In this document: in pieces, positions 1-33,378 of the stretch | Numbering within the stretch: the stretch's first letter is position 1 | Layout of the letters: each line of letters begins with the position of its first letter | NCBI GenBank assembly: GCA_045648125.1 | Contig: JAZRNJ010000275.1 | Coordinates: 1 to 33,378, forward strand | Origin: Acutalibacteraceae bacterium | Lineage (GTDB): Bacteria > Bacillota > Clostridia > Oscillospirales > Acutalibacteraceae | DNA length: 33,378 bases | Direction of reading: 5' to 3' | Position numbers and translations under genes: made by a program | The notes under the pieces: model-generated | What the model was told of the DNA's origin: nothing | Databases searched by the model: none | The model's input: the letters and a program-made list of their open reading frames with translations, nothing else

Positions 1-921
1 CATTCTGAGGTGACCGTCTTTGAATCCTGTGCACCACCAATAAGTGTCGTAGGGTCTTGTAAACTCTCTTTTCCATGTGCCATTCATTTCTTCGTGGTAA
101 AGAGTCATTTCCATTTTAACCCAGTCTTCTGTAGGAGGACAATTGTAGAAAGTGAAGAAGTTGTCTTTTTCACCTGTGTGAGGCTTGTTGTAAATACCGA
201 TTTCACAACCGTAGAAGATAAGACCGTACTGTCCTTTCCACAGCTGAATCATCCAGTCTTTACCTTCGTATTCAAAGAAAACTCGTACATAGTCATATTC
301 AAGGAGAATGTAAGGAGCAGCGAAGTCATAAATGGGACCATATCCGAAATCGTACTGCCATGCTTCCTTATCGTTTGTGTAGTAATAGTCATCTATATAA
401 CTGTACTGATAACTGAGAAGTTGCTGACCTTCAAGGAAATCTTTGATGAAGTTTGTAGATGTTACAACGTTGAGAGCATAACTTGCACTGAGTGTTTCAC
501 CATTGATAACGCAAGATGCAGTGATGATTGCTTTGCCGGCTGCGATACCTTTTACTTCACCGTTTTCGTTTACTGTTGCGATTTTTTCATCTGAAGAAGA
601 CCATGTAATTACAGGCTGTTCTTCAACACCTGTTACAGTTGCTGTAAGATGGATTGTTTTTCTTTTTGTAACAGAAAGGTGGTCACTTGAAATTGAAATT
701 TCAGGTTTTACAACTTCTTCTGAAGGACCATCGGGTGTTTCACCGGGAGTCACTTCGCTTCCATCTTCGTTTACATCGGGGGTTTCTCCACCTTCGGGTG
801 TTACGATTTCTGTTTCACCTGTCAGTTCATCAATTGCTGTTGCTGTTAAGGCAGCAAAAGAAGAGCAGAGTGTTAACATTACAAGAATGATTGAGATTAC
901 TTTTACAGTAAATTTTTTCAA
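1..921 (-). CDS. Secreted Big_2 (bacterial Ig-like) domain protein, C-terminus cut by window edge
   Basis: Absent from the ORF track because it runs off the window. The reverse strand reads GGAGG (935-931), 9 nt, TTG (921-919), then LKKFTVKVISIILVMLTLCSSFAALTATA (signal peptide). A Pro/Glu/Thr-rich linker and a Big_2-type repeat follow (LSVTKRKTIHLTATVTG..ITWSSSDEKIATVNENGEVKGIAAGKAIITAS). The C-terminal part is aromatic-rich (WQYDFGYGPIYDF..WMIQLWKGQYG) and tentatively DUF4474-like. The frame stays open to position 1. Plus-strand ORFs 10..594 and 503..991 are its antisense shadows. Confidence 0.7.
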   Translation of the reverse strand, partial: MKKFTVKVISIILVMLTLCSSFAALTATAIDELTGETEIVTPEGGETPDVNEDGSEVTPGETPDGPSEEVVKPEISISSDHLSVTKRKTIHLTATVTGVEEQPVITWSSSDEKIATVNENGEVKGIAAGKAIITASCVINGETLSASYALNVVTSTNFIKDFLEGQQLLSYQYSYIDDYYYTNDKEAWQYDFGYGPIYDFAAPYILLEYDYVRVFFEYEGKDWMIQLWKGQYGLIFYGCEIGIYNKPHTGEKDNFFTFYNCPPTEDWVKMEMTLYHEEMNGTWKREFTRPYDTYWWCTGFKDGHLRM

Positions 922-1001
922 ATTTTACAACCTCCCAAAATCAATTAACAAAATTTTACCATATTATATGTGGAAAATCAACAAATATTAAGGGGCGCGG
1001 T

Positions 1002-2303
1002 TTAGTTTGCTTTTTCGGCATTTTTCTTTGCAATATGTTCATCACGTGCACTGATTCTGCCTTCTTTCCTGATATCACCGGCTTTGGTAAGAGCAACTTT
1101 TGTAAGGAAGGGACCGACGATTTCGTAAATGAGAACTGCAAAAAGTGTAATGTTTCTGACAATTGCACCGTCAGGGCCGAGTTCAACTGCCTTGATTGCC
1201 ATACCAAGTGCAACACCCGCCTGAGGAAGAAGTGTAATACCAAGATATTTTATAATGTTATCATCACAATTGGTCATTCTTGCACTTATTCCTGCACCGA
1301 AATATTTACCCACAGAACGTGAAAGAATGTAGGTTGCGCCGATTACTACAACGGCCCAGTCTGCAAAAACTGAAAGGTCAAGTTCAGCACCGCTGATAAC
1401 GAAGAAGAGGATAAGAATGGGAGCGGTCCATCTGTCAGCTCTGTCCATAAGTTCTTCCGAAACATCGCATTCATTGCAGAATACCGTACCCAACATCATA
1501 CATGCAAGAAGTGAAGAGAAACCTATGTGAATACCGCCTACTTTAAATTTAAGGCATGAAATTGCAACAGTCATCATAACAAAAGTTACTGAAACTGCCA
1601 TACGTTTTGAACGTGAATGGAAGAATTTTTCGCAGAAAGTGAAAAGATTTCCCATGATAAAACCAAGCAGAAGTGAAAGAATTACTTCAAGCAATGGTTC
1701 AAGCAGAACTGAAAGCAGGTCAACTGCACCTGTGCTGAGAGATTTTGCAACACCGAATGAAATTGCAAAAACTACAAGGCCTACTGCGTCATCAAGAGCA
1801 ACAACAGGAAGAAGAATGTCTGTTACAGGACCTTTTGCTTTGTACTGTTTTACAACCATAAGTGTTGCTGCAGGTGCTGTGGCAGTTGCAACTGCACCTA
1901 AAACGATTGCTGCAGGGAGGGTGAGTTTATCGGGCATGAGGAAATGGAGACCGATTAAAACTGCGTCAACAATTGCTGTTGTGAAAACGGCTTGAAAAAC
2001 ACCGATTACGGTTGCTTGTTTGCCTATCTGTTTCAGATGTGCAAGGCGGAATTCATTACCCATTGAAAAAGCGATGAAACCTAAAGCAACGTCCGAAATG
2101 ATTCCGAATCCTTCAATTTGTTCGTGGGTAATGCCGATTCCGTGAATACCCAATGAGCCTAAAATAAAAGGACCGATAAGTACGCCTGCAACAAGGTATG
2201 CCGTAACGGCAGGGAGTTGAACTTTCTTTGCAAGTCTTGAAAGAAGAAGACCTGAAAGCAAAGCGATTGACAGGCTTAAAAGGATACTTGCTGTTTCTGA
2301 CAT
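1002..2303 (-). CDS. Cation:proton antiporter (Na+/H+ exchanger family, CPA-type)
   Basis: 433-aa polytopic membrane protein. The N-terminus LLSLSIALLSGLLLSRLAKKVQLPAVTAYLVAGVLIGP is typical of the Na_H_Exchanger family. SD gaaagaagg precedes the ATG. Confidence 0.85.
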   Translation of the reverse strand: MSETASILLSLSIALLSGLLLSRLAKKVQLPAVTAYLVAGVLIGPFILGSLGIHGIGITHEQIEGFGIISDVALGFIAFSMGNEFRLAHLKQIGKQATVIGVFQAVFTTAIVDAVLIGLHFLMPDKLTLPAAIVLGAVATATAPAATLMVVKQYKAKGPVTDILLPVVALDDAVGLVVFAISFGVAKSLSTGAVDLLSVLLEPLLEVILSLLLGFIMGNLFTFCEKFFHSRSKRMAVSVTFVMMTVAISCLKFKVGGIHIGFSSLLACMMLGTVFCNECDVSEELMDRADRWTAPILILFFVISGAELDLSVFADWAVVVIGATYILSRSVGKYFGAGISARMTNCDDNIIKYLGITLLPQAGVALGMAIKAVELGPDGAIVRNITLFAVLIYEIVGPFLTKVALTKAGDIRKEGRISARDEHIAKKNAEKAN

Positions 2304-2421
2304 TTTTTATGCCTTCTTTCAATTAAAATAAATATCATTAAAAAGCATGTTATTTTACCATAATTTATCAATTTAAGTCAATTGTAATACAGTATATTCT
2401 TTTGGGGTTTATTTGCTAAAA

Positions 2422-2464
2422 AAACGGAACTTTTGACCAATTTTAAAGGTCAGAAGTTCCGTTT
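2422..2464 (-). terminator. Intrinsic terminator downstream of the oxidoreductase gene
   Basis: Stem aaacggaacttttgacc / ggtcagaagttccgttt (one mismatch). On the minus strand it is followed by a T7 run. Confidence 0.6.
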
Positions 2465-2471
2465 GATGCTG

Positions 2472-3716
2472 TTATTCTTTTTCACCTGTGATTTTCAGAT
2501 AATTATTGAGCTTTTCCTCATCAAGAACATAATCAGTTTTTGAACAGCAGGGGATGTCAGGCTCACTTCCGTCTTTTTTGAAGAAAGGAGAAGTAAAATC
2601 ATTTTCCCATTTTTTGCAGTCTTCTTCATTTCTGAAATCAGGGATGTCATAAGGCATACCTTTTTCAAGAATACTGCGATGAGCAAGAATTGCAACAGAA
2701 GCCATAGTTGTTGCAAAATGCGCGTCAAAAACGGGCTTTCTGCCTGTGCGGATGCAGTCGAAAAATTCTTTTATTACAAAGAAGTCGCCACCGCCATGAC
2801 CTGCTTTTTCTGCAAGTTCTTTGTCAACTTCCTCCCATTCAGGGTCATAGCAGTTGATTTCTTCTCTGCCTTCAGGAATCTGCCATGAATTATATCTGAG
2901 CATAACTTTTTCGCCCATACCTCTTAAATTTTCAATCTGACCGTTCTGACAACAGATTCTGTATGAGTTGCCGTGAGCACCGAAACCGGCACATCCTGTA
3001 ACTCTGAAAACAGAGTCGTCATCGTTGAGGGTTGTTATTATTGCTGCTCTGTCAGCAACAGGTGAGCCGAGAGTTTTGTATTCATCAAAGGGTGAAAAAC
3101 AAGCCAGAGCAGTAACTCTTTTCGGAAAAGCACCTGTAATATTCATCAGGGGTGCTAATGAATGAGTTATGTAATATGAACGGGGCAGACGGTTTCTCCA
3201 ATGCTTGAAATAAGGTCTGAGCATTGCGTGGTCTGCAGTGTTGTCGTAGTCAAAGGGATGATTATATTCTCCCTCAGCAAAGAGAACTTTACCGAGAGTA
3301 CCGTCCTCGTATACTTTTTTCATTTCCTGATTGAAAAGCATGTAGGGATAGTTTTCGGCAAGCATGTACATTCCCTTGCTTTTCTTTGCTGCTCTCATGA
3401 GCTGAACACCTTCACCCATAGTGGCGTTACTTGTACATTCACTGAGCACATGAAGGTCTTTTTCAAGGGTACGGATAACGAAAGGAGTATGTTCATGGAA
3501 ACAGTTTGCAATAAAAACTGCATCCATATCATGCTCAATAAATTCATCAAAATCATTATATCCTTTTGTACTGTTACCGAGATAATCAAGAGCTTCACTG
3601 AGCTTTTTATCATCTCTTTCGCAGATTGCAACAATTTCTCCGTTGTTGTTGGTAATGTTATCGAAATAGTTACTGCCTCTGCCGAGACCGAAAACGCCGA
3701 TTCTGATTTTTTTCAT
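2472..3716 (-). CDS. Gfo/Idh/MocA family oxidoreductase
   Basis: N-terminal Rossmann motif MKKIRIGVFGLGRGS, a 414-aa length and overall layout typical of the family. SD aagagg. Confidence 0.85.
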   Translation of the reverse strand: MKKIRIGVFGLGRGSNYFDNITNNNGEIVAICERDDKKLSEALDYLGNSTKGYNDFDEFIEHDMDAVFIANCFHEHTPFVIRTLEKDLHVLSECTSNATMGEGVQLMRAAKKSKGMYMLAENYPYMLFNQEMKKVYEDGTLGKVLFAEGEYNHPFDYDNTADHAMLRPYFKHWRNRLPRSYYITHSLAPLMNITGAFPKRVTALACFSPFDEYKTLGSPVADRAAIITTLNDDDSVFRVTGCAGFGAHGNSYRICCQNGQIENLRGMGEKVMLRYNSWQIPEGREEINCYDPEWEEVDKELAEKAGHGGGDFFVIKEFFDCIRTGRKPVFDAHFATTMASVAILAHRSILEKGMPYDIPDFRNEEDCKKWENDFTSPFFKKDGSEPDIPCCSKTDYVLDEEKLNNYLKITGEKE

Positions 3717-3818
3717 AAGAAAGACCTCTTTTCATATTGTGTGAAGATTTTTCTGAGTCGTTTTGCTGAGTATATATTTTATCACAAAGAAAGAAGCAAG
3801 TCAATTTTGGTAAGTCAG

Positions 3819-4787
3819 TTACCAGGTAAGTATAATTTCCGGATTTTCAAAGATTTCATCAAGTTTTTTAATGAAAGGGACAAGGTCTTTTGCACCGCCG
3901 ATTTTATGGTCAAAACTCAGTGATATGGGCAGGATTTTTTTAGTGCCAAGCTGTAAATTGCCGTTTTCATCTTTATATACATATTCCGTGTCTCTTGTTC
4001 TGCCGGTTGCAAAAAGAAAAACCTGAGGGTACAAAACGGGAATATACGTAATGTTTACGTTGAGATTGTCGTAAAGTGGTCCCCAGTTACTGAAACATAC
4101 GGTTCCTTCGTTCAGTTCTTCAAGCTTCAGACCATCGGGAGAAGTGAAGCTTTTCTTTCCTGTAAGTTTAAGGAAATCTGATTTCAGCGATTCTGTAAGG
4201 TGAATAGCTCTGCCTTTCCCGAAACATGCTCCGATAGTCTGACAAAATGAAGAAAGAAATTTTCCTCTCAAAAGGTCTCCTACAACACGCTGTCTTGAAA
4301 CCTCGTACATTGTATCCTCAAGGTCTGTGTTTCGGAGTCTTCGCTGAGCATCTTCTGCAAGAAAAGCTGTTTCTTCCAGATTTTTGTCTTCAAGATTCAT
4401 GATTTTTACCTGAAAGGTTTTCTCCTCTTCAAGGCTAATTGCCATTGAAACGTTAATATGTTTTTTTATTATCAGTTTTCCTGAGGTTGCACGATGATTA
4501 TATTTGAAATGAGCGTTCAGTTTTGGTGCAACTTTCAAACCTTCAACAAGTATTTTTAACATTAGTGAGTTGAAGGTAAGTCTGTAGCCGCATTCTGAAC
4601 GGAATTTTTCGAAAACCTCAATGAGTTTAGTTACATCAGCTTCATAAGTGCAGGAAACACCGGGGATGTTTCTCTGAGAATTGACAAGCACATTACTTGT
4701 CATTTTTTCACCCAGACTCATGTATTTGATTATGTCGCCCTCTTCAGCATCAAGTCCTGACTTTTTGATGTATTCTTTAAGGTTCAT
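3819..4787 (-). CDS. 2-oxoacid dehydrogenase acyltransferase catalytic-domain protein (no lipoyl or E3-binding domains)
   Basis: C-terminal SLSFDHKIGGAKDLVPFIKKL matches the E2 catalytic His motif (DHRxxDG), here as the variant DHKIGGA. At 322 aa it corresponds to the catalytic domain only. Confidence 0.65.
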   Translation of the reverse strand: MNLKEYIKKSGLDAEEGDIIKYMSLGEKMTSNVLVNSQRNIPGVSCTYEADVTKLIEVFEKFRSECGYRLTFNSLMLKILVEGLKVAPKLNAHFKYNHRATSGKLIIKKHINVSMAISLEEEKTFQVKIMNLEDKNLEETAFLAEDAQRRLRNTDLEDTMYEVSRQRVVGDLLRGKFLSSFCQTIGACFGKGRAIHLTESLKSDFLKLTGKKSFTSPDGLKLEELNEGTVCFSNWGPLYDNLNVNITYIPVLYPQVFLFATGRTRDTEYVYKDENGNLQLGTKKILPISLSFDHKIGGAKDLVPFIKKLDEIFENPEIILTW

Positions 4788-4834
4788 TTTTTTACCTGCT
4801 TTCGGGAGTTTTTATTAAACATTGCTATGAAATT

Positions 4835-4866
4835 AAAATCCCATTCGTGTGTACGAACGGGATTTT
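4835..4866 (-). terminator. Hairpin plus T-run immediately 3' of the tRNA fragment (native tRNA terminator)
   Basis: aaaatcccattcg / cgaacgggatttt (one mismatch). On the minus strand it is followed by TTTTAATTT. Confidence 0.5.
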
Positions 4867-4867
4867 C

Positions 4868-4927
4868 TGGCGGAGAGCAAGGGATTCGAACCCTCGAACA
4901 GGCTTTGACCTGTTACACGATTTCCAA
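4868..4927 (-). tRNA. 3' fragment of tRNA-Ser(GGA), anticodon loop to CCA; duplicated att core, not a functional tRNA
   Basis: The minus strand reads TTGGAAATCGTG-(variable arm AACAGGTCAAAGCCTGTT)-C-GAGGGTTCGAATCCCTT-GCTCTCCGCCA. This covers the anticodon loop (GGA), 3' anticodon stem, long variable arm, T-arm and 3' acceptor with CCA. The required 5' acceptor GGAGAGC, the D-arm and the 5' anticodon stem (CACGA) are absent upstream, where the sequence is ...AAAGCCC. Confidence 0.75.
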
Positions 4928-4974
4928 GGGCTTTGATTTTGAGTAATATCAAGGTTTCTTAATTATGTGTGGCA

Positions 4975-6027
4975 TTATCCGTGGCAACGAATTTCATTGG
5001 ATAAAAATTCGTTCAGTTTAGACTTCGCCTCGTCTCTACGCTCTTGTCTGATATGGATATAGATTTCCTTCGTGAGAGATATTTTGGCGTGTCCCATGAT
5101 ATTTTGTAAGTCTTTTTCATCAAGATTTGCATCGAAACACAAAGTTGCAAAATAGTGTCTGAGCTGATGTGATGTGCAGGAGATTCCTGCATCTTTTCTG
5201 TACTTAGAATATGCTTTGTCGAAACGTCCTTTATTGATAAGTTCACCGTCAACGGTAAAGATGAAGCCTGTTTGTTTATCTGCCCCGTGTTGTATGAGAA
5301 TATTTTTCAGAGGAAACAGAAGCGGGATAGTTCTCAATCCTGCGGCACTTTTCAGACTGGTCCTCAGAACGGGCTTGTTACTCTCGAAAATAAGTGCTTT
5401 ATTTACACTTATAGTGTCTGAATTGAAGTTTATATCCTCGAATTTAAGTGCCAGAGCCTCTTCTCTGCGTAAACCTGTGTACATCAGCAAGTTACAGTAT
5501 AAACCCATTAAACCGTCAGTATGAGCCTTTATTGCCAAGATTTCACTATCTGTCGGAATTGTTCTTGCTGTTGTATGAGCTTTTTTTGGAACTTTACAGA
5601 CGGAAATTGGGTTATATGAAACAATTTCGTTGAATATTGCATAGTTAAAAATTTGATTCATAACAATCTTTCTCAGATTTATTGTATGCTTTGCATAACC
5701 TCTGTCAGCCATTCTTTCAAGGAACTGCTGAAACATAATTGATGTAATATCAGTGAGCAATAACTCACCAAATTCTTCTTTCAGGTCCTTTAATGGTGCT
5801 TTGTAACCATCTGATGTATAGTGCTGTATTTCCTTGTCGTGAGCTTCTTCCCATTCATCAGCAATATTGCTGAAGTTCTTTGTGAATTTTCTTCTGATTT
5901 CCTCTTCAACTTTCTTTTGTTTCTCTACGAACTCCTGATGCGTTCTGTAGGATATGGTTCTTCTTACTTTTTCTCCATCAACATCAATAGTGATTTTTGA
6001 GAATTTGCGTTCTTTTTTCTTTGCCAT
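4975..6027 (-). CDS. int: Tyrosine recombinase / phage integrase
   Basis: Catalytic motifs GLRREEALAL, HQLRHYF and GHAKISLTKEIYIH. Start placed at ATG 6027 (MAKKKERKF) behind AGGAGGAG; the ORF-track start at 6075 has no SD. Confidence 0.9.
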   Translation of the reverse strand: MAKKKERKFSKITIDVDGEKVRRTISYRTHQEFVEKQKKVEEEIRRKFTKNFSNIADEWEEAHDKEIQHYTSDGYKAPLKDLKEEFGELLLTDITSIMFQQFLERMADRGYAKHTINLRKIVMNQIFNYAIFNEIVSYNPISVCKVPKKAHTTARTIPTDSEILAIKAHTDGLMGLYCNLLMYTGLRREEALALKFEDINFNSDTISVNKALIFESNKPVLRTSLKSAAGLRTIPLLFPLKNILIQHGADKQTGFIFTVDGELINKGRFDKAYSKYRKDAGISCTSHQLRHYFATLCFDANLDEKDLQNIMGHAKISLTKEIYIHIRQERRDEAKSKLNEFLSNEIRCHG

Positions 6028-6189
6028 TTTATCTCTCCTCCTTGATTTTTGCGTGTAAATATGATAAAATGACAAAGCAATGCCATTTCATCTCTTTTGG
6101 TTTAGGGTGGATGTTATTGCACTCCCTTGTCGGTTGCCGCCGGCAGGGGAATTTTTTATTGTTTTCCTCGGTGTTGCCGCACCGGAGTT

Positions 6190-6894
6190 TTATGCAAATT
6201 CAATTGGTATCTCAGAATCTATCTTTTCGTGAAAGCCCTCGACAGAAACACCGTCGATAGGGGTAAGTGAAGTTGTTATTATTTCTTCAGCAAATGTTCC
6301 AGTGTAATTTGATGCAAGCAGCATTTGTTTCGGAAGCCAATATGCATCAGTTCCATTTGTTTGGAATGAAAGAACAAAATGATTGAAATCTGAACGAGGT
6401 CGAGGTGGTAAATTATCTCCGGCATCGTAAATGTAGTAATAATACTCACCATTTACTTTAGTGGTATAGTTACATTCGATTCTCACTTTATACTGCGTTG
6501 GTTTTTCTTTAAGGTCCTCTAAACTGTCGATCACGTCAGGTGTTTTGTATTCATAAACACCAACAATCGTCGCCTTAAGTGAATGTATAATTAACTCATT
6601 CTCAACTCTTTCTGCATAAGCATCAAATTCCGAGCCAACATAACCGTATCTTTTATATGTGTATGTATCAAAGGGAATTTCAATTTTTGTTCCAACAAGT
6701 TCATGTTCAGTTTTTTCTTCGTCTGAAGAATTGTTGAGGTTAACAATCTGATTTTCAAGAACAGACACATCTTCCTGTAGTTCAGACACTTGACTTTCAA
6801 GTGTTTCAACACGTGTTTCAATGGTTTTGTCAACAACAGCATATCCTGTTGTGCCAAGTATAAGTGCCATAAGACTAACAAAGAACTTCTTCAT
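6190..6894 (-). CDS. Signal-anchored extracytoplasmic protein with coiled-coil (lysogeny-module accessory gene)
   Basis: Start placed at ATG 6894 (MKKFFVSLMALILGTTGYAVV) behind AGGAGG. One N-terminal hydrophobic helix, with no Cys and so no lipobox. A heptad region follows (VETLESQVSELQEDVSVLENQIVNL), then a Tyr-rich beta-type domain. I recognise no family. Confidence 0.6.
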   Translation of the reverse strand: MKKFFVSLMALILGTTGYAVVDKTIETRVETLESQVSELQEDVSVLENQIVNLNNSSDEEKTEHELVGTKIEIPFDTYTYKRYGYVGSEFDAYAERVENELIIHSLKATIVGVYEYKTPDVIDSLEDLKEKPTQYKVRIECNYTTKVNGEYYYYIYDAGDNLPPRPRSDFNHFVLSFQTNGTDAYWLPKQMLLASNYTGTFAEEIITTSLTPIDGVSVEGFHEKIDSEIPIEFA

Positions 6895-6981
6895 TTTTAA
6901 ACCTCCTAAAGTTATATTTTCCAATATTTACCTGTATACACAGGCTACAACACCTCTTTATAATTTTAGAGAGGTGATTTT

Positions 6982-7536
6982 ATGAATTATAAAGACTATC
7001 AGAAAACAAGGGATGTAGTCTGGAAACTTCTGATTGACCTGGAAGTTTCAGAACTGCCTGTTCCGATAGTGAAAATTTGCAGAGAGTTAGGAATAAAGGT
7101 CAAATATTTCAACTTGTCAGAAGAAACGGATGGCGTGAGCCTGTTTATTGAAGGTGTTCCGTATATTTTGATTGACAGGAAAGTATCCCCGGAACGGCAA
7201 CGGTTCACTATCGCTCATGAACTGGGTCATATCCTTTTAGGACACGTGGGGAAATACAACCTTGTAAACCGTGAAATTACTCCGTCTGACAATCCGATTG
7301 AACAGGCAGCGAATGTGTTTGCCAGCAGGTTGCTTGCTCCTGCGTGTGTGCTGTGGGGATGCGGAGTGACAAAAGCTCAACAAATAGCAAAAATGTGCCA
7401 CATAAGCAAAACTGCATCAGAGTACCGAATGGAAAGAATGACCGTTCTGTATCAGAGAAACAAGTTCCTTTCCTCTCCTTTGGAAAAGCGGGTATTCACA
7501 CAATTTGAAAATTACATAAAAAATAACAAATTTTAA
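6982..7536 (+). CDS. ImmA/IrrE family metallo-endopeptidase (anti-repressor protease)
   Basis: HEXXH motif in FTIAHELGHILLGH, a 184-aa size typical of DUF955/ImmA proteins, SD GAGAGGTG, and a position beside an XRE repressor. Confidence 0.85.
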   Translation: MNYKDYQKTRDVVWKLLIDLEVSELPVPIVKICRELGIKVKYFNLSEETDGVSLFIEGVPYILIDRKVSPERQRFTIAHELGHILLGHVGKYNLVNREITPSDNPIEQAANVFASRLLAPACVLWGCGVTKAQQIAKMCHISKTASEYRMERMTVLYQRNKFLSSPLEKRVFTQFENYIKNNKF

Positions 7537-7958
7537 ATGTCTTCATCAACATCGGAAGAATTTATAATTTCTTCAACCTGGTCGCTCGTAAGGCTGACAA
7601 CACCATTGTCGCCGTTTCGGGCGGCTTTTTTTGTTATATATACTTTTTCATCAATGTCGAGAAGTCTGTCAACGGATTTTTGCATATCAGGATGATTTCT
7701 ATAGGAGAAAATTACTTTTTTTTCGTGGGGTGTGAGGGTTGAAATTTCATCAGTTGTATCACAATAGTCACTGTAAAACCTTTCAACGCTAACGTTTAAA
7801 GCTCGACATATTTTTAACAACACTTCGAAATCAATTTTCATATTATCTCTTTTTATAATGCTGTAAAGGGTTTGATTACTTACACCTATCATATTTGAAA
7901 GTTCATTAACATTTGTTCCTTTTTCATCCAATATCAACTGTAAAGTTTTGCCTATCAT
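7533..7958 (-). CDS. XRE-family HTH repressor (CI-like)
   Basis: Start placed at ATG 7958 (MIGKTLQLILDEKGTNVNELSNMIGVSNQTLYSIIKRDN, an HTH_3 motif) behind GAGGTGA. The C-terminal domain is a possible ImmA cleavage target. Confidence 0.8.
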   Translation of the reverse strand: MIGKTLQLILDEKGTNVNELSNMIGVSNQTLYSIIKRDNMKIDFEVLLKICRALNVSVERFYSDYCDTTDEISTLTPHEKKVIFSYRNHPDMQKSVDRLLDIDEKVYITKKAARNGDNGVVSLTSDQVEEIINSSDVDEDI

Positions 7959-7986
7959 TGCACTCACCTCATATTTTCTAATATAG

Positions 7987-8015
7987 AGACTATCACAATT
8001 TTTTATGATTGTCAA
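7987..8015 (-). promoter_or_regulatory. Leftward (repressor) promoter candidate
   Basis: Minus strand: TTGACA (8015-8010), 17 nt, TGaTAGTCT extended -10 (hexamer at 7992-7987). Confidence 0.4.
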
Positions 8016-8045
8016 TAAATTTTTATGAAATCTCATAAAAAACTG

Positions 8046-8074
8046 TTGACAAATTATGCAAACGAATATATAAT
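8046..8074 (+). promoter_or_regulatory. Rightward early promoter (consensus sigma-A type)
   Basis: TTGACA (8046-8051), exactly 17 nt, TATAAT (8069-8074). It lies 40 nt upstream of the Cro-like gene and is flanked by palindromes at 8021-8040 and 8086-8101. Confidence 0.7.
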
Positions 8075-8114
8075 GAACTCAAAAGTTATGCAAATGCATA
8101 AAGGAGGTGTGAAA

Positions 8115-8321
8115 ATGTACGAGAATTTAGAAATTGAAATGACAAGAAACAAGGTTACAAAAAGAGCAATAGCAAATCACTTAGGAATTCACGAAAACTC
8201 TTTAAGTTACAAACTGACTCATGGTTCAATTTCAATCGAGGAAGCGTTTGAAATCAAGAGACAATTTTTTCCTAATTTTGAATTGTCCTATTTGTTTGCT
8301 ACCAAATCGCAATCTGCTTAA
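8115..8321 (+). CDS. Cro-like small HTH regulator
   Basis: Start at ATG 8115 behind AAAGGAGGTG. The 68-aa product contains VTKRAIANHLGIHENSLSYKL (HTH). It is divergent from the repressor. Confidence 0.65.
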   Translation: MYENLEIEMTRNKVTKRAIANHLGIHENSLSYKLTHGSISIEEAFEIKRQFFPNFELSYLFATKSQSA

Positions 8322-8375
8322 TCTTATCCTGGAAGTGACAGTATGAAAACCAACAAACAACAGGAGGTGAGAAAA

Positions 8376-8588
8376 ATGAGTGAAAATCCTACAGTTAAAG
8401 TCAGTAATTCTGTTGAGAAAAATACAATAAAGAAAATTGAAAAAGCAATAGATGTCGTCTGTGATTACATCGAAAAGACATGTCTTAAAGAAGAACTTTT
8501 ATATGGCAATGAGATTTTTGAAACAACAAAGGCTCTCGCCGAGTTGGTGTCGGCAAGAGCACAGTTGACAGAATTTGTTATGCATTGA
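8376..8588 (+). CDS. Hypothetical early protein (70 aa)
   Basis: ATG 8376 behind AGGAGGTGA. No recognisable family. Confidence 0.5.
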   Translation: MSENPTVKVSNSVEKNTIKKIEKAIDVVCDYIEKTCLKEELLYGNEIFETTKALAELVSARAQLTEFVMH

Positions 8589-8745
8589 TGTTATTTGTAA
8601 TAGCGAGCACGCTGTCGTAAATTTCTTTAAAAAATTTACCAACATTTTTTCCACTACTTTCAGTAGCTGAATAGGTTTCAGTCTGCATTTTAGCAACTAC
8701 GATTTCAGTTGTTATTTCTAATGCTTTTATTTCAGGTCTATTCAT
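8578..8745 (-). CDS. Hypothetical 55-aa protein, antisense-oriented within the rightward early operon
   Basis: Below the ORF-track cutoff. Minus strand: AAAGGAGGTG, 7 nt, ATG (8745-8743), encoding MNRPEIKALEITTEIVVAKMQTETYSATESSGKNVGKFFKEIYDSVLAITNNINA, with stop TAA at 8580-8578. It overlaps the 3' end of the 8376..8588 gene by 11 nt. Confidence 0.5.
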   Translation of the reverse strand: MNRPEIKALEITTEIVVAKMQTETYSATESSGKNVGKFFKEIYDSVLAITNNINA

Positions 8746-8816
8746 AATGTAACACCTCCTTTCAATGGGAAGTGTAACAGTAAAATTCAGAAAAGTTAAT
8801 CAAGGAGTGAAAAAAC

Positions 8817-8960
8817 ATCAAAGACATATTACTTGTTTGGATAATCGGCATATTAGGTTGTTTGATAATGAAAAAACAGTCTGAAACATTCAAACTGTAT
8901 GCTGTGTATGTAGTTATTGTTTGTGTTCTTTTTACAGCCTGTCAAATATCTTTTATGTGA
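8817..8960 (+). CDS. Candidate two-TM micro-protein (47 aa if ATC-initiated; 30 aa from ATG 8868)
   Basis: AAGGAG (8802-8807), 9 nt, ATC 8817. The frame is closed by TGA at 8808-8810. The product IKDILLVWIIGILGCLIMKKQSETFKLYAVYVVIVCVLFTACQISFM has two hydrophobic helices. The only in-frame ATG (8868) has no SD. Confidence 0.35.
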   Translation: MKDILLVWIIGILGCLIMKKQSETFKLYAVYVVIVCVLFTACQISFM

Positions 8961-9095
8961 ATCAAGGCAGCTATATGAAAAATGTTCAACTATTCATCTA
9001 TGCTAACGGCAATTACATAGGTGAAGAAAACGGCAACAAGGGAGTTGCAAAATCCACCCTAAACCAAATTTTATAATTTTAAGGAGATGAATTAA

Positions 9096-9296
9096 ATGGC
9101 AAGAGAAAAAGAGTGTTACAGGGATATGATAGAACGTCTGGATAAACGTTTTCCGGATAGAGAATTCTTATCTGTTCCTGAAGTGGCAACGTTTGTCGGA
9201 AAATCAAACAGAACAATCGAAAGACACTACGGTAAATACAAAGTCAAGCCTTTTGGTATTTCAAAAGTGCAGTTGGCTCGTTTGCTGTGTGTATAA
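9096..9296 (+). CDS. Small HTH DNA-binding protein, excisionase-like (candidate Xis)
   Basis: 66 aa. LSVPEVATFVGKSNRTIERHYGKYKV resembles Xis/AlpA-type (HTH_17) motifs. SD AAGGAG. It is the first gene after the switch region. Confidence 0.5.
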   Translation: MAREKECYRDMIERLDKRFPDREFLSVPEVATFVGKSNRTIERHYGKYKVKPFGISKVQLARLLCV

Positions 9297-9312
9297 AGCG
9301 GGAGGGATAAAA

Positions 9313-9666
9313 ATGAGAGAAGTTAAATTTAATTCGGATGGAAACATATCAATACCGATCCCGGACACAACAAAAATAACAGTTGAAATGTCTGCAGACA
9401 CCTTTTGTGAATTTATGCGGTTTCAGAAAGGGAACTATGACCCTTACCTGCGTGAGGAGCGAAAAGAAGTCAACTTAATCACTGAAAGCGATTTTGAAAA
9501 TATTCTACTGCGTTGGAGAAGTGACATATCACTTAACGGAACTCCCACCGTAGGCATATTTAGAATTAAAGATGATGATTCTTTAGAATGTTTATTTCAT
9601 TCGGTGTCTCCATACGGTGATATCGGCTTTTTGGAAATACTCAAAAAAATCAGAGGAGAAGAATAA
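9313..9666 (+). CDS. Hypothetical protein (117 aa)
   Basis: ATG 9313 behind GGGAGGG. The ORF-track start at 9193 overlaps the previous gene and has no SD. Confidence 0.6.
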   Translation: MREVKFNSDGNISIPIPDTTKITVEMSADTFCEFMRFQKGNYDPYLREERKEVNLITESDFENILLRWRSDISLNGTPTVGIFRIKDDDSLECLFHSVSPYGDIGFLEILKKIRGEE

Positions 9667-9667
9667 A

Positions 9668-10162
9668 ATGAAGTTTTACAAGAGTTTAAATACCACTGTG
9701 CGGTTCACTATATACACCATTGCAGTAATGCTTATTACGGCCATATTTACAAGCCTCGTTTGTGCCGGATGGTATTCTTTCATTGAAAGAAAAGCGGAAG
9801 AAGAACCAATCTCTTATTCTTATGAACATTTCACGGAGGATGAAACAATTTACCTGGGGAAATATTATGTTATTCCTTATTGTGGTTGTTCAGAGTGTTG
9901 CGGAATGTGGGGAGTTGACCGCCCTGTTTCTTATGACGGTACCGAAATAGTTTATACAGCAAATCAGAGCATAGCAACAGAAGGTGTGACGGTAGCAGCA
10001 AACCCTGAAGTGTTTCCTTATGGCACAAAACTGATAATTGACGGTCGTGAATACGTTGTTCAGGACAAAGGTTCAAATAAAAGCGCAATATATCTTTATT
10101 TTGAATCACATTCAGATGCAGTGGAGCACGGCATAGAAGTCAAAGATGTTTATACATCTTGA
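9668..10162 (+). CDS. Membrane-anchored 3D-domain protein (MltA/RlpA-like double-psi beta-barrel; cell-wall-acting)
   Basis: ATG 9668 behind GAGGAGAAG. N-terminal TM segment FTIYTIAVMLITAIFTSLVCAGWY. The C-terminal GVTVAANPEVFPYGTKLIIDGREYVVQDKGS..IYLYFESHSDAVEHG fits the 3D-domain pattern. Confidence 0.65.
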   Translation: MKFYKSLNTTVRFTIYTIAVMLITAIFTSLVCAGWYSFIERKAEEEPISYSYEHFTEDETIYLGKYYVIPYCGCSECCGMWGVDRPVSYDGTEIVYTANQSIATEGVTVAANPEVFPYGTKLIIDGREYVVQDKGSNKSAIYLYFESHSDAVEHGIEVKDVYTS

Positions 10163-10170
10163 GGTGACGC

Positions 10171-10752
10171 ATGGAACTTACAGGAAAAATTGTAGATATG
10201 AGCTTTGACTATGCAAGTGGGAAACCTCGTATCACTCTTGAAATCAATGAGAAAATTGCAGCATCTGACAAATTTGAGAACCTGCGTAAATTTGATAAGT
10301 TAGTTGTAAAAATATCGAAATACAGAAAGAAGCGTTCAACGGATGCTAATTCTTATTTCTGGGTACTTTGTACACAGCTTGCAGAGGCTTTGAGTGATGA
10401 AAAAACACTCCATACAAGTGAAGATATTTACCGTCAGACTATCCGCGAAAGCGGGATTTACAGAGACTTTCCAAACTTATCAAAGGAACAGGCGAAGACT
10501 TTGCAAATAGCATGGAAAAAACAAGGTCTCGGATGGTTCTCTGAACAGGTTGATTACGCTCAGGACGGTGAAAAAGTGTTAATCAGATGTTATTACGGAA
10601 GCAGCGTTTACAATGAAAAACAGATGAGCCGTCTTATTGATAATATCATTCAGGATTGTCAGGCTGTGGGGATTGAAACAATGACACCTGATGAAATCGC
10701 CCGATTGAAATCATTATGGGGTGAAGATTACGAAAAGTATAATGCAAACTGA
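10171..10752 (+). CDS. NinB/Orf-like or HNHc_6 N-terminal-like recombination-associated protein
   Basis: The KKRSTDANSYFWVLCTQLAEAL motif resembles the RSLDQN..W signature of lambda NinB/Orf and of putative HNHc nucleases. SD GAGGTGA. The family assignment is tentative. Confidence 0.45.
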   Translation: MELTGKIVDMSFDYASGKPRITLEINEKIAASDKFENLRKFDKLVVKISKYRKKRSTDANSYFWVLCTQLAEALSDEKTLHTSEDIYRQTIRESGIYRDFPNLSKEQAKTLQIAWKKQGLGWFSEQVDYAQDGEKVLIRCYYGSSVYNEKQMSRLIDNIIQDCQAVGIETMTPDEIARLKSLWGEDYEKYNAN

Positions 10753-11008
10753 AAAAGCCTGTTACATAACCGGCAGAAAAGATAACCTGCACCTGCATCA
10801 TATTTATTTCGGAAGCGGGTTAAGGAAAATTTCTGACAAAAACGGCTTTACGGTATGGCTTATTCAGAAACTTCATAACGGAAGTAATGATGGTGTGCAT
10901 TTCAATCGTGAATTGGATTTATACCTGAAGCGGGAATGTCAGAAAAAGTATGAAGAAACTCACAGCCGAGAGGAGTTTATGGCTCTCATCGGCAGGAACT
11001 ACTTGTAA
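10742..11008 (+). CDS. Small His/Cys-motif protein, possible HNH-like nuclease half
   Basis: ATG 10742 overlaps the upstream stop (ATGCAAACTGA). CYITGRKDNLHLHHIYFGSGLRKISDKNGFTVWLIQKLHNGSNDGVHFN resembles the C-terminal part of HNHc_6-type phage proteins. The GTG at 10721 is an alternative start. Confidence 0.45.
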   Translation: MQTEKACYITGRKDNLHLHHIYFGSGLRKISDKNGFTVWLIQKLHNGSNDGVHFNRELDLYLKRECQKKYEETHSREEFMALIGRNYL

Positions 11009-11021
11009 AGGAGTGTCAAAA

Positions 11022-11420
11022 ATGTTAAATGACATAAATATCTGTGGTAGGTTGGTGAACCATCCTGAGTTGAAAACTACCGCAAACGGAAGAAATATTA
11101 CTTCTTTTTCCCTTGCAGTCGACCGTGATTATGTCGTCAATGGAGAACGAAAAGTAGATTTTTTCACTGTTGTTGCATGGAATAAAACAGCTGATTTTAT
11201 AACAAGGTATTTCACCAAAGGCAAATCAATCATAATCAACGGACATCTGCAATCAAGAATATTTGATGATAAAAACGGCCAGAAACGCGTCACAACGGAA
11301 ATAGTTGCAGATACCGTATATTTTGCAGGTGATAAAGAAAGAACTCCTGCAGGGGGAAATTCAAGCTTGTCTGCTGATGATTTTGAAGAATTGTCCGATG
11401 ATGAAGATTTACCATTCTGA
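11022..11420 (+). CDS. ssb: Single-stranded DNA-binding protein
   Basis: ATG 11022 behind AAGGAG. OB-fold signature NDINICGRLVNHPELKTTANGRNITSFSLAVDR..FFTVVAWNKTADF. Acidic tail ending DDEDLPF. Confidence 0.9.
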   Translation: MLNDINICGRLVNHPELKTTANGRNITSFSLAVDRDYVVNGERKVDFFTVVAWNKTADFITRYFTKGKSIIINGHLQSRIFDDKNGQKRVTTEIVADTVYFAGDKERTPAGGNSSLSADDFEELSDDEDLPF

Positions 11421-11428
11421 GGTGAATC

Positions 11429-12232
11429 ATGGCGAAAAGTAAAAAAGAGAGTGACTTCAAAGGAGTGTGGATTCCTGCTGAGGTCTGGCTTGACACACGT
11501 CTTGGAGCACTCGAAACAATAATTTTGATGGAGATAGATAGTCTGAGTTGCAGTAAAAGAGGTTGTTATGCCAGCAACGCATTTATAGCAGAGTTTTGTC
11601 AATGTTCTACTACCACCGTTTCCAAAACGATATCAAAACTTATCGAAATCGGATATGTGGTTAAAGAAGAGCACGGAAGACAGAGAATTTTAAAAACAAC
11701 CTTTCAAAATTCACAAGAGAACCTTTCAAAAAATGAAAGCAACCTTTCAAAAATTGAAAGCCAACCTTTCAAAAATTGCAAGGCAGCCTTTCAAAAAATG
11801 CAAACAAGTAATATAAGAGATTATATTATAAGAGAAGATATAGATAAGACGAGATATGATGAGATATGCGCGCACACGCGCGAAGAATATCGCTCTCTCA
11901 TTAGAGAAAACATCGATTATGAAATCCTCTCTGAACAAACCGATGTACAAATGCTTGACGAAATTGTTGAGCTTATGACAGACACAGTTTGCACTTCAGG
12001 CAAGCACATTGTAATTGCAAGTAAAAAGCAGTCTTTATCTGTTGTGAAGTCGCAGTTTTTAAAACTGACAAGTGAACACATCGAGTATGTCATAGACAGA
12101 ATACTGAACGCTTCAGATAAGATTCGCAATGTAAAGCAGTACATACTTGCTTGTTTGTTTAATGCTCCATCAACGATGAATAGTTATTATTCCACAAAAG
12201 TCAGTCAAGACATGAGAGGTGGACAGAAATGA
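11429..12232 (+). CDS. Phage replication initiator / replisome organizer (N-terminal winged HTH, DUF6017-like C-terminus)
   Basis: GVWIPAEVWLDTRLGALETIILMEIDSL..GCYASNAFIAEFCQCSTTTVSKTISKLIEIGYV (HTH_36-like). C-terminal ..IRNVKQYILACLFNAPSTMNSYY. Iterons are embedded in the gene. Confidence 0.7.
   Translation: MAKSKKESDFKGVWIPAEVWLDTRLGALETIILMEIDSLSCSKRGCYASNAFIAEFCQCSTTTVSKTISKLIEIGYVVKEEHGRQRILKTTFQNSQENLSKNESNLSKIESQPFKNCKAAFQKMQTSNIRDYIIREDIDKTRYDEICAHTREEYRSLIRENIDYEILSEQTDVQMLDEIVELMTDTVCTSGKHIVIASKKQSLSVVKSQFLKLTSEHIEYVIDRILNASDKIRNVKQYILACLFNAPSTMNSYYSTKVSQDMRGGQK
11700..11797. repeat. Five phased iterons (CCTTTCAAAAA) - candidate phage origin of replication
   Basis: CCTTTCAAAA starts at 11700, 11722, 11743, 11765 and 11787, a period of 21-22 bp or about two helical turns. 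An AT-rich stretch, the 10-bp tandem GAGATATGAT/GAGATATGCG (11851-11870) and a GC hairpin gcgcg-caca-cgcgc (11868-11881) follow. Confidence 0.7.
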
Positions 12233-12438
12233 CAATTGAAGAAGTAAACCGTAATCTCGGAAAAATTGTACACTACAGAAATGATTTCAGGTTACTTGAC
12301 CACGATTTCAGGTTTAATGCCTGTATAAAAAGAGCAACAGTCAAAGGTGTTGTTTACGAAGCAGAGCTTCAGCATCTGGGAAACAAAGGCTCTTTGCTTA
12401 TAGTTCCCCTTGAGGAAGTGCAGGTGAAAGAAGCATGA
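12229..12438 (+). CDS. Hypothetical protein (69 aa)
   Basis: The ATG overlaps the upstream stop. SD GAGAGGTGG. Confidence 0.55.
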   Translation: MTIEEVNRNLGKIVHYRNDFRLLDHDFRFNACIKRATVKGVVYEAELQHLGNKGSLLIVPLEEVQVKEA

Positions 12439-12653
12439 ATATCTGCACAAAGGAAAAATGTGAGTGGAGATGCGACACAGGAACAGAAGATACTGCATAT
12501 TGCTTCATGCGAAGCTGTCCGCATATGAAAATGGTGCCCAGATTGAAAAGACCGATAAAAGTCAAGTGGGCAGGATTGGTTACCACTCCATCAAAAGTAG
12601 TGAACAAATATCTTTATGACGAATCAGAAAGCGGGAAAACAGACGATGAATGA
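12435..12653 (+). CDS. Hypothetical Cys-rich protein (72 aa)
   Basis: ATGA overlap with the previous gene. The N-terminus carries C-x4-C-x3-C...C-x5-C. Confidence 0.5.
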   Translation: MNICTKEKCEWRCDTGTEDTAYCFMRSCPHMKMVPRLKRPIKVKWAGLVTTPSKVVNKYLYDESESGKTDDE

Positions 12654-12936
12654 CATTAAGGTAATTATCAAAGAACCCGGGAAATATCCGGTTGAAAAAA
12701 GTATAAGCAACACACTTGAAACCCTTCAGAAGATTGTTGAAGGGTCGATTGAAGCGGTGTCACCCGCACCGGGACTGTGTATCATCTGCAACGAAGATGG
12801 AAAATTGAAAAACCTTCCGTACAACATCACAATGTTCGGTATCGACTTTGTCGGCACTTTAATTCTTGTCGGTGTTGACGGTGATGAGTTTGCAGATGTG
12901 CCGATTAAACTCGGACATATCGAACAATTTTTTTGA
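12646..12936 (+). CDS. DUF3846-like protein
   Basis: ATG 12646 overlaps the upstream stop. MNDIKVIIKEPGKYPVEKSISNTLETLQKIVEGSIE..ICNEDGKL fits the DUF3846 N-terminal pattern as I recall it. Confidence 0.55.
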   Translation: MNDIKVIIKEPGKYPVEKSISNTLETLQKIVEGSIEAVSPAPGLCIICNEDGKLKNLPYNITMFGIDFVGTLILVGVDGDEFADVPIKLGHIEQFF

Positions 12937-12954
12937 ATAGAAAGAAGGTCAAAT

Positions 12955-14337
12955 ATGAAAAACATCACTTACATAAAAGTTGAAGAAATTTATGCGCATC
13001 CTGACAATCCGAGAAAAGACCTCGGTGATTTGTCAGAACTTGCAGACAGCATAAGAGAAAACGGAATCTTTCAGAACCTGACTGTTGTTCCGTTGAAAAA
13101 CAAAACAAAACCTGATTTAAAACTTAACGGTTACACCGTTATCATCGGACACCGCCGTCTTGCTGCAGCGAAACAGGCAGGACTTGACGTTGTTCCCTGC
13201 ATTGTCACAGAAATGGATGAGAAAACACAACTGTCAACAATGCTTCTTGAAAACATACAGAGGTCAGACCTTACAGTATATGAACAGGCTCAGGGTTTTC
13301 AGATGATGCTTGACCTGGGCAGTACGTTGTCAGAACTGAAAAAGAAAACAGGATTTTCACTTACAACGATTCGTCATCGTATCAATCTGTTGGACCTTGA
13401 CAAAGATAAATTCAAGGAATCTGAATCACGTGGAGCAAGGATAACAGACTATATTGAACTCGAAAAAATCAAAGATATCAAGAAGAGAAACGAGCTTCTT
13501 GAAAAAATTGGCACATCTGATTTCAACTACTCCATTAAAAGGGCAATCGAGGAAGAAAAGAAAAAACAGAACGTAAAAGATTGGACTGACCTTTTCAATA
13601 GCATTCCCTCAATGCAAAAAACAACCGATAGAAGCGGGAAACAGTATTTAGAGAGTTTCGGTGTGTACAGTTCGGGTCCCACTGAAAAAGCAAGAGAGAA
13701 AATTGTCAACCTGATTGATGAAGCAGATGAAAAGGAAAAAGCTCTTTACTGGTTTTTCGACGGTTGGGGAAACATTTATATTTATACCGATTCGGATAAT
13801 AAGACTTCATCAGAGCCACCGTGGGCAAAAGAACAAAGAATCAGGGATAAGAAAAATGCTCTCATAAAAGAACTTGAAGAAACAGCATATCAGTGCAGGC
13901 TGTCTTTTGTCAAAAACTATATAGGTAAAAAAGAAGAATTGACATATCTTTTAAAAGAACTTTTAAATCAGCTTAGTAACTGGTGCAATGCTACTGAAAA
14001 ATATGTTGCAGAAATGCTCGGTATCGAAAGCATTGACGAGAGTGAAGAAATAAAAAACAACTCCAAATTCAAGGAAATCGTTTGTAATCAACCTCAGAGA
14101 GCGGTCATTGTATATCTGTTTGAAAGTTTGGATTATTATACAGAGTATTATGAGTATAAACGCTGTGATTTTCACGACCCATATAGCGGAGATTTTCGTT
14201 TAAAAGAGAACATCAAGCTTCTTTACGATATTCTCGGTCGCATAGGTTATGAGCCAAGCAGTGATGAAATTATGCTTATGGATGGCACACACCCGATATT
14301 CAAACAGATGAGCGAGGTAACAGATGATGAAAACTAA
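12955..14337 (+). CDS. ParB/Srx N-terminal-domain protein with a long C-terminal extension
   Basis: IYAHPDNPRKDLGDLSELADSIRENGIFQNLTVVP..YTVIIGHRRLAAAKQAGLDVVPCIV contains the ParB-N GxRR-type box. SD GAAAGAAGG. Confidence 0.8.
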   Translation: MKNITYIKVEEIYAHPDNPRKDLGDLSELADSIRENGIFQNLTVVPLKNKTKPDLKLNGYTVIIGHRRLAAAKQAGLDVVPCIVTEMDEKTQLSTMLLENIQRSDLTVYEQAQGFQMMLDLGSTLSELKKKTGFSLTTIRHRINLLDLDKDKFKESESRGARITDYIELEKIKDIKKRNELLEKIGTSDFNYSIKRAIEEEKKKQNVKDWTDLFNSIPSMQKTTDRSGKQYLESFGVYSSGPTEKAREKIVNLIDEADEKEKALYWFFDGWGNIYIYTDSDNKTSSEPPWAKEQRIRDKKNALIKELEETAYQCRLSFVKNYIGKKEELTYLLKELLNQLSNWCNATEKYVAEMLGIESIDESEEIKNNSKFKEIVCNQPQRAVIVYLFESLDYYTEYYEYKRCDFHDPYSGDFRLKENIKLLYDILGRIGYEPSSDEIMLMDGTHPIFKQMSEVTDDEN

Positions 14338-14575
14338 AGACTTAATCGAAGCGGTGAAATTTCAGGTATCTGTAAAGCCTCAAGATGAGTTTATGGCCGA
14401 GATAGCAGAAGGACTTGAAACGCTGTATGAAGAAAACAACCGCCAAAAGGCAGAGACTGAGAGGTTAAAGGATTCAATAAAAGAAGCCGACAACTATTTT
14501 TCGGAAGGCGATTTTGCTAAAGGTCTTGCAATTATCATTAACCTTGTAAAAGAAACGGTGGGTGATGAGGAATGA
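14324..14575 (+). CDS. Hypothetical protein (83 aa)
   Basis: SD GAGGTAA. Overlaps the upstream stop. Confidence 0.55.
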   Translation: MMKTKDLIEAVKFQVSVKPQDEFMAEIAEGLETLYEENNRQKAETERLKDSIKEADNYFSEGDFAKGLAIIINLVKETVGDEE

Positions 14576-14844
14576 ATTCAAAGGAAGCAATTACGTTTTT
14601 GAAAGAAACAATTGCAGGTTGTAAATTCACAAAAGATAAGCAACTCAGGTAAGTATGCAAAAAGTCTATTTCTGCCCTTGAAAAGCAGATGCCAAAAAAG
14701 CCGAATCAAAGTGGAGCTTATCATATCTGTCCACACTGTAGTCATTTTGTAAGTAAAAACGAGCCTAAGCATGGGAGAAGAGATATTCCGCACTGTAAGT
14801 GGTGCGGACAGGCTTTAGATTGGAGTGACAACAATGCAGAATGA
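14572..14844 (+). pseudogene. Zinc-ribbon small protein reading frame interrupted by one in-frame TAA (14650-14652)
   Basis: ATG 14572 overlaps the upstream stop (ATGA). Translation: MNSKEAITFLKETIAGCKFTKDKQLR-TAA-VCKKSISALEKQMPKKPNQSGAYHICPHCSHFVSKNEPKHGRRDIPHCKWCGQALDWSDNNAE. Both halves are in the same frame, and the 3' half has no convincing start or SD of its own (ATG 14689). Confidence 0.45.
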
Positions 14845-14953
14845 ATGTAAATATTGCATTAACGAAGAATGTTTCAATGTTGATTGCCCATATTGTTGCT
14901 GTCCCATAACAGAGTTTCCCGAAGTGTGCAAGTATTACGAGAATAAGGAGTGA
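14834..14953 (+). CDS. Cys-rich 39-aa micro-protein
   Basis: Below the ORF-track cutoff. MQNECKYCINEECFNVDCPYCCCPITEFPEVCKYYENKE has 8 Cys. The ATG overlaps the end of the previous frame. Confidence 0.4.
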   Translation: MQNECKYCINEECFNVDCPYCCCPITEFPEVCKYYENKE

Positions 14954-14958
14954 TTAAC

Positions 14959-15306
14959 TTGAAATTGTTAGAAAAAATCAAAGAAAAGAGACTTGTTGCC
15001 AAAAGTTCTGATGAGCGTGAAGTTGTTGTGTCTGTTCCTGATATAAAAGAATACCTGGTCAGAGAATACAACCGTGCGGGAAAAGCAAGAGAGAACTTAA
15101 AATCTGCTAAAGATGAAATCAATTCTTACAAGATTAAATTCACCAACGCTGCCATAACAAAAGCAGAAATCACAGCTGAAATTGTTGAAGAATTAAAAGC
15201 AGACTTAATTGCTGAAATCAATAATCACAAAGGCAACCTGAGTAAAAAGATAGTCTGTGACATAATTACTGCATATCAGAAGGGGCGATTTAATGAATTT
15301 GTATGA
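14959..15306 (+). CDS. Hypothetical coiled-coil protein
   Basis: AAGGAG (14945-14950), 8 nt, TTG 14959. The GTG at 14950 (ORF track) is an alternative start. Confidence 0.55.
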   Translation: MKLLEKIKEKRLVAKSSDEREVVVSVPDIKEYLVREYNRAGKARENLKSAKDEINSYKIKFTNAAITKAEITAEIVEELKADLIAEINNHKGNLSKKIVCDIITAYQKGRFNEFV

Positions 15307-15475
15307 GCAAATCAAACAAATGAGTCTTGATGAAATGGCAAGATTTTTCAGTGACCTTACACACAGCGGTGCTTATGATTCTTTCGGATTCAGACCCAAA
15401 AAAGAATGTGACAGCAACTGTAAGAAATGCGTAAAAGAATGGCTTGAAAGAGAGGCTACTACATATAATGACTAA
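15293..15475 (+). CDS. Hypothetical protein (60 aa)
   Basis: Overlapping start with SD AGGGG. Confidence 0.5.
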   Translation: MNLYEQIKQMSLDEMARFFSDLTHSGAYDSFGFRPKKECDSNCKKCVKEWLEREATTYND

Positions 15476-15749
15476 AAAGAGATTTATCAAGTTGGTTATG
15501 TCTAAAGGCAAAGGGAGAAACGAGGCTCAAAAAATCGCATCAGCTTACAATTCTCGGAGAATTTCCTACGATAAAGCATATAAAATTTTCAGGATGTTTA
15601 ATTGCTTAGCGGTTACATTCATCAAATGTAAAGCTGCCACTAAAAGATTTATTGATGCGGTAAAGAGTGCGATAAGAGAGGTTGAAAAATTGAAAAATCT
15701 CGCACTTGCGGACAAGCCTACAGTTGAGACTGAGGTGAAGCGGGAATGA
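15468..15749 (+). CDS. Hypothetical protein (93 aa)
   Basis: ATG 15468 (MTKKRFIKLV..) overlaps the upstream stop. Confidence 0.5.
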   Translation: MTKKRFIKLVMSKGKGRNEAQKIASAYNSRRISYDKAYKIFRMFNCLAVTFIKCKAATKRFIDAVKSAIREVEKLKNLALADKPTVETEVKRE

Positions 15750-15991
15750 AAGTACATCCATACTGGAAAGAAAAGATAAACAAACTTTTCGGGATAAAAG
15801 GACCGTCACAGGTATTTAAGTCGTTGGGTGTGTTCTTTGGTTATGGTCTTATTTTAGGTCAGATGCAACAAAAGATGAATGAGATTGATTATAAAAACAA
15901 AAAGGTCAGTATGGGAGTCATACATCTTCCTGAGAATCCTTTCAAAAGGGCTTTCAATGATTTTAAAGTAATGAAGGAATGGTACGATTAA
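15746..15991 (+). CDS. Hypothetical protein (81 aa)
   Basis: ATGA overlap with the previous gene. Confidence 0.5.
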   Translation: MKVHPYWKEKINKLFGIKGPSQVFKSLGVFFGYGLILGQMQQKMNEIDYKNKKVSMGVIHLPENPFKRAFNDFKVMKEWYD

Positions 15992-16032
15992 ATGAAATAT
16001 ATATATACACGAAGCGGGAGGGAACGGTGAAG

Positions 16033-16512
16033 ATGCAGAATAAATATAAACTCCCTGATGATGTGAGAGAAACAGTAATCAGACTTGTTAAAGGCTACGA
16101 GCGAAGAAAAAAGAAGATTTCAGATGAAGAAAATGAAATCTGTTCAATCGGTGGCGGAAGATATGAAAGCGTTCGCAATGAAAACGGAGATGAAGAGCGT
16201 GTTTTTCAGCCGTCAGGCAAAGGTGGAAAATCAACACCTGTGGAACATCAGGCAGAAGCAATGATTAAATTACATAACAGTTTTGATTATCGTTGTGTCA
16301 AAGCCATTGATGAAGCACTTGATGAACTGCCGTTGAGCCATTTTGATGAACGAGTTTCAGCAAAAATCAGACAGTGTATGATTATATCCTGCGTATTAGG
16401 AAAAAAATTCAAATTCCGTTATTCAGGTATTATCGGTATCGAACACGACCGATTTTATAAAATTCGCTCAAAATTCTTGTTTTTGATAGCAAAAAAACTT
16501 GAATTGCTGTAA
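16033..16512 (+). CDS. Hypothetical protein; putative late-gene regulator by position
   Basis: GGGAGGG followed by ATG 16033 (or GTG 16027). It is the last forward gene before the packaging module. KLPDDVRETVIRLVKGYERRKKKI is reminiscent of ArpU/RinA-type activators; the functional call rests on position only. Confidence 0.4.
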   Translation: MQNKYKLPDDVRETVIRLVKGYERRKKKISDEENEICSIGGGRYESVRNENGDEERVFQPSGKGGKSTPVEHQAEAMIKLHNSFDYRCVKAIDEALDELPLSHFDERVSAKIRQCMIISCVLGKKFKFRYSGIIGIEHDRFYKIRSKFLFLIAKKLELL

Positions 16513-16573
16513 AAGAGAATACAGTGGAACGAAAAAAGGTGCTAAAATAGTATTATGGACAATTAAGAAAACA

Positions 16574-16603
16574 CAAACGGCAGAGAAAAATCCCTGCCGT
16601 TTG
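16574..16603. terminator. Bidirectional intrinsic terminator (ends the early operon and the reverse RHH gene)
   Basis: caaacggcag / ctgccgtttg stem. T-rich tails follow on both strands (TTTGTGTTTT on the minus strand). Confidence 0.65.
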
Positions 16604-16611
16604 ATATGTGG

Positions 16612-16794
16612 TTATTCTTCAATGTTAAGATATTGCTTTATAGCATTTCTGAAAAAGTCAGCTTTTTTAATGCCGTCTTCTTTCAGTTTTGCTTCAAAGG
16701 CTTCTACGAATTCTTTCTTGTATTCTACTTTGATTTGTTTATAAGCCTTTGCTTTGTACTTTTTGACAGAGTCAGGATAATAATTATTTGCCAT
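16612..16794 (-). CDS. Ribbon-helix-helix (CopG/Arc-like) small DNA-binding protein
   Basis: 60 aa with SD AAAGGAG. KQIKVEYKKEFVEAFEAKLKEDGIKKADFFRNAIKQYL has a beta-strand/helix/helix pattern typical of RHH antitoxins and regulators. Confidence 0.55.
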   Translation of the reverse strand: MANNYYPDSVKKYKAKAYKQIKVEYKKEFVEAFEAKLKEDGIKKADFFRNAIKQYLNIEE

Positions 16795-16940
16795 TGTTTT
16801 TCTCCTTTGCGAAAGATACTAAATCGTTGATTTGAAGAACAAGCAGTATTGCAAGTGTGCAAACATAGAAAATTTTTAAAAACTTCTTCACTTTTTGAAA
16901 ATGGTGTGATATAATAACATTGTGATAAGTACCCTACTCA

Positions 16941-16963
16941 GGGAGGTTGTCAGCCTCCCTTTT
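16941..16963 (+). terminator. Plus-strand hairpin plus T4, 11 nt beyond the stop of the reverse-strand peptide gene
   Basis: gggagg-ttgtcag-cctccc-tttt. On the minus strand no T-run follows, so it looks plus-strand specific. Confidence 0.5.
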
Positions 16964-16973
16964 CGGTTGGATT

Positions 16974-17063
16974 TTACTTATCCTCTGCGTTCTCGGATAA
17001 TACTTTTACGATTTGCAGTACCGTGAGTATTATACCGAGAATTTTTGTTATTAACTCAACCAT
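16974..17063 (-). CDS. 29-aa hydrophobic peptide (Fst/holin-like type I toxin candidate)
   Basis: Below the ORF-track cutoff. Minus strand: AAAGGAGGTGA, 5 nt, ATG (17063-17061), encoding MVELITKILGIILTVLQIVKVLSENAEDK, with TAA at 16976-16974. One TM helix with a charged tail. Confidence 0.55.
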   Translation of the reverse strand: MVELITKILGIILTVLQIVKVLSENAEDK

Positions 17064-17089
17064 GTTGTTCACCTCCTTTCACTGTCATT

Positions 17090-17118
17090 ATTATATCATA
17101 TTAGTACGAATATGTCAA
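17090..17118 (-). promoter_or_regulatory. Perfect consensus sigma-A promoter driving the hydrophobic peptide
   Basis: Minus strand: TTGACA (17118-17113), exactly 17 nt, TGaTATAAT (hexamer 17095-17090). Confidence 0.7.
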
Positions 17119-17168
17119 TGCTTTTTTGCAAATTTTTTGAAAAAATATAAATATTTTTAAGTTTTTTT

Positions 17169-17191
17169 GCACCCTTTATGGGTGCTTTTTT
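17169..17191 (+). terminator. Plus-strand intrinsic terminator just upstream of the HNH/packaging operon
   Basis: gcaccc-tttat-gggtgc followed by T6. On the minus strand the hairpin is followed by A-runs, so it is plus-strand specific. Confidence 0.6.
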
Positions 17192-17224
17192 GTTGCCTTT
17201 TTTACTTCAAAGGAGTGTAATTTT

Positions 17225-17578
17225 ATGCCGAGAAAACCGAAATCGCCTTGCAGATATCCTGGGTGTCCGAGATTGTGCGAGGGCAGGTATTGCGAGGAAC
17301 ATACAACAAAGGTTAATTACGAATACAACAACCGACAGAGAGACCCGAACACATACAAACGCTATGGAAGCGGGTGGAGAGCGATAAGCAAAGCATATAA
17401 AGAAAAACATCCTCTGTGCGAGGACTGCCTTAAAGAAGGCAGATATGTAGCATCAGAGGAAGTTCACCACATTGTGGCTTTGCGGAACGGCGGAACACAT
17501 TCTTTCAACAACCTGAAAGCGTTGTGCAAGAGTTGTCATTCAAGATATACCCTCGAAGAAAACAGGGGTAGGGGGTAA
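17225..17578 (+). CDS. HNH endonuclease (packaging-associated, HK97 gp74-like)
   Basis: EEVHHIVALRNGGTHSFNNLKALCKSCHS, N-terminal Cys clusters, SD AAAGGAG, and a position immediately upstream of terS. Confidence 0.9.
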   Translation: MPRKPKSPCRYPGCPRLCEGRYCEEHTTKVNYEYNNRQRDPNTYKRYGSGWRAISKAYKEKHPLCEDCLKEGRYVASEEVHHIVALRNGGTHSFNNLKALCKSCHSRYTLEENRGRG

Positions 17579-17591
17579 AAAATCTCTACAG

Positions 17592-17683
17592 TTTGCGGAA
17601 AATTCAACGGCGTTAGGGTATCGTGTAAATTTTCGCAAAAGTTTTAAGGGGTATTAAGAAAAGTTTTAAAAGTTATTAAGAAA
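17592..17683. promoter_or_regulatory. Candidate cos/terminase-recognition region (inverted repeat plus 22-bp tandem repeat)
   Basis: Inverted repeat ttgcggaaaatt (17593-17604) / aattttcgcaa (17628-17638). Tandem repeat aagttttaaGGGGtattaagaa (17639-17660) and aagttttaaAAGTtattaagaa (17661-17682), 19/22 identical. The region lies between HNH and terS. Confidence 0.35.
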
Positions 17684-17694
17684 GGAGCAGAAAT

Positions 17695-18225
17695 ATGGGT
17701 AAAAGAGGACCTAAACCCGGTAGTGGTGGCCGACCACCGAAGGCAATATCAGAGAAAATTATTGAAGGAAACCCGGGAAAAAGAGAGTTAAATGTAGTTG
17801 CTTTCCCTACATCTGAGCAGTCAACAATGCCTAAACCGAGAAAATATTTATCGGAAAAACAGCTTTTTTCAAACCTGAAACTGGATGCAAAGCAGATTTA
17901 TACAGAAACTTGGGAGTGGTTAAAAGAACGTGGTTGTGAACAGCTTGTTTCAAAGACGGTAATAGAGAGATATGCCATTGCTGCAGCAAGAGCAATTCAG
18001 TGTGAACAGTGTATTTCTTCTGAAGGTTTCTTAGCCGAACATCCTACGACTCATGCGGATATTGCTTCTCCTTACGTTACAATTTCAGAAAAATATACGA
18101 AGCAGGCAAATAATATGTGGGGTATGATTTATCAAATAGTTAAAGAAAATTGTTTATCTCCTTTGAATGGTAACGGTTCAAACGAGGACCCAATGGAAAG
18201 TTTACTTAAGAGAAAAGGTGGATAA
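17695..18225 (+). CDS. terS: Terminase small subunit, P27 family
   Basis: MGKRGPKPGSGGRPPKAISEKIIEGNPGKRELN is the characteristic P27-family N-terminus. SD AAAGGAG. Confidence 0.85.
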   Translation: MGKRGPKPGSGGRPPKAISEKIIEGNPGKRELNVVAFPTSEQSTMPKPRKYLSEKQLFSNLKLDAKQIYTETWEWLKERGCEQLVSKTVIERYAIAAARAIQCEQCISSEGFLAEHPTTHADIASPYVTISEKYTKQANNMWGMIYQIVKENCLSPLNGNGSNEDPMESLLKRKGG

Positions 18226-18226
18226 A

Positions 18227-20356
18227 GTGAGGAAAATAAAAATTGATTTTACAAGTTTGAATTGTTTCGATAGTATTTTTGTAGGTTATACCGGAGAACA
18301 CAATGCAACAGAGCTTTTGCTTGTTGTGCCTGAAGAAATGATAAACAAATCTGATTATCAGATAGTTGTTATTCAATCTGGGGCGACTATATTCAAATCA
18401 GATGAAGTAAGAGATGATAACAATAAATCTTATTACAGAAGCGGTAATACAATACACATGAAGCTTGACAAAATGTTTACTCAATTCACAAGGCTTTCTA
18501 TTCAAGTGGAGTTTTTTAAAAGTAATGATTCAGGTGAGGTTGTTCTTATCGCAAAGACTCCTGTGGTACCAAATGTTTTTTTGAAACCATCACCGAACAG
18601 TAATGTTCAAATAGATTTTGAAGGCAATGAAATTGCAACAGTAACAACAAACAAGATTGCAGACGGTGCGGTTACAACTCCAAAGATTGCAGACGAAGCA
18701 GTTACAACAGAAAAGATTGCAGATGAAGCAATTACTCCTGAAAAACTCGACAGAGAATATTTAACCGAACACCAGAGTTTGGAAGGTTATGCTACCGAAG
18801 AATATGTCAATGAGGCAATAGATGACATCAAGTTAAAAGAAGGTTCTGTTACAACAGAAAAGCTCGACAACAATGCAGTAACTGAAGACAAAATTCTTGA
18901 TGGTTCTGTTACACCTGAAAAACTTGACAGAAAATATTTAACCGAACAAGTTCAGTCAGACCACACCCAGAACGACCCGACAAAGCCCGACTATATCAAG
19001 AACAGACTTGCATATTATTGCAGGAAGTTTGAAGACATTCATGCGTTAGAATACAATCCGCCAAAAGCGATGTCTATGACTGCGGATATAGATGAGCAGC
19101 TGTTTATGTATAAAATAGCAGAATATCCCGAAAACGCAAATCCCACAGAGTTGATTGAAGAAATTATAGAACTGAGAATGGCCGATCAAGGTATGAACAT
19201 TAATGATGTCAACTATCAGGACACGGTTATCCGTAAAACTCTCACAAACGAAAACGGTCACACTGTCGGCGCGGTAATTGTGTGCGGTCCTAAGAGCGGA
19301 CAAGCACCTTATGTTTTAGCAGTAAACGATGATAATATAAATGTTTTTTCTACCATATCCTACGAGCAAAATGGCGAAATTCTCGAAATACCGGTCTCTT
19401 TTTATATTACAGAAAAAGGTATTTACGGTATAGTTTTCGAGTCAGAAACAGATGAGAATGATAAAATAGTCAAATGTAGAGGACTAGATACAATTATATT
19501 TAGGAGTGCTAAAAAGATTGACAAGGAATTACTCCCGCCTATGGTTTGGGATGATATTGAAAATAAACCTTTTGGTGAAGTCGATGAAAAACTTATTGAT
19601 GTTACTTTTGACGGCGTAATTCGCGAAGACTCTATCGTTACAAATAGTATCGAACTTGTTGGTAACGTGTTTACCTACGTTAAAGTAGGCGAATTACCTT
19701 ATACATCGGATAAATACATTTCAAAAATACAATCTATTTTAGTGGACATGGGTGGTTATGCACAAACATTTGTTGTACAGGATTTAGATAAGAAGACTTT
19801 CCCAAATGCCGTGATGTTAAGTCATAATGTAGCGTTTACTCTTGTTATTGCCGTTGATGCTCCAGGAGTAATTAACGTCGCTGAAGGTGTAATAGAAATA
19901 GAATGTCCCGAAGCGGGTCTATATTTGGCAGTTGCAAAATCAGGCGAAACATATATGCACGTTGAAGAAATTATTTTTTCGAGTCAAAAAAGACTTGATG
20001 AAAAGTACATGCCCGAAACATATGTCCAAATGCAAAGTGACATTAATCAATACGCAATTGTTAAACAGAAAGTCGATGATCTAGCGTCAAGCGTTGCTGC
20101 TCTTTGGACGGATAAATCAGATTCTTCAGTCGTTACTGCCGTATCAAGAAGCGTCGATAATCTGTCAACAAGAGTCGATAATCTGTCAACAAGAGTCAAT
20201 AATCTGTCAACAGAAATTAATAGTCTGAAAACAGCTATACCCCAAGATTACATGCCCGATGTACCAACAGAGTCCCGAGAAGGTTATTTCTTGCGCGTTG
20301 TCAACGGAAAGTGGGACGCAGTAAAGATTCCAATAGCGGAGGAGGGCGAATACTAA
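18227..20356 (+). CDS. BppU-like tail fibre / baseplate upper protein homologue with fibre repeats and C-terminal coiled coil
   Basis: GTG 18227 behind AAGGTGG. The N-terminal IKIDFTSLN..FVGYTGEHNATELLLVVPEE resembles BppU_N. It has 10-aa repeats KIADGAVTTP/KIADEAVTTE/KIADEAITPE, related GSVTTEKLD and GSVTPEKLD motifs, and heptads SVDNLSTRVDNLSTRVNNLSTEINSLK. Confidence 0.6.
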   Translation: MRKIKIDFTSLNCFDSIFVGYTGEHNATELLLVVPEEMINKSDYQIVVIQSGATIFKSDEVRDDNNKSYYRSGNTIHMKLDKMFTQFTRLSIQVEFFKSNDSGEVVLIAKTPVVPNVFLKPSPNSNVQIDFEGNEIATVTTNKIADGAVTTPKIADEAVTTEKIADEAITPEKLDREYLTEHQSLEGYATEEYVNEAIDDIKLKEGSVTTEKLDNNAVTEDKILDGSVTPEKLDRKYLTEQVQSDHTQNDPTKPDYIKNRLAYYCRKFEDIHALEYNPPKAMSMTADIDEQLFMYKIAEYPENANPTELIEEIIELRMADQGMNINDVNYQDTVIRKTLTNENGHTVGAVIVCGPKSGQAPYVLAVNDDNINVFSTISYEQNGEILEIPVSFYITEKGIYGIVFESETDENDKIVKCRGLDTIIFRSAKKIDKELLPPMVWDDIENKPFGEVDEKLIDVTFDGVIREDSIVTNSIELVGNVFTYVKVGELPYTSDKYISKIQSILVDMGGYAQTFVVQDLDKKTFPNAVMLSHNVAFTLVIAVDAPGVINVAEGVIEIECPEAGLYLAVAKSGETYMHVEEIIFSSQKRLDEKYMPETYVQMQSDINQYAIVKQKVDDLASSVAALWTDKSDSSVVTAVSRSVDNLSTRVDNLSTRVNNLSTEINSLKTAIPQDYMPDVPTESREGYFLRVVNGKWDAVKIPIAEEGEY

Positions 20357-21348
20357 TGAGCGAAGTTTTAATACAAGAAACAACTCTTACAGAAATTGGT
20401 GATGCTATTAGAGAAACCCATAAAATAGAAGGTGCTATATCACCGTTGCAAATGCCGTCTAAGATCAGAGAATCGATTCTCGGTTATTTAGATACCTCGA
20501 TTATAATCGACTGGTGCGCTTGGTTCCAACATGGTCGAAATGTTAATACAGCTGATTATATAAATACAAGTAATGGCATGGTGTTCGATAACATGTTTGA
20601 CGGTTTTGTTTTTCCTGGAGTGAACGAGTATAGCGATGAAGATCTTATGAACATCCTTAGCAGACTCGATTTACGCAAAGGTGTATCCTTTAACCATTTT
20701 TTAGCAAATAATAAGGGCGCTTTTTCGGGAGCTAACACTAAAACTCTTATGACGATAAATGGTTATACGTTCAACTCGTGTTTCGAACAATGTAATGAAA
20801 TGCGTTTTGCGCCTGAGATAATGACTGATAGAGGTGAATTTTTTAGCCGCATGTTTTATGGTTGTGAGTTGCTTATTGGTATCGGGCTTACTAATACAAT
20901 AGACGTTTCGAATGTTAAACCAGAAAATTCAGATAACGCGTTATATTACATGTTTGCAGATTGCCGTAGTCTACAGAGATTAACACTTAAAACAAATAAT
21001 TTGAACAGTGATGCTTTGCAACGAACTTTCTACAATATGACAAGTCTTAAGAATTTGTCTATTAACGGTAAAATAATAGTGAACTCTAATAGTAACGTCG
21101 GGTTAAACGTTGCATATAGTTCTAACCTAACAGTAGAAAGTCTTATTAATTTGTTAGAATCTTTGGAAAACCCAGAGAAAGAAACCACATCATATACAGT
21201 AGCAATTGGAACAACAAATTATAGGAAATTGGAAGCATACATCAGACCTGAAACCATCACCGATGAAAATCCTAACGGTCTCAAATACACAGATGACGAA
21301 GATCATATTTTAAACATAGTTGCAGCTAAAAATATAGTTGTATCATAG
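20356..21348 (+). CDS. DUF285/BspA-type leucine-rich-repeat protein (receptor-binding-like)
   Basis: ATG 20356 (TAATG overlap) behind GGAGGAGGG. Repeated F-x-x-C-x-x-L motifs: MFYGCELLIGIGL, YMFADCRSLQRLTL, TFYNMTSLKNLSI. Confidence 0.55.
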   Translation: MSEVLIQETTLTEIGDAIRETHKIEGAISPLQMPSKIRESILGYLDTSIIIDWCAWFQHGRNVNTADYINTSNGMVFDNMFDGFVFPGVNEYSDEDLMNILSRLDLRKGVSFNHFLANNKGAFSGANTKTLMTINGYTFNSCFEQCNEMRFAPEIMTDRGEFFSRMFYGCELLIGIGLTNTIDVSNVKPENSDNALYYMFADCRSLQRLTLKTNNLNSDALQRTFYNMTSLKNLSINGKIIVNSNSNVGLNVAYSSNLTVESLINLLESLENPEKETTSYTVAIGTTNYRKLEAYIRPETITDENPNGLKYTDDEDHILNIVAAKNIVVS

Positions 21349-21360
21349 GGAGGGTTAATA

Positions 21361-21660
21361 ATGAGTATAAACAATAACTTAGTTGAAAACATCCTGCCTA
21401 ATCTCAATGCTATAAAACGTGTTATAAACGGCGTTTTTTATTTTTGGGAATTATCGGTAACATCAGACGAATATTTATTACACGTTCCGGCTAACGATTA
21501 TAACGGTCTCGATCCGGCTGGTAATGCAGTATACGAACCGTATTATACATACGGTCCTATCAACATACCAACAGAAAACTATGACTGGTCAACAAACCCT
21601 GACGGCTATGAAGCAATTCTCAAATCCACTATTCCGCCTGAAACATTACAAACATTGTGA
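21361..21660 (+). CDS. Hypothetical protein (99 aa)
   Basis: SD GGGAGGG. No family recognised. Confidence 0.6.
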   Translation: MSINNNLVENILPNLNAIKRVINGVFYFWELSVTSDEYLLHVPANDYNGLDPAGNAVYEPYYTYGPINIPTENYDWSTNPDGYEAILKSTIPPETLQTL

Positions 21661-21685
21661 GGAGAAATGAAACTATGATAAAAGT

Positions 21686-21784
21686 TTGTGGAGCGTTGAC
21701 TGTGTGGCAAATGCAGTCATCAAAGGTTGTATAACAATTGATGAATTCAAGGAATTTACGGGATTCAGGTATGCGGAAACTTGA
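21686..21784 (+). CDS. XkdX-like micro-protein (start uncertain: TTG 21686, or ATG 21675 plus a frame change in the A-run)
   Basis: This frame reads (NYDKS)LWSVDCVANAVIKGCITIDEFKEFTGFRYAET, matching the XkdX pattern W..v..aV.kG.IT.eEy.eITG..Y. The well-placed GAGGAG (21660-21665) plus ATG 21675 is in a different frame (+1 nt needed). Confidence 0.45.
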   Translation: MWSVDCVANAVIKGCITIDEFKEFTGFRYAET

Positions 21785-23372
21785 AACATATACACCCACT
21801 CCATATATGGCTGAAACTTCACACTATGATAAGGATGCGGCAGACTATGCTGTGGATTTTATCAGTTGTCTGAAGCACACCAAAGGTAAGTGGCACGGAA
21901 AACCATTTGACCTTATTGATTGGCAGGAAAAAATCATTCGTGATATCTTTGGTACAATCAAAGAAAATGGCTATCGTCAATTCAACACGGCATATGTTGA
22001 AATTCCAAAAAAGCAGGGGAAATCAGAAATTGCAGCAGCTCTTGCGTTGCTTCTGACCTGCGGTGATGGAGAAGAGCGTGCGGAAGTTTATGGTTGTGCA
22101 GCTGACAGAACTCAGGCATCAATCGTGTTTAATGTTGCAGCTGATATGGTCAGGTTATGTCCGGCTCTTAATTCAAGAGTAAAAATAAACGAATCTCAAA
22201 AACGCTTGACATATCTGCCGACGATGAGTGTCTATCAAGTCCTTTCAGCTGATGTTGCTAATAAACATGGTTTTAATGTTTCCGGAGTTGTTTTCGATGA
22301 GCTTCATACTCAACCTAATAGAAAACTCTACGATGTAATGACAAAAGGTTCAGGTGATGCAAGAAATCAGCCGTTATTCTTCCTTATAACTACTGCAGGA
22401 GATAACCAGAACAGTATCTGTTGGGAAGTGCATCAGAAAGCACTTGACATAATTGAGGGCAGAAAGAAAGATGAAACTTTTTACCCGGTTATTTTCGGTG
22501 CTCCTATGGATGCTGACTGGACTGACCCTAAAGTATGGGCAGAAGCAAATCCTTCATTAGGAATAACAGTAGATATAGATAAAGTTCGTGCGGCATGTGA
22601 ATCTGCAAAACAGGACCCTGCAGAAGAAAACAGTTTCAGGCAGTTGAGACTTAATCAATGGGTAAAACAAGCAGTCAGATGGATGCCCATGGAAAAATGG
22701 GACAAATGCAAAACTAAAATTGACTTTGAAAAGTTAAAAGGCAGAGAGTGCTATGCAGGTCTTGATCTTTCATCAACAACAGATATAACAGCTTTTGTTC
22801 TTGTCTTTCCCCCTGAAAATGAAGATGAAAAATATATCATTGTGCCTTTCTTCTGGATTCCTGAGGAAAACATCCAATTAAGGGTACGGCGAGACCATGT
22901 AATGTATGATGTGTGGGAAAAACAAGGCTTTTTGGAAACCACCGAGGGCAATGTATTGCACTATGGTTTCATTGAAAAGTTCATAGAAGAATTAGGCAAG
23001 GTATATAACATAAAAGAAATTGCTTACGACCGATGGGGAGCGCCTCAGATGGCTCAGAATCTCGAAGAACTCGGATTTACCGTTATTCCGTTCGGTCAAG
23101 GTTTCAAAGATATGTCACCGGCATCAAAGGAATTGATGAGATTAACATTAGGTGAACAAATAGCTCACAATGGTCATCCTGTATTACGGTGGATGATGGA
23201 TAATATTTTCATCCGTAAGGACCCTGCAGGAAACATCAAACCTGATAAAGAAAAAAGCACAGAAAAAATTGACGGTGTCATTGCAACAATAATGGCCCTT
23301 GATAGGGCGACAAAGCGTGAAATAAGCTCTTTTGTCTCGGTTTACGAAGACAGAGGGCTTTTATTTATTTAA
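21771..23372 (+). CDS. terL: Terminase large subunit (Terminase_1 family)
   Basis: HTKGKWHGKPFDLIDWQEKIIRDIFG, Walker A-like EIPKKQGKSEIAAALAL, FDELH, and a C-terminal nuclease part. Start chosen at ATG 21771 (MRKLETYTPTPY); 21741 and 21807 are alternatives and none has a good SD. Confidence 0.9.
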   Translation: MRKLETYTPTPYMAETSHYDKDAADYAVDFISCLKHTKGKWHGKPFDLIDWQEKIIRDIFGTIKENGYRQFNTAYVEIPKKQGKSEIAAALALLLTCGDGEERAEVYGCAADRTQASIVFNVAADMVRLCPALNSRVKINESQKRLTYLPTMSVYQVLSADVANKHGFNVSGVVFDELHTQPNRKLYDVMTKGSGDARNQPLFFLITTAGDNQNSICWEVHQKALDIIEGRKKDETFYPVIFGAPMDADWTDPKVWAEANPSLGITVDIDKVRAACESAKQDPAEENSFRQLRLNQWVKQAVRWMPMEKWDKCKTKIDFEKLKGRECYAGLDLSSTTDITAFVLVFPPENEDEKYIIVPFFWIPEENIQLRVRRDHVMYDVWEKQGFLETTEGNVLHYGFIEKFIEELGKVYNIKEIAYDRWGAPQMAQNLEELGFTVIPFGQGFKDMSPASKELMRLTLGEQIAHNGHPVLRWMMDNIFIRKDPAGNIKPDKEKSTEKIDGVIATIMALDRATKREISSFVSVYEDRGLLFI

Positions 23373-23384
23373 GGAGTGAAAAAG

Positions 23385-24650
23385 ATGGGAATTTTTTCAA
23401 GAAAAAACAATCGTTCAAGGGATACACCTGAAACAGGGAATCCTCAGAACTCTTTGAGTGGTAGCCAGTATGAGGTGTTTTTCGGAGGTACTACCGCAGG
23501 GGAATATGTTAATGAACGCTCAGCAATGCAGATGTCTGCTGTTTATGCATGTGTGAAAATTCTTTCTGAATCTATTGCTGGACTTCCCTTGCATCTTTAC
23601 AGTTATAAAGATGGCGGTGGCAAAGAAAAAGCAATGGACCACTCGTTATATAATCTCCTGCATGACGAACCTAATCCGGAAATGACCTCGTTTACTTTTC
23701 GCGAAACACTGATGAGTCATCTTCTTTTGTGGGGTAATGCATACTCGCAAATCATTCGCAACGGCAAAAATGAGATAACAGCACTTTATCCTCTTTTGCC
23801 TGATAGAATGACCGTTGATAGAGATAAGAACGGAAAACTGTTTTATGTTTATCAGAAAAACGGCGATGAATCGCCTGACGTAAACAGTGGCAAATATTTT
23901 TTATATCCACATGAGGTATGGCATATTCCCGGTCTTGGTTTTGATGGAGTCAAAGGCTATTCACCTATTGCCATGGCAAAAAACGCCATAGGAATGGGAA
24001 TTGCTTGTGATAAGTACGGTGCTTCATTTTTTGCAAACGGTGCCAATCCCGGCGGTGTTATAGAACATCCTGGCACCATTAACAATCTTGAAAAACTCAA
24101 AAAGAGTTGGAACACTTCATACCAAGGAAGCGGGAAGGCTCATAAGGTTGCAATACTTGAAGAGGGGATGAAATTTAATCCCATAAGTATTTCAAATGAC
24201 CATGCTCAATTCCTTGAAACCCGAAAATTTCAGGTTAATGAAATTGCTCGAATTTTCAGAGTGCCGCCTCATATGATAGGCGACCTTGAAAAGTCGAGCT
24301 TTTCTAATATTGAGCATCAGTCACTTGATTTTGTTAAATATTCTCTTAATTCATGGATTGTCAGAATAGAACAATCAGTTCACAAATGCTTATTGAATCC
24401 TGAAGAAAAGAAAAAGATGTTTGCAAAATTCAATCTCGGTGGGTTACTCAGGGGTGATTATCTTACCAGAATGCAGGGTTATCAGATTGCACGTCAGAAC
24501 GGTTGGATGAGTGCCAATGACATTCACGAACTTGAAGATATGGATCCTATACCGGCAGAAGAAGGCGGAGACCTTTACCTTATTAATGGTAATATGCTCA
24601 AACTCGAAGATGCAGGAGCTTATGCAAATAAAAACGGGAAAGGAGGATAA
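23385..24650 (+). CDS. Portal protein, HK97 family
   Basis: ATG 23385 behind AAGGAG. SAMQMSAVYACVKILSESIAGLPLHLY is the typical HK97-portal signature. Confidence 0.9.
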   Translation: MGIFSRKNNRSRDTPETGNPQNSLSGSQYEVFFGGTTAGEYVNERSAMQMSAVYACVKILSESIAGLPLHLYSYKDGGGKEKAMDHSLYNLLHDEPNPEMTSFTFRETLMSHLLLWGNAYSQIIRNGKNEITALYPLLPDRMTVDRDKNGKLFYVYQKNGDESPDVNSGKYFLYPHEVWHIPGLGFDGVKGYSPIAMAKNAIGMGIACDKYGASFFANGANPGGVIEHPGTINNLEKLKKSWNTSYQGSGKAHKVAILEEGMKFNPISISNDHAQFLETRKFQVNEIARIFRVPPHMIGDLEKSSFSNIEHQSLDFVKYSLNSWIVRIEQSVHKCLLNPEEKKKMFAKFNLGGLLRGDYLTRMQGYQIARQNGWMSANDIHELEDMDPIPAEEGGDLYLINGNMLKLEDAGAYANKNGKGG

Positions 24651-24654
24651 AAAG

Positions 24655-25344
24655 TTGAACAAATTCTGGAATTTCAAAAATGTAAAAAACGAAAACGGAG
24701 AAATGAGAGTTCTTTTTCTCGATGGTGCTATTGCAGAAGATAGCTGGTATGACGATGATGTCACACCGAAAATGTTCAGAGATGAACTGATGTCCGGAAG
24801 TGGTGACATTGAGGTGTGGATTAACTCTCCCGGCGGTGACTGTGTTGCAGCATCGCAGATTTACAGTATGCTTATGGATTACAAAGGCAGTGTAACTGTT
24901 AAGATTGACGGAATTGCTGCTTCTGCAGCCTCTGTTATCGCAATGGCAGGAACAAAGGTGTTGATGGCACCAACTGCGTTGATGATGATTCATGACCCTC
25001 TCACCATTGCATGGGGCAATGCAAAAGAGATGCAGAGAACTATTCAGATGCTTGATGAGGTGAAAGAATCAATTATCAATGCCTACGAACTCAAAACGGG
25101 ACTTTCCCGTACAAAAATTTCTCATATGATGGATGAGGAAACGTGGATATCGGCAAACAAAGCCGTTGAATTAGGCTTTGCTGATGCCGTTTTATTCACA
25201 GAAAACACCAACAACAATGATGCTACTTTTGCTTTCAGTGCGAAAAAACTCACGAATTCGCTTTATACGAAAGTAGCTGGCAAAAACAATGTAACAGGTG
25301 TTCCGGTGGAACAGTTACAGAAAAGACTTAATTTACTTAAATAG
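24655..25344 (+). CDS. ClpP-related prohead (head maturation) protease
   Basis: TTG 24655 behind AGGAGGA. INSPGGDCVAASQIYSMLMDYKGSVTVKIDGIAASAASVIAMAG is the S14 motif containing the active-site Ser. Confidence 0.9.
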   Translation: MNKFWNFKNVKNENGEMRVLFLDGAIAEDSWYDDDVTPKMFRDELMSGSGDIEVWINSPGGDCVAASQIYSMLMDYKGSVTVKIDGIAASAASVIAMAGTKVLMAPTALMMIHDPLTIAWGNAKEMQRTIQMLDEVKESIINAYELKTGLSRTKISHMMDEETWISANKAVELGFADAVLFTENTNNNDATFAFSAKKLTNSLYTKVAGKNNVTGVPVEQLQKRLNLLK

Positions 25345-25356
25345 GAGGAATATAAA

Positions 25357-26541
25357 ATGACAGTACAGGAACTTATGAACAAAAGAGCAAATCTCTGGAA
25401 TCAGGCAAAATCTCACCTTGATAATGCAAAAAGAGATGCTAATGGTTTTCTGAGTGCAGAAGATGCAGCAACCTATGACAAAATGGAGAAGGACCTCCAG
25501 AACTATGATAGCGAAATCAACCGTCTTAAGGCTGCGGAAGAGAGAGAACGTAACCTTTCTCAGGATACATCAGACCCTCTTGTAAGTAGCCCTGTAGGTG
25601 CTGATAACAAGACGGGCAGAGCATCAAAAGAGTATTCACAGGCTTTCTGGAATATGATGAGAAACAAGGGCGTTGTGTCAAATGCTCTTCAAATTGGCAC
25701 AGGTGCTGAAGGTGGTTTTCTTGTTCCTGATGAGTTTGACAAAACTCTTGTTGAGGCACTCACAGAAGAAAGCACAATGAGAAAGCATGCAAATATCATC
25801 AGAACATCACATGGCGAACACGCTATCCCTGTTGTTGCAAGCAAAGGTGAAGCTGCATGGATGGATGAAAGCGCACTTATTGCTGAAAGCAGTGATACTT
25901 TTGACCAGGTTATCCTCGGTGCACACAAACTTGGAACAATGGTCAAGGTATCTGATGAACTTCTCAATGACAGTGTTTTTGATGTGCAGGGCTACATTTC
26001 AAAAGAAAATGCACGCAGACTCTCATATAAAGAAGACCAGGCATTCTTCACTGGTGACGGCAATAAGAAACCTCTTGGTATTCTTGCTGAAACAGGTGGT
26101 GCTGAAATCGGCGCAACAATTTCCGGTGCAAAACTCACTTTTGACGCTGTATATGACCTTATATATAGCCTTCGCAAGCCTTATCGCAAAAATTCAAAGT
26201 TCTTCCTTGCAGATGCTACTATTAAGGAAATCCGCAAGTTGAAGGATAATAACGGTAATTACCTCTGGCAGCCCTCAACACGTGAAGGTGAGTCTGACAA
26301 AATTGCAGGTTATGTCTATGACACATCAGAGTTCGTGCCTGGACTTGCTGATGGCGGTAAAGTTATGACTTTCGGTGATTACAAGTACTATTGGATTGCT
26401 GACAGACAGAGCCGTACTTTCAAGAGACTCAACGAACTTTATGCAGCAAACGGTCAGGTGGGCTTTATGTCAACACAGCGTGTTGATGGTAAACTCATTC
26501 TTACTGAGGCCGTTAAAGCTCTGCAGGTTACTACTGCTTAA
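25357..26541 (+). CDS. Major capsid protein, HK97 family
   Basis: N-terminal coiled-coil delta domain, GAEGGFLVPDEF, and a 394-aa length. SD AGGAGGA. Confidence 0.9.
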   Translation: MTVQELMNKRANLWNQAKSHLDNAKRDANGFLSAEDAATYDKMEKDLQNYDSEINRLKAAEERERNLSQDTSDPLVSSPVGADNKTGRASKEYSQAFWNMMRNKGVVSNALQIGTGAEGGFLVPDEFDKTLVEALTEESTMRKHANIIRTSHGEHAIPVVASKGEAAWMDESALIAESSDTFDQVILGAHKLGTMVKVSDELLNDSVFDVQGYISKENARRLSYKEDQAFFTGDGNKKPLGILAETGGAEIGATISGAKLTFDAVYDLIYSLRKPYRKNSKFFLADATIKEIRKLKDNNGNYLWQPSTREGESDKIAGYVYDTSEFVPGLADGGKVMTFGDYKYYWIADRQSRTFKRLNELYAANGQVGFMSTQRVDGKLILTEAVKALQVTTA

Positions 26542-26561
26542 AGAAATAAGGCGGTGACGGT

Positions 26562-26873
26562 ATGCAGAACTTATTAAAGAGGGTCAAAGAAAACTTGATA
26601 ATCGAGTATGACTCAGATGATGACTTGATTCATGGTTACATAAGGGCTGCAGTTGATTATGCTGAAAAATATCAGCATCGTCCCGAAAACTACTATCAGA
26701 GAGAACCTATGCCGGAAACTACGAGGCAAGCAGTTATTATGCTTGCCTCTCATTTTTATGAGAGTCGTGATGGTTCAACAGGAGGTTTCTTCTCTGATAA
26801 TCCTGCAGCAGCACAAGAAACTCAGACTGCGGTTGACAGACTCTTGAAACTCGACAGGGATTGGCAGGTGTAA
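26562..26873 (+). CDS. Head-tail connector protein (gp6-like, Phage_connect_1)
   Basis: LLKRVKENLIIEYDSDDDLIHGYIRAAVDYAEKY is the typical pattern. Confidence 0.8.
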   Translation: MQNLLKRVKENLIIEYDSDDDLIHGYIRAAVDYAEKYQHRPENYYQREPMPETTRQAVIMLASHFYESRDGSTGGFFSDNPAAAQETQTAVDRLLKLDRDWQV

Positions 26874-26875
26874 TT

Positions 26876-27211
26876 ATGGCATTGGGAAGAATGAATGTTC
26901 AGATTACTTTCCTTGCAGTAGAAAACGATAAGGATAAGGATGGCTTTGTCATTAAAAATACACAACCATTATTGACCGTCAGAGCGTACAAAGAGGACAA
27001 AAACACCACTGAGAAGTGGTCGAACAGAGCGATTTTCAAGGATGTTTCGGCTCTGTTCAGAATACGCAGAAATCCTAATCTGACCGTTGCCACAGACATG
27101 AAAATTGAATGTTCAGGCAAAAAATATAATATCGTTTCTGTTGAAAATATAAAAAACAGAAATATGTATATTGAAATTTTAGCACGTGAAGAAGGCTTGC
27201 ATAATGGCTAA
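26876..27211 (+). CDS. Head closure / head-tail joining protein
   Basis: ATG 26876 (MALGRMNVQITFL). Family-typical ending KKYNIVSVENIKNRNMYIEILAREE. Confidence 0.75.
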   Translation: MALGRMNVQITFLAVENDKDKDGFVIKNTQPLLTVRAYKEDKNTTEKWSNRAIFKDVSALFRIRRNPNLTVATDMKIECSGKKYNIVSVENIKNRNMYIEILAREEGLHNG

Positions 27212-27671
27212 ATTTACAATGCTGAACTCACAAAAATTCGATGAGTTAATGAGTCGGTTTTCAAATATGGAGAGTAATACAGATGCAGTGTGCGAAAAAG
27301 CATTAACTGCAGCAGGAGAAGTTGTCGAAGCAAAGGTACGTGAAAACCTTGAAAGCGTAATTGGCAAAAATCTTAAAGTTGACGGCCGTTCTACAGGTGA
27401 ACTTTTAGAATCTCTTGGAACATCACCAGTGCTTGTTGATGCAAACGGAAACTATTCTATAAAAGTTGGCTTTAATGAACCAAGACGTGAAAAGGCATCA
27501 AAAGTTGCAAGTTATAAAGAGGTAACAAATGCAATGATAGGCAGTGTTATTGAATATGGCAAAGCTGGACAACCACCAAAGCCATTTCTGAAACCTGCTG
27601 TTTTATCAACAAAAAGCAAGGCTAAAGATAAAATGAAAGAAGTATTGGAAGAGGAGTTTGACAAATTATGA
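27204..27671 (+). CDS. HK97 gp10-family morphogenesis protein
   Basis: ATG 27204. IEYGKAGQPPKPFLKPAV is the family-typical C-terminal motif. Confidence 0.75.
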   Translation: MAKFTMLNSQKFDELMSRFSNMESNTDAVCEKALTAAGEVVEAKVRENLESVIGKNLKVDGRSTGELLESLGTSPVLVDANGNYSIKVGFNEPRREKASKVASYKEVTNAMIGSVIEYGKAGQPPKPFLKPAVLSTKSKAKDKMKEVLEEEFDKL

Positions 27672-28009
27672 GTGTTCTCGAAAAAATAGAAAATGTGATG
27701 GCATCTGTCAATGTTTCTGTTGAAACAGGTGTCTTTTCAGATGAACCGCCTTCTGAATATGCTGTTCTAACTCCTCTGACAGATTCATTTGAGGTTTTTG
27801 CAGACAACAAGCCTACTGCAGAAGTATCAACGGTTAGAATATCATTTTACAAAATCGGCAACTATTTAGAGCGTGTGGGACAGATCGTTCAGGCTCTTTT
27901 AGATGCCGGTTTTACAATTATGAACAGAAAACATGTCGGTATTGATACCAATACCGAACATCACAATTACGCCATTGACGTGGCAAAAGAAAAACAATTA
28001 GGAGGTTGA
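27668..28009 (+). CDS. Tail completion / tail terminator-like protein
   Basis: Called from its position between the gp10-like and major tail genes. ATGA overlap with the previous gene. Confidence 0.5.
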   Translation: MSVLEKIENVMASVNVSVETGVFSDEPPSEYAVLTPLTDSFEVFADNKPTAEVSTVRISFYKIGNYLERVGQIVQALLDAGFTIMNRKHVGIDTNTEHHNYAIDVAKEKQLGG

Positions 28010-28013
28010 TTAT

Positions 28014-28604
28014 ATGTCAACAATCGGACTTGACAGTCTCTATTATTCGGTCATCACCGTGGATGAAAAAGGCGAAGAAACTTATGCAACTCCTGTCTCT
28101 CTTGCAAAAGCGATGAAAGCAGACATTTCAGTTGAACTTGCAGAAGCTATTCTTTATGCCGATGATGGTGAAGCGGAGAATGTGAAAATGTTCAAAGGCG
28201 GTAAGATTTCTCTTGGAATCGACGATATCGGTACAACAAACGCAACGGTTCTTACAGGTGCCGATATTGACAAGAACGGTGTTATGATTTCTACCGACAC
28301 TGATATTGCTCCCTATGTAGCAATCGGTTTCCGTGCGATGAAAGCGAATGGTAAATACCGTTATTTCTGGCTTTATAAAGTCAAATTTGCAGTTCCTTCC
28401 ACAAATCTTGCTACAAAGGGCGACAGTATTTCTTTTCAGACTCCTACCATTGAAGGAAGCGTTATGAGAAGGAACAAACTCGACAGCAATAATAAACATC
28501 CGTGGAAAGCAGAAGTAACAGATGGCGATACGGGTGTGCAGGCAGCAACGATCAGCAACTGGTTCAAAACTGTGTATGAGCCGTCTTATGCAGATGCATC
28601 TTAA
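28014..28604 (+). CDS. Major tail protein (phi13-like family)
   Basis: MSTIGLDSLYYSVITVDEKGEETYATPVSLAKAM..LYADDG pattern. SD AGGAGG. Confidence 0.8.
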   Translation: MSTIGLDSLYYSVITVDEKGEETYATPVSLAKAMKADISVELAEAILYADDGEAENVKMFKGGKISLGIDDIGTTNATVLTGADIDKNGVMISTDTDIAPYVAIGFRAMKANGKYRYFWLYKVKFAVPSTNLATKGDSISFQTPTIEGSVMRRNKLDSNNKHPWKAEVTDGDTGVQAATISNWFKTVYEPSYADAS

Positions 28605-28622
28605 AAAGGATGGTAGAACATA

Positions 28623-29033
28623 ATGAAAGCAAAGGTTATTTCCAGTGAAATCAACAAAGAAAGAAGTTCTGTTTTGACGATTCATGGCAAGGAATACGAA
28701 CTTGTTCTTACAACATTTGCAACTAAGGAAATCATTCACCGTTACGGCGGTCTGGATAAACTGGGAGACAAACTCAGTAAGTTTGAAAACCAGGAAGAGG
28801 CCCTCACAGAGGTTATTTGGTTAATTGTGCTGCTTGCAAATCAGCCGATTATGTTGCGTAATGAATTTGAAGGTGCAAATGAAGAACTCCTTACGGAACG
28901 TGAAATGGAACTTTGTTCTACCCCAGGTGATTTGTTCCGCTATAAAGATGCAATCACATCGGCGGTTCTGAAAGGCAGTTTAAGAACCATCGAGAGTGAA
29001 GATAACAATTCAAAAAACATTCAAGACGAGTAA
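28623..29033 (+). CDS. Tail assembly chaperone (gpG analogue)
   Basis: Lies between the major tail and tape measure genes. The slippery site A_AAA_AAC sits at 29012-29018 near its end. Confidence 0.7.
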   Translation: MKAKVISSEINKERSSVLTIHGKEYELVLTTFATKEIIHRYGGLDKLGDKLSKFENQEEALTEVIWLIVLLANQPIMLRNEFEGANEELLTEREMELCSTPGDLFRYKDAITSAVLKGSLRTIESEDNNSKNIQDE

Positions 29034-29221
29034 GTGACGAGGAGACACTTGCTCGTCTTATTTATTGTGGCACAGTCTGGCTTCTTCGCCCTGAGCGTGA
29101 AGTCTGGCTGATGCCTCTCGGACATCTTCTCGACCAAATCGAAATCCACAAGCAACTTAACGGTATGGCAAAACCAAAGCAGGATATAACAATTGATGAC
29201 ATAATCCCTGCGGATATTTAA
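28623..29221 (+). CDS. Tail assembly chaperone frameshift product (gpGT analogue; -1 shift at 29012-29018)
   Basis: The -1 frame stays open from the slippery heptamer to TAA at 29219-29221. It encodes ..KKHSRRVSDEETLARLIYCGTVWLLRPEREVWLMPLGHLLDQIEIHKQLNGMAKPKQDITIDDIIPADI and has no start codon of its own. Confidence 0.6.
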
Positions 29222-29233
29222 GGAGGTGAGAAG

Positions 29234-31762
29234 TTGTCAGATAGTTTTGGTGCAAAACTCGGAATAGAGGGCGAAAAAGAGTTTAAGAATGCCCTCAGAG
29301 ATATAAATTCCTCTTTCAAAGTGCTACACTCTGAAATGAATCTTGTTACTTCTGAGTTCGACAAAAACGATAAATCTCAGGAAGCTGTTACGGCTCGAAG
29401 CAAGGTTCTTAATAAAGAAATCGAGGCACAGAAAGAGAAAATTGAAATGCTTGAAAAAGCATTGGCGAACTCAACGGAATCTTTCGGCGAGAGTGATAAA
29501 AGAACTAAAACGTGGGCGACACAACTTAACAACGCAAAAGCAGACCTCAATAAGATGAACAAGGAACTTGATGAAAATGCTGAGTCCCTTGATGATTCAA
29601 GTGATGAGGCTGAAAAAGCGGGAAAAAGTTTCGATAAACTTGGAACTATCTGTAAAGGAGCAGCTGCTACTATATCTGGAGTGTTTACAGGTGTTGCGTC
29701 AGCGGCCGTTTCTGCAGGTAAAGCTCTTGCAGATATGTCAGTTTCCGGTGCTTCCTATGCTGATGATGTTTTAACGACATCAACGCAGACAGGTATTGCT
29801 ACAGAAAAACTTCAGGAGTATATGTATGCAGCTGAATTGGTAGATGTTTCAACAGACACTTTGACAAAATCAATGGCAAAACAAATCAAGTCAATGAAAG
29901 GTGTTCAGGATGGAACGAAGTTGTCTGTTGAAGCGTACAAAAAACTCGGTGTGCAGGTGCTTAATGCAGACGGAACTATGCGTGATTCAGATACCGTATA
30001 CTGGGAAGTTATAGATTCTCTCGGCAAAATGACAAATGAGACGGAACGTGATGCGTTGGCGATGCAGATTCTCGGTAAGTCTGCTCAGGAACTTAATCCT
30101 CTTATCGAAGCGGGTTCTAAAAGAATGAACGAGTTGGGAGATGAAGCACAAAAAGCCGGTTACATAGTAGGTGGAGAATCTCTCAATGCCTTTGGTGCTT
30201 TTGATGACCAACTTCAATATCTTGATGTTGGTGCAACGGCTGCAAAAAATGCCTTGGGAACTGTTCTGTTGCCTGTTCTTACAGACCTTGCCGGAGATGG
30301 TGTTAACCTTCTCGGAGAATTCACAAATGGTATTCTTAATGCCAATGGTGATATTGGAAAAATGTCAGAAGTTATTGCCGGCATTCTTCCTGAAGCGTTG
30401 AATTCGATTATGAAATATATACCTGAAATCATTGAAATGGTTGGTGTTGTGATTTCTTCTCTCGGTGAGGCTTTAAGTGCCAATATGGACAGTATCATGG
30501 ATGCAGTTAATTCTGTTATATCAGAATTGTTTGATGTGATTTTTACAAGAATTTTGCCGTCTATAATGCCTCATATAACAACACTGTTGCTTAATCTTGT
30601 TGATATGATAGTTGAAAACCTTCCTATTCTTGTCGAAGCAGCTGTTCAGATGATTATTACGCTTGCAAACGGTCTTGCAGATGCTTTGCCAGAGTTAATT
30701 CCACAGATTGTGGAGATGGTTGTTTTGATTGCAAATACGCTTATAGACAACGTTCCTGCACTTATCAAAGCGGCTCTTGAGATAGTGCTTGCTTTGGCAG
30801 AAGGTTTAGGGGATGCTTTGCCTGAATTGGTTGCAGCTGTGCCCCAGTTACTTTCCGGTATTGTTACAGCGATTATAGCCTCTCTGCCTCTACTTTTTCC
30901 GGCAGCTCTTGATATCATTTTTGCCCTGGTTGAAGGTTTGCTTGCTGCGCTTCCGGAGTTGATAGCTGCTGTACCGAATCTCATAATGGGTATTGTGCAG
31001 GGAATACTTGATAATTTACCTACAATTATTCTCTACGCTCCTGAGATTATCACATCAATAATTACAGGCTTAATAGGTGCAATTCCGCAATTGGTAGCAG
31101 CTTTACCCCGTGTGATTATGTCTATTGTAGATACTTTCAAAAAATATGATTGGGGTTCAATCGGCACTAATCTGATGGAAGGCTTGACAAACGGCATAAG
31201 CGGAATGATTAAGAAAGTAACTTCAAAAATCCGTGAAGTGAGTCAGGGAATTGTAAAAGAATTCAAATCATTCTTTGGAATCAATTCTCCTTCAACTGTT
31301 TTTGCTGGCTTTGGTAAAAACCTTCTTGAAGGCTTATGGAACGGTATCAAGAATCTTAAAGATTGGCTTATCGGAAAAATTAAGGGCCTCGGATTATCTG
31401 TTACGAACGGAATCAAAGAAGTTTTCGGTATTCATTCTCCGTCAACCGTGTTCAGAGATGAAGTTGGTGCAAACCTGGCTCTTGGTCTTGGTCAAGGCTT
31501 TGTTAATTCAATGCAGACCGTTTCACAGCGCATGCATGCAGCTGTTCCGACAAATTTTGATGTTAACACAAACGTCGATACTACTTTAAAACGTTCTGCA
31601 GTGACAGGTGCGACTGCATTAGGAAACTCCGTGTTAAGTGGAGTCGTTATCAATATTCAGAATTTTGTTAACAATCGTACTGAGGATGTACAGGAACTTG
31701 CAGAGGAATTGTCTGTAATGGTTGCCACAGAATTGCGTAGAAAGGGTGTTGTGTTCGGATGA
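29234..31762 (+). CDS. Tape measure protein
   Basis: TTG 29234 behind AGGAGGTGA. 842 aa with an N-terminal coiled coil, long hydrophobic ALPELI-type repeats and duplicated FGI(N/H)SPSTVF motifs. Confidence 0.9.
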   Translation: MSDSFGAKLGIEGEKEFKNALRDINSSFKVLHSEMNLVTSEFDKNDKSQEAVTARSKVLNKEIEAQKEKIEMLEKALANSTESFGESDKRTKTWATQLNNAKADLNKMNKELDENAESLDDSSDEAEKAGKSFDKLGTICKGAAATISGVFTGVASAAVSAGKALADMSVSGASYADDVLTTSTQTGIATEKLQEYMYAAELVDVSTDTLTKSMAKQIKSMKGVQDGTKLSVEAYKKLGVQVLNADGTMRDSDTVYWEVIDSLGKMTNETERDALAMQILGKSAQELNPLIEAGSKRMNELGDEAQKAGYIVGGESLNAFGAFDDQLQYLDVGATAAKNALGTVLLPVLTDLAGDGVNLLGEFTNGILNANGDIGKMSEVIAGILPEALNSIMKYIPEIIEMVGVVISSLGEALSANMDSIMDAVNSVISELFDVIFTRILPSIMPHITTLLLNLVDMIVENLPILVEAAVQMIITLANGLADALPELIPQIVEMVVLIANTLIDNVPALIKAALEIVLALAEGLGDALPELVAAVPQLLSGIVTAIIASLPLLFPAALDIIFALVEGLLAALPELIAAVPNLIMGIVQGILDNLPTIILYAPEIITSIITGLIGAIPQLVAALPRVIMSIVDTFKKYDWGSIGTNLMEGLTNGISGMIKKVTSKIREVSQGIVKEFKSFFGINSPSTVFAGFGKNLLEGLWNGIKNLKDWLIGKIKGLGLSVTNGIKEVFGIHSPSTVFRDEVGANLALGLGQGFVNSMQTVSQRMHAAVPTNFDVNTNVDTTLKRSAVTGATALGNSVLSGVVINIQNFVNNRTEDVQELAEELSVMVATELRRKGVVFG

Positions 31763-32460
31763 ACAAATTTACATTTAATGGGATTTCAAGTGAAGATTTT
31801 GGTCTTTATGTATCAAAAAAGAACATTTTTTCTACTCCTGCAAGAAAAGGTAAGTTGATAAGTGTTCCTGGAAGAAACGGAGACATTATTGAAGATGATG
31901 AAAGTTTTGAAAATGTTCCCATTTCCTATACTGTAGGGCTCAAAAACATTACATCGGTTATTTCGGATGTGAACGGTTGGTTGTGTAAAGACGGCGGTTA
32001 TTTCAGGTTGTCAGATACATATCAACCAGGATATTTCAGAATGGCCTGTCATAGGTCAGCGACAAATGTTAATGAAATGCTACAGAATGTAGGAACGGCA
32101 CAAATTCTGTTCAGTTGTAAACCTTTCAGATATTCAGAAATTGGACAACAGGCAACCACTTTTACAAGCAGTGGCTATATTGAAAATCCAGAAGAATTTG
32201 AATCCGAGCCTTTGATTAGGATATACGGTTCAGGTAATGTAACTTTACAAATCAATGGTGATGCCTTTCTTGTTAAAAACATATCATCATACATTGATAT
32301 AGACTCTGAACTGATGGCTTGTTATTATGGAAACACGTTGAAGAACAGTAGTATCGGCTTTGCTTCTTTTCCAATTCTGCAAAGCGGTTCGAATAGAATA
32401 GCGTGGTCAGGTGGTACTGTTTCAAAGGTTGAGGTTACTCCTCGTTGGAGAACTATTTAA
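31759..32460 (+). CDS. Distal tail protein (Dit; Sipho_tail family)
   Basis: MNKFTFNGISSEDFGLYV..SVPGRNGDI is the typical N-terminus. ATGA overlap with the TMP gene. Confidence 0.8.
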   Translation: MNKFTFNGISSEDFGLYVSKKNIFSTPARKGKLISVPGRNGDIIEDDESFENVPISYTVGLKNITSVISDVNGWLCKDGGYFRLSDTYQPGYFRMACHRSATNVNEMLQNVGTAQILFSCKPFRYSEIGQQATTFTSSGYIENPEEFESEPLIRIYGSGNVTLQINGDAFLVKNISSYIDIDSELMACYYGNTLKNSSIGFASFPILQSGSNRIAWSGGTVSKVEVTPRWRTI

Positions 32461-32471
32461 GGAGAAATATT

Positions 32472-33378
32472 ATGATTCCGATTTTAAAAGATAAAAACGA
32501 AAACATTTTACATTTCCTTAAAGACTCTATTTCCTGCGAAGTTACAGAGGAAAGAAATGGTGTTTTTGAACTTTCAATGACTTACCCTGTTAAGGGGCAA
32601 GGCTATGCGGATTTGAAAGAAAGTAATCTTATATTTGCAAAACCGAATGATACTTCTGAAAATCAGCTTTTCAGTATTTATGAGATTTCAAAACCGATAT
32701 CAGGGATTGTAACTGTTAAAGCAGAGCATATTTCTTATGCTACATCACATTATCCAATAGTTTCTGTTGAAAAAAGTAATGTTTCTGCTTCATCTGCACT
32801 GTCTTTTTTGACCAGCGGTGCAGTGGGAAACACCAAATTTACACAGGTGACAAGTGATATTGCGACACTTAAAAGCATTTCGTATAAGGCTTGTTCCCTG
32901 CGTGCGGCTTTTGGCGGGAAGGAAGGGTCAATTCTTGATTTGTATGGTGGAGAGTTTGAGTTTGATAATAGAAAAACCATACTTCACAAAAACAGGGGCA
33001 AAGATACTGGGGTTATTATTTCTTATGGTAAAAACCTTATAGACCTGAAATGTATTACATCAAAGGAAAATTCGTATACCGCTATTTTTCCTTATTATCT
33101 GAAGGATGATGTTTATATCACTCTGACAGAGCAAACAATCAGCGTTACAAATTCTTCAGGTATCGAGGAAAGGATTCTTCTGAAGGATTTCACGGCAGAG
33201 TTTAGTGATGATGAATCTCCAACAGAAACTTTGTTACGTACAAAAACAAATTCCTGGCTTGCGGAAAATGATATAAACTCTCTTTCGATAAACCTCATAG
33301 TTGGTTTTCAGCATTTGTGGCAGTCGCCTGAATACAAAAATGTTCAGGCTCTTGAAAAGGTTTCTCTCTGTGATACAG
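32472..33378 (+). CDS. Tail-associated lysin / prophage tail endopeptidase (Tal), N-terminal part, continues beyond the window
   Basis: Absent from the ORF track because there is no stop in the window. GGAGAAATATT then ATG 32472, encoding MIPILKDKNENILHFLKDSISCEVTEERNGVFELSMTYP..NQLFSIYEISKPISGIVTVKAEHISY, a Prophage_tail-type pattern. Confidence 0.8.
   Translation, partial: MIPILKDKNENILHFLKDSISCEVTEERNGVFELSMTYPVKGQGYADLKESNLIFAKPNDTSENQLFSIYEISKPISGIVTVKAEHISYATSHYPIVSVEKSNVSASSALSFLTSGAVGNTKFTQVTSDIATLKSISYKACSLRAAFGGKEGSILDLYGGEFEFDNRKTILHKNRGKDTGVIISYGKNLIDLKCITSKENSYTAIFPYYLKDDVYITLTEQTISVTNSSGIEERILLKDFTAEFSDDESPTETLLRTKTNSWLAENDINSLSINLIVGFQHLWQSPEYKNVQALEKVSLCDT

Follow-up and report, generated by a model that had tools for sequence, protein, structure and literature searches.

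The window analysed here is a stretch of 33,378 nucleotides from an Acutalibacteraceae bacterium (contig JAZRNJ010000275.1), within which a compact operon is encoded on the minus strand. In order of transcription, the cassette comprises a promoter with a palindrome in its spacer, a 29-codon open reading frame (pep1), a structured RNA segment, a second small reading frame (pep2), a gene for a ribbon-helix-helix (RHH) protein, and a terminator (Table 1). All of the elements listed in a first-pass annotation, made from the letters alone, are present where it placed them, and the homologue search that it proposed found the cassette again in about 40 related loci, representing 14 distinct sequences, across which most of the described features are kept. 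Its view of the cassette as a self-contained reverse-strand moron is borne out as well: the unit is on the opposite strand, with a promoter and terminator of its own, and recurs in otherwise unrelated Oscillospirales phages among unrelated flanking genes, always at the same site, with the last early gene on one side and HNH/terS/terL on the other. The GC content of the cassette (0.31-0.33) is lower than that of its flanks (0.36-0.45).

Table 1. Features of the cassette and its borders, in window coordinates
Feature	Position	Strand	Description
Operon terminator	16574..16603	-	13-bp stem followed by TGTTTTCTT; terminator on the minus strand only
RHH protein	16612..16794	-	60 aa, ribbon-helix-helix; putative autorepressor
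pep2	16784..16891	-	35 aa, predicted single-pass membrane peptide; GTG start, no Shine-Dalgarno (SD) sequence
Antisense promoter (a)	16887..16915	+	TTCACT, 17-bp spacer, TG-extended TATAAT; 10/12
Long-distance helix, 3′ arm	16899..16919	-	Overlaps the antisense promoter -10
Rod-shaped stem 3′ of pep1	16922..16984		P1, internal loop, P3
Predicted cis-antisense RNA	16922..17056	+	About 130 nt; complementary to the pep1 3′ UTR and all but the first few codons
pep1	16974..17063	-	29 aa, ATG at 17063; amphipathic, predicted membrane peptide, candidate toxin
pep1 ORF hairpin	16989..17042		CTCGG...CCGAG core; followed on the plus strand by the U-rich tract
Promoter-like site (b)	17005..17033	+	TTTACG-17-TATTAT, 9/12, no TG
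U-rich tract	17043..17056	+	AATTTTTGTTATTA, after the ORF hairpin; putative antisense RNA 3′ end
Long-distance helix, 5′ arm	17046..17065	-	AUG and codons 1-6 of pep1; partner 16899-16919
Sense promoter	17090..17118	-	TTGACA, 17-bp spacer, TG-extended TATAAT; predicted start near 17083
Palindrome	17098..17113		ATATT-N6-AATAT, 16 bp, inside the sense promoter spacer
Terminator between cassette and HNH gene	17169..17191	+	Hairpin 17169-17185, then T6

Terminator-like sites are enriched in the interval 15500-18500, where five were found against 1.5 +/- 1.4 expected. The operon terminator had been described as bidirectional, which is unsupported since it satisfies terminator criteria on one strand only. 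At the other border, upstream of the sense promoter, several relatives (for example L003, L112, L114 and L120) have another hairpin where the window has its plus-strand terminator. Scanning of the window found neither a sense-strand terminator between pep1 and the RHH gene, as the annotation had also observed, nor a separate promoter for the RHH gene. The cassette DNA has no match among GenBank phages and PLSDB plasmids, and megablast with the whole phage found only distantly matching gut Firmicutes phages, with about 70% identity across limited portions. The PADLOC defence-system models do not match pep1, pep2, the RHH protein or a neighbouring 177-aa protein; the latter was also considered as a homologue of the Javan427 protein that lies beside a shared 32-mer, and was rejected for lack of similarity.

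The sense promoter, as predicted by the first-pass annotation, matches the consensus at 12 of 12 positions, and its -35 element, TG extension and spacing are invariant in the 14 distinct sequences, the -10 element being TATAAT in 13 and TATACT in one. The annotation had overlooked the palindrome within the spacer of this promoter, which occurs once in the window against 0.09 copies expected by chance. Its arms are invariant and its centre is variable (AGTACT, CGTACT, ACCGCT, AGTAAC or GGGCCC). In two loci (L023 and L024) the RHH gene is flanked on both sides by the same promoter and palindrome, there driving other cargo. The palindrome is a candidate operator for the RHH protein, which would act as an autorepressor of the sense promoter.

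The assignment of the last gene to the RHH family, made in the first-pass annotation, is supported by its relatives. The 82 homologues of the protein are 63-100% identical to it, the majority at more than 70%, and precomputed matches to PF10723 or PF01402 exist for many of them; of 22 members that were aligned, 15 match the Pfam RHH_1 profile (PF01402; best E = 8.7e-6), with the window protein itself below threshold. An AF2 model (pLDDT 76) consists of an extended segment followed by two helices, and its best Foldseek matches are all RHH proteins (CopG, VapB and MazE6, at E > 1); a profile search of PDB sequences gave marginal CopG and MazE matches only (E = 0.17-0.59). The profile match and the beta-alpha-alpha fold together place the family in the ribbon-helix-helix (CopG/Arc/MetJ) superfamily.

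The first reading frame is translated as MVELITKILGIILTVLQIVKVLSENAEDK and is preceded by the SD sequence AGGAGGTG at 17070-17077. All 17 relatives keep its length of 29 codons, with ATG, GTG or TTG as the start, and it is called as a 29-aa gene on many contigs; its amino acid sequence is conserved, with synonymous changes in an unpaired loop. With a hydrophobic moment of 0.40 and a score of 2.16 for its best 19-residue Kyte-Doolittle window, pep1 fits the membrane-type hydrophobic span originally proposed. The operon had been annotated as a peptide gene followed by the RHH gene; that order stands, with the addition of the omitted second conserved frame, pep2, which overlaps the RHH start by 11 nt and whose own start codon lies within the -35 element of the antisense promoter. 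Although pep2 is the most divergent DNA of the module, its frame is open in 17 of 17 relatives, compared with 20 and 68 stops in the other two frames, and its best Kyte-Doolittle window is 2.09. The pN/pS ratios are 0.51 for pep1 and 0.62 for pep2, values of 0.5-0.6 being moderate only and confounded by the overlapping RNA constraints. Judged by these sequence properties, both peptides behave as coding sequences and are membrane-like, and pep1 has the makings of a type I toxin, namely a small (<60 aa) hydrophobic peptide of membrane type with its own ribosome-binding site.

Neither peptide belongs to a family in Pfam, PHROGs, NCBIfam or PADLOC. For pep1 there is no relevant Pfam match at E <= 1 and no NCBIfam match; HMMER against 1.84 billion representatives returned its own cluster only, and tblastn of pep1 and of the RHH protein against GenBank phages and PLSDB plasmids returned nothing. 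Profiles of Fst/Ldr, TxpA, BsrG, Hok and other named type I toxin families do not match it. The description of pep1 as Fst/Ldr-like hence holds for its general architecture but not for family membership, as Pfam, NCBIfam and HMMER show no similarity to any family. Searches of Rfam, with gathering thresholds and permissively, gave nothing relevant and no antitoxin RNA.

The first-pass annotation missed a covariation-supported mRNA fold that would hide the start codon. Covariation indicates that the pep1 mRNA forms a three-way fold closed by a long-distance helix, which was recovered by RNAalifold and in the minimum-energy fold of most of 16 sequences; its core pairs are present in 16 of 16 and the start-codon pairs in 11-12 of 16 of these folds. 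For helix 1, 90% of cells are paired and four pairs have compensatory changes. Helix columns outside the antisense -10 covary with their partners (GC/AU at 72:208, 60:221 and 55:225), while the -10 and TG bases are fixed even where the partner changes (62:218 and 66:214). Within the ORF hairpin, 90% and 79% of cells are paired in helices 2 and 3, and six pairs have changed on both sides, including changes that alter amino acids 12 and 21. In the rod, the last codons and stop of pep1 (16975-16984) pair with 16922-16931 to form P1, three pairs of which have compensatory changes; an internal loop (GAAA / (A/G)AGUA) separates P1 from P3 (16940-16959), which has 94% of cells paired and is capped in most relatives by a GNRA loop. 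The GAAA/AGUA internal loop and the GNRA loop were considered as a loop-E motif, which they may form on the sense strand.

For the fold as a whole, 86% of cells are paired and 15 pairs have compensatory changes, versus 36-46% and 4-6 in slid controls; in 500 shuffles the percentage paired, the compensatory-change counts and the covariation score never came up to the observed values, and the folding energy gives z = -5.8. Toxin mRNA structure that limits translation is a mark of type I systems, and here the covarying helix over the AUG is its counterpart, the effect on translation being predicted.

The convergent promoter (a) proposed in the first-pass annotation is conserved in the 14 distinct sequences and has analogues in three unrelated sister families. 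Its -10 and TG are invariant, its -35 reads TTCA(C/T)(T/A), and its 17-bp spacer is free of indels; the predicted start, near 16922, is the first base of the rod. Since most of this -10 element sits in the long-distance helix, its conservation could partly reflect RNA pairing alone. Taken as a class, sites resembling promoters show no enrichment in 15500-18500 (seven found, 8.4 +/- 3.2 expected), and the 12/12 sense promoter and the 10/12 plus TG antisense promoter are validated by conservation, not by the promoter scan.

A plus-strand transcript of about 130 nt is predicted from the conserved promoter and the fold downstream of it. The RNA has a minimum free energy of -43.1 kcal/mol (z = -5.15), and its two domains, a 5′ rod followed by a hairpin and U-tract, are present in all 14 distinct relatives. 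The ORF hairpin and the U-tract, which reads (A/G/C)ACTTTTG(C/T)TATTAT in relatives with three to five consecutive T's, probably form the terminator of this RNA; the stem is long and interrupted, with only 3-5 U's, and was not flagged by a simple scan. Sense A.C pairs, which are G.U in the antisense RNA, outnumber sense G.U pairs by 28 to 8 in the ORF hairpin and by 23 to 5 in P1, an asymmetry that favours the antisense strand and is partly expected from the A-rich sense strand; the related sequences are, besides, not independent of one another.

The first-pass annotation likewise predicted an RNA from promoter (a), but gave it a length of about 45 nt, ending at 16963, and added a second antitoxin RNA of about 150 nt that would start at an internal promoter (b) and cover the SD and promoter of pep1. 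Both promoter-like sites and both hairpins do exist in the window, and in one relative (L120) 11 of 12 positions match at the internal site. That site is nonetheless not conserved: it scores 6-9/12 in all other relatives, with CACTAT or a similar -10 in most, and a 9/12 site is of chance-level quality given that promoter-like sites are not enriched as a class, so that promoter (b) was rejected as a conserved feature. The hairpin at 16940-16960 is followed by TTTTCGG; its run of T's is weak (3-4) and unconserved, the hairpin is the tip of the longer conserved rod, and a second conserved hairpin with a U-tract lies inside the ORF, for which reasons the length of about 130 nt is preferred. An arrangement with two plus-strand antitoxin RNAs of these lengths is accordingly very improbable.

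Sister cassettes (L091, L098 and a set termed group A) have the order peptide, convergent promoter, second ORF, regulator, and they also sequester the SD or AUG. The pattern used to find them had promoter and operator fixed, so that their sharing of the operator is by construction and their downstream architecture is the sole independent evidence they provide. In L091 and L098 the second ORF is a membrane peptide at the position equivalent to pep2, and the L098 antisense RNA ends at a clean U6 terminator. In group A the antisense -10 bases are likewise fixed while their partners vary, in a different structural context. The regulator of one sister set resembles Fusobacterium-phage proteins, that of group A matching only 'hypothetical proteins' in Fusobacterium and Streptococcus phages; the L091 regulator has no match among GenBank phages and PLSDB plasmids.

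With the moron, the conserved peptide, the RHH protein and the convergent promoter supported, the layout resembles that of type I toxin-antitoxin systems of Firmicutes prophages, and by comparison of sequences the cassette looks like a new, unannotated relative of these systems. The favoured reading, to which we assign a probability of roughly 0.55, is a mobile prophage moron acting in the way of a type I toxin-antitoxin system, to which a protein repressor adds an extra layer of control. Here, the consensus sigma-A promoter would transcribe pep1, pep2 and the RHH gene as one mRNA, and the RHH protein would bind the palindrome in the promoter spacer and keep transcription low. In the three-way junction of the pep1 mRNA, the closing helix pairs a segment some 150 nt downstream with the AUG and codons 1-6, because of which the full-length mRNA may be poorly translated, in the manner of hok and aapA1. 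The antisense RNA, fully complementary to the pep1 3′ UTR and most of the ORF, could act as SR4, SR6 and RatA do, either blocking translation or inducing cleavage of the duplex. Because the promoters are convergent and the pep2 start lies within the antisense -35, heavy transcription from the sense promoter would occlude the antisense promoter, and vice versa. Upon prophage loss or transcription shut-off, RHH protein and antisense RNA would be lost and the cassette would tip towards pep1, a TisB-sized amphipathic helix that may damage the membrane; pep2 could serve as a membrane partner or as another weak toxin. Counting against this reading are the lack of detectable similarity of pep1 to any known toxin and the lack of an SD sequence for pep2, and type I systems do not usually have the toxin gene ahead of the gene for its repressor within a single operon.

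A less probable but serious alternative is that the moron delivers non-toxin membrane peptides for superinfection exclusion, a block of DNA injection or modulation of a host transporter, with the RHH protein as regulator and the antisense RNA and mRNA fold merely tuning the amount of peptide. A role of this kind fits the moron position that the cassette takes in many phages, where it has a promoter and terminator of its own, as well as the presence of two conserved membrane peptides rather than one, the regulation of unrelated cargo elsewhere by the same RHH and operator pair, and the absence of a match to known toxin families. What speaks for a harmful product instead is the concentration of a repressor, a sequestered AUG and a full-length antisense RNA on a 29-aa peptide, the recurrence of the same design with different peptides in sister families, and the size and amphipathicity of pep1, which match pore-forming type I toxins. 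The strong covariation of the AUG helix and ORF hairpin could also be explained by a cis-regulatory leader, in which translation of pep1 remodels the three-way fold and so sets the expression of pep2 and the RHH protein; the apparent antisense promoter, most -10 bases of which lie in the helix and whose -35 coincides with the pep2 start codon, would then be a by-product of the pairing sequence and that codon. This explanation is improbable, as pep1 is conserved in amino acid sequence and in its 29-codon length with synonymous changes in an unpaired loop, mutation of their partners leaves the -10 and TG bases unchanged (also in the different structural context of group A), convergent promoters recur in sister cassettes of unrelated sequence, and the wobble asymmetry favours the antisense strand.

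More tentatively, and with some doubt, the toxin-antitoxin reading may extend to a widespread, unannotated superfamily of phage-borne small-toxin modules, in which three independent brakes within a unit of about 550 bp are coupled as a switch. Its hosts would be Oscillospirales phages, phages with the Fusobacterium-phage-like regulator, and other low-GC gut phages. The brakes would be an RHH or 'EATK(K/R)Y' regulator at the shared ATATT-N6-AATAT operator inside a consensus promoter, a hok-like fold-back mRNA, and a convergent antisense RNA with its promoter inside the fold-back sequence, an embedding by which sense and antisense transcription and mRNA folding would be mechanically coupled. Such a switch would fire on prophage loss or when an invading phage shuts off transcription.

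Individual parts of the cassette have counterparts in known systems. In hok/sok and aapA1/IsoA1, long-distance pairing between the 5′ and 3′ ends keeps the full-length toxin mRNA translationally inert, and it is this pairing over the toxin mRNA that the cassette recalls. These systems are Proteobacterial, their antisense RNAs target the 5′ region and they are not known to have a protein regulator; they are unrelated to the cassette in sequence, and the helix of the cassette covers the AUG and not the SD. The immI region of phage P22, with the RHH protein Arc, ant and the sar RNA, is autorepressed and contains within it a convergent promoter from which a small antisense RNA is made. The cassette would be similar to it as an RHH-autorepressed phage operon with mutually interfering sense and antisense promoters. 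In immI the cargo is an antirepressor, Arc is the first gene of the operon and sar targets the ant ribosome-binding site, whereas in the cassette the cargo is membrane peptides and the RHH gene comes last. The RHH protein is like the CopG and RepB-RCR_reg families (PF01402 and PF10723) in its length of about 60 aa or less, its strand and two helices, and a (here candidate) operator palindrome overlapping the promoter, and differs in a highly conserved N-terminal extension, NNYYPE(A/S)(V/T)KKYKAKAY, and in its moron context, as opposed to plasmid replication control.

The closest known analogue, going by the available part of its description, is yonT/SR6/yoyJ of the Bacillus subtilis prophage SPβ (PMC5848175), which like the cassette is prophage-borne, has the (here candidate) toxin ORF first on a polycistronic mRNA, uses extended -10 promoters, and has a second small, poorly translated ORF directly downstream. 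There is no sequence similarity, and the yonT toxin has 58 aa compared with the 29 aa of pep1; SR6 overlaps the yoyJ ribosome-binding site (PMC5848175), while in the cassette it is the antisense promoter alone that extends over the start of pep2. The same excerpted account notes neither an RHH repressor nor a promoter operator, both of which the cassette putatively has, and the AUG-sequestering long-distance helix with covariation support is a feature of the cassette in comparison with it (PMC5848175). Type I toxins of Clostridioides difficile prophages, as far as the accessible portions of two reports describe them, are 30-56 aa long with a hydrophobic N-terminus and a charged (Lys-rich) tail, and CD0977.1/RCd11 and others have a convergent antisense RNA with long complementarity and a proposed role in prophage maintenance (PMC6563280, PMC7699646). 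The cassette resembles them in its Clostridia prophage setting, small candidate toxin and predicted convergent antisense RNA, and differs in that they are two-gene modules for which those portions note no co-transcribed RHH protein or second peptide (PMC6563280, PMC7699646). HMMER finds no homology of pep1 to the C. difficile prophage toxins.

The comparative analysis backs a family with defined promoters, a candidate operator, an mRNA fold and a predicted antisense RNA, all of which are directly testable. To our knowledge, no such system has been described for the phages of Oscillospiraceae/Ruminococcaceae, which dominate the human gut. The shared operator provides a simple DNA pattern for finding further cassettes. 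The antisense promoter appears to double as the fold-back partner of the start codon, and if this coupling is real, one DNA sequence would be under three simultaneous constraints, as peptide, RNA structure and promoter. If true, the favoured reading would illustrate a way of combining control of a toxin at the protein level with control at the RNA level.

The elements named by the first-pass annotation, which had proposed a type I toxin-antitoxin-like locus with two plus-strand RNAs, are all present in the window where it had placed them, and its interpretation is partly borne out and can now be stated considerably more precisely. The hairpin at 16574-16603, described there as a bidirectional terminator, exists but qualifies as a terminator on the minus strand only, and a 35-aa ORF between the 29-aa peptide gene and the ribbon-helix-helix (RHH) gene had been overlooked. 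The two peptides are referred to here as pep1 and pep2. Searches of Rfam returned no match.

Features of the cassette and of its predicted sense-RNA fold (forward-strand positions)
Feature	Position	Strand	Details
Sense promoter	17118-17090	minus	TTGACA-17-TATAAT, 12/12 match, extended TG
pep1 ORF, 29 aa	ATG 17063, end 16974	minus	AGGAGGTG upstream of ATG
pep2 ORF, 35 aa	16891-16784	minus	GTG start, no SD; 11-nt overlap with RHH start
RHH ORF, 60 aa	16794-16612	minus	
Operon terminator	16603-16574	minus	
Antisense promoter (a)	16887-16915	plus	TTCACT-17-TGaTATAAT
Hairpin	16940-16960	plus	followed by TTTTCGG
Promoter-like site (b)	17005-17033	plus	TTTACG-17-TATTAT
Terminator	17169-17185	plus	followed by T6
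Closing helix	17046-17065 with 16899-16919	minus	AUG and codons 1-6
ORF-internal hairpin	16989-17042		
Rod	16922-16984		base, last codons and stop with downstream sequence; tip, the hairpin noted in the first-pass annotation

Homologues of the RHH protein (n = 82) were found in gut metagenomes and metagenome-assembled genomes at 63-100% identity, mostly above 70%, and many have precomputed matches to RepB-RCR_reg or RHH_1. The RHH assignment of the 60-aa ORF is upheld by Pfam RHH_1 matches in 15 of 22 aligned members; its AF2 model comprises an extended segment and then two helices, and the best structural matches (CopG, VapB and MazE6) are not significant. About 40 cassette-bearing loci were fetched, some from phage contigs and the others from assemblies of Ruminococcaceae, Oscillospiraceae and further Clostridia; on many of these contigs the 29-aa ORF had been independently gene-called. 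Most copies lie on the opposite strand with packaging genes on one side and the last early gene on the other, a few adjoin a lysis cassette instead, and the neighbouring genes vary (several terS, terL and HNH types, several early genes). The cassette, a moron in the first-pass annotation, thus behaves as a mobile one. One related copy (L012, 3667-4189) is decayed, with a -35 of TTGGCA, one damaged palindrome arm, an 8-nt insertion and a pep1 ATG changed to ATA, and retains intact pep2 and RHH genes; it lies about 2 kb from chromosomal rimP/nusA on one side and is therefore probably a prophage remnant.

Among the relatives, pep1 has 29 codons in 17/17 sequences, starts with ATG, GTG or TTG, and is preceded by an invariant SD. 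The pep2 region diverges more than any other DNA of the module, and its frame is nonetheless open in all 17 sequences, compared with 20 and 68 stops in the other two frames; the product always runs from K/R-rich residues through about 18 hydrophobic residues to Q. Values of pN/pS are 0.51 for pep1, 0.62 for pep2 and 0.29 for the RHH gene. Both peptides exceed the usual hydrophobicity threshold for membrane helices, and pep1 is amphipathic (hydrophobic moment 0.40).

The sense promoter is invariant in its -35, TG and spacing throughout the alignment, and its -10 is TATAAT in every sequence but one (L017, TATACT). Within its spacer lies a palindrome, ATATT-N6-AATAT, whose arms are invariant and whose centre varies; it occurs once in the window, where 0.09 copies are expected by chance. 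At two related loci (L023/L024) the RHH gene lacks the peptide and is flanked by two copies of promoter and palindrome driving other ORFs, and at further loci it is found with still other cargo. Since copies of promoter and palindrome accompany the RHH gene with other cargo, the protein is best read as a repressor and the palindrome as its operator. Peptide-less relatives (L020, L023/L024, L107-L110, L117-L119) have as partners a 63-aa ORF, a 258-aa ORF, a 118-aa protein of the 23S_rRNA_IVP family, or 66-aa and 153-aa ORFs each with its own copy of promoter and palindrome.

A three-way junction is predicted for the sense RNA by both RNAalifold and single-sequence folding. Its core pairs occur in the minimum-energy fold of 16/16 sequences and its start-codon pairs in 11-12 of them; the window RNA fold has a z of -5.8. 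Aligned cells are paired in 86% of cases, against 36-46% when partners are slid by 1-3 columns; pairs changed on both sides number 15 (4-6 in the slid controls), and covariation scores 0.197 (0.06-0.08). In 500 shuffles, none of the observed values for percentage paired, compensatory changes or covariation score was ever reached; the count of further pair types did not rise above the shuffles. Some compensatory changes alter the peptide: covariation links codon 12 (I/V) to codon 21 (V/E/T/A), and the second codon, ATT (Ile) or GTT (Val), to CATATCAT or CACACCAT. The helix that hides the AUG belongs to a fold-back type known from hok and aapA1 mRNAs. Around the hairpin at the rod tip, the unpaired bases (16934-16939 and 16961-16965) are nearly invariant on the sense strand in all relatives, reading CCGAAA before and (A/G)AGUAGG after, and the usual loop is GNRA; hairpin and flanks together are reminiscent of an internal loop of the loop-E/sarcin-ricin type, which only the peptide-mRNA strand would carry.

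Four lines of evidence support a predicted antisense RNA from promoter (a). The TATAAT -10, TG and 17-bp spacing noted in the first-pass annotation are invariant in 14 distinct sequences, with a -35 of TTCA(C/T)(T/A). Since the 3′ arm of the long-distance helix contains most of the -10 bases, pairing could account for their conservation; however, at alignment columns 62 and 66 the 5′ partner mutates while the -10 and TG bases stay fixed, and columns 208, 221 and 225, just outside the -10, covary with their partners, which indicates that a second constraint acts on the -10. Sense-strand A.C combinations, which are G.U on the other strand, outnumber sense G.U by 23 to 5 in the base of the rod and by 28 to 8 in the ORF hairpin, an excess of which the A-richness of the sense strand explains only a small part and from which both elements are expected to form better on the plus strand. 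The predicted RNA of about 130 nt would start at most 1-3 nt from the first base of the rod and continue through a short linker and a long hairpin to a U-rich tract, AATTTTTGTTATT (17043-17056), and this two-domain shape recurs in all relatives.

A scan of IMG/VR with the promoter and operator pattern returned unrelated AT-rich promoters together with cassettes of the same part order and different sequences. In L091, a membrane peptide of 41 aa, Lys-rich at its tail, is combined with a 58-aa membrane ORF and a 72-aa RHH protein; L098 has two peptides (51 and 33 aa) with a 74-aa regulator; and group A (L038, L040, L046, L047, L062, L082) joins a 23-aa peptide to an ORF of 72-88 aa and a regulator starting ...TEATKRYLEKN, whose GenBank relatives are only hypothetical proteins of Fusobacterium and Streptococcus phages. 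The operator is common to them because the scan demanded it, whereas the recurring downstream architecture is not a product of the scan set-up. In each, a convergent promoter (TG-extended -10 in 2/3) directly follows the stop-codon hairpin of the first peptide, and the SD or AUG is sequestered in predicted folds, by 5′-3′ pairing in L091 and L098 and by a local hairpin in L038. The predicted L098 antisense RNA ends cleanly in a hairpin and U6, and in group A the antisense promoter segment is likewise invariant while its local pairing partner drifts. RHH residues 4-18 (16741-16785) form an invariant N-terminal extension, NYYPE(A/S)(V/T)KKYKAKAY, resembling the TEATKRYLEKN found N-terminally in the regulators of group A (for example L038 2778-2840) and L098, which differ in other respects. 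Those regulators likewise have the ATATT-N6-AATAT promoter upstream, and the motif may serve all of them as a DNA-reading element.

We favour, with a probability of roughly 0.55, a type I toxin-antitoxin-like small-toxin module with an added transcriptional repressor. Here the RHH protein would hold the strong sense promoter low, the mRNA fold would conceal the pep1 AUG, and the convergent antisense RNA would pair with the 3′ UTR and most of the pep1 ORF; as the sense and antisense promoters face each other, their coupling through transcriptional interference would be expected. The P22 arc-ant-sar region is a precedent for an RHH protein together with an internal antisense promoter. A limited literature search found, in keeping with the first-pass annotation, no description of an RHH gene co-transcribed with a type I system. 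Among systems studied by experiment, yonT/SR6/yoyJ of SPβ comes closest: PMC5848175 describes a polycistronic toxin mRNA with a weakly translated second ORF, and an antisense RNA whose extended -10 promoter lies between two small ORFs. The general peptide design is common to the cassette and to the C. difficile prophage type I toxins treated in PMC6563280.

Pfam, NCBIfam and HMMER searches placed pep1 in no named toxin family. That the two peptides are non-toxic membrane effectors, acting for example in superinfection exclusion, is a lesser but real prospect. It is improbable that pep1 is the leader ORF of a cis-regulatory RNA, a reading that the start-codon pairing would suit and in which the antisense promoter would be incidental. 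Least probable of all is the original two-small-RNA model. Its RNA of about 45 nt from promoter (a) is unlikely to be the main species, since the first hairpin is followed by a weak, variable T3-4. In the scan's own control, promoter-like sites of 9/12 quality are no commoner here than chance predicts (7 found against 8.4 expected), so that only conservation could validate them, and site (b) scores 6-9/12 in all relatives except L120 (11/12) and is not regarded as conserved.

The flanking DNA has features of its own. A 32-nt stretch at 16525-16556 (GTGGAACGAAAAAAGGTGCTAAAATAGTATTA), reading GGAAC-N17-TAGTAT, is 100% identical to intergenic DNA of the Streptococcus pseudopneumoniae phages Javan427, 433, 439 and 440. 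In the window as in those phages it comes directly after the last early gene, and the proteins next to it are not related between the two; it could serve as a late or ECF-like promoter, or as some other signal conserved in phages. Only about 35 nt (region 17186-17224) separate the plus-strand terminator (hairpin and T-run, 17169-17191) from the HNH start codon, and a scan of that interval found no promoter-like site, so late transcription would start upstream and read through at least one terminator and the whole cassette antisense; otherwise a non-sigma-70 promoter would serve the late genes. Between terS (17695-18225) and terL (21738-23372), the interval 18167-21660 holds three ORFs (729, 345 and 99 aa) with no Pfam match, the first with KIADxAVTxEK-type repeats. 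In a close relative (L005) this position is filled by a 411-aa ORF and a 696-aa LRR_5 protein; it appears to be a site of variable cargo within the packaging operon.

For this previously unannotated cassette family, comparative evidence backs the predicted regulatory anatomy, which lends itself to direct testing; a toxin-like module with an added repressor is the proposed role.

What the first reader, a model, noticed from the sequence alone, without database searches (positions are those of the whole stretch)
18227..21784. Tail-fibre / receptor-binding-like cassette between terS and terL
terS (17695-18225) and terL (about 21771-23372) are separated by 3.5 kb holding four co-oriented, tightly coupled ORFs. 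The first is a 709-aa protein with a BppU_N-like N-terminus, KIADGAVTT-type fibre repeats and a C-terminal heptad coiled coil. The others are a 330-aa DUF285/BspA-type LRR protein, a 99-aa protein, and an XkdX-like micro-ORF, which in PBSX-like elements marks the end of a tail-fibre module. In HK97-like siphophages terS and terL are normally adjacent or overlapping. Here the canonical tail module lies 7 kb downstream (major tail 28014 through Tal at the window end). This therefore looks like a second or displaced adhesin module embedded in the packaging operon. It could be a host-range moron, a head fibre or decoration set, or a mobile cassette exploiting terminase co-expression.
Basis: partly seen in the sequence, partly recalled or inferred. 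Interest (0 to 1): 0.75.

Follow-up and report, generated by a model that had tools for sequence, protein, structure and literature searches.

The report
Accessory fibre cassette between terminase genes
A prophage of a widespread gut-phage lineage carries a swappable four-gene tail-fibre/adhesin set between its two DNA-packaging genes, a slot that in this lineage always holds optional cargo, so the placement is unusual but explicable.

Summary
terS (17695-18225) and terL (21771-23372) are separated by four tightly coupled ORFs: a 709-aa fibre, a 330-aa DUF285/LRR protein, a 99-aa protein and a 5'-truncated XkdX.

It is a genuine tail-fibre-type module. A myophage prophage (L089) carries homologues of these genes at the normal place, the end of its tail genes before lysis. 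The fibre's N-terminal 125 aa fold like the TP901-1 BppU baseplate anchor. This domain defines about 170 protein clusters with varied distal domains (LRR, collagen, pectate lyase, lipase).

The premise that terS and terL should be adjacent fails for this lineage (TerL 74-78% identical to 'Ca. Heliusvirales' phages). All 49 relatives examined have a 2.2-7.4 kb gap, usually holding DNA methyltransferases and SAM synthetase.

The fibre is sporadic cargo in that slot. The closest relatives hold different cassettes behind the same N-domain. In another subgroup, one of about 38 loci with sequence upstream of terL has a fibre as a clean 1.96 kb indel, although a DUF859 protein follows its Tal. A third relative has no fibre after Tal.

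Most likely this is a late-expressed, virion-attached accessory host-range fibre. Its attachment site (baseplate, neck or head) is unresolved. It is a new variant of a known kind, of moderate interest.

The parts
17225..17578 (+). HNH endonuclease, the usual partner of a cos-type terminase and the first gene of the late block
   Evidence: PF01844 5.5e-13; phrog_144 1.7e-31. 98% aa identity in L084-L086.
17695..18225 (+). Terminase small subunit (P27/Terminase_4 type); 5' border of the cargo slot
   Evidence: Terminase_4 33.3 bits (cutoff 24.7); phrog_83 2e-30. 86-92% aa identity in L084-L086.
18227..18601 (+). Fibre protein (709 aa), residues 1-125: conserved all-beta anchor domain
   Evidence: 67-76% aa identity to P0002/P0003 and about 51% to P0020/P0024. 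AF2 model pLDDT 76.5, pTM 0.71. Foldseek top PDB hit is the 298-residue chain 4v96_AL of the TP901-1 baseplate, which I take from memory to be BppU (E 1.5e-4, TMq 0.57). BFVD hits are tail, baseplate, BppU-domain and neck-passage proteins. 173 protein clusters carry it, nearly always at the N-terminus.
18602..18946 (+). Fibre residues 126-240: 10-residue shaft repeats (KIADGAVTT type)
   Evidence: TRF period 30 at 18639-18735; repeat family D1. phrog_892 8.4e-16 and phrog_28766 2e-13, both 'tail fiber protein'. About 880 BLAST alignments among the 120 listed homologues.
18947..20026 (+). Fibre residues 241-600: beta-rich distal domains. Residues 241-445 are shared with fibres of other phages; residues 446-600 are unique.
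   Evidence: About 40% aa identity to P0017, P0002 and P0018 over about 200 aa. The AF2 model is poor overall (mean pLDDT 43), with moderately confident beta structure only for fibre residues about 286-426.
20027..20356 (+). Fibre residues 601-709: heptad coiled coil (VDNLSTR x3) and a C-terminal tip motif EGYFLRVVNGKWDAV
   Evidence: 21-nt tandem array at 20144-20212. Weak coiled-coil Pfam hits. The tip motif is shared with the L085 and L089 fibres.
20356..21348 (+). 330-aa DUF285/BspA-type LRR protein; candidate distal adhesin
   Evidence: LRR_5 1.2e-3, sub-threshold. 27% aa identity over 277 aa (E 4e-16) to the 332-aa L089 tail-module protein, which passes DUF285 at 4.4e-12. The N-terminal motif LIQxxTLTxIxxAIRE is shared with the LRR_5 proteins that follow the fibres in L085 and L089.
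21361..21660 (+). 99-aa protein of unknown role; travels with the DUF285 protein
   Evidence: 35% aa identity (2.5e-10) to the 99-aa gene that follows the DUF285 gene in the L089 tail module. No Pfam, PHROG or PDB hit.
21686..21784 (+). XkdX-family micro-ORF, 5'-truncated; its 3' end contains the terL start
   Evidence: PF09693 8.7e-8, matching profile positions 12-40 only. 62-73% aa identity to XkdX of L085 and L089. In-frame XkdX-like codons run back to a TGA at 21668, and the ATG at 21667 is out of frame.
21771..23372 (+). Terminase large subunit; 3' border of the cargo slot
   Evidence: TerL_nuclease 2.2e-49, TerL_ATPase 7.6e-21, phrog_9 1.3e-183. 95-97% aa identity in L084/L085 and 74-78% in deposited 'Ca. 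Heliusvirales' genomes.

Best explanation
The 3.5 kb region is an accessory, virion-attached fibre/adhesin module. It sits in a cargo slot between terS and terL that exists in every examined relative of this HK97-like, HNH-terminase prophage lineage.

Shown:
- The slot is always open in relatives and usually carries DNA methyltransferases and SAM synthetase.
- Homologues of all four window genes sit at the tail end of a myophage prophage (L089).
- The cassette is bracketed by conserved DNA and differs between the closest relatives.
- A fibre with the same N-domain is a clean presence/absence indel directly upstream of terL in another subgroup.

Inferred mechanism:
- The genes are transcribed late with the terminase genes and are translationally coupled to them.
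- The 709-aa protein forms a fibre, presumably trimeric. Its conserved N-terminal beta-sandwich (BppU-like fold) docks on a conserved virion structure.
- Its repeat shaft, beta-rich domains and coiled coil project outwards.
- Its C-terminal tip motif holds the N-terminal motif of the 330-aa DUF285/LRR protein, which acts as the distal adhesin.
- The 99-aa and XkdX proteins are small assembly or tip accessories.
- Recombination swaps everything distal to the N-domain with tail-fibre modules of other phages, changing host range or adsorption.
For: Lineage-wide slot:
- In 49 of 49 relatives with both genes, the terS-terL gap is 2185-7428 bp.
- The gap content is ParB_N/N6_N4 methyltransferase (a cluster present in 28 of 34 dereplicated loci), SAM synthetase, C5 methyltransferase, GGACT and amidoligase.

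Tail-fibre identity:
- PHROG tail-fibre hits of 8.4e-16 and 2e-13.
- The L089 myophage has DUF285(332)-99aa-fibre(426)-LRR_5(694)-61aa-XkdX before its endolysin.
- Against the L085 terS-terL cassette, L089 shows 51%, 58%, 60% and 72% aa identity gene for gene. The window's 330-aa and 99-aa proteins match the L089 DUF285 and 99-aa proteins (4e-16, 2.5e-10).

Anchor domain:
- The AF2 model has pLDDT 76.5.
- The best PDB match is the TP901-1 baseplate chain 4v96_AL (E 1.5e-4).
- 46 BFVD hits at E<=1e-3 are tail, baseplate or BppU proteins.
- 173 clusters carry the domain, nearly always at the N-terminus, followed by LRR_5, collagen, pectate lyase, GDSL lipase or YadA domains.
- Distant members sit after the Tal-like gene and before lysis genes in L088, L102 and L221.

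Cassette behaviour:
- Similarity to L084 ends at 18634 and resumes at 21770. Similarity to L085 ends at 18594 and resumes at 21711.
- L084 carries a 473-aa fibre and a 210-aa LRR_5 protein. L085 carries a 411-aa fibre, a 696-aa LRR_5 protein, a 58-aa protein and XkdX.

Accessory nature:
- In L139 the fibre is a 1.96 kb indel. The same site is 129 nt in L185 and 646 nt in L154 and L162, with flanks 87-90% identical.
- Only one of about 38 sibling loci has the fibre, and that phage still has Tal plus a DUF859 protein.

Late co-expression:
- Ribosome-binding sites and start/stop overlaps link the genes.
- There is no + strand terminator between 18227 and 21784, and promoter-like matches across the scanned region are not above the shuffle expectation.
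Against: - No experimental or proteomic evidence places any of these proteins in a virion.
- The N-domain does not match Pfam BppU_N at sequence level. Its fold match is moderate (TMq 0.57) and Ig-like folds are common.
- The distal two-thirds of the fibre could not be modelled (pLDDT 43).
- The 330-aa protein is below the Pfam LRR_5 threshold.
- XkdX is 5'-truncated, so part of the cassette may be decaying.
- The region downstream of Tal could not be seen for the window (the contig ends) or for its closest relatives. Whether this phage has another fibre is therefore unknown.
- The proposed fibre-tip/LRR N-terminus pairing rests on four loci only.
Confidence: 0.62

Rival explanations
1. The products form a fibre/adhesin, but it attaches to the neck (collar or whisker, like lactococcal neck passage structures) or to the capsid rather than to the tail tip. 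The gene lies with the head and packaging genes because it assembles with heads.
For: - BFVD fold hits include lactococcal 'neck passage structure' proteins (E 8e-4 to 1.2e-3, TMq 0.55). The second PDB hit is a phage Bas63 connector chain.
- The fibre occurs with different tail tips: Tal alone in L114 and Tal plus DUF859 in L139. This fits a docking site that is conserved across the lineage, such as the portal or connectors.
- Its sporadic, dispensable distribution resembles what I recall of neck passage structures.
Against: - The best fold match is a baseplate protein, TP901-1 BppU.
- Distant sequence relatives of the N-domain sit after Tal-like genes at tail ends.
- Homologues of the distal parts sit in a myophage baseplate/tail module.
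- Gene position is weak evidence in a slot that also holds methyltransferases.
Confidence: 0.22
2. A lysogenic-conversion moron: the LRR and fibre proteins are made in the lysogen as bacterial surface adhesins and are not part of the virion.
For: BspA-type LRR_5/DUF285 proteins are typically annotated as bacterial cell-surface proteins; the weak PDB hit is 4gt6, 'Cell surface protein'. The slot carries non-structural cargo in most relatives.
Against: - No signal peptide or membrane anchor is visible in either N-terminus (sequences).
- There is no + strand terminator within the cassette and no excess of promoter-like sites. The genes share orientation with, and are coupled to, terS and terL.
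- Homologues of these genes lie inside a tail module.
- The N-domain has a phage baseplate-type fold.
Confidence: 0.05
3. A non-functional remnant: a tail-fibre fragment captured by illegitimate recombination into a permissive slot and now decaying.
For: XkdX has lost its 5' end and its ATG is out of frame. The 709-aa protein is found on only one contig in the database.
Against: - Three long ORFs (709, 330 and 99 aa) are intact in a 36-38% GC region, with good ribosome-binding sites.
- The N-domain is conserved across relatives at 35-76% aa identity, always as an intact full-length gene directly upstream of terL or directly after terS.
- Different intact cassettes occupy the same site in the closest relatives.
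Confidence: 0.07
4. The proteins have a role in DNA packaging or terminase function.
For: Only their position between terS and terL.
Against: - No similarity to any packaging protein.
- Relatives package with entirely different genes, or only 129 nt, at the corresponding site.
- All detectable homology is to fibres and adhesins.
Confidence: 0.02

Closest known systems
BppU (baseplate upper protein) of lactococcal phage TP901-1 and related 'BppU domain' fibre proteins
   Same: The N-terminal beta-sandwich has the same fold class: top Foldseek PDB hit 4v96_AL at E 1.5e-4, and BppU-domain proteins in BFVD. The architecture is the same, with a conserved N-terminal anchor followed by a variable distal part that holds or is followed by the receptor-binding unit.
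   Different: There is no sequence-level match to Pfam BppU_N. The gene lies between terS and terL, not between Tal and the RBP. The distal partner is a DUF285/LRR protein, not a BppL-type RBP.
PBSX-type tail-fibre end module (XkdV-XkdW-XkdX), as seen in the L089 myophage prophage
   Same: The window has a fibre gene followed by small genes and an XkdX-family micro-ORF (PF09693). Gene-for-gene homology to the L089 tail-end module.
   Different: The module lies at the head of the late operon instead of before the lysis genes. XkdX is truncated. The 99-aa protein does not match XkdW. An LRR/DUF285 protein is inserted.
Lactococcal neck passage structure (collar/whisker) proteins
   Same: BFVD fold similarity of the N-terminal domain. 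The distribution among otherwise near-identical phages is accessory and sporadic.
   Different: There is no sequence similarity. The attachment site of the present fibre is unknown. The genomic position differs.
terS-terL cargo region of 'Ca. Heliusvirales' phages, e.g. Erysipelothrix phage phi1605 (MF172979) and NatCom phages (de Jonge et al. 2024, PMC11283538)
   Same: The backbone is the same: HNH, terS, gap, terL, portal, ClpP protease, HK97-type capsid. The window's TerL is 74-78% identical to these phages' TerL.
   Different: Those genomes fill the gap with SAM synthetase, methyltransferases and small genes. The paper notes these genes as common but, in the passages I searched, does not describe the slot or fibres in it. 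Here the gap holds only a fibre cassette.
Displaced minor tail genes in mycobacteriophage Marvin (recalled from the literature, not checked here)
   Same: It is a precedent for siphophage tail-fibre-type genes encoded away from the tail module.
   Different: It is an unrelated lineage and the location is different (right arm, not between the terminase genes). No cassette exchange at a defined slot has been described for it, to my knowledge.

Membership tests
Terminase small subunit, Terminase_4 (P27) family: the 17695 gene | Profile match above the curated threshold, with a position next to HNH at the start of the packaging block | tested here: met
   PF05119 33.3 bits against a cutoff of 24.7; phrog_83 2e-30; HNH lies 117 nt upstream.
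Pfam BppU_N (PF10651) / lactococcal BppU | Sequence-profile match to BppU_N | tested here: not met
   No hit at E<=0.1 for the 709-aa protein. None of 82 N-domain family members hits BppU_N at E<=1e-3. hhalign of the N-domain profile against a protein with a precomputed BppU_N hit gave probability 0.2%.
Pfam BppU_N (PF10651) / lactococcal BppU | N-terminal domain with the BppU N-terminal fold | tested here: met
   AF2 model pLDDT 76.5. Foldseek top PDB hit 4v96_AL (TP901-1 baseplate, 298-residue chain) at E 1.5e-4, TMq 0.57, 14% identity. The match is moderate, not strong.
Pfam BppU_N (PF10651) / lactococcal BppU | Gene lies in the baseplate block between Tal and the RBP, and the protein docks on Dit/Tal | tested here: not met
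   The gene lies between terS and terL. Docking cannot be tested with these tools.
Phage_XkdX (PF09693) | Profile match above the gathering score over the whole ~40-aa family | tested here: inconclusive
   32.5 bits against a cutoff of 23.5, but only profile positions 12-40 match. The first 9-15 codons are missing and the start is a TTG.
BspA-type LRR_5 / DUF285 repeat proteins (the 330-aa protein) | Profile match above the curated threshold | tested here: inconclusive
   LRR_5 19.2 bits against a cutoff of 27.7. BLASTP 4e-16 to the L089 protein, which passes DUF285 at 46.2 bits against a cutoff of 25. No structure model could be made because no homologue search remained.
'Ca. Heliusvirales' (de Jonge et al. 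2024) | TerL homology to the order | tested here: met
   TerL is 74-78% aa identical to genomes deposited as Ca. Heliusvirales (PV036458, PV036421) and to phi1605.
'Ca. Heliusvirales' (de Jonge et al. 2024) | Presence of the nine marker genes used by the authors | not tested
   Portal, protease, capsid and terS relatives are present. I did not extract the full marker list or check it.
Classical moron (autonomous transcription unit inside a late operon) | Own promoter and terminator flanking the insert | tested here: not met
   No + strand terminator-like site lies between 18227 and 21784. Promoter-like hits number 31 against 24.8+/-5.2 expected, and none scores above 10 of 12 on the + strand inside the cassette. 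This was a consensus scan only.
Invertible (shufflon/Gin-type) tail-fibre segment | Inverted repeats flanking alternative fibre C-termini | tested here: not met
   No inverted repeat pair brackets any part of the cassette.

The most novel reading that the evidence does not exclude
It plugs accessory fibres onto a virion feature conserved across 'Ca. Heliusvirales', possibly the neck or head rather than the baseplate. On this reading the site just upstream of terL is a dedicated plug-in host-range locus in one of the most widespread human-gut phage orders. Whole distal cassettes (fibre tip, LRR adhesin, small proteins, XkdX) would be exchanged between siphophages and myophages sharing a host.
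Probability: 0.3. Interest if true: 0.65.

Novelty: new variant of a known kind. Interest (0 to 1): 0.45.

Why it matters
The window's TerL and backbone match 'Ca. Heliusvirales', a lineage of temperate phages reported to be among the most prevalent in the human gut (PMC11283538). What sets the host range of these phages is unknown.

If the fibre cassette upstream of terL is a functional, exchangeable adsorption module, three things follow:
- It gives a defined locus for predicting and engineering host range in these phages.
- It explains one class of contents of a cargo slot that otherwise holds anti-restriction enzymes.
- It adds a new N-terminal anchor family, absent from Pfam and PHROGs and from about 50,000 deposited phage genomes by tblastn, to the catalogue used for annotating receptor-binding proteins.

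It is also a caution for annotation pipelines that assume terS/terL adjacency or look for RBPs only downstream of Tal.

Tried and rejected
- **Homologue search with the bare N-domain.** It returned nothing, although 67-76% identical proteins exist. It was wasted and used the last such search, so no alignment could be built for the 330-aa protein and its structure was not predicted.
- **AF2 of fibre residues 237-709 with seven sequences.** Mean pLDDT was 43, so I did not run a fold search on it.
- **PDB sequence searches.** For the fibre, the LRR protein and the 99-aa protein they gave nothing significant.
- **tblastn of the N-domain against 50,697 deposited phages.** No match.
- **Seeing downstream of Tal in this phage or its closest relatives.** This failed. 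The window is the whole contig. Its Tal fragment has no relative above 61% aa identity among the 120 best hits. No structural protein is identical to those of L084-L086. Exact look-ups of the window's Dit and chaperone found nothing on record.
- **Invertible-segment idea.** Rejected: no flanking inverted repeats.
- **XkdW identity for the 99-aa protein.** Rejected: no Pfam hit at E<=0.1.
- **Literature searches.** I looked for fibre genes between the terminase genes and for XkdX function, and found nothing relevant.

Full report
**1. What is there**

The window is a prophage. Host genes (Na+/H+ exchanger, oxidoreductase, acyltransferase) occupy about 1-4800. A tyrosine integrase lies at 4975-6075 on the minus strand, followed by repressor-type and replication genes.

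The late block starts with an HNH endonuclease (17225-17578) and a Terminase_4 small subunit (17695-18225; 33.3 bits against a cutoff of 24.7; phrog_83 2e-30). The large subunit is at 21771-23372. It is followed by portal, ClpP protease, HK97-type capsid, connectors, major tail protein, tape measure, Dit and the N-terminus of a Prophage_tail-type Tal at the contig end.

- A 709-aa protein starts at GTG 18227, 1 nt after the terS stop, behind an AGGTGG site.
- A 330-aa protein has an ATG that overlaps the preceding stop as TAATG.
- A 99-aa protein follows behind a GGGAGGG site.
- A 32-aa XkdX ORF overlaps terL by 14 nt.

No + strand terminator-like site lies inside the cassette, and promoter-like matches are not enriched (31 found against 24.8+/-5.2 expected).

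**2. The terS-terL split is a lineage trait**

TerL is 74-78% aa identical to genomes deposited as 'Ca. Heliusvirales' and to Erysipelothrix phage phi1605.

I fetched 80 IMG/VR loci through terS (46-55% aa identity). In all 49 that also contain the terL start, the two genes are 2185-7428 bp apart. None has them adjacent, and none has a homologue of the four window proteins.

After dereplication to 34 gaps, the contents are as follows:
- a ParB_N/N6_N4 methyltransferase (one cluster present in 28 loci);
- SAM synthetase;
- C5 cytosine methyltransferase;
- GGACT;
- amidoligase;
- DUF7698;
- HNH_3.

phi1605 shows the same content in its deposited annotation. De Jonge et al. (PMC11283538) report methyltransferase and SAM synthetase as the commonest accessory genes of the order. 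In the passages I searched they do not describe the slot or fibres in it.

The split is the normal state, and the slot holds late-expressed optional cargo. Placing DNA-modifying enzymes next to the packaging genes makes functional sense, because progeny DNA would be modified before packaging. That last point is my inference.

**3. The cassette is a tail-fibre-type module**

The 709-aa protein is modular:
- **Residues 1-125** form a domain conserved in a few proteins.
- **Residues 126-240** are 10-residue shaft repeats. They give the PHROG 'tail fiber protein' hits (8.4e-16, 2e-13) and most database matches.
- **Residues 241-445** are shared at about 40% aa identity with three to five other proteins.
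- **Residues 446-600** are unique.
- **Residues 601-709** are a heptad coiled coil (21-nt array) plus a short C-terminal motif.

The decisive context comes from P0017, which shares the 241-445 region. It lies in a myophage prophage (L089) at the end of the baseplate/tail genes. The order there is DUF285 protein (332 aa), 99-aa protein, fibre (426 aa), LRR_5 protein (694 aa), 61-aa protein, XkdX (55 aa), then the endolysin.

The window's 330-aa protein matches the DUF285 protein (27% over 277 aa, E 4e-16). That DUF285 protein passes the Pfam threshold. The window's 99-aa protein matches the L089 99-aa protein (35%, E 2.5e-10).

L085, a close relative of the window, carries a terS-terL cassette that matches the second half of the L089 module gene for gene. 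The fibre distal part is 51% identical, LRR_5 58% over its full length, the small protein 60% and XkdX 72%. L085 and L089 come from the same metagenome sample.

Homologues of every gene in the window cassette therefore sit in a normal tail-fibre position in another phage.

**4. The N-terminal domain is an anchor**

With a six-sequence alignment, AF2 gives an all-beta domain (pLDDT 76.5, pTM 0.71).

Fold matches:
- The best PDB match is chain AL of 4v96, the TP901-1 baseplate. From its 298-residue length I take this chain to be BppU (E 1.5e-4, TMq 0.57).
- The next matches are a Bas63 connector chain and an 80alpha baseplate chain.
- In BFVD, 46 hits at E<=1e-3 are named tail protein, tail fiber, baseplate component, BppU domain protein or lactococcal neck passage structure.

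At sequence level the domain is not Pfam BppU_N:
- The 709-aa protein gives no hit.
- None of 82 family members hits it.
- hhalign against a protein with a precomputed BppU_N hit gives probability 0.2%.

A profile search of 1.84 billion representatives finds 173 clusters, with the domain nearly always at the N-terminus. Downstream domains include LRR_5 (6 members), collagen, pectate-lyase beta-helix, GDSL lipase, YadA head and fibre repeats. This is the classical pattern of a conserved virion anchor with interchangeable receptor-binding or depolymerase ends.

Distant members (25-33% aa identity) lie after the large Tal-like gene and before the lysis genes in L088, L102 and L221. The domain has no tblastn match in about 50,000 deposited phage genomes. 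The two relatives' full-length fibres that I scanned (from L139 and L091) have no PHROG hit.

**5. Cassette behaviour and accessory status**

The closest relatives (L084, L085, L086) share these aa identities with the window: HNH 98%, terS 86-92%, terL 95-97%, tape measure 94-97%.

All have a fibre starting directly after terS with the same N-domain (67-76% aa identity), but the rest differs:
- L084 has a 473-aa fibre plus a 210-aa LRR_5 protein, and no XkdX.
- L085 and L086 have a 411-aa fibre, a 696-aa LRR_5 protein, a 58-aa protein and XkdX.

DNA similarity to the window stops at 18634 (L084) or 18594 (L085). It resumes at 21770, the terL start, or at 21711, inside XkdX.

More distant relatives keep the methyltransferase cargo and add an N-domain fibre as the last large gene before terL. 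These are L091, L093-L098 and L218, with N-domain identity of 35-51%.

In the L097 group, about 38 loci include sequence upstream of terL, and the group's major tail proteins are mostly 97-99% identical (82-87% in the more distant members). Only one of these loci (L139) has the fibre. It is a clean 1.96 kb indel between a conserved 75-aa gene and terL. The same site is 129 nt in L185 and 646 nt in L154 and L162, with flanks 87-90% identical. L139 still encodes Tal plus a 720-aa DUF859/FN3 protein before holin, like its fibre-less siblings. There the fibre is an extra, dispensable adhesin.

In L114, a different subgroup with 51% N-domain identity, Tal (847 aa) is followed directly by holin, endolysin and serine recombinases. 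There the upstream fibre is the only separate fibre gene.

For the window itself the region after Tal is off the contig, and I could not retrieve it for the closest relatives.

**6. Proposed mechanism**

The cassette is transcribed late with the terminase genes. The 709-aa protein forms a fibre anchored by its N-domain.

Its C-terminal motif (EGYFLRVVNGKWDAV) is shared with the L085 and L089 fibres. The proteins encoded next in those loci, and the window's 330-aa protein, share an N-terminal motif (L-I-Q-x-x-T-L-T-x-I-x-x-A-I-R-E). L084 has a different fibre C-terminus and a different LRR N-terminus. I infer that the fibre tip holds the LRR/DUF285 protein as the distal adhesin. This rests on four loci and is untested.

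The 99-aa and XkdX proteins are probably assembly or tip accessories. XkdX here has lost its 5' end and may be decaying.

Recombination between the conserved N-domain and the XkdX/terL junction would swap specificity.

**7. Rival explanations**

- **Neck or head attachment** cannot be excluded. The evidence for it is the fold hits to neck passage structures and a connector chain, and the fact that the fibre occurs with more than one type of tail tip.
- **A lysogen-expressed surface adhesin** is unlikely. There is no signal peptide and no evidence of an own transcription unit, and homologues of these genes lie in a tail module.
- **A decaying remnant** is unlikely for the three long intact ORFs.
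- **A packaging role** has no support.

**8. Verdict**

The fibre/adhesin reading is supported. The 'anomalous split' premise is not.

This is a new variant of a known kind: a BppU-like-anchored fibre cassette parked in a lineage-specific terminase cargo slot. It is of moderate interest, mainly for host-range biology of a very prevalent gut-phage order.

Noticed in passing
window 21660-21690: The XkdX ORF is 5'-truncated relative to its homologues in L085 and L089. XkdX-like codons (N-Y-D-K-S) continue in frame upstream of the TTG at 21686, back to a TGA at 21668. The ATG at 21667, which follows an AGGAG site, is one base out of frame and opens only a 3-codon ORF. This looks like a frameshift, a deletion at a recombination junction, or an assembly error.
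   Followed up: partly
window 17637-17683: A 22-nt tandem repeat (AAAAGTTTTAAAAGGTATTAAG, 2.1 copies, 88% match) lies in the 116-nt spacer between HNH and terS. It could be a terS binding site or a cos-associated element.
   Followed up: no
window 16512-17225: A 700-nt spacer separates the early and late genes. It holds a perfect sigma-70 consensus promoter on the minus strand (17118-17090; TTGACA, 17-nt spacer, TATAAT, with TG). It also has a 60-aa minus-strand ORF (16612-16794), strong hairpin terminators (16574-16603 minus strand; 16940-16960 and 17169-17185 plus strand) and a possible cos region. Relatives L084 and L085 also have a small minus-strand gene here.
   Followed up: no
window 1-6075: This is the left prophage border. 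Host genes (Na+/H+ exchanger 1002-2303, GFO/IDH/MocA oxidoreductase 2472-3716, 2-oxoacid dehydrogenase acyltransferase 3819-4787) are followed by a tyrosine integrase (4975-6075, minus strand), an M78 peptidase and an HTH repressor pair. The window is the entire contig (33,378 bp).
   Followed up: partly
window 12955-14337: A 460-aa ParB_N-domain protein lies in the early region. In most relatives a ParB_N-methyltransferase fusion sits in the terS-terL slot instead. L084 has a 602-aa C5 methylase in its early region. The anti-restriction cargo may have been relocated in this subclade.
   Followed up: no
L139 11189-12754; L116 462-1745: A second indel hotspot lies in the tail module of relatives. 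A 427-aa AAA_14/DUF4143 ATPase gene is inserted between the tail chaperone genes and the tape measure gene in some members and is absent in siblings. L218 instead has a 215-aa gene and a GNAT acetyltransferase at that position.
   Followed up: partly
L218 13994-14737; L001 7647-8442; L002 7712-8206: The terL-portal junction is a third variable site in relatives. It holds an Nmad4-domain protein, small ORFs, or an aminoglycoside nucleotidyltransferase in phi1605. In the window, terL and portal are only 3 nt apart.
   Followed up: no
L091 8946-9194; L218 12083-12337: In relatives that keep the methyltransferase cargo, the N-domain fibre is followed by an 82-84-aa predicted coiled-coil protein directly before terL. 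It takes the place of the LRR/99-aa/XkdX genes and may be a different fibre accessory.
   Followed up: no
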